Assembly: GCF_014697025.1 (NCBI RefSeq)
Contig: NZ_JACJRC010000019.1
Span: 69,081 to 101,080, forward strand
Direction: 5' to 3'
DNA from: Alkalinema sp. FACHB-956
GTDB taxonomy: Bacteria; Cyanobacteriota; Cyanobacteriia; Leptolyngbyales; Leptolyngbyaceae
DNA: 32,000 nucleotides
Part shown: piece after piece, positions 1 through 32,000 of the stretch
Numbering within the stretch: position 1 is the stretch's first letter
Layout of the letters: every line of letters begins with the position of its first letter
Position numbers and translations under genes: made by a program
The notes under the pieces: generated by a model
Database searches by the model: none
Told to the model about the DNA's origin: nothing
Seen by the model: the letters and a program-made list of their open reading frames with translations, nothing else

Positions 1-139
1 GTTTCCCTGGCCCTTGTCCTGTCCCGAGCAAAATCGCCAATAATTCCGCCGTCGCCAATGTTTGGGAACCATAGGTCATCAAGCGCTCCCGAGGGCGCTC
101 CGTGGCGGGCATGTCAGTGATTCGAAGGGAATAAGTCAT
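1..139 (-). CDS. radC: RadC-family (JAB/MPN) protein, first 46 codons only; the gene runs off the left edge
   Basis: A reverse-strand ATG at 139-137 opens [46 protein letters not shown]. This matches the conserved RadC N-terminus (ERPRERL ... [10 protein letters not shown]). It is absent from the ORF track because the window edge truncates it. Confidence 0.6.
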
Positions 140-250
140 GGAGATGCAGGTCGATCGCGCTTCCCTTTAGTAATCCCCAAGCGATTTTAGGTATATCAGA
201 ATTGGGCAGAGAAAAAGCTGAGCAGACTCAGTTATTCTGGCTAACTTCGT

Positions 251-320
251 GGTGTAATCAAGTCAGGGGTGTAATCAAGTCAGGAGCGGAATCACCAGCT
301 CAGGAATGTAATCAATCATT
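251..320. repeat. 17-20 bp direct repeats in the radC / DUF2064 divergent intergenic region
   Basis: GGTGTAATCAAGTCAGG occurs perfectly at 251-267 and 268-284. Two degenerate copies follow (..GGAATCACCAGCTCAGG.., ..AATGTAATCAATCATTGG..). Confidence 0.75.
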
Positions 321-331
321 GGGCAACCGGT

Positions 332-1012
332 TTGGAGGAATGGCAGTTGGAAAGTCGGCGGGGCCGTTTGGTGGTGTTTACGAAGTATCCGACAGCGGGA
401 ATGGTCAAAACTCGATTGATTCCAGCCCTGGGTGCAGAGGGAGCCGCCCAATTACATCGGCGATTGGCGGAATACACGATCGCTCAAGCTGCGGATTTTC
501 TTCAGAGCCGGTCGGCAAGGGAGCAGGCGCTGGATATTAATGTAGAAATTCGGTTTGCGGGGGCCGATCAGCCAGCGATGGCTGATTGGTTGGGGACGGA
601 ATACACCTATGTGCACCAAGGGGAGGGTGATTTGGGCGATCGGATGGCGCGATCGATCTCCGATGGTTTTGCTCAGGGTTATTCAGCCGTGATTCTGATT
701 GGAACCGATTGCCCTGAGGTGACGCCAGATCTGTTATCAGAGGCATTTTCTCATCTATCAACATCAGATATGGTAATTGGCCCTGCTCTGGATGGTGGCT
801 ATTATCTCATTGGAGTTTGCAATAATCCAGGAATTGAATTCTCAAAGTTATTTGAAAATATTCACTGGAGTACCCATGAGGTGTTAGCTAAAACGTTAAA
901 TAATGCAAATAGTTTATCGTTAAAAATCAAACAGTTAAAAGTTCTTTCTGACATTGACACACCTGAGGATTTAAAAAATCTTGATTTATACCAATTCAAC
1001 TCAAATATGTGA
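332..1012 (+). CDS. DUF2064 / TIGR04282-type glycosyltransferase-fold protein
   Basis: 226-aa ORF with RLVVFTKYPTAGMVKTRLIPALG, LIGTDCPE and DGGYYLIG, which I recognise as DUF2064-family motifs. The start is uncertain: TTG at 332, or alternative TTG/GTG codons at 367-375. The overlapping ORF 202-540 is discounted. Confidence 0.7.
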   Translation: MEEWQLESRRGRLVVFTKYPTAGMVKTRLIPALGAEGAAQLHRRLAEYTIAQAADFLQSRSAREQALDINVEIRFAGADQPAMADWLGTEYTYVHQGEGDLGDRMARSISDGFAQGYSAVILIGTDCPEVTPDLLSEAFSHLSTSDMVIGPALDGGYYLIGVCNNPGIEFSKLFENIHWSTHEVLAKTLNNANSLSLKIKQLKVLSDIDTPEDLKNLDLYQFNSNM

Positions 1013-1152
1013 TTTTTCAAGAAAATATCTATGAAATGTATCTGCATTTTTACTTGCAAACTGGCACGCTCACAAATTCTTGATGAACTTCACCAGTCAC
1101 CGATCGTACAGTCATCGATCTTAACTTTGTTACGTGACCTGGTTTCATGACT

Positions 1153-1764
1153 TCAAATTTCATCCAACGTCACAATTGCATTATATTCCTCAGAATAGAT
1201 ATACTCACCAGCCTCCAACCCATTGGCAAACTGTTCCAAAAAATCAGTAAAACTGTTAGCCAATAACCTTCGATCGGCATCATCATGCCACATAGTAATG
1301 ATCTGACCCATCGTCCCTTGAGGGCCAGGGGCTAAGTCCAGGCATTGATGGTTACCGCCACCCGGATCAGAAGTCAAGGGAATCCATTTAGGATGCCACC
1401 AATCCTTGCGAAAGATTTGGCCATCGCCGTCATTTTCAATATCATCGATCGCGCCATCCTCTAAGACTTCATTCCAACTCGTCCACTCCTCCTGAATGCG
1501 TTCGATCGAATGCCATTCCCAACCTGCAAAAATCCAGGGCGCTTGACTATCTTGGCCATTGTGCCGCAAGTAGCTATCTCTGACATCGTCAGGCAATCGA
1601 ATATTTAATGCCTGCTCTAACGCTATAATCGCTTCCTCAGTCGCCGGTGGATTTAGGCCCTCCCAGGCCGAGGGGATATTCTCCTGTAAGCAATCTTCAA
1701 TTCGTTGCCAAATACGATGTAAAACTTGATTCATCATCCTTTCTAAGCAATTTGATTTTTCCAA
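1153..1764 (-). CDS. SMI1/KNR4 (SUKH-1) family protein, the class of immunity proteins in polymorphic-toxin systems
   Basis: 203-aa ORF. It has the typical SMI1/KNR4 N-terminal pattern (AIIALEQALNIRLPDDVRDSYLRHNG) and a W/D-rich beta region (WIPLTSDPGGGNHQCLD). Confidence 0.75.
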   Translation of the reverse strand: MEKSNCLERMMNQVLHRIWQRIEDCLQENIPSAWEGLNPPATEEAIIALEQALNIRLPDDVRDSYLRHNGQDSQAPWIFAGWEWHSIERIQEEWTSWNEVLEDGAIDDIENDGDGQIFRKDWWHPKWIPLTSDPGGGNHQCLDLAPGPQGTMGQIITMWHDDADRRLLANSFTDFLEQFANGLEAGEYIYSEEYNAIVTLDEI

Positions 1765-1911
1765 GTATTAGGGGCAGATTACTAGGCAGCCGCTTCTAGC
1801 CCAGAATATGTTTGAGTCCACTGGGGCATTCCCCGCTAGAGTACCCCAAGGAAGCCAGTCGATCGCTAACGGATGGACTGGTTACACTGACTTGAAGTGA
1901 ATGGCTGGGAT

Positions 1912-2433
1912 TTAATCAAATGCAAGGTAGACACAACTGGTCAAACGTAAAACAGCTTCTTGCTGGAAGTTACGCTTATACGCTTGAGTAATTTCTACGA
2001 TCGCTTGCTGTTTATCGGCGCTATTGTCGTGTAGGAGCAGCAGCACTTTACTCGGTTCGCGGATCAGCTTGCCCGATCGATCGAGATATTGCCCAAACCC
2101 GTCTACCACGGTCAGTCCCTCCCGAAACCAAGGGGGTTACCGTCGTTTGTAGAAATTGATGCCAGTCGTTTGTAGAAATTGATGCTAGTCGATTAATGAA
2201 ATTCGATCGCCCTTGGGTTTAGATAATCCAAAAAACAATTCTGTTTTGGTCATTTGTCCTGCTGGACAAGCAACGGATTGGGATGGTGATGATTCAGCTA
2301 GGCTGCGATCGACTATCAAAATGACGCTGCCACTAACACCAATAGTCACTCCCAAAGCAATCCATTGGAGACAAGTCATAGAACATAAAATATTTGATTT
2401 TATGTGCCACAGAGATTTCTTCCTTGACTGCAT
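1912..2433 (-). pseudogene. Decayed DUF3574-family lipoprotein gene: one frame interrupted by two stop codons and a 23-bp tandem duplication
   Basis: ORFs 2185-2433 (..TELFFGLSKPKGDRISLID*) and 1912-2109 (VVDGFGQYLDRSGKLIREPSKVLLLLHD..QQEAVLRLTS) are in the same frame, since 522 nt is 174 codons. Together they reproduce the DUF3574 pattern. The 25 intervening codons read HQFLQTTGINFYKRR*PPWFREGLT, with TAG at 2185-2187 and a TAA near 2137. Confidence 0.65.
2140..2185. repeat. 23-bp tandem duplication inside the DUF3574 pseudogene
   Basis: CCGTCGTTTGTAGAAATTGATGC (2140-2162) is followed by CAGTCGTTTGTAGAAATTGATGC (2163-2185), a 22/23 match. Confidence 0.9.
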
Positions 2434-2467
2434 AATGATACCTATAACTACGATCGAGGGATTGTTA

Positions 2468-2566
2468 GGATCCTTATAAAAATAACTTGAGTAACTTCTT
2501 AAATACTGTGCCCGTCATATAAGACTTACAAGGTTTCGATAGTGCAATTTAAATTTGTAAGGATCC
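2468..2566. repeat. ~99-bp AT-rich element bounded by imperfect 22-bp inverted repeats (MITE-like, or a long hairpin downstream of mutL)
   Basis: The left arm is GGATCCTTATAAAAATAACTTG (2468-2489). The reverse complement of the right arm (2545-2566) is GGATCCTTACAAATTTAAATTG, an 18/22 match. Both ends carry the palindrome AAGGATCCTT. Confidence 0.5.
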
Positions 2567-2588
2567 TTAAATCAAAACGCGATGTAAC

Positions 2589-4334
2589 TTATAACCCATG
2601 ACTTTTACCAATCACCCAATGGCGACGGAAAAAACGCGATAATGCTGACTCTTCCAACGAAAGGTAAATGGGACGACCGTGGGGACAAGTGTTGGGATTG
2701 CGAGTTTGTTGCCACTGATTAATTAGCATTTGCATTTCCACTAATGTTAGCGGCATTCCATTGCGAATCGCCGATCGACAGGCGGTGGCCACCTGCGCCG
2801 TTTCTAAGCTACTACCCAAACTCAGTTCCCAGAGGGCATCGGCTAGGTCATCCCGCTCCGACAGCAGCGCCGGGGCATGGCGCACCGCCCAGAGATCTTC
2901 CCCAAATTCCTCCACCATCATTCCAATGTGCTGAAGTTGTTCCACCTGACCGATCGTTAACTGTTTGAGAATCACAGGCGGTTCCAAATCCACCAACTGC
3001 CAGCGATCGCACAATTGTTCAAACAACACCCGCTCATGGGCAATATGCTGTTCAATCAACCAGAGTCCTGTTGCATGTTCTGCCAGAATATACATGTTAT
3101 GCACTTGCGCAATCGCTTTTAAGTTGAGCGTATTGGGCCCTGATTCCGTTAGATTGACGCGACGATTCACCGCATAATTTCCAGCGAGTTCCGCTGCTTT
3201 CATCACGCCTTGAGTTCGACTGGAAGCACTGGTATTTTCACCATCCAGTTTCAACACCTGTTCGATCGCTTGATTCACCCATTGCTGACACTGTTCTAAA
3301 TGCTGTAAATAAATTTCTTCTTTAGCAGGGTGACGGTTCCAATCAATCCACTGTGCGGGGACGTGGAGATGCACTAAGCAAATGGGATAGCGATCGCGGG
3401 GAACCGTTCGCCGTAGACTGGCAAACAAGGTATTTTCTAATTCAGGAGATTTGACAAACCTTCCATTAATGGCAACCTTCATCCAGTCGGGGCGATGGCG
3501 ATGGCAACGATCGGGCAATCCCAGTAGCAGTTCAACGGAAATGACTTTAGGGGACGAATCCGGCAACTCAGGAGCCAACGCTACAGCGTCCCGATCGCCT
3601 ACCGTCAGAGAATCACTAGCGTTATCATCTTCGGGCAACTCGGTAATCTGTTGGCAAGTATAGCGCAGATCCTCTGGACGAATTTGCGGCAGAATTTGCG
3701 GTAGCATCGTTTGAAAATTCTTACCGCTCCACAACGTGATCCATTCCCGATCGCCTTGATACACTTGCCAAGTGATGTGCGGATGGCTAAGGGCAATGTG
3801 ATAAATCGTTTGTTGAATCGTGCGGAGCTGTTGGCTGAGAATCGGTAAACTTTGACGACGAGCGGGCCAATTACCAAATAAATCCTCGATCGTCACGATC
3901 GTTCCCGGAGCGATCGCGATCGCCTCCCCCTGCTGCACCTGCCCCAGCCCATCGTACAGCACCCGATGACCTTGACTGGTGTCTTGATTCGTCTCTGCTG
4001 GGCAACTGAGAATTTCCAAGCGGGACAACTGGGCCAAACTATGGAGCGCCTCCCCCCGAAATCCGAGGGTTTGGATCTGGCCTAAGTCATCCCGATCGTG
4101 AATTTTGCTAGTACTGTGGGGCGCAGCGGCTTGCTGCAAATCCGCCAAGGCCATACCCCGCCCATTGTCCGCCACCCGCACCCGCCATTGTTCCGGCCAG
4201 AGCGTAATCGTAATCCGCGTCGCCCCCGCATCGATGGCATTTTCCGCCAATTCCCGCACCACCGCCGCCAGGGAATCAATCACTTCCCCAGCGGCAATCA
4301 GGTTAATCACATCGGATGGTAACGATCGAATCAC
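2589..4334 (-). CDS. mutL: DNA mismatch repair protein MutL
   Basis: 581-aa ORF with GHKL ATPase motifs (LPSDVINLIAAGEVI, ELAENAIDAGAT, DNGRGM, GFRGEAL) and a MutL C-terminal dimerisation region. Confidence 0.95.
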   Translation of the reverse strand: MIRSLPSDVINLIAAGEVIDSLAAVVRELAENAIDAGATRITITLWPEQWRVRVADNGRGMALADLQQAAAPHSTSKIHDRDDLGQIQTLGFRGEALHSLAQLSRLEILSCPAETNQDTSQGHRVLYDGLGQVQQGEAIAIAPGTIVTIEDLFGNWPARRQSLPILSQQLRTIQQTIYHIALSHPHITWQVYQGDREWITLWSGKNFQTMLPQILPQIRPEDLRYTCQQITELPEDDNASDSLTVGDRDAVALAPELPDSSPKVISVELLLGLPDRCHRHRPDWMKVAINGRFVKSPELENTLFASLRRTVPRDRYPICLVHLHVPAQWIDWNRHPAKEEIYLQHLEQCQQWVNQAIEQVLKLDGENTSASSRTQGVMKAAELAGNYAVNRRVNLTESGPNTLNLKAIAQVHNMYILAEHATGLWLIEQHIAHERVLFEQLCDRWQLVDLEPPVILKQLTIGQVEQLQHIGMMVEEFGEDLWAVRHAPALLSERDDLADALWELSLGSSLETAQVATACRSAIRNGMPLTLVEMQMLINQWQQTRNPNTCPHGRPIYLSLEESALSRFFRRHWVIGKSHGL

Positions 4335-4416
4335 AGCCGAATCACAGCGCCCATATCCCCAGTCTAGAAGGGATTGGCGTTTTTGACTGGTTAATTCGGC
4401 GGGGTTATCCAGCGAA

Positions 4417-5841
4417 CTAATCTGCCAGGTGAGTTTCCACCGCAGCCACCAGGTAAGTCGTCCAGGACTCGACTAGATCCACCGTTTCCGCTTCTACCAT
4501 CACCCGGATCACCGGCTCCGTCCCCGAAGCCCGCACTAAAATCCGACCCCGATCGCCCATGGCCGCCTCAGCTTTAGCGATCGCGGTCTGCACCGGTTCG
4601 CAATCCTGCCAATTTAACCGGCGATCGCGATTTTCCACCCGCACATTGCGCAGCACCTGGGGATAGGTCTGGAAACTGGTGTCGATCAAATCCGCCAAAG
4701 TACCCCCCGATTGCTGGATCAAGCTAGCTAAATGCAAAGCCGTCATCAGTCCATCGCCGCTCACCCCGTAGTGGGGACACAGGATATGGCCGGATTGCTC
4801 CCCGCCCAGCATCGCTCCCGTTTTCACCATTTCCGCATGGACATACTGATCACCCACCGCTGCCCGAATCAACTGGCCACCCAGTTTTTGCCAAGCTCGC
4901 TCAAAGCCTAGGTTGGACATCACCGTTGCCACGATCGTCTGGTCTGGCAATTGCCCCAACGCCATCAGATCCTTGCCCCAGAGGTAGAGAATGTAATCCC
5001 CATCCACCGTGCGCCCCTGGCCATCCACCGCCAACACCCGATCGGCATCCCCATCAAAGGCAAAGCCCACACAAGCTTGATGTTGTTGGACGGCTTCCCG
5101 TAGCGTGGCCAAATGGGTCGAACCGCAATTGACATTAATGCGATTCCCATCCGGCTGTTCATGGAGACAAATGACCTCCGCTCCCAGTTGCCGAAAGGCG
5201 ATCGCGGCGGTTCGAGTGGCAGCGCCCCAGGCCAAATCCAGCACAATTTTCAAGCCTGTCAGAGGATGGTGCGCTTGATTGAGGAGCGGCATTTGGAGAT
5301 CTTGCAGATAGCGATCGACCAGCTCAGGGCGATAGGAATGCTGGCCCCACTGATGCGGCGTTGTTTCTATGTGACATAGCCGCCCCCGCAGCGCTGCTTC
5401 CACGGTTTGCTGCAATTCTGGAGCCAACTTACTGCCGGAAGCCCCAAAAAACTTAATGCCATTGTCCTCCGGGGGATTGTGGCTGGCGGAAATCATCACC
5501 CCACCGATCGCCCCGGTGCCCTGGGTCGAGTGAGCCACCACCGGGGTTGGGCACATCCCCAAGTCCCAGACATCCAAGCCCGCTGAAGTTAACCCTGCCG
5601 AGAGCGCCGTCGCTAACATATCACTGGAGTTGCGCGAGTCCCGCCCGAGGACGATCGGGGCATGATCCCCAGCCACATCCCGCAGGACTTGACCGGCCCA
5701 GTAGCCCACCTGCATCGCCAAAGGAGCCGTCAGCAGTTCACCCGCCTTGCCGCGAATACCATCGGTTCCAAACAATGCGCCGTCTGGCAAACGCACCATG
5801 CCCCAAGACTGACTTTCCCGCTGATTCAAGGACGCAACCAT
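4417..5841 (-). CDS. glmM: Phosphoglucosamine mutase
   Basis: 474-aa ORF with LFGTDGIRG, the phosphoserine loop [22 protein letters not shown] and GGEQSGH. The true start may be the internal Met (MVRLPDG..). Confidence 0.95.
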
Positions 5842-6088
5842 ACTCTTTAACTCCTCACTGATACGGACTCAGAATACAGACCCAGAACTTGTTTAGGCTG
5901 AGATTTTCACTTTGTCAAGCTGATTTGGATTAAGCTTAGGTCGATCGGGGATCAGCTTTTACTCTCTGCACTTTAACTAACACGATTCCATGGCCCACAA
6001 TGACCAATCCTAGTAATTATCATCAAAGCAACGAATTGTGGCGTTTTAGGGGCACGGCTCCGGTGAAAAACCTACTCCCTCGATCGAA

Positions 6089-6117
6089 AACCCCCGGAGA
6101 TGCTATCCCCAGGGGTT
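6089..6117 (-). terminator. Putative intrinsic terminator downstream of CDS 6145-6444
   Basis: AACCCCCGG (6089-6097) pairs with CCAGGGGTT (6109-6117) with one mismatch. A short U-run follows on the minus strand. Confidence 0.4.
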
Positions 6118-6144
6118 ATTGGCTCAGTAAAACAATTTGCTGGT

Positions 6145-6444
6145 CTACACGCCAGCTTCCGCCATCACCGCTTCAAAGACATCCCAAGACAACCCCTGCG
6201 CGATATAACGTGGCGCTTTGGGATTGTAAGGACTTTCCAACCGATCGATCTTGTGAATTCGCGTATCATCCGAAATGATAGGAACATCGGGATCGAAGGC
6301 AGTCGGACACATCAACGAGCTGGAAAACCCTTTAAAGATCGCAATTTGGTCTGGTTGACCATTCAGATCTACGCTGACTAGCAAAACTTCTCCTGGACGC
6401 TTAACTGTGTACTGCTCCAGGCGACGTGCGATAGAAGCTGTCAT
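6145..6444 (-). CDS. Small conserved hypothetical protein (99 aa), family not recognised
   Basis: Clean ORF with host-like codon usage and a downstream hairpin. I recognise no motif. Confidence 0.55.
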   Translation of the reverse strand: MTASIARRLEQYTVKRPGEVLLVSVDLNGQPDQIAIFKGFSSSLMCPTAFDPDVPIISDDTRIHKIDRLESPYNPKAPRYIAQGLSWDVFEAVMAEAGV

Positions 6445-6563
6445 GCCGATTCCTTTCTAGTGTGCCTAAAAATCAATCACAGCGGGAAAGATTCTAATAG
6501 CCCTAAAAACTCAATTTGTGAAGATGCTATGACGCCTTAGCTGAGCTACCCCAATGGGTTGAG

Positions 6564-7169
6564 CTAACCAATCGCCGAGCGTTTCCGCTTGTTAAGTCGA
6601 AAGAAAATAAAATACCCGAGATAAACAACGTAAATCCCTAAACCAATTAAGCCCAGAATACCCAAAAACCATTCCCGTGTGGTGGGATGGAGCAGAGCTT
6701 TGTAGGCGATCGGCGGTTGCAGCCATGCAAGACAGAGAGACTGCCCGACTGAGCCTGCCACAATCGCGTCGCTGGACATGAACGCACATTGTACAACAGG
6801 CAATTGCAAGACTGCACCTACCAGGCAGTAAACCGACACAGCCCATCGCCAAGCCGTAAATCCTAACTTCAAGACATTGTTGGGCTGATCCCGCACTTCA
6901 TCATTCAAATCCACCCAAAACCACAGCGAAATGGGGATCAAAATGCGTGCAAACCAGCCCGAAATGAAGCCTAGAGGGATCACGCCAATGAGTAAATAGG
7001 TACTAATCAGCAAGAGGCTCGCCACTCGCCAATAGATCACCATCAGACGCTGAATCGCATCCGCTTGTTGGATGAATGCCCCAATCAACAAAACTAATGG
7101 AATCACCACTGCAAACAAGACAGCAAGGCGATAGTCCATCCAGATCAGTGAAGTAACCCAAGGTGCCAT
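6564..7169 (-). CDS. Polytopic integral membrane protein (about 6 hydrophobic segments), function unknown
   Basis: 201-aa ORF dominated by long hydrophobic stretches (AVLFAVVIPLVLLIGAF, SLLLISTYLLIGVIPLGFI, FLGILGLIGLGIYVVYLGYFIFF). The overlapping ORF 6592-6852 is discounted. Confidence 0.7.
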   Translation of the reverse strand: MAPWVTSLIWMDYRLAVLFAVVIPLVLLIGAFIQQADAIQRLMVIYWRVASLLLISTYLLIGVIPLGFISGWFARILIPISLWFWVDLNDEVRDQPNNVLKLGFTAWRWAVSVYCLVGAVLQLPVVQCAFMSSDAIVAGSVGQSLCLAWLQPPIAYKALLHPTTREWFLGILGLIGLGIYVVYLGYFIFFRLNKRKRSAIG

Positions 7170-7316
7170 AATCTACCGACGTGATATCAACTCCCTACGA
7201 TAACACCATCCCAAGGCGAGGGAGGGAGCAGGCAAGCAAATTCTGCTGAACGCTTCTAGGCGAGCCTTCAAAATTACTTATCGATCGCTGAACCAAGGGG
7301 CAACCTCGCGACCGAT

Positions 7317-7367
7317 CACAGACCCCTTAGAAACACAGACCCCTTAGAAACACAGACCCCTTAGAAA
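7317..7367. repeat. Perfect 17-bp x3 tandem repeat
   Basis: CACAGACCCCTTAGAAA repeats three times head-to-tail. It lies between the end of cp12 and the start of the membrane-protein gene. Confidence 0.9.
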
Positions 7368-7472
7368 TGATCTATCGATACAATAGACAGCACCCACGGA
7401 TTTAACAAACAAAAATGTAGAACCCATGGGCGCTGCTAAGTTTAGAGGATCTTTTCCGAGGGAACGAGTCCC

Positions 7473-7694
7473 TTAGTCCTCGTAAATCCGGCATTCTGCG
7501 GCTTCCGGATTTTCATCACAGTACTTTTCAAACGTGGTTTGAGGTTTGACTTGGCGCTGGTGAGAAGCTTCAGCTTGCAGTTCTTCAACCGCATCCCAAG
7601 CGGCGGCACATTCTTTGGAATTCGCGCCACTGACATCACAGACCGTGCGAGCATTATCGCGCTCTTGCTCAATTTGTTGTTGAATGTCGCTCAT
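7473..7694 (-). CDS. cp12: CP12, Calvin-cycle GAPDH/PRK regulatory protein
   Basis: The internal ATG at 7694 gives a 73-aa protein, MSDIQQQIEQ... It has two Cys pairs (CDVSGANSKEC and CDENPEAAEC) and the AWDAVEEL core motif. The longer 96-aa ORF start is unlikely. Confidence 0.9.
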   Translation of the reverse strand: MSDIQQQIEQERDNARTVCDVSGANSKECAAAWDAVEELQAEASHQRQVKPQTTFEKYCDENPEAAECRIYED

Positions 7695-8122
7695 AGTTTT
7701 TTCCGTCACTCTTCTATAAAGTTGGCTTCGACAATGGTATTTTCGACGATCGCGGACGATCACCGAGGTAAATCATTGGGAGAGAGTAGGGACAGCAGAA
7801 GGAACTCGCTCCATAGTTGTTCAGCATTCACAGCGGTTAAACTGGGTGATTAAACAAAATCTGTGGAACGCCTTGACTGAACCTGCCCCTATTGTAACTT
7901 GCTTCATTCCCGCAGCAAGGCAAGCCTCGGTTCATGGGGTTGGGTTATCCCCTAGGCTTGAGCATTCTGACCCTAGCTCAACGCCCTTCAGAATGTTTTT
8001 AAAGAACGGTAATCTTCCCCTCAGGAATCGAATTCTCTCCAGCGGTCATGTTAGGGTGGGTACATTCAAGCCCATGGAATCTGCTGAGGGATCTGCTGAG
8101 AGTGGAAACGAATGTTCGCGCT

Positions 8123-9343
8123 ATGAAATGGTCTAGTGCCTTGTCAACTCGCCCTTCACTGGAAGCGGCGATCGCTGAAGTTGTTGAACAAGCCCAAGCC
8201 CAGCTAGGCGTGCCGGCAGATGTCGGTTTCTTGTTTGTTTCATCGGCCTTTACCAGCGAGTACGCTCGGATTTTGCCGCTGCTTCAGCCCCAACTGCCCA
8301 ACGTCCCAGTGATCGGATGCAACGGGAGTGGCATTATTGGCATCAACAGCCGTGGCACGGTGCGGGAAGTGGAAGATGAGGTGGCGATTAGCTTGATCCT
8401 CGGGAGCTTACCAGGAGTCGAGGTTCACCCCTTTTACATCAGCATGGAAACCTTGCCAGACTTGGACAGCGCGCCCAGTGCCTGGGCTGAGTTAGTGGGT
8501 TTACCGGAGGCAGCGCAGCCGCAGTTTGTCCTACTCGCGGATCCGTTTTCGACGGGGATTAACGATTTCTTAGCGGGATTAGACTATGCATTTCCCCAAT
8601 CGCCCAAGGTGGGTGGCATTGCGAGTTCAGGCATTACCAATGGCAGCAGTGGCCTCTTTTGTGTCGATCGCTTCCACCGCAGTGGTCTGGTGGGGATCGC
8701 ACTGACGGGCAATATTGTGATTGATACGATCGTGGCCCAGGGCTGTCGTCCGATCGGTCAGCCCTACTGTGTGGTAGAAAGCGAGCGCAACATTATCCTC
8801 AAAATGGAATCTGAGGCAGAGAATAGCACGATTCAAGGTAGTCCCCTGGAAATGTTGCGGGATTTGATCCAAACCCTCAGTGAGGAAGACAAAGTTTTAG
8901 CGCAGTCGGCCCTGTTTGTGGGGGTGGCGCAAACGGAATTTAAGCAGTGTTTAGAGTCCGGCGACTTTTTGATTCGCAACCTGCTGGGATTTGATCCCCG
9001 TGAGGGCGCATTGGCGATCGGCGATCGGATTCGCCCCGGTCAGCGCATCCAGTTCCATCTACGGGATGCGGCCACCTCGGAAGAAGACCTAGAAACCCTC
9101 CTGCGCAAGTATCAACTCAACGCCATGAACCATTCCAAGGCGCAGGGAGCACTGATGTTTGCCTGTCTGGGACGCGGGGAATCCCTCTACGGTGAGCCGA
9201 ACTTTGATTCTCAACTGTTCAGCCGCTATGTGGACCATGTCCCGATCGGGGGCTTCTTCTGCAACGGCGAAATTGGCCCCGTTGGTACGACCAGCTATCT
9301 GCACGGTTTCACTTCGGTATTCGGAATTTTTCGGGAGAAGTAA
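8123..9343 (+). CDS. FIST-domain (FIST_N/FIST_C) sensory protein
   Basis: The ATG at 8123 opens MKWSSALSTRPSLEAAI.. The C-terminus has FFCNGEIGP, typical of FIST_C. Length is 406 aa. Confidence 0.8.
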   Translation: MKWSSALSTRPSLEAAIAEVVEQAQAQLGVPADVGFLFVSSAFTSEYARILPLLQPQLPNVPVIGCNGSGIIGINSRGTVREVEDEVAISLILGSLPGVEVHPFYISMETLPDLDSAPSAWAELVGLPEAAQPQFVLLADPFSTGINDFLAGLDYAFPQSPKVGGIASSGITNGSSGLFCVDRFHRSGLVGIALTGNIVIDTIVAQGCRPIGQPYCVVESERNIILKMESEAENSTIQGSPLEMLRDLIQTLSEEDKVLAQSALFVGVAQTEFKQCLESGDFLIRNLLGFDPREGALAIGDRIRPGQRIQFHLRDAATSEEDLETLLRKYQLNAMNHSKAQGALMFACLGRGESLYGEPNFDSQLFSRYVDHVPIGGFFCNGEIGPVGTTSYLHGFTSVFGIFREK

Positions 9344-9461
9344 GCCATTCTTCTAGGAAGGCAGATAGGAAGCCAGGTAGAAAACCAGGTAGGAAGCCAG
9401 GGTTCGCACAGTAGAGGTTGCCACCCATCTACTTTCCCACCCATCCACTCTCCCACCCCCT

Positions 9462-10115
9462 CTACTTGCTGCTGTAAATGTCCCCCAGCCGATTGAAGGG
9501 GAAAAAGCGCACCCAAGCTCGCCCGATAATGTTCTGCCGGGGCAAAAATCCCCAGGCATGGGAATCGTTGCTGTTATTACGGTTATCCCCCATGACGAAG
9601 TAATAGTTGTCTGGCACTTGGAAACTCTCGCCTTCCTTCAGTCCTTTGGAAAATAAGAAGGAACAAAAATCCTGGCCGCGCGGAACTAAGGGAACTTGAC
9701 TCGGACAGTTATAGGCGGGAGGTTCAGCAATGTAGGGTTCCGCGATCGGCTGACCATCGATCGACACTTTGCCTTGATAAACGCCCACGCGATTGCCCGG
9801 TTGGCCGATGATGCGTTTGATCAGGGCTTGATCTTTACCATAGCCCTGGCGCTGTAAGGGTTCGGGGGCACTAAAGACCACAATATCCCCAGTTTGAGGG
9901 GGATGGAACCAATAGGAAACCTTCTCAACAATCAAGCGATCGTCGGTCAACAAGGTTGGCACCATGGAATCGGAGGGAATGAATCGCGGTTCTGCAATAA
10001 AGGTGCGAACCAATAACGCCACAATCAGCGCGATCACGACAATCTGAATATTTTCCCAAACGGACTTCCAACGGTCAGTCCGGTCTGAATTGGATGAATT
10101 GGGGTTATTCGCCAT
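9462..10115 (-). CDS. lepB: Signal peptidase I
   Basis: An N-terminal TM segment is followed by SDSMVPTL (catalytic Ser box), LIKRIIGQPGN (Lys box) and GDNRNNSNDSH. Confidence 0.93.
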   Translation of the reverse strand: MANNPNSSNSDRTDRWKSVWENIQIVVIALIVALLVRTFIAEPRFIPSDSMVPTLLTDDRLIVEKVSYWFHPPQTGDIVVFSAPEPLQRQGYGKDQALIKRIIGQPGNRVGVYQGKVSIDGQPIAEPYIAEPPAYNCPSQVPLVPRGQDFCSFLFSKGLKEGESFQVPDNYYFVMGDNRNNSNDSHAWGFLPRQNIIGRAWVRFFPFNRLGDIYSSK

Positions 10116-10522
10116 AGTTCAACCTAACAACTACTGTCGGATTTCTGAGTCTGGGGTTTCTGCCGCTTCTAGATCGCCAGACTGAAGCCACTGAAGCCAA
10201 ACAGTCAACTTACCAACAGCCACAATCTATATCAGAAGAATTCAATCATCTGCCATTATCCCGTGCCTTGCCGAATATTCCGCGAAAAAGACCGTCGATC
10301 GAGGGTGAACAAAATTTACGGTTGCGAAGATTTTCTGAGTTTCTCGGCCCATCCCAGAAACTGCGTTGCAAAATGGTACGTAAATCAGGAGTCACAAGAA
10401 TTGGGTGGGTAGTTAGCCCTCACAGAGGATCTCCTGGGAGACTTCCGATCGTCTCTAGTCGTCCTCTCACCATCGTCATTACTGTATCTACTTTTAAGCC
10501 ATAGGAAATTAGGGAAGAAACG

Positions 10523-11146
10523 ATGACTTTTACCGCAGACCAGCTCACAAGACTTCGCGATAATCTAGACGGCTTAGGCTATCCCATGGGGCCTCGCGGT
10601 CTGTTTGGCATTGGCAATGAGCAAAATGCCTTTGATGCGGCGGCCTTAGGGGGCGGCAGCATTACTGCCAATAATTCCATGCGGAGTATCAAGGTTCTGG
10701 ATGCCTATACCCGATCGGCGATCTATCAATTCCAGCGCGATCGGCAACTGACCGCCGATGGTAAGTTCAGTGCGGATCTCTTGACGCAGGTGGATGGCAT
10801 AGTCCGCAACTTACAAAACAACTTGAAACTAGTCCTGAAAAAAAGTGACTTACCGCTAACGGGCTATTACGGGATCCAAACCTTCCAGGGCGTCAAGGAA
10901 TACCAAAAAGCCAAGGGTTTACCCATCACTGGAATTGCCACCCCAGCGATTCAACGGCAACTGAATGACGAAGCCAGAAAGTTGGCTGGGAAACCCACAA
11001 CCGGCGGATCGACCACACCCCCAGCCGTGGCTCCCAATGACGCAGTAACAAAACTGGCAGCGCTGTCCAGCATCAAGCGCCGCTACCAAAACGGGGATAT
11101 TCTCACCGACGATTTTGTTAAAGAAGTGATTCAAGCGATTCCCTAG
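10523..11146 (+). CDS. Peptidoglycan-binding (PG_binding_1-like) domain protein
   Basis: Two repeats follow the pattern ..YQFQRDRQLTADGKF.. and ..VKEYQKAKGLPITGIATPAIQRQL.., characteristic of PG-binding domains. Confidence 0.75.
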   Translation: MTFTADQLTRLRDNLDGLGYPMGPRGLFGIGNEQNAFDAAALGGGSITANNSMRSIKVLDAYTRSAIYQFQRDRQLTADGKFSADLLTQVDGIVRNLQNNLKLVLKKSDLPLTGYYGIQTFQGVKEYQKAKGLPITGIATPAIQRQLNDEARKLAGKPTTGGSTTPPAVAPNDAVTKLAALSSIKRRYQNGDILTDDFVKEVIQAIP

Positions 11147-11188
11147 AACCCAATCAACTTGTGATTGCAATCCATCGCGATCCCTCTC

Positions 11189-11236
11189 AATCCCCCTATC
11201 TCCTTCGGAGAGGCTACGTCAAGGAAAAGGGGGATT
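11189..11236. terminator. Nested hairpin between convergent genes (probable bidirectional terminator)
   Basis: The outer 9-bp stem is AATCCCCCT (11189-11197) with AGGGGGATT (11228-11236). The inner hairpin is TCTCC-TTC-GGAGA. It lies between the stops of 10523-11146 (+) and 11287-12381 (-). Confidence 0.5.
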
Positions 11237-11286
11237 TTGCAAGAATTTACGTAAATTCTCTACTTTTTTCCAGCACAGCGATCGGC

Positions 11287-12381
11287 TTACCAGGGACAGG
11301 TTGACGGATCGGCGCTACATCCCATGCGCTGAATGGTATTCTGCTCAAATTGGTCAATGGCTAGGGTCGGCGTGTCATTGTTCAGAAAACGTCCGGTGAG
11401 GAGTAGGACGGTTAAAGGATCCGCCAGTCCTGTTGCTTTGAGTTTGACGGTGCTTTGGAAGCTGCGAATGCCGTCAGCATCGGGGCTAAATCCTAGTTTC
11501 TTCAGAGAGCGATCGATCTGGGACTGGGTTAGTACAACTTCATTGGGCCGAAAGATGGGGACATACTCCTGTCGCCAGCGCGATTGGAGTTCCTCCTGCG
11601 TCCAACTGTAATAGCGGCCTTGGGCGGGATCGGCAACAACGACATGATCCTGATCCATTGCCATCAGGGCAACGGCATGGGGTAATCTGCGCCACCCTGC
11701 CCCTAGCCAGACGGATAACAAACCGGGGCGATTAATCTTCCAGAGCTGCTCCCAGGTGGCTTGGGTGACTTCCAATCCCGTTAGCCCAAAGCCTTGGGCG
11801 GCTTTGATCACCTGCGGATTGGACGTTCCCATACGACTGGTTCCGGCCAGTTGCGCCACTTTGGATTCCGTGGCTTGGGTCATCCCCCAGCGTTGCAGCA
11901 AGGTGGCCAAGGCAGAGGGAGCACAGCTACTGGCAGAGGTTTGCTTAAAAACCTGATTGGGCCGCAGGTTGTTTTTCAGTTCGCCATAGATCGGTGACAG
12001 GTAGTAGGATTCCACCACGGTAAAACTGATTAAGCCGATTAAGCTCACAGCAACGATCGCGCCCAATTGGACCCGTGCGGTTTTCCAGCTAATGGCGATC
12101 GCAAAGCCACAGGCTCCGATTAACAAAACTCGGATCATCAGCCAAGTAATCCGCATTCCCACCACGCGCCAATCCAACGGGAAAAATTGCATCTGCGGCA
12201 AATTCACTGCCAGAAATAGCAACAACCCATAGATCAGAATAATGATCCAGGTTTGCCATTCCTGTCCCTTGAGCAAGTCGTTAGCCGTTGCCCCACGACG
12301 CAACATCAACTGGCCGAGGCGCGTGCCCCCATAAAAAAATACGGCTCCCAACGCTAGCGTGGCCGGAACAATCCACAGCAT
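11287..12381 (-). CDS. Membrane-anchored peptidase C39-like cysteine protease with a C-terminal PG-binding-like domain
   Basis: The N-terminal ~140 aa are hydrophobic. SASSCAPSALATLLQRWG supplies the C39-like Cys and HAVALMAMDQDHVVVADP the His. The C-terminus, LKKLGFSPDADGIRSFQSTVKLKATGLADP, resembles PG_binding_1. Confidence 0.7.
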   Translation of the reverse strand: MLWIVPATLALGAVFFYGGTRLGQLMLRRGATANDLLKGQEWQTWIIILIYGLLLFLAVNLPQMQFFPLDWRVVGMRITWLMIRVLLIGACGFAIAISWKTARVQLGAIVAVSLIGLISFTVVESYYLSPIYGELKNNLRPNQVFKQTSASSCAPSALATLLQRWGMTQATESKVAQLAGTSRMGTSNPQVIKAAQGFGLTGLEVTQATWEQLWKINRPGLLSVWLGAGWRRLPHAVALMAMDQDHVVVADPAQGRYYSWTQEELQSRWRQEYVPIFRPNEVVLTQSQIDRSLKKLGFSPDADGIRSFQSTVKLKATGLADPLTVLLLTGRFLNNDTPTLAIDQFEQNTIQRMGCSADPSTCPW

Positions 12382-12553
12382 GAACTCTTTTTCCTAGATT
12401 TGCACCATTCCTGTCTTAGCCTGAGAGTTCCCCAGTTGCCCATAGGAGATGACATCCTTTGGTTTGCGGCTCTCGATCGATCTCAACGAAACCTGCTGCT
12501 ATCTGGTGAACTTGCTATTCTGAATGAGGTGAATCCATCGATCGGTATCTCCT

Positions 12554-13612
12554 GTGCAACGGCGTCAATTTCTTCAACAACTTTTACAAACTTCTGGGGG
12601 CTTGATTGGAGCGAGCTTGCTCACGGGCTGTCAATCCCAAAGCATTGATCCGCTCTTTTTAATGGATTTGCTTGATCCCAAAATGCCCTTACCGGATCAT
12701 CTGATTACCCCGATCGGTGAGTTTTATGTGCAATCCTATGCACTGCCCTCCCAGGTGAAGTTGGAAAACTGGGAACTCAAAATTGATGGAGCGGTCAAGC
12801 AACCCTTGACGTTGAAATTTGACGATATTTTAAACGCACCCCAGGAAGAGTTCTATCTCACGATGGAATGCATTGGCAATCCGGCGGGGGGTAACTTGAT
12901 CGGCAATGCCCGGTGGACGGGGACACCGCTGCTACCGTTTTTGGAAAAAGCGGGCGTGCAACCGGAGGCGGTGGAGTTCAAAATGCGGGGCAATGACTGG
13001 TACGAAACCACGTTGCCTGTGGCGGAGTTGCTGCGGCCTGAGGTGCGGTTGGTGCATCGCATGAATGGCGAACCGTTGACCAAGGAGCATGGCTTTCCGT
13101 TGCGCATTATCATTCCGGGCCACTTTGGCCAGAAGCAACCGAAATGGCTGGTGGGCATTAAGGCGATCGCGAAGCCAGAAACGGGCTATTGGGAAAATCA
13201 AGGCTGGTCGAATACGGCGGAAATTCCGACCCATGCGTTGCTGCGGCAAGTACAGGAGCAGCGGGTGTGGAATGGCCATCACAGCGTGACGTTTAAAGAC
13301 GAGCTAACGAACCTAACGAATCATTGGCGCGATGGCATTTTGCTGGCGGGAGTGGCCCTCGATCGATCGACGCCCATTACCCAAGTCCAAGTCAGTGTCG
13401 ATAACGGTCAAACCTGGCAAGTTGCAGAACACAATCAGCCCAGTTCTCCCCATGAATGGACATTGTGGCGTTACCGTTGGTTACCCGATCGTCCGGGGAA
13501 ATATACCGTTCTGGCACGGGCGCAGTCGGGGCGGGAAATGCAAGAGATTACCCGATCGGATAAAAAGCAAGGTAGACCCGGTATTTTAAAAATCGATGTC
13601 ACACTTGCATAA
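12554..13612 (+). CDS. Molybdopterin-dependent (sulfite-oxidase-family) oxidoreductase with a Tat signal
   Basis: GTG start. It has a twin-arginine signal (QRRQFLQQLL) plus MECIGNPAGG and GFPLRIIIPGHFGQKQPKWL, typical of the Moco-binding oxidoreductase domain. Confidence 0.85.
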   Translation: MQRRQFLQQLLQTSGGLIGASLLTGCQSQSIDPLFLMDLLDPKMPLPDHLITPIGEFYVQSYALPSQVKLENWELKIDGAVKQPLTLKFDDILNAPQEEFYLTMECIGNPAGGNLIGNARWTGTPLLPFLEKAGVQPEAVEFKMRGNDWYETTLPVAELLRPEVRLVHRMNGEPLTKEHGFPLRIIIPGHFGQKQPKWLVGIKAIAKPETGYWENQGWSNTAEIPTHALLRQVQEQRVWNGHHSVTFKDELTNLTNHWRDGILLAGVALDRSTPITQVQVSVDNGQTWQVAEHNQPSSPHEWTLWRYRWLPDRPGKYTVLARAQSGREMQEITRSDKKQGRPGILKIDVTLA

Positions 13613-13621
13613 TTCCGATTA

Positions 13622-13655
13622 GTCGCCAATTGGTCGCCAATTGGTCGCCAGATTG
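13622..13655. repeat. 11-bp x3 tandem repeat directly after the oxidoreductase stop codon
   Basis: The units are GTCGCCAATTG, GTCGCCAATTG and GTCGCCAGATTG. Confidence 0.85.
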
Positions 13656-14013
13656 ATTATCTGAAGTTCATTTAAGCGATCCTCTAGTATTCCGGTATTA
13701 ATCATGAATTTATTCTAATTAATGCCTTCACTAGCACTATTTTGAGTACATTAAAGTCTCATCTAAACATAGCAAAATTAATCATTGAGATTGTTGCAAC
13801 TTTACTTTGAATTCAATTTATTCTGATGTCAGAATGATCCATTACTCAAAACCGAAAATTTACGACTGCTCCGCGCTTCGATCGTCCCTTCGATCGTTAG
13901 CAGAGGATTCCACCCCCTCGTCCCTAACTTTTCCTCTCAAAATCTGCCAAAAGTCTGTTATAAGAGAGTCCTAAGGTAATGGCATCCAAGCATGGCAGCA
14001 GAGGAGCACGGCA

Positions 14014-16269
14014 ATGGACTGGAAGGAGTGGCCGCAGCGCAAATTAGTCGGAACCATCATCGTCGGGCTGGGGATTGCCTCCTTTGGAGTGGGTGCCCTG
14101 GTTTCTACAACCGTCAAAACGGATCCGAATGGTCGTTTTCAATTCATGGGGATCACCAGTCCTTTCCCCAACGGCAGTCATTCAGGTTCTAGCAACGCCA
14201 TTGGTGCACCCAGTGCAGTCAGCCCGCTGATCACCAATCGACCCTCCCCGCAACGCACCGAAGCACTCCAAAAATTTGCCAACGCCGCTCAACCCTCCCT
14301 CGATCGCAACCGTGCCCGCTACCTCCTCGCCCATACGGCCCTCGAAGCGGGGCAAGCCCAAGCCGCGATCGACCTCCTGAAAGATCTAGAAACCCACTAC
14401 CGTCCCATGGCTGCCTCCGTCCTTTTGCAGCAGGGTCGCGCCCAGGAAGCGGCTGGGCAGAAAGAACCGGCGATCGCGGCCTATCAATCCATCCTGCAAC
14501 AATTTCCCAAAGATCCGGCGGCGGCGGAAGCCCTGTTTAACTTAGGTAAAATTCTCGGAAAATCTGGCGAACAACATTGGAATCAGGCGATCGCCCAATT
14601 TCCCAGCCATCCCCGCGCGATCGACATTGCCAAACTGCGGTTACAGGAGAACCCCAAACAGGACAGCCCCAAACTGTTTCCCATGCAGTTGCATCTCGCC
14701 AAGTACGACTACGAAACGCGGGACTACGCCAGCCGGACGGAAAAATTCCTGCAAACCTATAGTAAACAACTGAAACCGGAGGATTGGGCCGCGATCGCCT
14801 TTGGCCTCTGGGAAAATCAGAAATACGACCTCGCCGCTGCGGCCTATGCCCGCGCCCCGGAAACGGCTTTAACGGCTTACCGGGCTGCACGGGGCTTGCA
14901 TTTGACCGGACAATCGGGCAGTCAGCAACGCTATCAAGCCGTTGTGCAGAAATACCCCAAGACGCCCGAAGCGGGACTGGCACTGACCCGACTGGCCCAA
15001 CTGGCGGAAAAACCCCAGGACGCGATCGCCTATCTCGATCAAGTGATTGGCCATTATCCAGATAAAACCCCAGAGGCGATCGCCAGTAAGGCCGATGCCT
15101 TGGAGAAACTCAACAGTCTCCAATCCGCCAGTCAACTGCGGCAATTGCTCCTGCAACAGCATTCCAATAGTGAAGCTGCTGCCGAACTGCGCTGGAAAAT
15201 TGCCCAAGACCAAGCCAAAGGCGGCAAACTTCCTGCGGCGCAGCAGTGGATCGAAGCCATTTTGAAGGACAACCCCACGAGCCCGATCGCGGCCAAGGCG
15301 GGCTTTTGGGGCGGGAAATGGGCGCAACAATCCGGCCAAAGCCAGCAGGCATCCAATCATTACCAAGCCGTGATTAAACTGCATCCGGAATCCTATTACG
15401 CTTGGCGATCGGCGTCGCGGCTGGGTTGGGATGTGGGCGATTTCGATAACGTACGTCAGTTACAACCGGCGATCGTGCGGCCAAAGGTGCGCGATTCCCT
15501 GCCAGCGGGGTCAGACACGCTCCGGGAACTGCACCACCTGGGCTTCGATCGGGACGCTTGGAGCTATTGGCAAGTGGAATTCCAAAACCGGCAACAGCCC
15601 AGCGTGGCGGAACAGTTTACCGATGGAGTGATGCGTCTGGGCGTGGGCGATAACCTGGATGGAATGTTTATGATATCCAACTTGAACGATCGGGAAGCCG
15701 CCAACGATCGGCAACAGGTGGCCACTTTGCGGAAAGATGCCAGCTATTGGCAAGCGCTCTATCCCTTCCCCTACATGGCGCAGATCGAGTCTTGGTCGCG
15801 GCAACGGCAACTGAACCCGATGTTAGTCACGGCCCTAATCCGCCAGGAATCCCGCTTTGAGCCGCAGATTAAATCGTCGGTGGGTGCAACGGGGTTAATG
15901 CAGGTCATGCCCGAGACGGCCAGTTACATCGCCAGCCAAATCAAGTTAAAGGAATACAAACTCGATCGACCGGAGGACAACATCAAGCTAGGCACTTGGT
16001 ATCTGAACTACACCCACCAGGAATATTCCGGGAATTCCATGTTGGCAGTCGCGAGTTATAACGCAGGCCCCGGTGCGGTGGGAGGCTGGCTAGCGAAAAG
16101 TAAGACCCAGGATGCTGATGAATTTGTGGAAGCGATTCCCTACGCAGAGACGAAGGGCTATGTGAAGTCCGTCTTTGAGAATTACTGGAACTATTTACGA
16201 TTGTATAACCCCACCATTGCCCAAAAGGTTGCACAAGTTTCACCGAACCATCCCCGTGAATTATTTTAG
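14014..16269 (+). CDS. Soluble lytic murein transglycosylase (Slt70-like) with an N-terminal anchor and a TPR-like superhelical region
   Basis: 751-aa ORF. The C-terminal SLT domain has the motifs LIRQESRFEP (catalytic Glu), GLMQVMPETA and SYNAGPGAV. The antisense ORFs within it are discounted. Confidence 0.9.
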   Translation: MDWKEWPQRKLVGTIIVGLGIASFGVGALVSTTVKTDPNGRFQFMGITSPFPNGSHSGSSNAIGAPSAVSPLITNRPSPQRTEALQKFANAAQPSLDRNRARYLLAHTALEAGQAQAAIDLLKDLETHYRPMAASVLLQQGRAQEAAGQKEPAIAAYQSILQQFPKDPAAAEALFNLGKILGKSGEQHWNQAIAQFPSHPRAIDIAKLRLQENPKQDSPKLFPMQLHLAKYDYETRDYASRTEKFLQTYSKQLKPEDWAAIAFGLWENQKYDLAAAAYARAPETALTAYRAARGLHLTGQSGSQQRYQAVVQKYPKTPEAGLALTRLAQLAEKPQDAIAYLDQVIGHYPDKTPEAIASKADALEKLNSLQSASQLRQLLLQQHSNSEAAAELRWKIAQDQAKGGKLPAAQQWIEAILKDNPTSPIAAKAGFWGGKWAQQSGQSQQASNHYQAVIKLHPESYYAWRSASRLGWDVGDFDNVRQLQPAIVRPKVRDSLPAGSDTLRELHHLGFDRDAWSYWQVEFQNRQQPSVAEQFTDGVMRLGVGDNLDGMFMISNLNDREAANDRQQVATLRKDASYWQALYPFPYMAQIESWSRQRQLNPMLVTALIRQESRFEPQIKSSVGATGLMQVMPETASYIASQIKLKEYKLDRPEDNIKLGTWYLNYTHQEYSGNSMLAVASYNAGPGAVGGWLAKSKTQDADEFVEAIPYAETKGYVKSVFENYWNYLRLYNPTIAQKVAQVSPNHPRELF

Positions 16270-16280
16270 AGAAGTGAGGT

Positions 16281-17471
16281 GTGGCATTGTCCCGATCGTC
16301 GCTCGTTGCCTGGAAATCCGTGTTTGGCCTTGCCGCTGTGCAGGGAGCCATTACGCTAACTTGGGTGATTTATAACCTGTATGTTCCCAACCTACTGGAA
16401 CAGGTTGGTTTACCGAAAATTGTTGGACTCTATTTACTAGCCTTTGAAAATTTCCTGGCGATCGGGTTGGAACCGCTGATGGGAAGTTTATCCGATCGGC
16501 AAAGAACCTGGTTGGGCGTTCGGTTTCCCTTTGTGTTTCTGGGCATGATTGCCGCAGCGGTGTGCTTCATTGCGATTCCCGCTTGGGCGTTTTTAGGCAG
16601 TGCTACGACGGTATTGCAATGGCTAGTACCGATCGGGTTGTTGGCTTGGGCGATCGCGATGGCGATTTTTCGCAGCCCTGTGTTGGGGTTACTGGGGCAG
16701 TATGCGATGACCAGTGGACTCCCCCAGGCAGCTAGTATTCTAACCTTAGCAGGGCTCATTTCAGGACTCTTCACATTGCCAGCCTATCGCAAGATTTTGC
16801 TGAATTTGGGGCCATTGGGAGCCTTTGGCTTGGGGTCCCTGTCGTTGCTCCTCACCGCCTTTGTGCTGAATCAAGCCCAGCCAGAAACCCAGGTGAATCC
16901 AGCGGAGATCGCGGGCTCCAGCCATCGATCGATGTCCTACAAACGCTTAGGGCTCCTTGTAGCTGTAGGGTTGGGTTTGGGATTGGGGACGGTGGGAATG
17001 CGCAGGGTGATTCAACCCAGTCCTGATAGTGTGTTTCTGTTAAATCTCTTCACGTTGACTCAACTGATCAGCGTTTTACCTACGGGCTATTTGGCTTCTC
17101 GATGGGGAAATCGTCGATCGATGGTATTGGCGCTAGCAACTATTCCCCTGTGGATTGCAGGTTTACTCATTCCCTACTTGGGTATACAGGTGTTGTCTGT
17201 GATTGCATTGGGCTGTGTGTTCGGGGTGCTGTTAAACGGAGCGATTCCCTTTGCACTGGCCCAAGTACCTGTCGCCAAAGCGGGATTGGGGGTTGGCCTC
17301 TATTTTGCAGGTCGTTCCGCTGCCGATAGCTTATTTAACTTCCTCCTCGCACAGATAGGTAGTTTCCCGACGGAAATCAACGCGATCGGGAGTATTCTGG
17401 CTTTTGCGGGGGCAGGATTTTGCATTCTGTTAACCCGCGATCGGCGGAATCTTGGATCGGCAGAATCATGA
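16281..17471 (+). CDS. MFS-type transporter (about 12 TM segments)
   Basis: 396-aa hydrophobic ORF with a GTG start. It shows a two-halves organisation with a central hydrophilic loop and an SDRQRTWLGVRFPF loop motif after TM2. Confidence 0.75.
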   Translation: MALSRSSLVAWKSVFGLAAVQGAITLTWVIYNLYVPNLLEQVGLPKIVGLYLLAFENFLAIGLEPLMGSLSDRQRTWLGVRFPFVFLGMIAAAVCFIAIPAWAFLGSATTVLQWLVPIGLLAWAIAMAIFRSPVLGLLGQYAMTSGLPQAASILTLAGLISGLFTLPAYRKILLNLGPLGAFGLGSLSLLLTAFVLNQAQPETQVNPAEIAGSSHRSMSYKRLGLLVAVGLGLGLGTVGMRRVIQPSPDSVFLLNLFTLTQLISVLPTGYLASRWGNRRSMVLALATIPLWIAGLLIPYLGIQVLSVIALGCVFGVLLNGAIPFALAQVPVAKAGLGVGLYFAGRSAADSLFNFLLAQIGSFPTEINAIGSILAFAGAGFCILLTRDRRNLGSAES

Positions 17472-17494
17472 GCGGGGAGCCATAATAAGATGAC

Positions 17495-17546
17495 GGGGCT
17501 GAGTTATGGGGCTGAGTTATGGGGCTGAGTTATGGGGCTGAGCTAC
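17495..17546. repeat. 13-bp x4 tandem repeat downstream of the MFS gene
   Basis: GGGGCTGAGTTAT occurs three times perfectly, followed by GGGGCTGAGCTAC. Confidence 0.9.
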
Positions 17547-17644
17547 AGGCAAGAACAGGCCAGCTCACGGAGGGAGAGTCCGTCATGCCGAACGATCGCC
17601 GATTTGGGTAGGATGGTTGAGAGACATTTGCATGGTTGAACGGT

Positions 17645-19039
17645 ATGGCTGATCTATCTTTAGACGCAATTCGGACAGAAGCCCTTGAACACATCGCTGC
17701 CGGAGCCTACGATCGCGCCATTACGCTCCTCTCAGAGACGATCGCCCATCAACCACCCAACAGCCAAATCTATCTCACCCGAGGTTCCGCCTACTGCGAC
17801 CTAGGCCGCTACGACGACGCGATCGCTGATTTTACCCATGTCCTACAAATCGGTGACGAACCCGCCTTCGCCCACCGGGGTCTAGGCATTGCCTACTACA
17901 AATTAGGCCGATTCCACGATGCGATCGCGGCCCAAACCGAGGCCATTCGCCATAACCCCAACTACGCCGATGCCTATAGTGATCGGGGCCTTGTCCATTC
18001 TGACCTAGGCGAATTTGATACGGCGATCGCTGACCTCAGCCAAGCGATCGTCTGCGATCCCAACTTTGATATTGCTTACGTAAACCGAGGCCGTGCCTAT
18101 GCCAGCGTAGGCGATTTACAACGGGCGTTACTCGATTTCAACCAAGCCATTCTCCTCAACAATCAATTTGCTGTTGCCTATTACAATCGCGGTCGTGTTT
18201 ATCGGGATATGCGCGAATTTAGCAAAGCTCTCACCGATTTCGACCAAGCCCTTACCCTGCAAAACAACCTCGCCCCCGCCCACCTAGAGCGCGGAAAACT
18301 CTACGAACATCGCCGCGACACCGCCAAAGCCTTCCAGGACTACACCGCCGCTTTGACTCTCAGCCCCACCTTCGCGGAAGCATATCTCTGTCGAGGCAAC
18401 CTCTACGCCAAATCGGGAGATCTCTCTGCCGCGATCGCTGATTACACCCAAGGGCTCATCCATCAACCGCAATCGGCAGCACTCTATTTTAATCGCGGAT
18501 TGGCTTATCACTATCTCAGAAACTGGAATGAAGCCCTGCAAGATTACAACCAAGCGATCACGATCGACGCAGATAATGCAATGGTTTATTTAAATCTAGG
18601 AATTACCCAAGCGGCTCAAGGCAATCATCATGGCGCAATCGCATCGTTCAATCAAACCATTCAACTCGACCCCGGTCTGGCAGAAGCTTACTATTGTCGA
18701 GGACTGGCCCAGGGTCAACATCAAAATTTTCAAGCGGAAATCGACGACTACACCCAAACCTTACAGCTCGAACCCACCTATTTACCCGCTTGGATTAATC
18801 GCGGCAATGCCCACTTTCGGCAGGCACGCTACGAAGTGGCCCTCGCGGACTATCAACAGGCCAGTCGGCTAGCCCCCAACGATGCCCTTGCCTATGCCAA
18901 CCAAGGCCGTGCCCTAACGCAATTGGGCGATCGCGCCACCGCAAAAGATCAATTCCAACTCGCCGCCCAACTGGCTTTTAAACAAAATAATTTGGCGCTC
19001 CACCGTCAAATTCTCCAGGAACTCCAGCAACTGTCGTGA
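17645..19039 (+). CDS. Tetratricopeptide-repeat protein (about 12 TPR units)
   Basis: The 34-aa periodicity is regular, with the A..Y..RG.aY..lG.y..Ai.D...Al.l.P signature repeated throughout. ATG at 17645 is preferred over TTG at 17636. Confidence 0.9.
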   Translation: MADLSLDAIRTEALEHIAAGAYDRAITLLSETIAHQPPNSQIYLTRGSAYCDLGRYDDAIADFTHVLQIGDEPAFAHRGLGIAYYKLGRFHDAIAAQTEAIRHNPNYADAYSDRGLVHSDLGEFDTAIADLSQAIVCDPNFDIAYVNRGRAYASVGDLQRALLDFNQAILLNNQFAVAYYNRGRVYRDMREFSKALTDFDQALTLQNNLAPAHLERGKLYEHRRDTAKAFQDYTAALTLSPTFAEAYLCRGNLYAKSGDLSAAIADYTQGLIHQPQSAALYFNRGLAYHYLRNWNEALQDYNQAITIDADNAMVYLNLGITQAAQGNHHGAIASFNQTIQLDPGLAEAYYCRGLAQGQHQNFQAEIDDYTQTLQLEPTYLPAWINRGNAHFRQARYEVALADYQQASRLAPNDALAYANQGRALTQLGDRATAKDQFQLAAQLAFKQNNLALHRQILQELQQLS

Positions 19040-19088
19040 AAGTCTCACTGTTCCAAGCACTCAGGCTCAAGCCAAGGAGATCTCGATC

Positions 19089-19757
19089 GTGGCCAGTTTG
19101 CAATTCAAGTTGAAGTTATTTCGACGACGGGAAATTTGGTGTCCGACCTGGCGAGGTTGGCTCTTGCTGGGAGTGCTCTTGCTGGGGTTAGGGCTGGGGG
19201 TTGTGCCGCGAATTCATCCGTTTTTTGCTGTGACTGCGCCGATTTCAGCGGAGGCGTTGGTCGTGGAGGGGTGGATGGATGATGAGGCCGTTATCCAGGC
19301 GATCGCGGAATTCAAATCCCATCCCTACCAATTGTTGATTACAACGGGTTCTCCACTGCCGAAAGGCTTTTATTTAGCGCAATATCAAAACTTTGCGGAA
19401 TTATCGAAGGCTACCTTAATTCAAAGGGGATTTCCGGTCGATCGTATTGTTGCAGTTCCTGCGCCTTTTGTGATCAAAAATCGTACCTATACTGCTGCTC
19501 TCTCCGTTAAACAATGGTTGGAAAGAACTCAATCTTCCATTCGTGCAATCAACATTTTTACAACGGGAGCCCATGCGCGTCGCAGTTGGATGCTCTATCG
19601 CAGGGCGCTGGAACCGCAGTTTCAAGTGGGGGTGATTGCAACGCCACCACAAACCTATGAAGTCGATCGATGGTGGGCCAGTAGTGAAGGGGTGAAAATG
19701 GTGATCTTTGAGGCTTTAGGGTGGTTCTATGTCCAGGTGTTTAATCGGTTGGATTAG
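19089..19757 (+). CDS. DUF218 (YdcF/ElyC/SanA-like) family protein
   Basis: GTG start and an N-terminal TM segment. ALVVEGWMDDEAV, LLITTG and IFTTGAHARRS fit the DUF218 pattern as I recall it. Confidence 0.65.
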   Translation: MASLQFKLKLFRRREIWCPTWRGWLLLGVLLLGLGLGVVPRIHPFFAVTAPISAEALVVEGWMDDEAVIQAIAEFKSHPYQLLITTGSPLPKGFYLAQYQNFAELSKATLIQRGFPVDRIVAVPAPFVIKNRTYTAALSVKQWLERTQSSIRAINIFTTGAHARRSWMLYRRALEPQFQVGVIATPPQTYEVDRWWASSEGVKMVIFEALGWFYVQVFNRLD

Positions 19758-19783
19758 GTGGTGGGAGACGGGATGTGGAGCGG

Positions 19784-19864
19784 GAGAAGGTGAATTTGTT
19801 GGTCTTTGATGCAAAACAGGAGGTTGTGGTGCAGTGGATCGAGTCAATGAGTATCGAACCATAA
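19784..19864 (+). pseudogene. xisH: 3' remnant (about 20 codons) of a xisH gene overlapping the xisI start
   Basis: The frame reads ..EKVNLLVFDAKQEVVVQWIESMSIEP*. It aligns without gaps to the C-terminus of the intact XisH in this window (GVKLLIYNPIEEEIVLWKD*). It overlaps the xisI start as xisH-xisI pairs do. The rest of xisH is missing and the DUF218 stop lies at 19757. Confidence 0.4.
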
Positions 19865-20175
19865 TTCAGCGGGTGATGGCTGATTATTACCAGCTTTATT
19901 CCCGATCGAAGAATCCAGATTTAGAGACGTTGTTGTTGTGTGATGGGTCGCAGGATCAGTATTTGTTGATGCGGTTGGGCTGGGAGGGCGATCGGCGGGT
20001 GAATCGGAATGTGATTCATTTGCGGTTGCGGGATGGCAAGGTGTGGGTGGAGGAGGATTGGACGGAGCAGGGGGTGGCGACGGATCTGTTGGCGGCAGGG
20101 GTGGAGCGAGAGGCGATCGTGCTGGGGTTTCAGCCTCCTCATGTGAGAGAGTTTACGGAGTTTGCGGCGGTTTAA
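19834..20175 (+). CDS. xisI: XisI (fdxN-element excision controlling factor I family)
   Basis: 113 aa, GTG start. YRTIIQRVMADY, LLMRLGWEGDRRV, HLRLRDGKVWVEEDWTE and IVLGFQPP match the XisI family and the second XisI copy at 24477-24812. Confidence 0.85.
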   Translation: MDRVNEYRTIIQRVMADYYQLYSRSKNPDLETLLLCDGSQDQYLLMRLGWEGDRRVNRNVIHLRLRDGKVWVEEDWTEQGVATDLLAAGVEREAIVLGFQPPHVREFTEFAAV

Positions 20176-20262
20176 GGTTCGATCATTTTGGTGGGTGGAA
20201 GGTTTTGGGATTCAGGTGTTAAACTCTAGCAGATAATGCTTCTCTGCTGGAGTTTTTAGGCC

Positions 20263-20745
20263 ATGGTGGTCGATCGTTTGGCGGATATTCATGCTGCGTT
20301 GACGGATCTTTATGAGCAGCTTGCGGGTGAGGAACGCGCATGGCGGTTGGCAGAGGAGGCGGAGAAATCTAGGCTTCAGCAGAAGATTCGGTTAACTTGG
20401 CAGAGAATTCGTGAGTACGATCGCGAATATGTTTTAACTTTGAGCAAGCGGGTGAAACGGGCGGATTTGCCGGAGCCGATCGCGGAGGCGGTGATGGCTG
20501 AGTTTGTGGATGAGCTGGAAGTTCTGGCTCCCATGGAGAAGCGGGATGAGACGAAGCAGCTTTTGTTGGAGATTTTAGCGGAGTTGAGGAAGCCGGGGGT
20601 GCCTGCTTCGGCGAAATTAAAGGTGGCGATTCCGATTATCCCGAATGTGGTGAGTTATGAGCTGGAGGGGGATACGGAGAGTGTGGTGCGGCGGCTGTTT
20701 CCGACGTTTGTGAAGGTGTACGAGGCGATCGCGGCAAAAAAGTAG
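20263..20745 (+). CDS. 160-aa coiled-coil protein with a C-terminal hydrophobic segment (SAKLKVAIPIIPNVVSYELEGDTES); candidate adaptor/effector partner or N-terminal module of the downstream STAND NTPase
   Basis: ATG start. About 110 aa are charged and heptad-rich (EERAWRLAEEAEKSRLQQKIRLTWQRIREYDREY..), followed by a short hydrophobic motif. It has the same G3/T3 codon regime as the NB-ARC 5' half. It ends GCA AAA AAG TAG. Confidence 0.7.
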   Translation: MVVDRLADIHAALTDLYEQLAGEERAWRLAEEAEKSRLQQKIRLTWQRIREYDREYVLTLSKRVKRADLPEPIAEAVMAEFVDELEVLAPMEKRDETKQLLLEILAELRKPGVPASAKLKVAIPIIPNVVSYELEGDTESVVRRLFPTFVKVYEAIAAKK

Positions 20746-20779
20746 CGGCTCTTGGTGCAGGGAGTTCTGAGCCAGGAGC
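20722..20779 (+). promoter_or_regulatory. Candidate -1 ribosomal frameshift cassette: SD-like GAGG, slippery A_AAA_AAG, spacer, stem-loop
   Basis: GAGG lies at 20722-20725. The heptamer A AAA AAG lies at 20736-20742 in the zero-frame X_XXY_YYZ register. TAG lies at 20743-20745. An 8-bp stem pairs 20748-20755 with 20772-20779 (one G-U pair), starting 5 nt after the heptamer. The -1 frame is open from 20661 to 24239. Confidence 0.35.
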
Positions 20780-20828
20780 GCCATCAAAGTCAAGTCTGAA
20801 GCCGAGTGCGCTGAGGCTACCAGTACAA

Positions 20829-23800
20829 TTGCCGGAGAATTTTGTGAAGCGGCCTGAGGCGCTGGCGGCAGTGAAGGAACTGCTGCTACGGGAGAGTGAG
20901 CGGACGTTGGTGGTGAGCGCGATCGCGGGGTTGGGTGGCCTTGGAAAGTCGGTGTTGGCGACGGCGATCGTGTGGGATGACGAGGTGCAGGCGCGGTTTG
21001 CGGATGGGATTTTGTGGGTGACGTTGGGGCAGCAGCCGGATTTGTTATGGGAGCTTGGGGAGTGGATTCGGGCGTTGGATAAGTCGCGGGAGAGTTGGAG
21101 TGCGACGACGCTGGAGTCGGCGAGGAGGTATTTGCATAGTCTGCTAGTGGATAAGCGGGTATTGCTGGTGGTGGATGATGTATGGAATGCGGCTCATGCC
21201 AAGTGGTTTTGGGTGGGTGGGCCTGAGTGTCGGGTGTTGGTGACGACGCGGGGGGTTCCAATTATTGGGGCGGAGCGATATGACTTAGATGTGATGTCGC
21301 CAGAGGATTCACTGACATTGATTCGGAAGACGTTAGCGGATAAATGGCAGGTGGAGATGGAGCAGCCTGCGTTAGAGTTTGCAGAGATGCTGGGACACTT
21401 ACCTTTGGCGTTACGGTTGATGGCGCTTCAGATTAGTCGTGGGAAAAGGTGGGAGTCGCTAAAGCAGGCATTTTTGAAGGAACGGTTGCGGTGTTTGTAT
21501 GAGGCTGGGGTACGGTTGTCAGATTTGTCTGAACAGGAACAGCGCCAATGCAGTTTAGCGGCTTGTTTTGAGGTGAGTTTGGCAAGGTTACGGGAGGACG
21601 ATCCGGCGCTATATGAGCAATTTGTGTGGTTGGGGGTGTTACCGGAGGATGTGACGATTCAAGAACAGATGGCAGTGACGTTGTGGGGTGTGGAAGATTG
21701 GGAGGCAGAGGAGTCGCTGTTGAGTTTGTATGAGCAGGCGTTTCTGATGAGAGCGGGGGAGTCAGTTGAGGGATATGCACTGTATCGGATGCATGATTTG
21801 ATGCATGCTACGGCGCAGGGGTTGATTGAGTCAGGATGTTTAGCGGGTGTAGAGAGTTTGGCTGCGGCGCATCGATCGTTTGTGGGACGGTATGGCAAAT
21901 TGAATGCGGAAGCTTATTTGTTTGGGTTGCCGAAGGATGGTTATATTCATCGGCATCTGACGTGGCATTTGGTGATGGCGGGGCGGGAGGATACGGTTCA
22001 TCGATTGCTGCAACGGAGTAATCGATTGGGGCGAAATGCTTGGTTTGAGGCTTGTGAGGAGATTGGGGAGCCTGCGATTTTTGTGCAGGATGTGCAGCGG
22101 GGTTGGGAGTTGGCGGAGGCGTTGTATGAGCGGGATAATGCAAAAGCAATTATTTTACAGATAAGATATGTACTAATTTTTACAACCCTAAACAGTCTAC
22201 TAAATCACATTCCGGATGAATTAATTGCCGCCCTAGTAAAGCATGGCTATTGGCAAGTGGAAAAAGGATTAGCCTACGCAGAGAATATTCCGGAAAACTG
22301 GCATCGTGGTAATACCATTATTGAATTAGTTCCTTATTTATCTCAGACTCTTGCCATCAAGTCGATCAATATTGCTCAGGAAATTGATGATGATTCCATT
22401 CGAGAAAATGTTCTTCAGGCTATAGCCCGAAAGTTCCCCGAATTGCTTCCTAATATTCAGCTTAATAAAAGTGATTTTCCTGACAAAGAAGTAAACATTT
22501 TAGAACATCTTCAAATAGATACATCTGATGGTAGTCAATTAGCAGCTTTAGAGAAAATCCAAATAATAGTAGATGAAGAGGATAAGTGCAAAGCAATATG
22601 TGAAATAGCGCCTAAGTTAAAGGAAGAATTTCTTGAAAAAGCAGTTAGTATTGCATATTCAATCGAGCATTTGGAATTACACATCAAAGCTCTATGCCGT
22701 ATAGGAAAACATATCCCAAAAATTTATCCCGATCTATATAGTAGAATATTATCACTAGAGCCAGAGGATCCATCTCTTGGCAGTGGAGAGGATTTTGCAT
22801 TGATTCTTTGCCACGCAATTTCAATTTTTCCTGAACTAGCTCAAAAGGCTTTAGAGTGGTCATCCAACTATCTAACTGATGAATTTATGCCATGGGCTGT
22901 ACGCAAAATAGCACCTCATATCGATGAGGATGATTTATTGTATGAAGCCTTAGACTATATATTTTCTGAACGGGATGAATATTATTATTCAGATGGTCTT
23001 GCAGCACTCTCCCCATACCTTTCTCCTGAATATATTACTATTGCCTTTAATAGAGCACAATTGATTCATGATCCTGGCAGTCGTATAGCAGCACTTAATG
23101 CTTTAGTATCCTATTTACCTTTTGAGAAGCTTGAAAGCTTTCTTTCCACTTCAAAACAGATCAGTGATCAATATGAATATTGTTATGCAATCGCCTATTT
23201 CTCTCGAAAATATCCTGTGCTACACAATCACATGATTGAGATATTAAAGACTATAGAAAATGAATTAGATTGTATAAATACACTATTTTTACTTGCAAAA
23301 TATCTCCCTATTCAATACTTGTCGCAGATTCGTGGATTCATTGAAAAAGTCCATGAAGAATACGAATACTTTTCTCTTTTAATCCTGCTAGCAGCAAAAG
23401 ATTCTTCACTATTGCAAGACATTATAAGAGAGTCAAAATATCTCGACAATGATGATTATGCAGGCATTATGGTTCAACTAGCAGAGTTAATGCCTGAAAA
23501 AAACAATGAAGCACTTAAGGCTGTTAAAAAAATAAAAAATGGTTATAGGAAGAAACTTCTTTTAAAAAGATTGCTCCCCTGCTTGAGTAGAAAACAGCTT
23601 TTATCTTTATATAACCGAACGAAAAAAGGTGTTGTTGATGAAGATGATATAGAGATGCTCATTGAGATTGTCAACTTTTTACCAGAAAAGGCAGAAGATT
23701 TATTGGAAAAAATACGAATGAGTTTCGGGCAGAAAACTGAATGGAATTGGTTGGTTGAGCTAGCTAAATTTCTTCCAGATTTGTGTTTAGAAACCTTAGA

Positions 23801-24239
23801 AAAATGTGCCGAACCTTCAGAAATTCTTTCGCAAAGCGATACTTTGATAATTTATATGACTGCCTTTCCTGATTCTCTACCTTATGTAATGGAAAAATTT
23901 CCACAAGTTCGATGGGATAAGCTCAATATGTTTAATTTAATAGCTTTAGCGAAATCTCTTAAAGCTGAATTCCTGCCAGATGCTATAACCGCCATCAAGA
24001 AACTGAGTAATCCACAAGAGAGAGCAGATGCTTACAGCAACTATCTCTCTCGCCTATCTTGGCAGAGTATGTCTTATGAAGAGTGGAAAGATATATTAAA
24101 AATATTGTCATCGAGCGAACGTGCATCCTTCCTAAAAGCCTTGCCAGATCTTACACCTGGTATTAAGACTTTTGGTGGAGAACACGTAGTAGAGGATGTG
24201 ATATTGACCTTGCGTGAAGTTTATAGCCAATGGCCTTAA
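20829..24239 (+). CDS. NB-ARC (AP-ATPase/STAND) NTPase with a C-terminal helical-repeat (HEAT/ARM-like) sensor region
   Basis: The NB-ARC signature is complete: Walker A GLGGLGKS (aa 34-41), VLLVVDDVW (aa 111-119), RVLVTTR (aa 135-141) and GHLPLAL (aa 189-195). From about aa 440 on there are repeated units of the type ..L..LA..LP....L..AL..I.. The protein ends GGEHVVEDVILTLREVYSQWP. There is no ATG start: TTG at 20829, or GTG at 20844 with GGAG 7 nt upstream. No effector domain precedes the NOD. Confidence 0.9.
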   Translation: MPENFVKRPEALAAVKELLLRESERTLVVSAIAGLGGLGKSVLATAIVWDDEVQARFADGILWVTLGQQPDLLWELGEWIRALDKSRESWSATTLESARRYLHSLLVDKRVLLVVDDVWNAAHAKWFWVGGPECRVLVTTRGVPIIGAERYDLDVMSPEDSLTLIRKTLADKWQVEMEQPALEFAEMLGHLPLALRLMALQISRGKRWESLKQAFLKERLRCLYEAGVRLSDLSEQEQRQCSLAACFEVSLARLREDDPALYEQFVWLGVLPEDVTIQEQMAVTLWGVEDWEAEESLLSLYEQAFLMRAGESVEGYALYRMHDLMHATAQGLIESGCLAGVESLAAAHRSFVGRYGKLNAEAYLFGLPKDGYIHRHLTWHLVMAGREDTVHRLLQRSNRLGRNAWFEACEEIGEPAIFVQDVQRGWELAEALYERDNAKAIILQIRYVLIFTTLNSLLNHIPDELIAALVKHGYWQVEKGLAYAENIPENWHRGNTIIELVPYLSQTLAIKSINIAQEIDDDSIRENVLQAIARKFPELLPNIQLNKSDFPDKEVNILEHLQIDTSDGSQLAALEKIQIIVDEEDKCKAICEIAPKLKEEFLEKAVSIAYSIEHLELHIKALCRIGKHIPKIYPDLYSRILSLEPEDPSLGSGEDFALILCHAISIFPELAQKALEWSSNYLTDEFMPWAVRKIAPHIDEDDLLYEALDYIFSERDEYYYSDGLAALSPYLSPEYITIAFNRAQLIHDPGSRIAALNALVSYLPFEKLESFLSTSKQISDQYEYCYAIAYFSRKYPVLHNHMIEILKTIENELDCINTLFLLAKYLPIQYLSQIRGFIEKVHEEYEYFSLLILLAAKDSSLLQDIIRESKYLDNDDYAGIMVQLAELMPEKNNEALKAVKKIKNGYRKKLLLKRLLPCLSRKQLLSLYNRTKKGVVDEDDIEMLIEIVNFLPEKAEDLLEKIRMSFGQKTEWNWLVELAKFLPDLCLETLEKCAEPSEILSQSDTLIIYMTAFPDSLPYVMEKFPQVRWDKLNMFNLIALAKSLKAEFLPDAITAIKKLSNPQERADAYSNYLSRLSWQSMSYEEWKDILKILSSSERASFLKALPDLTPGIKTFGGEHVVEDVILTLREVYSQWP

Positions 24240-24299
24240 AGAAGAATTCTTTTTCTTAATAAAATTTTGTTCGAATGCTTCTGCCTCATGCTCTACAGA

Positions 24300-24434
24300 C
24301 TAGCCCACTGCAAACGGTCAGACCTGATGGGGGATTTGACGACACTTTATCCAGCGATTTTGCACCTAGGCGGTGAAGGCGCAATGCAGGGGATTGTGGA
24401 AGAGATGAAGCGGATTTGTGGGCAATGGCCGTAG
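24300..24434 (+). pseudogene. Orphan STAND-gene 3' tail, copy 1 (last 44 codons plus stop)
   Basis: It reads LAHCKRSDLMGDLTTLYPAILHLGGEGAMQGIVEEMKRICGQWP*. This aligns without gaps to the C-terminus of the intact STAND protein (..RASFLKALPDLTPGIKTFGGEHVVEDVILTLREVYSQWP*). Confidence 0.6.
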
Positions 24435-24476
24435 GGGGAAGGCGGAAGTAGGAACGCTGAAGGCGGAAAAAGCATT

Positions 24477-24812
24477 CTAGGCGACACTGTAGCCTGTATC
24501 TGCCCTGGCATACTCCGGCTGTAATCCCAACACAATATCCTCCTTCCTCACTCCCCGCTCCACCAACGCCTGCGCAATCAATCGATCGGTTTCATTCCGC
24601 TGAATCCAAACCTTCCCATTCTTAATATCCAAATGCATCAACACACTATAAAACCGTCGATTCCCTTGCCATCCTAAACTCACTAGCTGATAGTGATCAC
24701 GATCGCGATCGTAAATAGTCTGAATTTCTGAATCAGCCTGTACCACTTCACCCCCAGCATATTCAGCCAAAAGCGCTGTAATAATATCTCGATATTGCTC
24801 TAGTCCTTCCAT
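24477..24812 (-). CDS. xisI: XisI family protein
   Basis: 111 aa with YRDIITALLAEY, LVSLGWQGNRRF, HLDIKNGKVWIQRNETD and IVLGLQPE. Its start overlaps the xisH stop by 13 nt. Confidence 0.9.
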   Translation of the reverse strand: MEGLEQYRDIITALLAEYAGGEVVQADSEIQTIYDRDRDHYQLVSLGWQGNRRFYSVLMHLDIKNGKVWIQRNETDRLIAQALVERGVRKEDIVLGLQPEYARADTGYSVA

Positions 24813-25219
24813 AGGACAATTTCCTCCTCAATTGGGTTGTAAATGAGCAGCTTCACCCCATAAGTTTGCACTGAGGCTTTCGCTAATGGACGTTGGAAAA
24901 ACATCTCATAGGCAATCAGTGGCACTGCTAAATATAGTTTGCGATCGGGTTCCACACTTTGCAACACCAACCGATAATTCAAAAACTGTCCTAAGGCTGC
25001 ATGGTAATCAAACAAAGCAGACTCACTCAAAAAGCTCTTGATTTCAACAGCGATTTTTTCATTGTCACGTTCCGCTGCAAGTAGTCTTTCTGCTCCCAAG
25101 TCAATTCTCACTTCATCTTCATCCTCGAACTTCAACCTCAGAGGATCGGCAGTAATATTCCATGCCTCCTTCAACAAAGCTGTCTTCACTGCGTCATGGT
25201 ATCGGTCTTTTGCAGACAT
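24800..25219 (-). CDS. xisH: XisH family protein (endonuclease-like fold)
   Basis: 139 aa. MSAKDRYHDAVKTALLKEAWNITADPL.., IDLGAERLLAAERDNEKIAVEIKSF and LYLAVP match the XisH pattern. Confidence 0.9.
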   Translation of the reverse strand: MSAKDRYHDAVKTALLKEAWNITADPLRLKFEDEDEVRIDLGAERLLAAERDNEKIAVEIKSFLSESALFDYHAALGQFLNYRLVLQSVEPDRKLYLAVPLIAYEMFFQRPLAKASVQTYGVKLLIYNPIEEEIVLWKD

Positions 25220-25294
25220 TTTATCGATCGGGATTGACTGGGCTTTTGTTTTCTATCATACCTCCCCCGCCTCCCCCTCGCTTCCCTTCCGCGC

Positions 25295-25456
25295 ACCGAC
25301 TGGCAAGCCTACCTGCACCTGCTAGCCCACCGCACAAGGGCAGCCCTGCTGGGTGATTTAGTGACGCTTTATCCCGCAATTTTACACCTAGGCGGTGAAG
25401 GCGCAATGAGGGGAATTGTGGAAGAGATGAAGCGGATTTGTGGGCAATGGCCGTAG
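25295..25456 (+). pseudogene. Orphan STAND-gene 3' tail, copy 2 (last ~51 codons plus stop)
   Basis: It reads TDWQAYLHLLAHRTRAALLGDLVTLYPAILHLGGEGAMRGIVEEMKRICGQWP*. Its last 51 residues (from W) align without gaps to the last 51 residues of the intact STAND protein (W..L..L....RA..L..L..L.P.I...GGE......QWP). Positions 25385-25490 are nearly identical to 24363-24468. Confidence 0.6.
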
Positions 25457-25552
25457 GGGGAAGGCGGAAGTAGGAACGCTGAAGGCGGAATAGGGGGATG
25501 GGAAGTCCGGGGGAGGCGATTCTTGGGGTAGAGGTTAGGCACGGGAGGATGC

Positions 25553-25573
25553 GCTAGACTGGAGACATCTAGC
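25553..25573 (+). promoter_or_regulatory. Inverted repeat overlapping a -10-like TAGACT upstream of the antitoxin gene (possible TA operator)
   Basis: GCTAGA (25553-25558), 9 nt, TCTAGC (25568-25573). It lies 22 nt upstream of the ATG at 25595. Confidence 0.3.
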
Positions 25574-25594
25574 CGATCGATTCGGGTAAGCCCC

Positions 25595-25861
25595 ATGACT
25601 CTGAAAGAAACCTTACTGCAAGAACTCGAAACCGCTGATGAAGAATTGATCACAGCAGCGATCGAATGGGTACGATCGCGCAAACATCAAACCGCACTGC
25701 CACCTGCCAGTGGTGTCCCAATTCAGCGTGGGGCAAAACTGGGTGACTTACTTGAATTTGCGGGCACTTGGGCGGGTGAAGATTTAGCCGATTGTTTAGA
25801 AAACGTCTATGCCACCCGCAGTAAAACCGATTTTAGCGCTGCTCCCCAACCCTTCGAGTAA
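25595..25861 (+). CDS. Antitoxin (DUF2281-like N-terminus) paired with VapC
   Basis: 88 aa. MTLKETLLQELETADEELITAAIEWVRSRK resembles the DUF2281 antitoxin N-terminus. Its stop is 2 nt before the vapC ATG. Confidence 0.65.
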   Translation: MTLKETLLQELETADEELITAAIEWVRSRKHQTALPPASGVPIQRGAKLGDLLEFAGTWAGEDLADCLENVYATRSKTDFSAAPQPFE

Positions 25862-25863
25862 CG

Positions 25864-26310
25864 ATGTATCTGCTTGACACCAACCATTGCAGCCAGATTA
25901 TTGCAGGCGATCGGCAAGTGATTCAGGAAATTCTCAGCCGTCGTAATGAAGGCGTTGCAATTAGTGTTATTGTCCAAGGTGAGCTGCGTTTCATGGCCGA
26001 ACATTCCGCTCAAAGAACTGAAAATCTAAATCAGATTCAAGGCTTTCTGGAACGATTTGATCTGTATCCGATTAGTGCGGATATCAGTAATACCTATGCC
26101 TCACTCAAAGCTTCACTGCTCAGGACGTTTGGGCCAAAAGATCAAGCTCAGCGCCGTAAAACACGAATTCAAACAATTGGTTTTGATGATAACGATCTGT
26201 GGATTGCGGCTACAGCGATTCAGCATCAGCTTATTTTGGTTTCGGCGGACAGTGATTTCGATCGAATGCAGCAAGTCTCAACACTACGGGTTGAATCCTG
26301 GATAATGTAA
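25864..26310 (+). CDS. vapC: PIN-domain toxin VapC
   Basis: 148 aa with MYLLDTNHC (first acidic residue), VQGELRFMAE, NDLWIAATAI and LVSADSDF, the four PIN motifs. Confidence 0.9.
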   Translation: MYLLDTNHCSQIIAGDRQVIQEILSRRNEGVAISVIVQGELRFMAEHSAQRTENLNQIQGFLERFDLYPISADISNTYASLKASLLRTFGPKDQAQRRKTRIQTIGFDDNDLWIAATAIQHQLILVSADSDFDRMQQVSTLRVESWIM

Positions 26311-26323
26311 GTTCTTAAGGCTC

Positions 26324-26428
26324 CACCTGCTAGCCCAGCGCACACAGGCAGCCCTGATGGGGGATTTGGCAACACTTTACGCAGCGATTTTACACCTAGA
26401 TGGAGAAGTTAGAATAGAGGCAGGCTAA
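26324..26428 (+). pseudogene. Orphan STAND-gene 3' tail, copy 3 (truncated; diverges after ..LHLDGE)
   Basis: It reads HLLAQRTQAALMGDLATLYAAILHLDGEVRIEAG*. Positions 26324-26408 are homologous to copies 1 and 2, then replaced by GTTAGAATAGAG... Confidence 0.5.
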
Positions 26429-26449
26429 CGTGATTTATAAGAGACTGAG

Positions 26450-26698
26450 ATGAATATTACCTTGAGACCCGAACAACAAGCATTTCTTCAGACACAGCTC
26501 GAATCCGGTGCATACATCAACCCAGACGATCTCATTAACGATGCGATCGCCCTTCTCGCAGCCAAGCACCAAAAACTACGCGAACTCCAACAAATGATTG
26601 AGATTGGGACTGAACAAATTCAACGCGGAGAAGTCACTGACGGGGAACAAGTCTTTGATCGGTTACAAACTCAGTATGGCTTTTCCACGGAATCATGA
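26450..26698 (+). CDS. ParD-like (CopG/RHH-type) antitoxin
   Basis: 82 aa. MNITLRPEQQAFLQTQLESGAYINPDDLINDAIALL.. is the ParD4/TIGR02606-like pattern. It overlaps the toxin gene by 4 nt (ATGA). Confidence 0.75.
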   Translation: MNITLRPEQQAFLQTQLESGAYINPDDLINDAIALLAAKHQKLRELQQMIEIGTEQIQRGEVTDGEQVFDRLQTQYGFSTES

Positions 26699-26982
26699 AT
26701 ACCTATTCATTCTCCGCAGAAGCCATTCGGGACTTAGAGTCTATTTGCCAGTATATTTCTCAAAACAACGACTGGGCCGCCAGCAAAACGTTTGATGCAA
26801 TCCGAAAAAAGGCAAAGCTCCTCGCTCAATTTCCTAGTATGGGTAAGGCATACAATCAACTCGCTCCCAATCTCAGAGGTGCCCCTGTAGAAGACTACCT
26901 GATTTTTTATTATCCCAGGCCAGACGGTATTGATATTGTGAGAATCATAAGTGGCTATCGAGATCTAGAACAACTTTTCTAG
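26695..26982 (+). CDS. ParE/RelE-superfamily toxin
   Basis: 95 aa. A.RDLESICQYIS..N...A..F...I......L..FP.MG and YLIFYYPRPDGIDIVRIISGYRDLE fit the ParE pattern. Confidence 0.8.
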   Translation: MNTYSFSAEAIRDLESICQYISQNNDWAASKTFDAIRKKAKLLAQFPSMGKAYNQLAPNLRGAPVEDYLIFYYPRPDGIDIVRIISGYRDLEQLF

Positions 26983-27125
26983 AAGAAATTGAATCTAGAA
27001 AAAACGAAGTACCAGGCAGCAATCATAGTCCTGAAGCAAAACCGTCTTCAGAAAATCAACAAAATAGATGACGCATTTTAGCAGAGGTTAGAATAGAGCA
27101 GTCGATCGCTTGAGGGAGAATCATT

Positions 27126-27383
27126 ATGACGATTCAGGAACTAGAGCAAGAACTGCTTATGCTCGATCGTAACGAACGGATTCGACTCATTCAGGTCATT
27201 GCCCAAAGCTTAGCTCTCCCATCTCAAGACGTTGACGAAGCCTCCACCCAAAAAATGACCATCGTAGACGCGATCGACGAAGTTCGTCGAAATATATCGC
27301 CGGAAGAACTCGACCCCAACGCCGAGGATATTTGGGCAACCATCCGAGATCAAACCCCAGTAAACCAAGAACCTCGGTGGTAA
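27126..27383 (+). CDS. Antitoxin-like 'addiction module component' protein
   Basis: 85 aa. MTIQELEQELLMLDRNERIRLIQVIAQSL is the typical TIGR02574-like N-terminal helix. A vapC remnant follows 3 nt downstream. Confidence 0.65.
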   Translation: MTIQELEQELLMLDRNERIRLIQVIAQSLALPSQDVDEASTQKMTIVDAIDEVRRNISPEELDPNAEDIWATIRDQTPVNQEPRW

Positions 27384-27386
27384 ATC

Positions 27387-27464
27387 ATGCACTATCTTCT
27401 CTATACCAATATTCTGGCGGAACCCAGCAAACTCCAACCTAATCAAAACGTACTCGATCGATAA
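27387..27464 (+). pseudogene. vapC: Truncated vapC (PIN) remnant, 25 codons
   Basis: MHYLLYTNILAEPSKLQPNQNVLDR* matches the PIN N-terminal strand and helix (LLDTNvl.E..k..Pn..V). The first catalytic Asp is replaced by Tyr, and the ORF ends where the opposite-strand gene pair begins. Confidence 0.55.
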
Positions 27465-27484
27465 CGTTGAGTACTACCTGGATA

Positions 27485-27838
27485 TTACATTGCATAAACC
27501 TGTAATCGATCGCACCACTGTTGCGCTTTCGTAGCCAAAGAAATCCGATCTTCAGCACTTGTCCAACGCTTTTCCCAATCTAATTTCCAATCACTCAGTT
27601 CCCGCTGAAGATTAACTAATTCTGTCGCAATACTAATCTCCGTTTCAAGGTCGATCGTTGGTACTGTCCATTCAATAAAAAACTGACTTTCTCTGACCAA
27701 ATGCTTTGCAACCTGCCCATCATCAATACTATTCGCCAAAGTCTGAATACGAGTTAAATTCAGCGTAATACTTTCTAATTGCGCAGCGCGATCGGATTGG
27801 AGATAGCGTTGTTTTAAGGTGTCCCAATTTATTGCCAT
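27485..27838 (-). CDS. Hypothetical helical protein (117 aa), translationally coupled to the upstream DUF5674-like gene
   Basis: Clean ORF. Its start overlaps the stop of ORF 27829-28182 by 10 nt. I recognise no family. Confidence 0.6.
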   Translation of the reverse strand: MAINWDTLKQRYLQSDRAAQLESITLNLTRIQTLANSIDDGQVAKHLVRESQFFIEWTVPTIDLETEISIATELVNLQRELSDWKLDWEKRWTSAEDRISLATKAQQWCDRLQVYAM

Positions 27839-28182
27839 TGCACACCACCCAAAAAACGATAAATAATATCATTCACTTTAGATCGAATGATTGGATCTTG
27901 AATTTCCATCGATCGATTATTGGCACTGGGTCGAATGTTGATAATTGATTCATGCCCAACGGTCTGGTTAAACGGATACCAATCAGCACCCCAAAGGTCA
28001 GTCTGACGGCTACCATTTTTTAGCAAGACTTGTTCACAGTCTGCATGTAGCTCTCCACCTCCCGCCAAAATATTGCGATCGATGTCCGCTACCAACTTAA
28101 CATAAACCCCCAAGACTTCGAGCATCGCCCGCATTTGTTCAGGGGTGGCACGACTATGCAGGATGAGAATCATACCGTTCAC
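27829..28182 (-). CDS. DUF5674-like protein (117 aa)
   Basis: ATPEQMRAMLEVLGVYVKLVADIDRNILAGGGELHADCEQVLLKNGSRQTDLWGADWYP...INIRPSANNRSMEIQDP matches my recollection of the DUF5674 family. This needs HMM confirmation. Confidence 0.6.
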   Translation of the reverse strand: MNGMILILHSRATPEQMRAMLEVLGVYVKLVADIDRNILAGGGELHADCEQVLLKNGSRQTDLWGADWYPFNQTVGHESIINIRPSANNRSMEIQDPIIRSKVNDIIYRFLGGVQWQ

Positions 28183-28504
28183 GACTGATCAAAATTTTTA
28201 TCCTAACCCAGCCATGACCCTTCCGCATCCTGCTCACGCACCTCACCTCGCCGTTGCCAGATGCCACATTACTAAACATCACAACCTTGCAAACAATCGC
28301 AAAATAGTTGACAGCGCCTCAGTTTACCCCTAGGCTTAGTTTTCATAGCTGAATGCAACCGTGTGCATCAAGTCCCGATTGAATCAGCTACGACCCCAAA
28401 AATTAAGGCGCTGCCCCAGTTGCTTGCAACAACGTAAGGCAGCTAAACCCCGAAGCTGATAACGGCAGCTAGGCGGTCTGACACGGATTGTAACATTCGA
28501 TCGG

Positions 28505-28546
28505 GCCACCCTACTTGTCCTGCGCAAAAGGGTGGCTTTAATTTTT
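28505..28546 (+). terminator. Intrinsic terminator inside the 5' leader of CDS 28584-28802
   Basis: GCCACCCT (28505-28512) and AGGGTGGC (28529-28536) form the stem around a 16-nt loop, followed by TTTAATTTTT. No plus-strand gene lies immediately upstream. Confidence 0.55.
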
Positions 28547-28583
28547 GGGATTTCCTCCCATCACCCCACTTAGGAGAAATCCC

Positions 28584-28802
28584 ATGTTCATTGGCATGAG
28601 CGACCACGATCGCCCGATCGACGACGCCCGCAGACCGCTCCAGTTCTACCTTCTCGGCACCCGCGAAGAAATCCAAGCCACCATCAATCAACTGCAAGTC
28701 CTGCACTTTTGCGAACGCATTCGCTGGAGTCCCCCCATCCCCGTCCTCGGCTCCGATTGGAAATACATCAGCATGATGGAACGAGATCGGATCTTGGAGT
28801 AA
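28584..28802 (+). CDS. Small hypothetical protein (72 aa)
   Basis: The ATG at 28584 is preceded by AGGAG with about 6 nt of spacing. The protein begins MFIGMSDHDRPIDDARRPLQFYLLGTREEIQATINQLQVLHFCERIRWSPPIPV.. It resembles small conserved cyanobacterial proteins I cannot name. Confidence 0.55.
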   Translation: MFIGMSDHDRPIDDARRPLQFYLLGTREEIQATINQLQVLHFCERIRWSPPIPVLGSDWKYISMMERDRILE

Positions 28803-28816
28803 AGACGATCGACGCT

Positions 28817-28849
28817 AAAAACCGGGATTTTTTGAAAATCCCGGTTTTT
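28817..28849. terminator. Bidirectional intrinsic terminator between convergent genes
   Basis: AAAA, then ACCGGGATTT (28821-28830), loop TTTGA, AAATCCCGGT (28836-28845), then TTTT. It is a perfect 10-bp stem with A/T runs on both sides. It sits between the stops at 28802 (+) and 28894 (-). Confidence 0.75.
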
Positions 28850-28893
28850 GAAGTGGTGGATGGATTGCAGAACCTAACTTTTGGGCATCGGCA

Positions 28894-30540
28894 TTAAAAA
28901 TACGATCGCGCCATTTCCAAATGCTTCTGCAACGTCCCGATCGGCAACGGCCCCTGCAAATGACTCCAAGGCAACACCCGATCGATCGGCCACTGGTCGT
29001 ACACATAAAAATCCAAATCCGGCAACTGACCTTTCAACTCCTTAAAAGCCCGCCGATAACTGCCCAACGTATCCCCATAATGCCGCACCAACGCCAAAAG
29101 CTGCGACAACCGTCGATCGCCCCGTGACAACAACGTTTGAATTACCGACCAATTGAAACTCTCAGGCCGAAACTCAATGCCCTGGGGTCGCAATTGCTTC
29201 TGCAAAAACTGTAAACGCTTCTCCGCCTGCTTATTGACCCCATACCACTGAAACGGCGTATGGGCCTTGGGCACAAACGTGCTACAACCCCAAGTCAGCC
29301 GTAATCCCGGAGCCGCTTTTTTCAACGCCTTCAGCATTGCAACCGTTTGTTCCACATCATCCAATTCTTCACTGGGAATTCCCACCATTCCATAGAGCTT
29401 AATGTTACTTAAACCACCCGCTTTAGCATTGATGCCCGCATTGATAATTTCATCATTCGTCAGCTTTTTATTCACCACATTACGAATGCGATCGCTGCCA
29501 CTTTCCACCGCGATCGTGATCGATCGGGTATCATGCTTCACCAACGTTTCTGCCAACTTTTCCGTAACCGTATTCGTCCTCACAGACGCAATACTTAGCC
29601 GAACATCATCGTACTGGGACTGATTCAAATAATCCAACAGCAAATCAAACTCTGGATGTTGCGTCACCGATGCACCCAGCAATCCTAAACGATTCGTAAC
29701 CGCCAATCCTTGCTGAATCGCTGGAATCAACGACTCTTCTAAACTGGCAGGCCGAAACGGCAACGTCAGATAACTGGCAAGGCAGAAGCGACACATCTCT
29801 GGACAACTGCGCACCACCTCCACCATAAAGATGTTTTCCCAGGCCGCCTTCTCCGTCACGACACTGGACACCGATAATGTATTGCCCCGATAGGTCTGCT
29901 TTTGCACCTGCGCCGGCACGATCGCCTCGATCGGTGCAATCCCTAAAACCGCACCATCCGCACCATCGTAGGTCACCTCATACAAACTCGGCACATAAAT
30001 TCCCGGTACCTGCGCCAAATACTTCAGTTGCGTCGCCCGATCGGCATGGCGCACTTCTTGATAAGCGTTAATAAACGCATCCAACAAAATCTCCCCATCG
30101 CCCAACAGCACCACATCAAAAAAGTCCGCAAAGGGTTCCGGATTAGCCGTCAGAACCGGCCCCCCCCCAAAGACGATCGGATGGGAATCGGTGCGATCGC
30201 GACTCCAAATGGGAATCTGCAACTGCTCCAGCATCGCCAGAATATTGACATAGTCCAATTCCCAGGACACCGAAAATCCCAAAATCTCCGGCTGCGTCGG
30301 TAATGCCTCATGCAGATCCGTAAACAGCCGACTCACCGCCAAGTCCGATCGGGCCGCCAGCGTTGCCCACACCACCTGGTAACCCAAGCTCGTAATCCCA
30401 ATCGTGTACTCATTGGGAAACGCAAAAATTAACGGAATAGCATCGGCAGTGGAAGTAGCAGGCGTAAATAATAAACGCTCAGCAGCGAAGGGAGACACCA
30501 CAGGACAACGGCAGAAAAAACGGCTTATCCAGCGTAACAC
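28894..30540 (-). CDS. Radical SAM protein with an N-terminal B12-binding-like domain (TIGR03960-like, function unknown)
   Basis: 548 aa. The CxxxCxxC cluster motif is present in VRSCPEMCRFCLASY. The conserved N-terminal FPNEYTIGITSLGYQVVW is also present. GTG start; the exact start is uncertain. Confidence 0.88.
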   Translation of the reverse strand: MLRWISRFFCRCPVVSPFAAERLLFTPATSTADAIPLIFAFPNEYTIGITSLGYQVVWATLAARSDLAVSRLFTDLHEALPTQPEILGFSVSWELDYVNILAMLEQLQIPIWSRDRTDSHPIVFGGGPVLTANPEPFADFFDVVLLGDGEILLDAFINAYQEVRHADRATQLKYLAQVPGIYVPSLYEVTYDGADGAVLGIAPIEAIVPAQVQKQTYRGNTLSVSSVVTEKAAWENIFMVEVVRSCPEMCRFCLASYLTLPFRPASLEESLIPAIQQGLAVTNRLGLLGASVTQHPEFDLLLDYLNQSQYDDVRLSIASVRTNTVTEKLAETLVKHDTRSITIAVESGSDRIRNVVNKKLTNDEIINAGINAKAGGLSNIKLYGMVGIPSEELDDVEQTVAMLKALKKAAPGLRLTWGCSTFVPKAHTPFQWYGVNKQAEKRLQFLQKQLRPQGIEFRPESFNWSVIQTLLSRGDRRLSQLLALVRHYGDTLGSYRRAFKELKGQLPDLDFYVYDQWPIDRVLPWSHLQGPLPIGTLQKHLEMARSYF

Positions 30541-30607
30541 TTCTGGTCTAAGGCAACGCGCTTTCCCCTAACAACCCATGACAACTAGCGCCAACAATCC
30601 ATACAAC

Positions 30608-30640
30608 AAGGGCAGGTAAATCTAGGATCTACCTGCCCTT
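30608..30640 (-). terminator. Hairpin downstream of glnA
   Basis: AAGGGCAGGTA (30608-30618) pairs with TACCTGCCCTT (30630-30640), an 11-bp perfect stem. It lies 60 nt after the glnA stop. The U-tract is weak. Confidence 0.45.
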
Positions 30641-30699
30641 GCTTAATTAATCAATTCCGATCGCAACGATGCAGCGATCGTTAAATTGCCATCTACTGC

Positions 30700-32000
30700 T
30701 TAGCAATCGTAGTAGAGCATGAACTCATAGGGGTGAGGCCGGATTTGAACCGGAATCACTTCCCGATCGAGCTTGTAGCTGATCCAGGATTGGATGAAGT
30801 CTTCTGTAAACACGCCACCCGCCGTCAGGTACTCGTGGTCGTTTTCCAGATTCTTCAGCGCTTCTGCCAAGGAACCCGGCGTGGAAGGAACCTTCGCCAA
30901 TTCTTCCGGAGACAGTTCGTAGATGTCCACATCCAACGGTTCGCCCGGATCGATTTGGTTCTTGATCCCATCAATCCCTGCGCAAACCATCGCAGCAAAG
31001 GCCAGGTAGGGGTTGGAGGTTGCGTCGGGGCAACGGAACTCCAAGCGCTTCGCCTTGGGATTGTCACCGGAGAGGGGAATCCGCACGGAAGCAGAACGGT
31101 TCCCTTGGGAGTAGGCTAGGTTCACCGGCGCTTCAAACCCAGGCACCAAACGCTTGTAGGAGTTGGTGGTGGGGTTGGTGAAGGCCAGCAAGGAAGGTGC
31201 GTGCTTCAGGATACCGCCGATGTACCACAGCGCGTTTTGGCTCAGCCCTGCATACTGGTCACCCGCGAAGGTGTTTTGTCCATCTTTCCAGATGGACTGG
31301 TGGCAGTGCATCCCAGAACCGTTGTCGCCAAAGACCGGCTTGGGCATGAAGGTCACGGTCTTGCCGTACTTGCGTGCCACATTCTTAATGACGTACTTGT
31401 AGGTCATCAACCAGTCAGCCGCTTGGATCAGGGTACCGAACCGGAAGCCCAATTCGCACTGGCCGCCCGTTGCCACTTCGTGGTGGTGTTTTTCGATCGG
31501 CACACCCAGCTTCTTCATCAGCAACAGCATCTCAGACCGCATGTCTTGAGAGGTGTCGGTGGGCGCAACGGGGAAGTAACCTTCTTTGTTCCGAGGCTTG
31601 TACGCCAAGTTACCGCCGGGCTCCTGGCGACCAGAGTTCCAAATCCCTTCAGAGCTATCTACGTGGTAGTAGCCTTCATGCTGGTTTTGGTCGTAACGGA
31701 CATCATCAAAAATGAAGAATTCAGCTTCTGGCCCGAAGAAAATCGTATCGCCGAAACCAGCTGCTTGCACGTAATCTACAGCCTTTTGCGCGATCGATCG
31801 TGGGTCACGGCTATAGGCTTGGCCAGTCCGGGGCTCCTTAATCGAGCAGATCAGGCTGAGGGTGGGCACTTCCATGAACGGATCGATCCACGCAGTGCTG
31901 GGATCGGGCACCATCATCATGTCCGACTCGTTGATGGACTTCCAACCCCGAATACTAGAACCATCGAAGGGCACGCCCAGTGTAAAGCTGCTCTCATCAA
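30700..32000 (-). CDS. glnA: Glutamine synthetase type I; the N-terminus lies beyond the right edge
   Basis: ..[29 protein letters not shown].., [29 protein letters not shown] and the adenylylation-loop region are present. The frame stays open to position 32000. Confidence 0.95.

What the first reader, a model, noticed from the sequence alone, without database searches (positions are those of the whole stretch)
19784..24239. Candidate undescribed STAND conflict system: xisI, coiled-coil protein and an effector-less NB-ARC with a helical-repeat sensor
Seen:
- Three same-strand genes are tightly spaced (gaps of 87 and 83 nt). xisI, the 160-aa ORF and the 5' (NOD-encoding) half of the STAND gene share an unusual G/T-ending codon regime.
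- The STAND protein starts directly at the NOD. FVKRPEAL lies about 30 aa before the P-loop, so no nuclease, TIR, protease or caspase output domain is attached.
- The only candidate output or adaptor is the upstream 160-aa protein. It is a charged coiled coil followed by SAKLKVAIPIIPNVVSYELEGDTES.
- The locus sits in an island packed with TA modules.
Established: bacterial STAND NTPases (the Avs-type) couple a C-terminal repeat sensor to an N-terminal effector and act in phage defence. NB-ARC/NACHT conflict systems with separate adaptor or effector modules are abundant in multicellular cyanobacteria (Kaur, Burroughs, Iyer and Aravind 2020, as I recall).
Inference: this is a STAND system whose effector is supplied in trans or by recoding. 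I cannot assign the 160-aa module to a named family from memory.
Basis: partly seen in the sequence, partly recalled or inferred. Interest (0 to 1): 0.75.

Follow-up and report, generated by a model that had tools for sequence, protein, structure and literature searches.

The report
Frameshift-fused helical domain on bacterial NLR
The small 160-aa gene and the "effector-less" NB-ARC immune-receptor-like gene behind it are almost certainly one recoded unit: a conserved -1 ribosomal frameshift site at the end of the small gene fuses it to the receptor. The cell would then make both a free helical domain and a receptor carrying that domain, an expression logic I could not find described for bacterial NLR-like proteins.

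Summary
The sequence observations are confirmed, in a contig of Alkalinema sp. FACHB-956. The interpretation needs revising.

- **xisI:** it is not a partner. It was found next to none of the 32 other p160-bearing loci fetched.
- **Recoding signal:** the 160-aa gene (p160) ends in gcA AAA AAG TAG, the dnaX/IS3-type -1 slippery heptamer. A hairpin starts 5 nt downstream.
- **Open -1 frame:** it runs from inside p160 straight into the NB-ARC ORF. It has no start codon for 29 codons. It encodes the linker motif (S-LKP...LPENFV) that sister NB-ARC proteins carry in frame behind EAD4 or caspase N-terminal domains.
- **Conservation:** a heptamer (A_AAA_AAG or G_GGA_AAG), an adjacent stop and a long -1 ORF recur in 15 of 22 informative distinct loci. 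The downstream NTPases are NB-ARC, NACHT or TPR-only. The hairpin shows covariation.
- **p160 domain:** it has no Pfam, NCBIfam, PADLOC or PDB match. It is predicted to be six helices. Elsewhere it is fused in frame N-terminal to STAND NTPases and C-terminal to TIR, SEFIR, caspase-GUN4, TRADD-N and Roc-COR.

Best reading: a STAND conflict system in which frameshifting yields free p160 plus a 1325-aa p160-NB-ARC-sensor protein. p160 probably acts as a homotypic adaptor.

Three features remain unexplained:
- a mosaic composition;
- a swapped AT-rich sensor;
- arrays of sensor-tail copies alternating with toxin-antitoxin pairs.

The parts
19834..20175 (+). Orphan xisI gene (XisI, PF08869). It is a neighbour, not a conserved component.
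   Evidence: Pfam E = 6.7e-39. tblastn found no xisI next to p160 in any other locus. It shares the G/T-ending codon regime.
20263..20745 (+). p160 ORF (160 aa), the zero-frame product. Predicted six-helix domain with the signature PASAKLKVAIPxIPxVVSYELEGDTESVVRRLFPTFVK.
   Evidence: mean pLDDT 86, pTM 0.77. No family or fold match.
20736..20742 (+). -1 slippery heptamer A_AAA_AAG, in phase with the p160 frame (gcA AAA AAG).
   Evidence: It is the only in-frame X_XXY_YYZ site in p160. The site is conserved at the nucleotide level in other loci, including the synonymous X position.
20743..20745 (+). Zero-frame TAG stop directly after the heptamer. It terminates free p160.
   Evidence: TAG or TAA follows the heptamer by 0-1 codon in nearly all loci.
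20748..20779 (+). Stimulatory hairpin 5 nt downstream of the heptamer (9 bp + 4 bp, GCTCTTGGT...GCCAGGAGC).
   Evidence: MFE -21.1 kcal/mol, z = -3.15. Covariation across 12 loci: 82% of cells paired against 31-51% when slid, 8 of 13 pairs changed on both sides, 0 of 500 shuffles reached this. The CM found only p160 3' ends in 275 kb.
20742..20828 (+). Transframe linker, 29 codons in the -1 frame (VAALGAGSSEPGAPSKSSLKPSALRLPVQ). It has no ATG, GTG or TTG.
   Evidence: The -1 frame is open from 20661. The first start codon is at codon 29. The S-LKP...LPENFV motif matches in-frame linkers of EAD4- and caspase-NB-ARC proteins.
20829..22139 (+). NB-ARC NOD with winged-helix and APAF1_C-like helical region. 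G-rich, C-poor composition.
   Evidence: Pfam NB-ARC 1.6e-23 and APAF1_C 8.7e-4. AfsR-type and FxSxx_TPR NCBIfam partial hits. Composition.
22140..24239 (+). AT-rich sensor of about 40-aa helical repeats, ending in its own divergent tail (...TLREVYSQWP*). Apparently a swapped-in cassette.
   Evidence: Sharp composition break. Only itself and one 25%-identical homologue among 5.8e9 proteins. About 25-30% identity to the sensors of orthologous loci.
24249..24434 (+). Displaced older sensor tail, copy 1 (..LHLGGEGAMQGIVEEMKRICGQWP*), followed by a purine-rich tract.
24477..25219 (-). xisI/xisH pair occupying one cassette slot of the tail/TA array.
   Evidence: Pfam XisI 5.1e-39, XisH 4.9e-54.
25250..25456 (+). 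Sensor-tail copy 2. 90% nt identity to copy 1 over 169 nt.
25595..26310 (+). An 88-aa ORF with no Pfam hit, read as a VapB-like antitoxin from position and from similarity to the ORFs preceding PIN genes in L001, followed by a PIN (VapC) toxin. One cassette of the array.
   Evidence: PIN 1.4e-12. Orthologous pair in the L001 array.
26306..26408 (+). Sensor-tail copy 3 (3'-truncated).
26450..26982 (+). ParD/ParE toxin-antitoxin cassette.

Best explanation
The functional unit is two overlapping reading frames, not three genes. Ribosomes translating p160 (20263-20745) reach the slippery heptamer A_AAA_AAG (20736-20742), which sits directly before the TAG stop and 5 nt before a hairpin (20748-20779).

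Most ribosomes terminate and release free p160 (160 aa). A fraction slips -1 and continues through a 29-codon linker into the NB-ARC ORF. This gives a 1325-aa protein made of p160, linker, NB-ARC, helical domain and a helical-repeat sensor.

The STAND therefore has the standard tripartite layout. p160 fills the N-terminal slot that sister NB-ARC proteins fill with EAD4, TIR or caspase domains.

Inferred steps, not shown:
- The hypervariable sensor binds an invader-derived ligand.
- NB-ARC oligomerises and clusters the N-terminal p160 domains.
- The clustered p160 domains engage other p160 domains homotypically. These are the co-produced free p160 and/or p160-tagged effectors, such as the TIR-, SEFIR-, caspase- and TRADD-N-p160 fusions seen in other genomes.
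- Free p160 acts either as the polymerising or recruited unit, or as an adaptor-only buffer that sets the activation threshold.

xisI is a bystander in the island.

My confidence by layer: frameshift fusion about 0.8, conflict or immune role about 0.65, adaptor rather than direct effector role about 0.5.
For: 1. **Signal in the window.** The heptamer is in phase, with the stop directly after it. Under the local codon usage (A-ending codons 11%, Lys AAA 6 against AAG 19, Ala GCA 10 of 71), GCA-AAA-AAG is an unusual choice.

2. **Open -1 frame.** It is open from 20661 to 24239, with no possible start codon before codon 29.

3. **Conservation.** A_AAA_AAG, or G_GGA_AAG in a second clade, plus a stop 0-1 codon later and a -1 ORF of 266 to 1334 codons occur in the window and in L001, L002, L003, L005, L006, L010, L015, L016, L022/31/32, L026, L027, L028, L029 and L033. 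That is 15 of 22 informative distinct loci. The codon before the Lys pair always ends in A (GCA, CCA, CGA, GGA, TCA, CAA) or, in the second clade, in G, although the amino acid differs. In L032 the gene caller found no downstream gene although a 593-codon -1 ORF is there.

4. **Hairpin.** It starts 5 nt downstream and shows compensatory changes. z = -3.15. A covariance model hits only p160 3' ends in 275 kb of sequence, including the untrained L010.

5. **Linker is translated.** The linker peptide is conserved in the -1 frame, and its length differs by whole codons between loci. Its motif SGLKPGAPxPRVRLPENFV is present, in frame, between N-terminal domains (EAD4, a caspase, others) and the NB-ARC in close NOD relatives P0270, P0275, P0278 and P0325. 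In the window part of that motif lies upstream of any start codon.

6. **Rosetta-stone fusions.** p160 is fused in frame N-terminal to nSTAND1 (P0149), to an AAA_16+TPR STAND (P0161) and to TPR (P0132). It is fused C-terminal to TIR (P0181), SEFIR/TIR (P0231), caspase+GUN4 (P0205), TRADD-N (P0168, P0210), Roc-COR (P0215, P0178), NACHT (P0187) and SNF2 (P0138).

7. **Protein ends.** 98 of 109 close p160 homologues of 150-195 aa end in KK or GK within 3 residues of the C-terminus.

8. **Decayed loci.** Loci where p160 lacks a STAND still retain remnants of the STAND tail (L007, L013/14, L010), so the linkage is ancestral.

9. **Context.** TA and defence islands. The sensor is hypervariable.
Against: - No transcript, ribosome-profiling or protein data exist. 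Frameshifting is inferred from sequence comparison only.
- Independent initiation of the STAND at TTG 20829 or GTG 20844 cannot be excluded. The 1131-aa database protein P0121, which NCBI names as NB-ARC domain-containing, corresponds to a start 5 codons after TTG 20829. In L001, L015 and L010 a GTG overlaps the stop, so termination-reinitiation is possible there.
- Three loci have the NOD in the +1 frame: L009 despite its heptamer and hairpin, L020 with an A10 run, and the distant L025.
- The covariance model does not recover the G_GGA_AAG clade or L033. Structure support in that clade is weak.
- The hairpin region is also coding, which complicates reading the covariation.
- p160 has no detectable similarity to any characterised adaptor or effector.
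- I could not check whether this genome encodes other p160-tagged proteins.
- No PADLOC defence model matches any of the genes.
Confidence: 0.65

Rival explanations
1. There are two ordinary genes and no recoding. p160 and the NB-ARC protein are translated separately, with the STAND starting at TTG 20829 or GTG 20844, and work together in trans as a small partner plus an effector-less NLR. The Lys-Lys end of p160 is a protein feature.
For: Gene callers annotate them separately. An SD-like GAGG lies about 12 nt before the TTG. In some loci a GTG lies right at the p160 stop. L009 has the NOD in a different frame.
Against: This reading does not explain several things. The A or G at the X position is conserved at the nucleotide level across different amino acids. 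The covarying hairpin sits at the optimal 5-nt spacing. The -1 frames are open and free of start codons. A linker motif conserved with in-frame EAD4- and caspase-NB-ARC proteins lies upstream of any start codon. In L032 the 593-codon ORF has no called start.
Confidence: 0.12
2. Frameshifting occurs, but p160 is itself the executioner rather than an adaptor. It would be a helical bundle that changes conformation when clustered, as do the plant CC domain, HeLo, MLKL or Bell. The abundant free p160 would be recruited into a membrane-damaging or filamentous assembly seeded by the STAND-fused copies, as in the HET-S/NWD2 logic.
For: The system has no other effector gene conserved next to it. The most conserved segment is a hydrophobic, proline-containing helix (AKLKVAIPxIPxVV) followed by an acidic motif. 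Intact p160 persists in loci that have lost the STAND. Weak Apolipoprotein-type amphipathic-helix hits occur in 12 of 75 members.
Against: No transmembrane-length hydrophobic stretch. No fold similarity to CC, HeLo, MLKL or any pore former. p160 is often fused to bona fide effectors (TIR, caspase, TRADD-N), which is the hallmark of an adaptor.
Confidence: 0.22
3. One reading: a three-gene xisI, p160 and STAND system.
For: Same strand, 87-nt spacing and a shared G/T-ending codon regime. No terminator-like site lies between the genes.
Against: No XisI homologue is adjacent to p160 in any of the 32 other p160-bearing loci fetched. Upstream neighbours differ everywhere: GmrSD, DUF4058, Uma2, PemK, HisKA and others. 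A xisH/xisI pair sits in a TA-cassette slot downstream, so XisI genes are generic island cargo.
Confidence: 0.03
4. The split is a decaying pseudogene or an assembly indel in a formerly in-frame p160-STAND fusion.
For: In-frame fusions exist in distant relatives (P0149, P0161). Homopolymer runs are indel-prone. L009 and L020 show frame irregularities.
Against: The same heptamer, stop and -1 relation recur in isolates and metagenomes from many genera with p160 identities of 50-93%. Both ORFs remain intact over more than 1000 codons.
Confidence: 0.03
5. The system is a non-immune signalling STAND, for example a regulator like AfsR or MalT or a developmental switch, that merely sits in an island.
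For: The best NCBIfam partial hits are to the AfsR-type NB-ARC and FxSxx_TPR. No PADLOC model matches.
Against: There is no DNA-binding domain. The p160 domain travels with TIR, SEFIR, caspase and TRADD-N. The sensor is hypervariable and replaced by recombination. The context is consistently TA or defence islands.
Confidence: 0.1

Closest known systems
E. coli dnaX tau/gamma -1 programmed frameshift
   Same: Identical slippery heptamer A_AAA_AAG, a downstream hairpin a few nt away and, in most loci, an SD-like GAGG upstream. Two products share an N-terminus.
   Different: In dnaX the frameshift product is the shorter protein. Here the frameshift product is the long one, and the zero-frame product is a 160-aa domain.
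IS3/IS1-family OrfA / OrfAB transframe transposases and phage lambda gpG/gpGT
   Same: A short upstream ORF ends at A_AAA_AAG (IS3) or G_GGA_AAG (lambda G/GT), the two heptamers used by the two p160 clades. A -1 shift gives a long fusion. The short product shares the N-terminal domain and modulates or chaperones the long one at a fixed ratio.
   Different: The cargo is a STAND/NLR-like NTPase, not a transposase or a tail chaperone. No transposase or phage genes belong to the unit.
Effector-associated domains (EADs) of NTP-dependent conflict systems (Kaur, Burroughs, Iyer, Aravind 2020, PMC7159879)
   Same: A small, mostly alpha-helical, non-enzymatic domain. It is found at the N-terminus of core NTPases and at the termini of effectors (TIR, caspase, TRADD-N). 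It is enriched in filamentous cyanobacteria. Sister NB-ARC proteins carry EAD4 in the same slot.
   Different: No significant match to any Pfam EAD model (EAD9 in 3 of 75 members, best E = 0.035). I could not test for paired copies in one operon or genome. Attachment by frameshifting is not mentioned in that paper.
Fungal HET-S/NWD2 and bacterial Bell/BASS-NLR gene pairs (Dyrka et al. 2020, 10.1101/2020.01.06.895854)
   Same: A small helical protein is encoded immediately upstream of an NB-ARC/TPR-type NLR in multicellular bacteria. The NLR N-terminus and the free partner share sequence so that the NLR can template or recruit it.
   Different: There, a 20-40-aa amyloid motif is duplicated in two separately translated genes. 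Here the whole 160-aa domain would be shared through translation of the same codons. The only similarity between the p160 C-terminus and the STAND N-terminus is 8 of 13 residues, E = 0.099.
Avs / bNACHT anti-phage STANDs
   Same: Tripartite layout of N-terminal module, NOD and C-terminal repeat sensor. Defence-island context.
   Different: No PADLOC model matches. The N-terminal module is a non-enzymatic helical domain joined by recoding. The sensor is an uncharacterised helical repeat.
CARD-only / PYD-only proteins of animal inflammasomes
   Same: A free copy of the receptor's N-terminal interaction domain is co-expressed with the receptor. It could cap or nucleate assemblies.
   Different: Those are separate genes of the Death-fold superfamily. 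p160 has no Death-fold similarity. The analogy is functional only.

Membership tests
STAND NTPase, NB-ARC (AP-ATPase) clade | P-loop, Walker B, GLPL-like and MHD motifs within an NB-ARC domain, followed by a winged-helix/helical domain. | tested here: met
   Pfam NB-ARC 1.6e-23 (residues 12-218) and APAF1_C 8.7e-4. GLGGLGKS, LLVVDDVW, GHLPLAL and RMHDLMH are readable in the translation.
STAND NTPase, NB-ARC (AP-ATPase) clade | C-terminal superstructure-forming repeat sensor. | tested here: inconclusive
   No Pfam repeat model matches. The translation shows about 40-aa periodic motifs of the type L..LaxxLPxxxL. The one homologue carries HEAT-like weak hits. No structure was predicted.
-1 programmed ribosomal frameshift cassette | X_XXY_YYZ heptamer in phase with the upstream frame. 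| tested here: met
   A_AAA_AAG at 20736-20742. It is the only in-phase heptamer in p160.
-1 programmed ribosomal frameshift cassette | Downstream RNA structure 5-9 nt from the heptamer, supported by covariation. | tested here: met
   Hairpin at 20748-20779, 5-nt spacer, z = -3.15. 8 of 13 pairs changed on both sides, 82% of cells paired, 0 of 500 shuffles. Support is weak or unresolved for the G_GGA_AAG clade.
-1 programmed ribosomal frameshift cassette | The -1 ORF overlaps the site, lacks its own upstream start, and the arrangement is conserved phylogenetically. | tested here: met
   The -1 frame is open from 20661 to 24239 and the first start codon is at codon 29. 15 of 22 informative distinct loci conform. 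The linker motif is shared with in-frame proteins.
-1 programmed ribosomal frameshift cassette | Transframe protein demonstrated experimentally. | not testable with these tools
   Needs a western blot, mass spectrometry, ribosome profiling or reporter assays.
Effector-associated domains (EAD1-11, Pfam) | Sequence match to an EAD model. | tested here: not met
   No hit at E <= 0.01 for p160. EAD9 matched only 3 of 75 family members, best E = 0.035. No hit in 10 distant members.
Effector-associated domains (EAD principle) | The same small non-enzymatic domain sits on a core NTPase and on effector proteins. | tested here: met
   p160 on nSTAND1, AAA_16-TPR, NACHT and Roc-COR, and on TIR, SEFIR, caspase-GUN4 and TRADD-N.
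Effector-associated domains (EAD principle) | Cognate copies co-occur in the same operon or genome. | not tested
   Only a 32-kb window of this genome was available, and no second p160 copy lies in it (database).
Bell/BASS amyloid-signalling NLR pairs | A short amyloid motif shared by the C-terminus of the upstream protein and the N-terminus of the NLR. | tested here: not met
   Only 8 of 13 identities (TFVKVYEAIAAKK against NFVKRPEALAAVK), E = 0.099. AF2 predicts the p160 C-terminus as helix.
Known anti-phage defence systems (PADLOC v2, including Avs and bNACHT) | Match to a PADLOC protein model. | tested here: not met
   No hits for xisI, p160, the STAND or xisH at E <= 1.
XisH/XisI module | XisI domain adjacent to a xisH gene. 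| tested here: not met
   xisI at 19834-20175 matches PF08869 but has no xisH beside it. The complete pair is at 24477-25219.

The most novel reading that the evidence does not exclude
The frameshift is not just a way to fix a stoichiometry. It would make the ratio of receptor-fused to free p160 respond to the state of translation. Slippage at A_AAA_AAG depends on Lys-tRNA decoding. Infection-induced tRNA damage, TA-toxin activity from the adjacent VapC and ParE cassettes, or ribosome stalling would then raise or lower production of the full-length NLR and arm or disarm the system.

In parallel, three conserved nucleotide elements would act as recombination joints: the frameshift cassette, the NOD/sensor junction and the sensor tail. 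Through them p160, NODs, AT-rich sensor cassettes and TA modules would be shuffled as a dedicated diversification mechanism.
Probability: 0.12. Interest if true: 0.9.

Novelty: new variant of a known kind. Interest (0 to 1): 0.8.

Why it matters
- **A new kind of expression logic for NLR-like receptors.** Bacterial STAND/NLR-like receptors are described as single polypeptides or as pairs of separate genes. My full-text searches, and the STAND and recoding papers I read, turned up no conserved programmed frameshift attaching the N-terminal module of an NLR-like receptor.
- **A new recoded gene class.** If real, it adds a cellular, non-mobile-element class of recoded genes in bacteria.
- **Annotation.** Hundreds of cyanobacterial NB-ARC and NACHT genes currently annotated as effector-less, or left uncalled for lack of a start codon, would need re-annotation.
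- **A new domain.** It defines a widespread unannotated conflict-system domain that also tags TIR, caspase, TRADD-N and Roc-COR proteins.
- **A testable model.** It offers a natural system for asking how the ratio of free to receptor-bound adaptor domain controls the assembly of an immune oligomer. The same question applies to CARD-only and PYD-only proteins in animals.

Tried and rejected
- **Family assignment of p160.** Pfam, NCBIfam and PADLOC scans gave nothing. A PDB profile search gave only noise, E >= 0.07. Foldseek of the AF2 model against PDB found nothing at E <= 0.001; the top hits were designed helical bundles. Scanning all 75 family members and 10 distant members against Pfam gave only scattered weak hits, including EAD9 in 3 of 75 at E = 0.035.
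- **Amyloid-motif (Bell/BASS) model.** Rejected, because no shared motif was found.
- **xisI as a component.** Rejected on synteny.
- **Look-up of the window's own contig by exact protein.** It failed; the protein is not on record.
- **Sensor-domain homology search.** It found only the protein itself and one protein at 25% identity.
- **Rfam scan of 19-28 kb.** No known frameshift element or other RNA family.
- **Promoter and terminator scan.** Uninformative; counts were near shuffled expectation and there was no terminator in the spacers.
- **G_GGA_AAG clade.** The covariance model of the heptamer plus hairpin does not reach it, and RNAalifold on 5 sequences there is inconclusive.
- **Transcriptional slippage.** I consider it unlikely as the general mechanism, because G_GGA_AAG has no long homopolymer and A6 is short. 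This rests on general knowledge and was not tested.
- **Cause of the G-rich, C-poor regime.** I did not resolve it.
- **Origin of the tail/TA arrays.** I did not resolve it.

Full report
**Source and observation check**

The 160-aa protein is 100% identical to a hypothetical protein of Alkalinema sp. FACHB-956 on a 110.7-kb contig.

The unusual codon regime is real. xisI, p160 and the 5' half of the STAND gene have GC about 0.54 and coding-strand GC skew +0.40 to +0.48. Their third positions are 58-59% G and 3-7% C. At about 22140, inside the STAND ORF, this changes abruptly to GC 0.35 with no skew.

Downstream lie xisH/xisI, an 88-aa ORF plus a PIN toxin, ParD/ParE and a DUF5674 pair, so the TA-island statement holds.

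**What p160 is**

p160 matches no Pfam, NCBIfam or PADLOC model and no PDB sequence.

It belongs to a tight cyanobacterial family. There are 146 clusters at 90% identity, almost all about 160 aa and 50-93% identical. The C-terminal signature is PASAKLKVAIPxIPxVVSYELEGDTESVVRRLFPTFVK.

AlphaFold2 with a 75-sequence alignment predicts six helices (mean pLDDT 86, pTM 0.77). Foldseek finds no PDB relative.

An exhaustive profile search found 299 cluster representatives at E <= 0.001. In these the domain has the following fusions:
- In frame, N-terminal to an nSTAND1 NTPase (P0149), an AAA_16+TPR STAND (P0161), TPR (P0132), GUN4 and a periplasmic-binding domain.
- C-terminal to TIR (P0181), SEFIR/TIR (P0231), caspase+GUN4 (P0205), TRADD-N (P0168, P0210), Roc-COR (P0215, P0178), NACHT (P0187) and SNF2 (P0138).

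This is the architectural behaviour of the effector-associated adaptor domains described by Kaur et al. (PMC7159879). However, p160 does not match any Pfam EAD model.

**Synteny**

In the loci fetched from genomes and metagenomes, p160 is followed within about 50-140 nt by an NB-ARC, NACHT or TPR ORF. This holds for the window and for L001, L002, L003, L005, L006, L009, L010, L015, L016, L020, L022, L025-L029, L031 and L033.

Where no such ORF follows (L004, L007, L013/14, L019), the region carries IS elements or TA modules. L007 and L013/14 also carry remnants of the C-terminal tail of the TPR-type STAND. The linkage is therefore ancestral.

xisI is never adjacent elsewhere.

**The central finding: a -1 frameshift cassette**

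*The signal in the window.* p160 ends gcA AAA AAG TAG. A_AAA_AAG (20736-20742) is in phase with the p160 frame and is the only such heptamer in the gene. The -1 frame is open from 20661 through the spacer into the STAND ORF, 1165 codons after the site. It contains no ATG, GTG or TTG until the TTG at 20829.

*Conservation of the signal.* The same heptamer and adjacent stop occur in L001, L002, L003, L005, L010, L015, L016, L026, L027, L028 and L033. A second p160 clade uses G_GGA_AAG (L006, L022/31/32, L029). In each case the -1 ORF runs 266-1334 codons, or to the contig end.

The nucleotide before the Lys pair is always A (codons GCA, CCA, CGA, GGA, TCA, CAA). In the second clade it is always G. 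The encoded residue varies, and the window's local codon usage disfavours A-ending codons at 11%. At the protein level, 98 of 109 close homologues end in KK or GK within three residues of the C-terminus.

*The hairpin.* Five nucleotides after the heptamer a hairpin begins (window 20748-20779; -21.1 kcal/mol, z = -3.15). Across 12 loci, 82% of cells pair, against 31-51% for slid controls. Eight of 13 pairs show changes on both sides, and no shuffle in 500 reaches the observed values. A covariance model of heptamer plus hairpin hits only p160 3' ends in 275 kb of sequence on both strands, including one locus not used for training.

*The linker is translated.* The -1-frame linker peptides are alignable and differ in length by whole codons. 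They carry the motif SGLKPGAPxPRVRLPENFV. The closest NB-ARC relatives have that motif in frame between an N-terminal EAD4, caspase or other domain and the NOD (P0270, P0275, P0278, P0325). In the window, part of the motif (SSLKPSALRLPVQ) lies upstream of any possible start codon. It can therefore be translated only by ribosomes arriving from p160.

In L032 the gene caller found nothing downstream of p160 although a 593-codon -1 ORF is present.

*Exceptions.* In L009 the heptamer and hairpin are present but the NOD is in the +1 frame, probably because of an extra indel in the linker. L020 has an A10 run. L025 is a distant homologue at 33% identity.

**Interpretation**

The locus most likely produces two proteins: free p160 by termination, and a 1325-aa p160-linker-NB-ARC-sensor protein by a -1 shift.

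The heptamers are exactly those of dnaX and IS3 (A_AAA_AAG) and of lambda G/GT (G_GGA_AAG). The layout of a short ORF plus a long transframe fusion that shares its N-terminus parallels IS OrfA/OrfAB and G/GT. These parallels rest on established knowledge of those systems (reviews PMC5009743, PMC3711429).

p160 occupies the N-terminal slot that sister NB-ARCs fill with EAD4, TIR or caspase. It also tags effectors elsewhere. I therefore infer that it is a homotypic adaptor. On ligand-driven NB-ARC oligomerisation the clustered p160 domains would engage free p160 and/or p160-tagged effectors.

A direct executioner role, as for the CC domain, HeLo or Bell, is the main functional rival.

None of the functional steps has been shown.

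**Novelty check**

My full-text searches combined frameshifting terms with STAND, NLR, NACHT, anti-phage and cyanobacteria. I also searched inside the two Aravind-lab-type surveys, the 2026 STAND phylogeny paper and two recoding surveys. None described such a case. I cannot exclude a description in papers outside the held library.

**Other features of the locus, unexplained**

*G-rich, C-poor regime.*
- It begins near the frameshift site and ends at the NOD/sensor junction.
- It recurs in L001, L015 and L029, and partly in L016, L026 and L033. These include NACHT and TPR-type NODs that are only about 56% identical or unrelated, so the regime is maintained rather than inherited.

*AT-rich sensor.*
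- The sensors are AT-rich blocks with sharp borders.
- The window's sensor has one distant homologue among 5.8 billion proteins.
- It carries its own divergent tail and stop. An older GC-rich tail fragment follows directly at 24249-24434, which indicates replacement of the sensor by recombination.

*Tail/TA arrays.*
- Further copies of that tail lie at 25250-25456 and 26306-26408, each followed by a purine-rich tract. They alternate with one two-gene cassette each (xisH/xisI, the PIN pair, ParDE).
- The same tail/TA arrays, with a period of 0.86-1.02 kb, follow the STAND in L001, L010/11 and L015.
- Tail copies are 65-90% identical in protein between genomes, more conserved than the NOD.

**Verdict**

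It is partly wrong: xisI is a bystander and the receptor is not effector-less.

The frameshift-fused architecture is a new variant of a known kind of system. It is supported by strong comparative evidence but has not been tested experimentally.

Noticed in passing
window 24249-24434, 25250-25456, 26306-26408; L001 12609-12827, 13490-13744, 15085-15192; L010 10101-10238, 10936-11127, 11903-11974; L015 4946-5137, 5913-5978: Same-orientation copies of the last 45-70 codons of the STAND sensor tail (..LHLLAHRKRADLMGDLATLYPAILHLGGE...QW[KP]*), each followed by a purine-rich tract. They alternate with single toxin-antitoxin-type pairs in either orientation, at 0.86-1.02 kb periodicity, in at least four genomes. 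Tail copies are 65-90% identical in protein between genomes, more than the NOD. This looks like a cassette array built by recombination at the tail. The mechanism is unknown.
   Followed up: partly
window 19600-22140; L001 8450-9800; L015 900-2400; L029 5200-6400; L033 5950-7100: Extreme coding-strand G>C skew (+0.4 to +0.6, C at 3-7% of third positions). It starts near the frameshift site and stops at the NOD/sensor border. It recurs in NB-ARC and NACHT NODs that are too diverged to share it by descent.
   Followed up: partly
window 22140-24239: The sensor half of the STAND gene is an AT-rich block (GC 0.35) with a sharp 5' border. It has its own stop, and the old GC-rich tail is left just downstream. 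This indicates replacement of the sensor domain by recombination. Only one distant homologue was found in 5.8e9 proteins.
   Followed up: partly
window 24477-25219 (-) and 19834-20175 (+): A xisH/xisI pair occupies a slot equivalent to the TA cassettes in the array, which fits XisH/XisI behaving as a TA-like two-gene module. A second xisI stands alone without a xisH at the left edge of the island.
   Followed up: no
L010 8934-10070 (also L011, L012): A reverse-transcriptase gene (RVT_1) sits between the frameshift-linked TPR ORF and the first tail copy. I did not examine whether it is a DGR, retron or group II intron RT.
   Followed up: no
L009 12213-13607 (-): An XisA/XisC-type recombinase gene lies just downstream of the STAND tail in Oculatella sp. 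FACHB-28. It is a possible link to site-specific rearrangement at the tail.
   Followed up: no
L016 3068-3560; P0029 residues 1-110; P0273 residues 1-75: Another unannotated helical module (..LxxLPxxQFEELxFALNPPxGxxPxxxAxQGNRxxxLLxWxE..) occurs in three places: between the frameshift site and the NB-ARC in L016, N-terminal to p160 in P0029, and N-terminal to a sister NB-ARC in P0273. P0029 and the L016 stretch had no Pfam hit at E <= 0.01. P0273 has only NB-ARC on record (precomputed) and I did not scan it.
   Followed up: partly
L013 756-800 (also L021): A perfect 22-bp inverted repeat follows directly after the p160 stop in loci where the downstream STAND is gone. It may be a terminator or the footprint of the deletion or insertion that removed the STAND.
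   Followed up: no
L025 6470-6600: A distant p160 homologue (33% identity, marine metagenome) ends ..TTT TTT CGG AAA TGA, with its NB-ARC-like ORF in the +1 frame. It may be a different, +1 recoding solution (UUU_CGG), or an ordinary gene pair.
   Followed up: no
window 20704-20742 vs 20838-20876: The p160 C-terminus TFVKVYEAIAAKK and the STAND pre-P-loop segment NFVKRPEALAAVK share 8 of 13 residues (E = 0.099 for the single comparison). This is probably chance.
   Followed up: yes

What the first reader, a model, noticed from the sequence alone, without database searches (positions are those of the whole stretch)
20661..20850. A dnaX-type A_AAA_AAG slippery site with a stem-loop could fuse the 160-aa coiled-coil ORF to the NB-ARC NTPase
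Seen directly:
- ORF 20263-20745 ends GCA AAA AAG TAG. This places the heptamer A AAA AAG (20736-20742) in the exact X_XXY_YYZ register.
- The -1 frame has no stop from 20661 to 24239. After a -1 slip it reads ..AIAAKK-VAALGAGSSEPGAPSKSSLKPSALRLPVQ-LPENFVKRPEAL.. That is a Gly/Ser/Pro linker running straight into the NB-ARC domain.
- A GAGG lies 10 nt upstream (20722-20725).
- An 8-bp stem (20748-20755 with 20772-20779) starts 5 nt downstream.
- The NB-ARC ORF has no ATG start and no N-terminal effector domain of its own.
Established knowledge: A_AAA_AAG plus an upstream SD-like element and a downstream hairpin is the E. coli dnaX -1 frameshift cassette.
Inference: the locus may produce both a free 160-aa protein and an N-domain-STAND fusion of about 1325 aa. 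Alternatively, the A6 run may be a 1-nt contraction of A7, through phase variation, a pseudogenising mutation or a homopolymer sequencing error.
Basis: partly seen in the sequence, partly recalled or inferred. Interest (0 to 1): 0.8.

Follow-up and report, generated by a model that had tools for sequence, protein, structure and literature searches.

The report
Conserved frameshift site joining adaptor to NLR-like NTPase
A small helical protein gene in a cyanobacterium ends in a slippery A_AAA_AAG sequence, a stop codon and an RNA hairpin, all conserved across many cyanobacteria, so some ribosomes probably slip back one base and make a second, long protein in which the small protein is fused to an NLR-like immune-type NTPase.

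Summary
ORF 20263-20745 ends GCA AAA AAG TAG, and the -1 frame is open from 20661 to 24239 and encodes an NB-ARC STAND NTPase. A hairpin follows 5-6 nt after the heptamer.

Comparison with 30 non-redundant related loci supports a programmed -1 frameshift:
- About 100 of 120 close homologues of the 160-aa protein end in KK or GK, sometimes plus one residue, after a tail that varies in length and sequence.
- At DNA level this ending is always A_AAA_AAG or G_GGA_AAG in register. The preceding codon ends in the matching base although its amino acid varies.
- A stop follows at once, and the hairpin shows compensatory base changes.
- The -1 frame often opens only 9-24 nt upstream and runs into long ORFs of different kinds (NB-ARC, NACHT, TPR).
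- Linker codons upstream of any start codon evolve as coding sequence.
- Distant relatives carry the same two parts as one in-frame protein.
- A predicted case (TIR plus this domain) showed the same cassette.

The upstream GAGG is not conserved. I found no prior report. No experiment shows the fusion product, and its efficiency is unknown. Sequencing error, pseudogene and phase variation are effectively excluded.

The parts
20263..20745 (+). Upstream ORF: a 160-aa all-helical N-domain protein, the zero-frame (termination) product.
   Evidence: It has no Pfam, NCBIfam or PADLOC hit. It has 146 close homologues, nearly all 157-182 aa. The AlphaFold2 model has pLDDT 85 and six helices, with no significant PDB fold match.
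20722..20725 (+). SD-like GAGG, 10 nt upstream of the heptamer. It is a possible local stimulator but is not conserved family-wide.
   Evidence: The same 10-nt spacing occurs in L001, L009, L024 and L030. Spacing is 7 nt in L005, 13 nt in L011, and 0-4 nt or absent elsewhere. The GAGG is part of the conserved YE[AG] codons.
20736..20742 (+). Slippery heptamer A_AAA_AAG in the zero-frame register.
   Evidence: Columns 7-12 of alignment A2 are invariant and column 6 is at least 90% conserved. The heptamer is A_AAA_AAG or G_GGA_AAG in 25 of the 27 loci whose site I read at DNA level, and the preceding codon ends in the matching base in 25 of 26.
20743..20745 (+). Zero-frame stop TAG directly 3' of the heptamer. 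Ribosomes that do not shift terminate here.
   Evidence: The stop follows the heptamer directly in 22 of the 27 loci read at DNA level, and is 1-2 codons later in L004, L006, L007 and L017. In L015 it is 12 nt after an A10 run.
20745..20781 (+). Downstream stimulatory hairpin. The conserved 8-bp core is 20749-20756 paired with 20771-20778. The MFE structure adds a 3-bp base (20745-47 with 20779-81) and an inner helix.
   Evidence: RNAfold gives -21.1 kcal/mol, z -2.6. In alignment A2, 79.5% of cells are paired against 33-47% for slid controls; 9 of 14 pairs have changes on both sides; 0 of 500 shuffles reach the observed values. RNAalifold gives an 8-bp consensus with 5 compensatory pairs. No T-run follows, so it is not an intrinsic terminator.
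20742..20828 (+). Trans-frame linker in the -1 frame (VAALGAGSSEPGAPSKSSLKPSALRLPVQ). It contains no ATG, GTG or TTG.
   Evidence: The 11 codons before LPENFV show pairwise differences of 87, 105 and 301 at codon positions 1, 2 and 3 across 10 loci, so they are translated in the partner frame.
20829..24239 (+). Partner ORF in the -1 frame. It holds the NB-ARC STAND NTPase (domain about 20862-21482, P-loop GLGGLGKS) and a long C-terminal region with no family match.
   Evidence: Homologous NB-ARC proteins normally carry an in-frame N-terminal EAD4, TIR, caspase or protease domain.
22100..24239 (+). Low-GC (0.32-0.39) C-terminal part of the partner ORF, the presumed sensor region.
   Evidence: No Pfam hit.

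Best explanation
The site is a conserved programmed -1 ribosomal frameshift cassette of the dnaX/IS3 type.

Proposed mechanism:
- Ribosomes translating the 160-aa N-domain ORF reach A_AAA_AAG (20736-20742) while the hairpin that starts 5-6 nt downstream is at the mRNA entrance.
- Most ribosomes read the adjacent TAG and release the free N-domain.
- A fraction slips back one base, with tRNA-Lys re-pairing from AAA-AAG to AAA-AAA. These ribosomes read GUA next and continue through a Gly/Ser/Pro linker into the NB-ARC NTPase, making an N-domain-STAND protein of about 1325 aa.

What is shown: the anatomy of the site, its conservation, the hairpin covariation, the coding constraint on the linker, and natural in-frame equivalents.

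What is inferred: that slippage actually occurs, and how efficiently.

Further inference, less certain: the N-domain is an adaptor of the effector-associated kind. Elsewhere it is fused to TIR, caspase, TRADD-N and STAND modules. One coding sequence would therefore supply both the copy attached to the receptor and an excess of free copies, which would associate with it by like-with-like binding when the NTPase oligomerises. In relatives the free copies also carry an effector such as TIR.
For: 1. C-terminal signature. Of 120 close homologues, 59 end in KK, 24 in GK and 17 in [GK]KP, after a tail of variable length and sequence.
2. DNA level. In the 27 loci whose site I read at DNA level, the ending is A_AAA_AAG or G_GGA_AAG in register in 25. 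The preceding codon ends in A (encoding A, P, G, R, S or Q) or in G in 25 of 26. In E. coli these are two of the three most efficient heptamers when stimulators are present (PMC4066793).
3. The stop directly follows the heptamer in 22 of 27 loci.
4. An 8-13 bp hairpin starts 5-8 nt after the heptamer in all A_AAA_AAG loci. Compensatory changes support it, and the arm sequences are entirely different in L046.
5. The -1 frame opens only 9-24 nt before the stop in most loci. It runs 400 to over 1300 aa, or off the contig end, in about 20 loci.
6. The partners are of different kinds: NB-ARC, NACHT+HEAT, TPR and nSTAND-like. The cassette therefore travels with the N-domain.
7. The window and L027 have no canonical start between the junction and the conserved LKPGxPxPRVR-LPENFV motif. 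That motif shows a 1:1.2:3.5 codon-position substitution pattern.
8. Natural single-ORF fusions exist. The conceptual trans-frame product of L017 aligns with P0167 in one HSP across the junction (aa 3-753, E 4e-124). The window product aligns over aa 1-237 (E 1e-14).
9. This NB-ARC family normally has an N-terminal effector or adaptor domain in frame.
10. A prediction was tested. A distant TIR+N-domain protein ending in KK (P0150) has GCA AAA AAG TAA, a hairpin at 5 nt and a 727-aa -1 STAND ORF.
Against: - There is no proteomic, ribosome-profiling or reporter evidence for the trans-frame product, and the efficiency is unknown.
- The SD-like stimulator is not conserved.
- Some family members keep the heptamer and stop but have only short -1 ORFs: L004 132 aa, L007 163 aa, L016 21 aa, L042 141 aa. 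The cassette may therefore have partners of other kinds, or may persist after partner loss.
- Two loci have the partner in the +1 frame: L022 with A7G and L015 with A10.
- L045 has the imperfect heptamer C_AAA_AAG.
- TTG 20829, with a GAGG 12 nt upstream, could also allow independent initiation of an N-domain-less NTPase.
- The tRNA-Lys gene set of the organism could not be checked.
- The G_GGA_AAG clade lacks a clearly supported common hairpin.
Confidence: 0.8

Rival explanations
1. These are two ordinary, separately initiated genes. The NB-ARC protein starts on its own at TTG 20829 or GTG 20844. The KK-stop ending and the hairpin serve another purpose, such as a C-terminal protein motif, mRNA stability or an RNase site.
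For: Gene callers annotate separate genes with starts 39-144 nt downstream. A GAGG lies 12 nt before TTG 20829. Some loci have ATG, GTG or TTG codons in the linker.
Against: - The candidate starts are not conserved in position or kind.
- TTG 20829 is the conserved Leu of LPENFV.
- Linker codons upstream of it are under coding constraint, and the window and L027 have no start before them.
- Synonymous-site conservation of the full heptamer, including the third base of the variable preceding codon, is not explained by a protein motif.
- In-frame fusions exist in relatives.
- This NB-ARC family normally has an N-terminal domain.
Confidence: 0.07
2. The genes are coupled by termination-reinitiation. 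Ribosomes terminate at TAG and restart nearby in the -1 frame, as with overlapping stop/start codons. This gives coupled but unfused proteins.
For: In L001, L009 and L024 a GTG overlaps the stop (TAGTG), and one gene caller used it. The two ORFs are tightly juxtaposed everywhere.
Against: There is no start codon at or near the stop in the window (GUA GCG GCU) or in most loci. Reinitiation explains neither the heptamer register nor the G_GGA_AAG substitution. Single-ORF fusions in relatives argue for a fused product.
Confidence: 0.05
3. The frame change happens at nucleic-acid level. Either RNA polymerase slips on the A-run (transcriptional slippage), or the A6/A7 run phase-varies in the DNA.
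For: A-runs are classic slippage sites. A few relatives have long runs: A9 in L007, A10 in L015 and L020, A7 in L022. Polymerase slippage is plausible there, and in L015 and L022 the partner is in the +1 frame.
Against: A6 is shorter than the runs of 8 or more A known to give efficient transcriptional slippage (stated in PMC3711429). The G_GGA_AAG clade has only three A. The conserved, covarying hairpin at 5-6 nt and the strict codon register are features of ribosomal frameshifting. No A7 in-frame allele appears among 146 close homologues from many assemblies.
Confidence: 0.04
4. It is an artefact or decay: a homopolymer sequencing error, or a recent pseudogenising 1-nt deletion in a once-fused gene.
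For: A single window cannot exclude this. L014 looks broken when compared with the near-identical L036.
Against: The same configuration recurs in dozens of independent genomes and metagenomes at 50-93% protein identity, with the heptamer, stop and stem all conserved.
Confidence: 0.02

Closest known systems
IS3-family (for example IS911, IS3) orfA/orfAB -1 frameshift
   Same: A short upstream ORF ends just after A_AAA_AAG (or G_GGA_AAG in some IS elements). A long -1 ORF lacks a dependable start of its own. A downstream hairpin or pseudoknot acts as stimulator. There are two products that share an N-terminus, a small one and a fusion.
   Different: This locus is not a mobile element and encodes no transposase. 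The partner is a STAND NTPase of variable kind. The stop is directly adjacent to the heptamer. The upstream SD is not conserved.
E. coli dnaX tau/gamma frameshift
   Same: The heptamer is A_AAA_AAG, a hairpin follows 5-6 nt downstream, and in this window a GAGG lies 10 nt upstream as in dnaX.
   Different: In dnaX the frameshift gives the shorter product and the zero frame gives the longer one. Here the frameshift gives the longer product. There is no Rfam match to any frameshift element. The SD is not conserved across the family.
Phage tail assembly chaperone G/GT, and the carboxysome CsoS2A/B frameshift
   Same: -1 PRF sets a fixed ratio of a short and a long protein that share an N-terminal part and act together in an assembly.
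   Different: The proteins and slippery sites are unrelated. CsoS2 and G/GT have experimental support, whereas this case has none.
NLR-associated amyloid signalling pairs (BASS/Bell-NLR; fungal HET-S/NWD2)
   Same: An effector or adaptor gene lies immediately upstream of a STAND/NLR gene, and both proteins share a homotypic interaction module. A BASS-like pair lies next to a PRF-type pair in L046.
   Different: There the shared motif is short and is encoded twice, once in each gene. Here a whole 160-aa domain is encoded once and would be shared by recoding. This is functional analogy only, by inference.
Effector-associated domains (EADs) of bacterial conflict systems (Pfam PF19954-PF19962)
   Same: The N-domain occurs next to TIR, caspase, TRADD-N, Roc-COR, NACHT and nSTAND modules, at the junction between effector and NTPase. 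Related NB-ARC proteins carry EAD4 at the same position.
   Different: It matches no Pfam EAD model. It is a six-helix domain with no significant solved-structure neighbour. No EAD that I found described is joined by frameshifting.

Membership tests
Programmed -1 ribosomal frameshift cassette (dnaX/IS3 type) | X_XXY_YYZ slippery heptamer in the zero-frame register | tested here: met
   A_AAA_AAG at 20736-20742 with codons GCA AAA AAG. The heptamer is in register in 25 of the 27 loci read at DNA level.
Programmed -1 ribosomal frameshift cassette (dnaX/IS3 type) | Heptamer conserved beyond what the protein sequence requires (synonymous-site conservation) | tested here: met
   Lys-Lys is always AAA AAG and Gly-Lys is always GGA AAG. 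The preceding codon ends in A or G respectively although its amino acid varies (A, P, G, R, S, Q). The flanking tail varies in length and sequence.
Programmed -1 ribosomal frameshift cassette (dnaX/IS3 type) | Stimulatory RNA structure about 5-9 nt 3' of the heptamer | tested here: met
   The hairpin starts 5-8 nt downstream in all A_AAA_AAG loci. Covariation: 9 of 14 pairs have double changes, 0 of 500 shuffles reach the observed values, and slid controls pair at 33-47% against 79.5%. RNAalifold agrees. Support is only tentative for the G_GGA_AAG clade.
Programmed -1 ribosomal frameshift cassette (dnaX/IS3 type) | Upstream SD-like stimulator at about 10 nt (a dnaX feature that is optional in other cases) | tested here: inconclusive
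   GAGG lies 10 nt upstream in the window and four relatives. It is at 0-13 nt or absent in the others, and it coincides with the conserved YE[AG] codons.
Programmed -1 ribosomal frameshift cassette (dnaX/IS3 type) | The -1 ORF is coding from the shift site onward and depends on upstream translation | tested here: met
   The -1 frame opens 9-24 nt before the stop in most loci. The window and L027 have no start codon in the linker. Codon-position differences are 87/105/301.
Programmed -1 ribosomal frameshift cassette (dnaX/IS3 type) | Trans-frame protein demonstrated (mass spectrometry, reporter or profiling) | not testable with these tools
   No expression data are available. The nearest evidence is single-ORF natural equivalents.
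Programmed -1 ribosomal frameshift cassette (dnaX/IS3 type) | AAG decoded by tRNA-Lys(UUU), which favours slippage | not testable with these tools
PMC4066793 notes that a tRNA-Lys(CUU) does not preclude use of such motifs.
STAND NTPase / NB-ARC (NLR-like) proteins | NB-ARC NTPase module with P-loop | tested here: met
   PF00931 with E 1.7e-23 over aa 41-247. There is a weak APAF1_C hit. The P-loop GLGGLGKS is present.
STAND NTPase / NB-ARC (NLR-like) proteins | Tripartite architecture: N-terminal effector or adaptor, NTPase, C-terminal repeat sensor | tested here: inconclusive
   The N-terminal module is present only through the frameshift. The C-terminal 700 aa have no family match and an unusually low GC.
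Named effector-associated domain families (Pfam EAD1-11) | Sequence match to an EAD model | tested here: not met
   The 160-aa protein has no Pfam hit at E<=0.01. Its architectural behaviour is EAD-like, but it is not a member of a named family.
Transcriptional slippage sites | Homopolymer run long enough for polymerase slippage (A of 8-9 or more) | tested here: not met
   The window has A6, and the GK clade has A3. Only L007, L015 and L020 have runs of A9-A10.
Known anti-phage defence systems (PADLOC) | Match to a defence-system protein model | tested here: not met
   No PADLOC hit for either protein.

The most novel reading that the evidence does not exclude
The N-domain, slippery heptamer, stop and hairpin form a portable recoding module. 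In filamentous cyanobacteria it would couple a free adaptor or effector protein to many different NLR-like receptors (NB-ARC, NACHT, nSTAND, TPR). Frameshift efficiency would fix the ratio of the receptor-attached copy to the free copies. On activation, the oligomerised receptor would nucleate assembly of the free copies, which in relatives carry TIR. This would be a recoding-based counterpart of CARD/PYD or amyloid-motif signalling, and the first programmed frameshift in an NLR-type system.
Probability: 0.35. Interest if true: 0.9.

Novelty: new member of a known kind. Interest (0 to 1): 0.8.

Why it matters
- Few chromosomal, non-mobile bacterial genes are known to use programmed -1 frameshifting; dnaX, copA and csoS2 are examples. 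This would add a whole family spread across cyanobacteria, with a clean evolutionary signature.
- As far as my literature searches show, it would be the first case in STAND/NLR-like genes.
- These loci are currently annotated as a hypothetical small protein followed by an N-terminally truncated NTPase. The real receptor, with its N-terminal module, is therefore missed in databases and domain-architecture surveys.
- A fixed short-to-long product ratio in a receptor/adaptor pair gives a directly testable model of how bacterial NLR-like proteins recruit downstream components.

Tried and rejected
- Pfam, NCBIfam and PADLOC scans of the 160-aa protein gave no hits.
- A Foldseek search of the AlphaFold2 model against the PDB gave only insignificant helical-bundle matches with E>=0.045.
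- An Rfam scan of 20500-21000 found no frameshift element, only chance snoRNA hits.
- A look-up of the window's own protein on encoding contigs found nothing on record, so I could not see how the source genome is annotated.
- The second AAAAAAGTAG in the window (11260-11269, minus strand) is intergenic and was rejected as a second cassette.
- The hairpin is not an intrinsic terminator because no T-run follows it.
- The SD-like element was rejected as a conserved family feature.
- A common hairpin for the G_GGA_AAG clade has only weak support: 5 sequences and mostly one-sided changes.
- The literature searches found no description of frameshifting in cyanobacterial NB-ARC/STAND genes. The library is incomplete, so this is absence of evidence only.
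Full report
**1. Observation**

The window comes from a cyanobacterium. HIP1 (GCGATCGC) is abundant, and the 160-aa protein is 100% identical to a hypothetical protein of Alkalinema sp. FACHB-956.

- ORF 20263-20745 ends GCA AAA AAG TAG, so A_AAA_AAG (20736-20742) is in the X_XXY_YYZ register.
- The -1 frame is open from 20661 to 24239. After a slip it reads KK|VAALGAGSSEPGAPSKSSLKPSALRLPVQLPENFV... into an NB-ARC domain (PF00931, E 1.7e-23).
- GAGG lies 10 nt upstream of the heptamer.
- The 55 nt after the heptamer fold into a hairpin of -21.1 kcal/mol (z -2.6). Only 4% of control windows from the same gene are as stable.
- The first in-frame ATG of the partner lies beyond the P-loop. The earliest canonical start is TTG 20829.

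**2. The upstream protein is a conserved stand-alone protein with a tell-tale end**

- A search of 5.8 billion proteins gave 146 close homologues. Nearly all are 157-182 aa and none is fused to a long protein.
- After the conserved ...RRLFPTFVK.YE motif, the tail varies in length (2-12 residues) and in sequence. Even so, 59 of 120 end in KK, 24 in GK and 17 in [GK]KP.
- An exhaustive profile search (293 representatives) shows the domain usually alone or at the extreme C-terminus of longer proteins. 43 of the 147 additional representatives listed also end in KK or GK.

**3. DNA of related loci**

I retrieved 46 loci. They give 31 non-redundant contexts including the window. L008 and L021 are partial matches only, which leaves 29. 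L046 (point 8) brings the total to 30 related loci. Leaving out L020, which is only 37% identical, and L013, whose contig ends 42 nt after the stop and was not used for these counts, the site could be read at DNA level in 27 loci.

- KK is always AAA AAG preceded by a codon ending in A (GCA, CCA, GGA, CGA, TCA, CAA).
- GK is always GGA AAG preceded by a codon ending in G.
- The full heptamer A_AAA_AAG or G_GGA_AAG is therefore kept in register in 25 of the 27 loci. The exceptions are L045 (C_AAA_AAG) and L015 (A10).
- In E. coli these two heptamers, with C_CCA_AAG, are the most efficient bacterial -1 motifs when a stimulator is present. They reach up to 54%, against about 0.3% without one (PMC4066793).
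- A stop (TAG or TAA) follows immediately in 22 of the 27 loci. In L004, L006, L007 and L017 one or two codons intervene; in L015 the stop is 12 nt after the A10 run.
- The -1 frame typically opens only 9-24 nt before that stop. It runs for 400 to over 1300 aa, or off the contig, in about 20 loci.
- The partners differ: NB-ARC of the LPENFV type, NB-ARC/TPR of the WVGRD type, NACHT+HEAT, a 410-aa TPR protein, and others. The cassette therefore belongs to the N-domain, not to a particular partner.

**4. RNA structure**

- In every A_AAA_AAG locus a stem of 8-13 bp starts 5-8 nt after the heptamer.
- On a 14-locus alignment (A2) I tested the 14-bp structure:
  - 79.5% of cells are paired, against 33-47% when the 3' partners are slid by 1-3 columns.
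  - 9 pairs have changes on both sides.
  - 0 of 500 column shuffles reach the observed values.
- RNAalifold independently predicts the 8-bp core, with 5 compensatory pairs.
- In the distant locus L046 the arms have a completely different sequence (TCCCACG/CGTGGGA) at the same distance.
- The hairpin has no T-tail, so it is not a terminator.
- For the G_GGA_AAG clade a common structure is only tentative.

**5. Is the linker translated?**

- The window and L027 have no ATG, GTG or TTG between the junction and the conserved LKPGxPxPRVR-LPENFV motif.
- TTG 20829 is itself the conserved Leu of that motif.
- Across 10 loci the 11 codons before LPENFV differ 87, 105 and 301 times at codon positions 1, 2 and 3. 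This is the pattern of purifying selection on a translated frame.
- Where start codons do occur in the linker, their position and kind are not conserved.

**6. Natural fusions**

- Distant family members carry the N-domain in frame with nSTAND1 (P0144, 1169 aa), NB-ARC/TPR (P0167, 1315 aa) or TIR (P0263).
- The conceptual trans-frame product of L017 aligns with P0167 in a single HSP across the junction (aa 3-753 against 4-771, E 4e-124).
- The window's trans-frame product aligns over aa 1-237, also across the junction (E 1e-14).

**7. Context of the partner**

NB-ARC proteins 40-65% identical to the window's partner normally carry an in-frame N-terminal EAD4, TIR, caspase or trypsin-like domain. 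A partner with an empty N-terminal slot would be atypical. The frameshift fills it.

**8. A prediction tested**

If the cassette is general, a TIR+N-domain protein ending in KK should be followed by a -1 STAND ORF. P0150 (322 aa) was retrieved and its contig examined. It ends GCA AAA AAG TAA. The -1 frame opens 15 nt upstream and runs 727 aa into an AAA_16/AAA_22+TPR protein, and a hairpin starts 5 nt after the heptamer.

**9. What the N-domain is**

- It has no Pfam, NCBIfam or PADLOC match.
- AlphaFold2 gives a confident six-helix model (pLDDT 85) with no significant PDB neighbour.
- Across the wider family it sits next to TIR/SEFIR, caspase+GUN4, TRADD-N, SNF2, NACHT, LRR-Roc-COR, nSTAND1 and NB-ARC modules.
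- This is the behaviour of the effector-associated adaptor domains of bacterial conflict systems, but it is not a member of a named EAD family.

The functional model is inference. It holds that free copies associate with the receptor-attached copy on oligomerisation. It draws on analogy to CARD/PYD recruitment and to the NLR-associated amyloid motif pairs, one of which lies next to the PRF pair in L046.

**10. Rivals**

- Independent initiation and termination-reinitiation are disfavoured by points 3, 5 and 6.
- Transcriptional slippage or phase variation is disfavoured by the short A6 run, the G_GGA_AAG clade, the codon register and the hairpin.
- Sequencing error or a pseudogene is excluded by recurrence in many independent assemblies.
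- Independent initiation at TTG 20829 may still coexist with frameshifting.

**11. Limits**

- There are no expression data and no estimate of efficiency.
- The tRNA-Lys gene set is unknown.
- The SD-like element is not conserved.
- Several relatives have short -1 partners or none (L004, L007, L016, L042).
- Two loci have the partner in the +1 frame, with longer A-runs (L022, L015).

**12. Novelty**

The mechanism is the well-known dnaX/IS3-type -1 PRF. The gene family and the biological setting appear not to have been described. The setting is an NLR-like STAND receptor whose N-terminal module is attached by recoding, with the cassette shared among different receptors. Four searches found nothing, covering the GeneTack survey, the 2016 recoding review and two recent STAND papers. 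No Rfam element matches.

**Verdict:** this is a real, conserved feature. My confidence that it is a programmed -1 frameshift is about 0.8, and I score interest at 0.8.

Noticed in passing
window 22100-24239: The C-terminal two-thirds of the NB-ARC partner ORF drops to GC 0.32-0.39, against 0.51-0.63 for 20200-22000. It has no Pfam match. It may be a recombined or foreign sensor module. GC skew is also unusually positive (+0.4 to +0.48) over 20000-22000.
   Followed up: partly
L022:5490-5543 (Oculatella sp. FACHB-28) and L015:2030-2060: In these two relatives the long STAND partner is in the +1 (= -2) frame, and the A-run is longer (A7G in L022, A10 in L015). A7 would allow perfect re-pairing after a -2 shift, and A10 could support polymerase slippage. 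Indel errors are the alternative.
   Followed up: partly
L016:5471-5542 / L040 and L041:2674-2745: G_GGA_AAG TAG is followed by a near-perfect 22-bp palindromic hairpin (-35 kcal/mol). In L016 the -1 ORF is only 21 aa. In the variant L041 the -1 frame runs 244 aa with a hydrophobic stretch. These may be orphan or remodelled cassettes.
   Followed up: no
L046:2507-5806: A 144-aa protein ends ..RGWQTKVEGGTAYIGEIHIQGQPD. The adjacent NB-ARC/TPR protein begins with a matching ..RGFQTLVQGGIANIGDHYHL motif. This looks like an NLR-associated amyloid signalling (BASS-type) pair, and it lies directly beside a frameshift-type pair.
   Followed up: partly
L046:9253-10180: A 221-aa TIR protein ends ..GWQINVSGGTVNIGNPPGQP and then TGA. 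The next STAND ORF continues in the same frame after the TGA with no further stop. This could be stop-codon readthrough or coincidence.
   Followed up: no
window 11260-11269 (minus strand): A second exact AAAAAAGTAG lies just after the stop of ORF 11287-12381(-), in intergenic sequence. It is not at the end of an ORF and I judge it to be chance.
   Followed up: yes
window 19834-20175: A XisI-family gene (PF08869, E 6.7e-39) lies immediately upstream of the cassette. DUF218 (19089-19757) and a 10-repeat TPR protein (17636-19039) lie before it. Several related loci have Uma2, PIN, HicAB or reverse-transcriptase genes nearby, which suggests a variable, island-like neighbourhood.
   Followed up: no
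L004:6469-6881, L007:6460-6959, L042:5474-5910: Some family members keep the heptamer and stop, but the -1 ORF is short (132-163 aa). In L007 it is acidic and followed by a hydrophobic segment. The N-domain may also be frameshift-fused to small non-NTPase partners.
   Followed up: no

What the first reader, a model, noticed from the sequence alone, without database searches (positions are those of the whole stretch)
22135..24299. Abrupt codon-regime and GC break inside the STAND gene, exactly at the NOD/sensor boundary
Seen:
- Up to about 22140 the gene is G-rich and C-poor, with G/T-ending codons (GTG, TTG, CGG, GCG, GAT, TAT).
- From ..GAG CGG GAT AAT GCA AAA GCA ATT ATT TTA CAG ATA AGA TAT.. 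onward it becomes AT-rich with A/T-ending codons. This continues through the stop (24239) to about 24275.
- The G-rich composition then resumes in the orphan tail at 24300.
- The AT-rich 2.1 kb contains no CGATCG at all, although that hexamer occurs about every 100 bp elsewhere.
- The break falls at about aa 440 (..ALYERDNAKAI | ILQIRYVLIFTTLNSL..), where the repeat (sensor) region starts.
Inference: the sensor module was replaced by foreign DNA. The replacement displaced the previous 3' end, whose last ~45 codons survive immediately downstream. This is the same logic as C-terminal displacement in Rhs/CdiA loci.
Basis: partly seen in the sequence, partly recalled or inferred. Interest (0 to 1): 0.7.

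Follow-up and report, generated by a model that had tools for sequence, protein, structure and literature searches.

The report
Swapped sensor in bacterial NLR-like gene
A cyanobacterial immune-receptor-like (NB-ARC/STAND) gene had its C-terminal sensor replaced by a 2.2-kb piece of compositionally foreign DNA, and the stump of the old gene end survives just downstream, so one step in how such receptors change their sensing module is preserved here.

Summary
GC3 and G3 change point falls at nt 22133-22135. GC drops from 0.53 to 0.35 and recovers at about 24280. CGATCG is absent from the tract.

The window comes from Alkalinema sp. FACHB-956. In the orthologous locus of Alkalinema sp. CACIAM 70d, DNA homology is 94/96 identical up to 22135 and then collapses. 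It resumes at 24300, inside the conserved C-terminal "cap".

So 22136-24299 is an in-register replacement of the sensor. It brought its own cap, stop codon and 60 nt of 3' flank, and it stranded the last ~45 codons of the resident gene. No donor was found; the best relative is ≤30% identical.

- There are three orphan caps, not one, each next to a two-gene toxin-antitoxin-like cassette.
- The same cap/cassette arrays occur at four other sets of cyanobacterial contigs.
- The NOD and the N-terminal module are also mosaic.
- A Phormidesmis homologue has its own AT-rich sensor patch.

Seen in passing: a conserved A_AAA_AAG site with a downstream hairpin probably fuses an upstream 160-aa ORF to the NTPase by -1 frameshifting.

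Verdict: a new variant of C-terminal displacement, here in an NLR-like receptor.

The parts
19775..19864 (+). 3' remnant (about 30 codons) of an upstream xisH, marking the left edge of the G-rich/C-poor block
   Evidence: Homology to L001 starts at window 19775 = L001 9519, inside L001 xisH 9174-9608.
19834..20175 (+). xisI (113 aa), in the G3-rich/C3-poor codon regime
   Evidence: Pfam XisI E=6.7e-39. 98% nt identity to CACIAM L001. C3 7%, G3 58%.
20263..20745 (+). ORF160, an all-helical 160-aa module of unknown function. It occupies the position of the EAD4 domain in the CACIAM orthologue.
   Evidence: No similarity to P0003 EAD4. Homologues 65-70% identical sit upstream of STAND NTPases in L013, L015 and L016. 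No Pfam, NCBIfam, PADLOC or PDB hit.
20722..20779 (+). Candidate programmed -1 frameshift signal: GAGG 20722-20725, slippery A_AAA_AAG 20736-20742, 0-frame stop 20743-20745, hairpin arms 20748-20756 and 20771-20779
   Evidence: Conserved in 4 of 4 ORF160 loci. The -1 frame is open and encodes the conserved family linker. Four hairpin pairs show compensatory changes.
20742..22135 (+). Resident part of the STAND gene: linker plus NB-ARC NOD (first canonical start is TTG 20829), in the G3-rich/C3-poor regime. It is itself mosaic relative to CACIAM.
   Evidence: Pfam NB-ARC. C3 3%, G3 59%. Sliding nt identity to L001 is 90-96% at 20830-21240, 50-65% at 21240-21740 and 85-90% at 21740-22135.
22136..24299 (+). 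Replacement tract: AT-rich sensor (helical repeats plus its own cap, to 24236), stop 24237-24239, and 60 nt of donor 3' flank
   Evidence: Change points at 22133-22135 and 24280, delta* 178, no CGATCG. Homology to the orthologue ends at 22135 and resumes at 24300. The open 700-codon frame joins the NOD in register with the family consensus.
24300..24468 (+). Orphan tail 1: the last ~45 codons of the displaced resident gene (stop 24432-24434) plus 34 nt of 3'UTR
   Evidence: About 92% identity to the functional cap and UTR of CACIAM L003, and contiguous with the same xisI. Of 11 nt differences in 44 codons, 7 change the amino acid.
24477..25219 (-). xisI (24477-24812) and xisH (24800-25219) two-gene cassette
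   Evidence: Pfam XisI 5.1e-39 and XisH 4.9e-54.
25261..25494 (+). Orphan tail 2: 64 cap codons (stop 25454-25456) plus 3'UTR
   Evidence: 91.5% identity to L003 357-591. Translation. The last ~80 nt are identical to tail 1.
25595..26310 (+). VapBC-like cassette: 88-aa ORF plus PIN-domain toxin (25864-26310)
   Evidence: Pfam PIN E=1.4e-12.
26321..26408 (+). Orphan tail 3: 29 cap codons, truncated on both sides
   Evidence: 83% identity to L003 409-496. Translation.
26450..26982 (+). ParD/ParE cassette, bracketed by the 12-nt direct repeat GTTAGAATAGAG (26408-26419 and 27087-27098)
   Evidence: Pfam ParD 7.9e-5 and ParE 1.1e-16. Two copies of the repeat, against 0 of 100 shuffles reaching two.
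27080..28790 (+). Downstream flank shared with CACIAM. It sets the baseline orthologous divergence at about 91%.
   Evidence: blastn of window 27080-28790 against L003 1024-2708 gives 91.0%.

Best explanation
What it is. The gene is an Apaf-1-like NB-ARC STAND NTPase. It has a NOD followed by a C-terminal helical-repeat sensor, and the sensor ends in a conserved ~60-residue cap (..W..L..L....R..L......L.P.I..LGG...........W(P/R)*).

The event. In the Alkalinema sp. FACHB-956 lineage, a 2,164-bp segment of a divergent, AT-rich member of the same family replaced the resident sensor. The left junction (22135/22136) lies in the variable 10-residue linker just before the conserved I.LQ.RYALI..LNSL motif. 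It is exactly in register, so the chimera is one open frame. The right junction (about 24290-24300) is out of register. There, 60 nt of donor 3' flank are joined to the middle of the resident cap. As a result the resident's last ~45 codons and its 3'UTR survive as an untranslated stump.

Inferred mechanism. This looks like one-sided, homology-anchored recombination, possibly after DNA uptake or transfer from a plasmid copy. The anchor would be in the conserved NOD/linker, with an illegitimate join at the 3' end. The expected functional result is a receptor that keeps its NTPase switch and N-terminal module but has a new ligand-binding surface.

Wider pattern. This event is the latest of a series.
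- Two older cap stumps, each followed by a toxin-antitoxin-like pair, lie further downstream.
- The N-terminal module and a 500-bp patch inside the NOD have also been exchanged relative to the sister genome.
- Cap stumps interleaved with TA cassettes recur at other cyanobacterial loci.
I therefore infer that the conserved cap-coding DNA and the conserved NOD/linker act as recombination handles, through which sensors and 3'-flanking cassettes are exchanged and pile up.

Shown versus inferred. Shown: the composition break, the homology breaks, the orphan caps, the mosaic structure and the recurrence elsewhere. Inferred: the recombination mechanism, the source of the tract, and an immune or conflict role for the protein.
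For: - Change points at 22133-22135 and 24280, far beyond permutation values. The foreign dinucleotide signature is confined to the tract.
- Source genome identified.
- Orthologue comparison: the alignment is 94/96 identical and then collapses at 22135. It resumes at 24300 and continues through the UTR and xisI.
- The CACIAM gene runs into regular repeats and ends with the cap that is orphaned here.
- The tract carries its own cap, homologous at protein level only (33% identity).
- Spacing between ..LAE and I.LQ is 10 residues, as in the family consensus.
- The linker just after the junction is closer to Stenomitos P0002 than to the Alkalinema orthologue (counted by eye).
- Tail 1 shows mostly non-synonymous decay, 7 amino-acid changes in 11 nt differences.
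- Three tails at about 1-kb spacing, separated by xisIH, PIN and ParDE cassettes.
- The NOD is mosaic. The N-terminal module is non-homologous, while the adjacent xisI is 98% identical.
- Cap/TA arrays occur in L004/5, L007-9, L010 and L011/12.
- An independent AT-rich sensor patch with different breakpoints occurs in Phormidesmis.
- Family members sit on cyanobacterial plasmids.
Against: - No donor sequence was found. The best relatives of the tract are 24-30% identical and there is no DNA match in plasmids. The source and the true crossover points are therefore unknown.
- The visible break at 22135 could already have existed in the donor.
- L001 and L003 are separate contigs. That they adjoin is inferred from matching repeats and from synteny with the window.
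- Only one assembly of FACHB-956 exists and I had no reads.
- CACIAM lacks tails 2 and 3, so their age and order of origin are uncertain.
- Some cap arrays (L004/5, L007-9) have no STAND gene nearby, which simple serial displacement does not predict.
- PADLOC finds no known defence family, so an immune function is only inferred from the family.
Confidence: 0.8

Rival explanations
1. Cap-flanked cassette array. The cap-coding segment is primarily a recombination site at which small circular units (a partial cap plus a TA pair, or a sensor) integrate and excise. Integration could be Campbell-type homologous or site-specific. On this view the sensor swap is just one more insertion, not a displacement driven by selection on the receptor.
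For: - Cap copies separate TA cassettes at five loci. Two of these have no STAND gene within reach (L004/5; L007-9 on a TrwC relaxase contig).
- Many copies start at one of two recurrent positions.
- Tails 1 and 2 are identical over their last ~80 nt but only about 81% identical before that, as expected from a crossover or conversion inside the cap.
- A similar vapC 3' end precedes a cap copy in two unrelated contigs.
Against: - There is no integrase, transposase or other recombinase in the 32-kb window.
- Tail boundaries are not fixed. Left ends fall at L003 positions 357, 409 and 418; right ends at 496 and 591. Several copies are truncated or interrupted.
- The cap is clearly protein-coding in origin and is conserved across the whole family.
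- This rival overlaps with the best explanation rather than excluding it.
Confidence: 0.3
2. Reverse polarity. The AT-rich sensor is the older state at this locus, and the CACIAM lineage acquired the G-rich regular-repeat sensor.
For: Only two genomes are compared. A Phormidesmis homologue also has an AT-rich sensor.
Against: - The cap stump downstream of the AT-rich sensor is orthologous (about 92%) to CACIAM's functional cap. It is contiguous with the same UTR and xisI. It can only be a stump if something was inserted in front of it.
- The tract has a foreign dinucleotide signature and lacks the host's CGATCG.
Confidence: 0.05
3. In-place divergence. The resident sensor became AT-rich through targeted AT-biased hypermutation or relaxed selection, without any DNA replacement.
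For: Sensors of immune receptors evolve fast. A second family member shows an AT-rich sensor between a G-rich NOD and a GC-rich cap.
Against: - The tract has its own complete cap and stop codon, while the original cap still lies downstream.
- The transition is abrupt, within a few bases.
- Third-position identity to the orthologue falls to 0.2.
- The frame is intact for 700 codons in 35% GC DNA.
Confidence: 0.02
4. Assembly artefact. The contig is a chimera that joins host DNA to a contaminant or a paralogue.
For: There is a single short-read assembly. The CACIAM assembly breaks in the repeats of the same gene.
Against: - Host-type sequence lies on both sides of the tract within a 110.7-kb contig.
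- The left join is in frame and in register at a homologous position.
- The tract is not repetitive at DNA level.
- A comparable AT-rich patch occurs in two independent Phormidesmis assemblies.
Confidence: 0.03

Closest known systems
C-terminal displacement and orphan modules in Rhs, CdiA and MafB polymorphic-toxin loci (from my own knowledge: Jackson et al. 2009; Poole et al. 2011; Koskiniemi et al. 2014)
   Same: An incoming 3' gene segment recombines at a conserved region of a large modular gene. The previous 3' end is pushed downstream and persists as a promoterless stump. Repeated events build an array of stumps interleaved with small two-gene or one-gene cassettes.
   Different: - The protein is a cytoplasmic STAND NTPase receptor, not a secreted toxin.
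- There is no PxxxxDPxGL or VENN demarcation motif.
- The stumps keep only the conserved terminal cap, not the variable part.
- The neighbouring genes are generic TA-like pairs (XisHI, VapBC, ParDE), not cognate immunity genes.
Modular evolution of bacterial antiviral STAND / NLR-like proteins (Avs, bNACHT)
   Same: Tripartite N-module / NOD / C-terminal sensor architecture. The same sensor domain is found across many STAND clades (PMC13581612, seen), which implies sensor exchange.
   Different: That work infers exchange from phylogeny. Here the junctions, the displaced end and the unswapped orthologue are all visible. This protein matches no PADLOC defence model, and no phage trigger is known.
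DGR-driven hypermutation of sensors in conflict systems of multicellular bacteria (PMC10907252; PMC7159879)
   Same: The same organisms and the same kind of protein: cyanobacterial STAND-type conflict systems whose ligand-binding end is diversified.
   Different: There is no reverse transcriptase and no TR/VR pair in the window. Variation here comes from wholesale module replacement, not from targeted adenine mutagenesis.
Chromosomal integron cassette arrays (for example the Vibrio superintegron, rich in TA cassettes; from my own knowledge)
   Same: About 1-kb units, many of them TA pairs, separated by a 90-230-nt repeat in one orientation.
   Different: There is no IntI integrase or attI. The repeat derives from protein-coding sequence and has variable ends. 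No attC-like conserved core was identified.
dnaX and IS3-family programmed -1 frameshifting (for the feature seen in passing; from my own knowledge)
   Same: An A_AAA_AAG heptamer in phase, a Shine-Dalgarno-like GAGG 10 nt upstream, and a stem-loop 5 nt downstream. The fusion product continues in the -1 frame.
   Different: The setting is a STAND NTPase operon. The 0-frame stop follows the heptamer directly. Nothing has been tested experimentally.

Membership tests
NB-ARC (AP-ATPase) STAND NTPases | NB-ARC domain with P-loop and Walker B | tested here: met
   Pfam PF00931 E=1.6e-23, 83.7 bits against a cut-off of 23.5. GLGGLGKS and LLVVDDVW are visible in the translation.
NB-ARC (AP-ATPase) STAND NTPases | Apaf-1-type helical domain after the NOD | tested here: inconclusive
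   PF17908 APAF1_C scores 19.7 bits, below the cut-off of 22.8. Many homologues carry it.
Cyanobacterial NB-ARC / helical-repeat / cap subfamily | Conserved I.LQ.RYALI..LNSL linker, ~38-residue helical repeats, and a C-terminal cap ending (Q/W)W(P/R) | tested here: met
   1719 relatives of the sensor half at E<1e-3. Family consensus. Cap alignment.
Known anti-phage defence systems (Avs and others in PADLOC) | Match to a curated defence-protein model | tested here: not met
   No PADLOC hit for the STAND protein, ORF160, XisH or XisI.
Rhs/CdiA-type C-terminal displacement | New 3' module joined at a conserved region, with the old 3' end retained downstream | tested here: met
   Junctions at 22135 and 24300. 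Orphan tail 24300-24468 is orthologous to CACIAM's functional end.
Rhs/CdiA-type C-terminal displacement | Demarcation motif (PxxxxDPxGL or VENN), variable toxin CT and cognate immunity gene in each orphan | tested here: not met
   No such motif or YD/Rhs or filamentous-haemagglutinin domain. The orphans contain only the conserved cap. Neighbouring genes are XisHI, PIN and ParDE pairs.
Integron | IntI tyrosine recombinase, attI, and attC sites with fixed cores | tested here: not met
   No recombinase among the window ORFs scanned. Repeat ends vary. attC folding was not specifically modelled.
Diversity-generating retroelement | Reverse transcriptase plus a template/variable repeat pair | tested here: not met
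   No RT domain. No TR/VR-like repeat involving the sensor.
Type II toxin-antitoxin modules | Adjacent small antitoxin and toxin genes with family domains | tested here: met
   PIN 1.4e-12, ParE 1.1e-16, ParD 7.9e-5. The XisH/XisI pair is only TA-like by arrangement.
dnaX-like programmed -1 ribosomal frameshift | X_XXY_YYZ heptamer in phase, downstream structure at 5-9 nt, upstream SD-like element, and a conserved -1 frame product | tested here: met
   A_AAA_AAG in 4 of 4 loci. Nine-pair stem 5 nt downstream, with 4 compensatory pairs. GAGG 10-13 nt upstream. Conserved linker in the -1 frame with no start codon.
dnaX-like programmed -1 ribosomal frameshift | Demonstrated frameshift product | not testable with these tools
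   Needs a reporter assay, western blot or mass spectrometry.

The most novel reading that the evidence does not exclude
In this clade of cyanobacterial NLR-like genes, the conserved cap-coding 3' end (together with the conserved NOD/linker) works as a portable homology handle. Through it, whole sensor modules are swapped between alleles, paralogues and plasmid copies, and toxin-antitoxin cassettes are captured into integron-like arrays without any dedicated integrase. That would amount to a recombination-based way of re-tooling an innate immune receptor and stocking the island behind it.
Probability: 0.35. Interest if true: 0.8.

Novelty: new variant of a known kind. Interest (0 to 1): 0.68.

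Why it matters
Bacterial NLR-like receptors are thought to gain new specificities by exchanging sensor domains, but this has mostly been inferred from trees. At this locus all the pieces of one exchange are visible at base-pair resolution:
- the in-register join at the NOD/sensor linker,
- the incoming module with its own end,
- the stranded old end,
- a sister genome that still has the original.

The join position is a natural place to test engineered sensor swaps. The recurrence of cap stumps between toxin-antitoxin cassettes in several cyanobacteria points to a general, so far undescribed way in which these islands grow. The frameshift site seen in passing would add a translational control layer to STAND receptors.

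Tried and rejected
Donor search for the AT-rich tract:
- The word-indexed protein search gave only self and a 25% hit.
- The exhaustive HMMER search gave nothing above ~30%.
- Plasmid tblastn gave ≤29%, and plasmid blastn gave no match.
- Names of the top relatives are all cyanobacterial and uninformative.

Other searches that led nowhere:
- The genome-contig scan with the tail DNA pattern found only the CACIAM contig, not the source genome. Paralogues within FACHB-956 therefore could not be examined.
- PADLOC, tRNA and Rfam scans were empty.
- The consensus scan flagged no intrinsic terminator after the new stop codon.
- Two annotated plasmid copies of the family (Tolypothrix, L. boryana) show no cap/TA array, so the array is not universal.
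- Literature searches found nothing on orphan caps, sensor displacement or frameshifting in STAND genes.

ORF160:
- It has no Pfam, NCBIfam or PDB-sequence hit.
- The single-sequence AlphaFold model is weak (pLDDT 64) and Foldseek gave no hit at E<1.
- My first idea, that ORF160 is a frameshifted EAD4 domain, was rejected because there is no similarity.

Considered and rejected: integron, DGR, an IS or transposon insertion, and in-place hypermutation (see the rivals and membership tests).

Tool caveat: the search for homologous proteins appears to list only hits up to about 1.75 times the query length.


Full report
**1. The observation**

The ORF 20829-24239 (+) encodes 1136 aa, with an NB-ARC domain at residues 12-218 (Pfam E=1.6e-23).

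Composition changes sharply inside the ORF.
- Third codon positions are A13/C3/G59/T25 % up to 22139 and A36/C13/G14/T37 % afterwards.
- GC in 300-nt windows falls from about 0.52 to 0.33-0.39 and recovers near 24300.
- A likelihood change-point search puts the GC3 and G3 break after codon 435, at nt 22133. The LLRs are 68 and 128, against 9.5 as the largest of 500 permutations.
- A two-break fit on raw GC gives 22135 and 24280.

Other measures agree.
- It is absent from 21874-24582. The tract would hold 11.9 copies at the window density (P=7e-6), or 4.7 after allowing for its base composition (P=0.009).
- The tract's symmetrised dinucleotide signature lies far from the rest of the window (delta* x1000 = 178). 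Ordinary segments give 40-50 and the G-rich block gives 56.

Two details need correcting.
- GC recovers in the downstream 'tail', but the C-poor codon regime does not (C3 25%).
- The G-rich/C-poor regime begins at about 19775. It also covers an upstream xisI and a 160-aa ORF.

**2. Source and orthologue**

The protein is 100% identical to an NB-ARC protein of Alkalinema sp. FACHB-956. The best relative of the NOD half is P0003 of Alkalinema sp. CACIAM 70d, at 67% aa identity.

That gene lies at the end of contig MUGG01000194 (L001), preceded by xisH-xisI, and it is cut off inside its sensor repeats. A scan of one-genome-per-species contigs with the tail DNA pattern found a single place, the start of CACIAM contig MUGG01000153 (L003). 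L003 has these features:
- It begins in the same SIQDEYRRA-type repeats.
- It ends in ..LYPAILHLGGEGTMRGIVEEMKRICRQWP*.
- It continues with the same G-rich 3'UTR and the same minus-strand xisI as the window.
- It then runs into sequence 91% identical to window 27080-28790.

I therefore treat L001+L003 as the orthologous locus with an unswapped sensor. Their adjacency is inferred, not shown.

**3. The junctions**

Left junction. Window and L001 are 94/96 identical up to ..GAGCGGGA (22135) and about 45% identical from the next base. blastn ends its alignment at exactly 22135. Third-position identity falls to 0.2.

The join is in register. It keeps the 10-residue spacer between ..GWELAE and the family-conserved I.LQ.RYALI..LNSL motif.

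Right junction. Homology to L003 resumes at about 24300 (CTAGCCCAC..) at about 92%. This lies inside the resident cap, some 45 codons before its stop.

Between the two junctions the tract contains an open 700-codon sensor, a cap of its own (..FGGEHVVEDVILTLREVYSQWP*), a stop codon at 24237-24239, and 60 nt of AT-rich 3' flank. Its cap is 33% identical to the resident cap at protein level and unalignable as DNA.

Hence 22136-24299 replaced the resident sensor and stranded the resident 3' end. In-place mutation is excluded, because both caps are present.

Polarity is set by the stump. It is orthologous to CACIAM's functional end and contiguous with the same neighbours. It also shows mostly non-synonymous decay, 7 amino-acid changes in 11 nt differences. 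The numbers are small.

**4. What the incoming module is**

The sensor half has 1719 relatives at E<1e-3 in a 50%-clustered library, so it belongs to a large cyanobacterial family. The family architecture is NB-ARC, linker, ~38-residue helical repeats, then cap. No member exceeds about 30% identity to this sensor.

Named top hits are Leptolyngbya, Coleofasciculus and Calothrix. Family members occur on cyanobacterial plasmids, but none is close (≤29%), and there is no DNA-level match.

The donor is therefore unknown. 'Foreign' rests on composition, signature and the lack of the host's CGATCG.

The one-sided pattern (in-register left join, out-of-register right join) is what homology-facilitated illegitimate recombination produces (my own knowledge: de Vries and Wackernagel 2002). 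This is an inference. The visible break could also have been inherited from a donor that shared the NOD.

**5. The swap is one event among several**

Against CACIAM, nt identity varies strongly across the locus:
- 98% over xisI;
- no similarity over 20178-20796, where the window has ORF160 and CACIAM has an EAD4 domain;
- 90-96% over 20830-21240;
- 50-65% over 21240-21740;
- 85-90% over 21740-22135.
The flanking baseline is 91%.

The orphan tail is present three times: 24300-24468, 25261-25494 and 26321-26408. The copies are 80-92% identical. They are separated by xisI/xisH, an 88-aa ORF plus PIN toxin, and ParD/ParE.

Tails 1 and 2 are identical over their last ~80 nt, including the UTR, but only about 81% identical before that. 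This suggests conversion or a crossover inside the cap.

CACIAM lacks 24828-27079. It retains xisI without xisH, which looks like a deletion on its side.

No recombinase, transposase or reverse transcriptase is encoded anywhere in the window.

**6. Generality**

A profile of caps retrieved short annotated ORFs that consist only of the cap. Their contexts show the same architecture.
- L004/L005 have three cap copies interleaved with PIN-type pairs, and no STAND gene within 10 kb upstream.
- L010 has three copies interleaved with a DUF4258 pair and ParDE, downstream of an AT-rich EAL-like gene (domain judged by eye).
- L007-9, on a TrwC relaxase contig, have two copies.
- Many copies start at one of two recurrent positions.

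In Phormidesmis sp. 146-35 (L011/L012) the homologous gene has three composition zones:
- a G3-rich NOD up to about 9890;
- an AT-rich sensor from about 9890 to 11690;
- a C3-rich cap.
It is followed by PIN and PemK cassettes with two further cap remnants.

So AT-rich sensor patches, with different breakpoints, and cap/TA arrays both recur in this clade. Two plasmid copies in other genera show no array.

**7. Interpretation and comparison**

This is C-terminal displacement in the Rhs/CdiA sense, but not a member of those families. There is no demarcation motif, no toxin CT and no immunity gene, and the stumps hold only the conserved cap.

It differs from DGR-based sensor diversification described for similar proteins (PMC10907252, PMC7159879) because it is wholesale replacement.

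It resembles integron arrays in layout only.

It fits the modular picture of bacterial STAND receptors, in which one sensor domain is found across clades (PMC13581612), and supplies a base-pair-level example.

Function as an immune or conflict receptor is inferred from the family only. PADLOC has no match.

**8. Seen in passing**

ORF160 ends GCA AAA AAG TAG. Homologues (65-70% identical) in L013, L015 and L016 end NNA AAA AAG TAR as well.

Evidence for a frameshift site, in all four loci:
- The -1 frame is open from the heptamer into a STAND NTPase. This is NB-ARC in three loci and nSTAND5 in L016.
- The -1 frame encodes the family's conserved linker (..LKPGAP.PRVRLPENFV).
- There is no start codon in that frame before the site. 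The first lies 29, 7, 1 and 13 codons after it.
- A 9-pair stem sits 5 nt downstream, with four compensatory pairs.
- GAGG sits 10-13 nt upstream.
- The A-ending codons of the heptamer go against the ORF's codon bias.

This is the anatomy of a dnaX-like programmed -1 frameshift. It would make both a free 160-aa module and a full-length fusion.

Unexplained: the extreme sense-strand G>>C bias of the xisHI / N-module / NOD block.
- It travels with this clade in at least four host backgrounds, while neighbouring host genes have C3 of 19-46%.
- It is absent from the more distant Stenomitos homologue.

Noticed in passing
window 20722-20779 (also L013 about 7900-7970, L015 about 945-1015, L016 about 1090-1165): Candidate programmed -1 ribosomal frameshift that would fuse the 160-aa upstream ORF to the STAND NTPase. 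In phase A_AAA_AAG is followed directly by the 0-frame stop. GAGG lies 10-13 nt upstream, and a 9-pair hairpin lies 5 nt downstream with 4 compensatory pairs. The -1 frame encodes the conserved family linker with no start codon. All this is conserved in 4 of 4 loci, including one where the downstream NTPase is nSTAND5 rather than NB-ARC.
   Followed up: yes
window 19775-22135; L001 9174-12081; L011 8001-9890; L013 7441-9602: Extreme sense-strand codon bias (C3 3-13%, G3 48-69%, low A3) in the xisHI / N-module / NOD block. It is shared by close homologues in several genera whose neighbouring genes are normal (C3 19-46%). The symmetrised dinucleotide signature is host-like, and an intergenic spacer inside the block is also G/T-rich. 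This looks like a strand-specific mutational pressure that travels with the gene. No mechanism was found.
   Followed up: partly
L004 10028-12360; L007 10055-11470; L010 1753-3645; L011 11757-14651: Copies of the STAND C-terminal cap separate toxin-antitoxin cassettes (PIN, DUF4258, ParDE, PemK) in arrays in other cyanobacterial contigs. Some of these have no STAND gene nearby, and one is plasmid-like. Many copies begin at one of two recurrent positions.
   Followed up: partly
window 20178-20796 and 21240-21740: Relative to the CACIAM orthologue, the N-terminal module is non-homologous (ORF160 versus a fused EAD4 domain). A 500-bp patch inside the NOD is only 50-65% identical, while its flanks are 85-96% identical. 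The upstream xisI is 98% identical against a 91% baseline, and xisH is reduced to its last ~30 codons.
   Followed up: partly
window 26408-26419 and 27087-27098: A 12-nt direct repeat, GTTAGAATAGAG, brackets the ParD/ParE cassette. The first copy sits exactly where orphan tail 3 breaks off. None of 100 shuffles gave two copies.
   Followed up: partly
L011/L012 9897-9899: The Phormidesmis homologue has an in-frame TGA at the position of the family-conserved Trp, just after the NOD/sensor boundary. The TGA sits at the start of its AT-rich patch, and the same gene calls are present in two assemblies. It is either a pseudogene or a recoding event.
   Followed up: no
window 24240-24434: Orphan tail 1 is in the same frame as the STAND ORF, and no stop lies between TAA 24237-24239 and the tail's own stop. 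Read-through would append 64 residues, including a second cap. This is probably coincidence.
   Followed up: no
window 24374-24468 versus 25396-25490: Tails 1 and 2 are identical over their last ~80 nt (end of the cap plus the 34-nt purine-rich 3'UTR) but differ at 14 positions in the preceding 75 nt. This suggests gene conversion or a crossover point inside the cap.
   Followed up: partly
window 27126-27464 and L003 1070-1400: An 85-aa antitoxin-like ORF is followed by what looks like a VapC/PIN gene truncated after about 25 codons (MHYLLYTNILAEPSK..). The truncation is shared with CACIAM. The remnant was identified by eye only.
   Followed up: no
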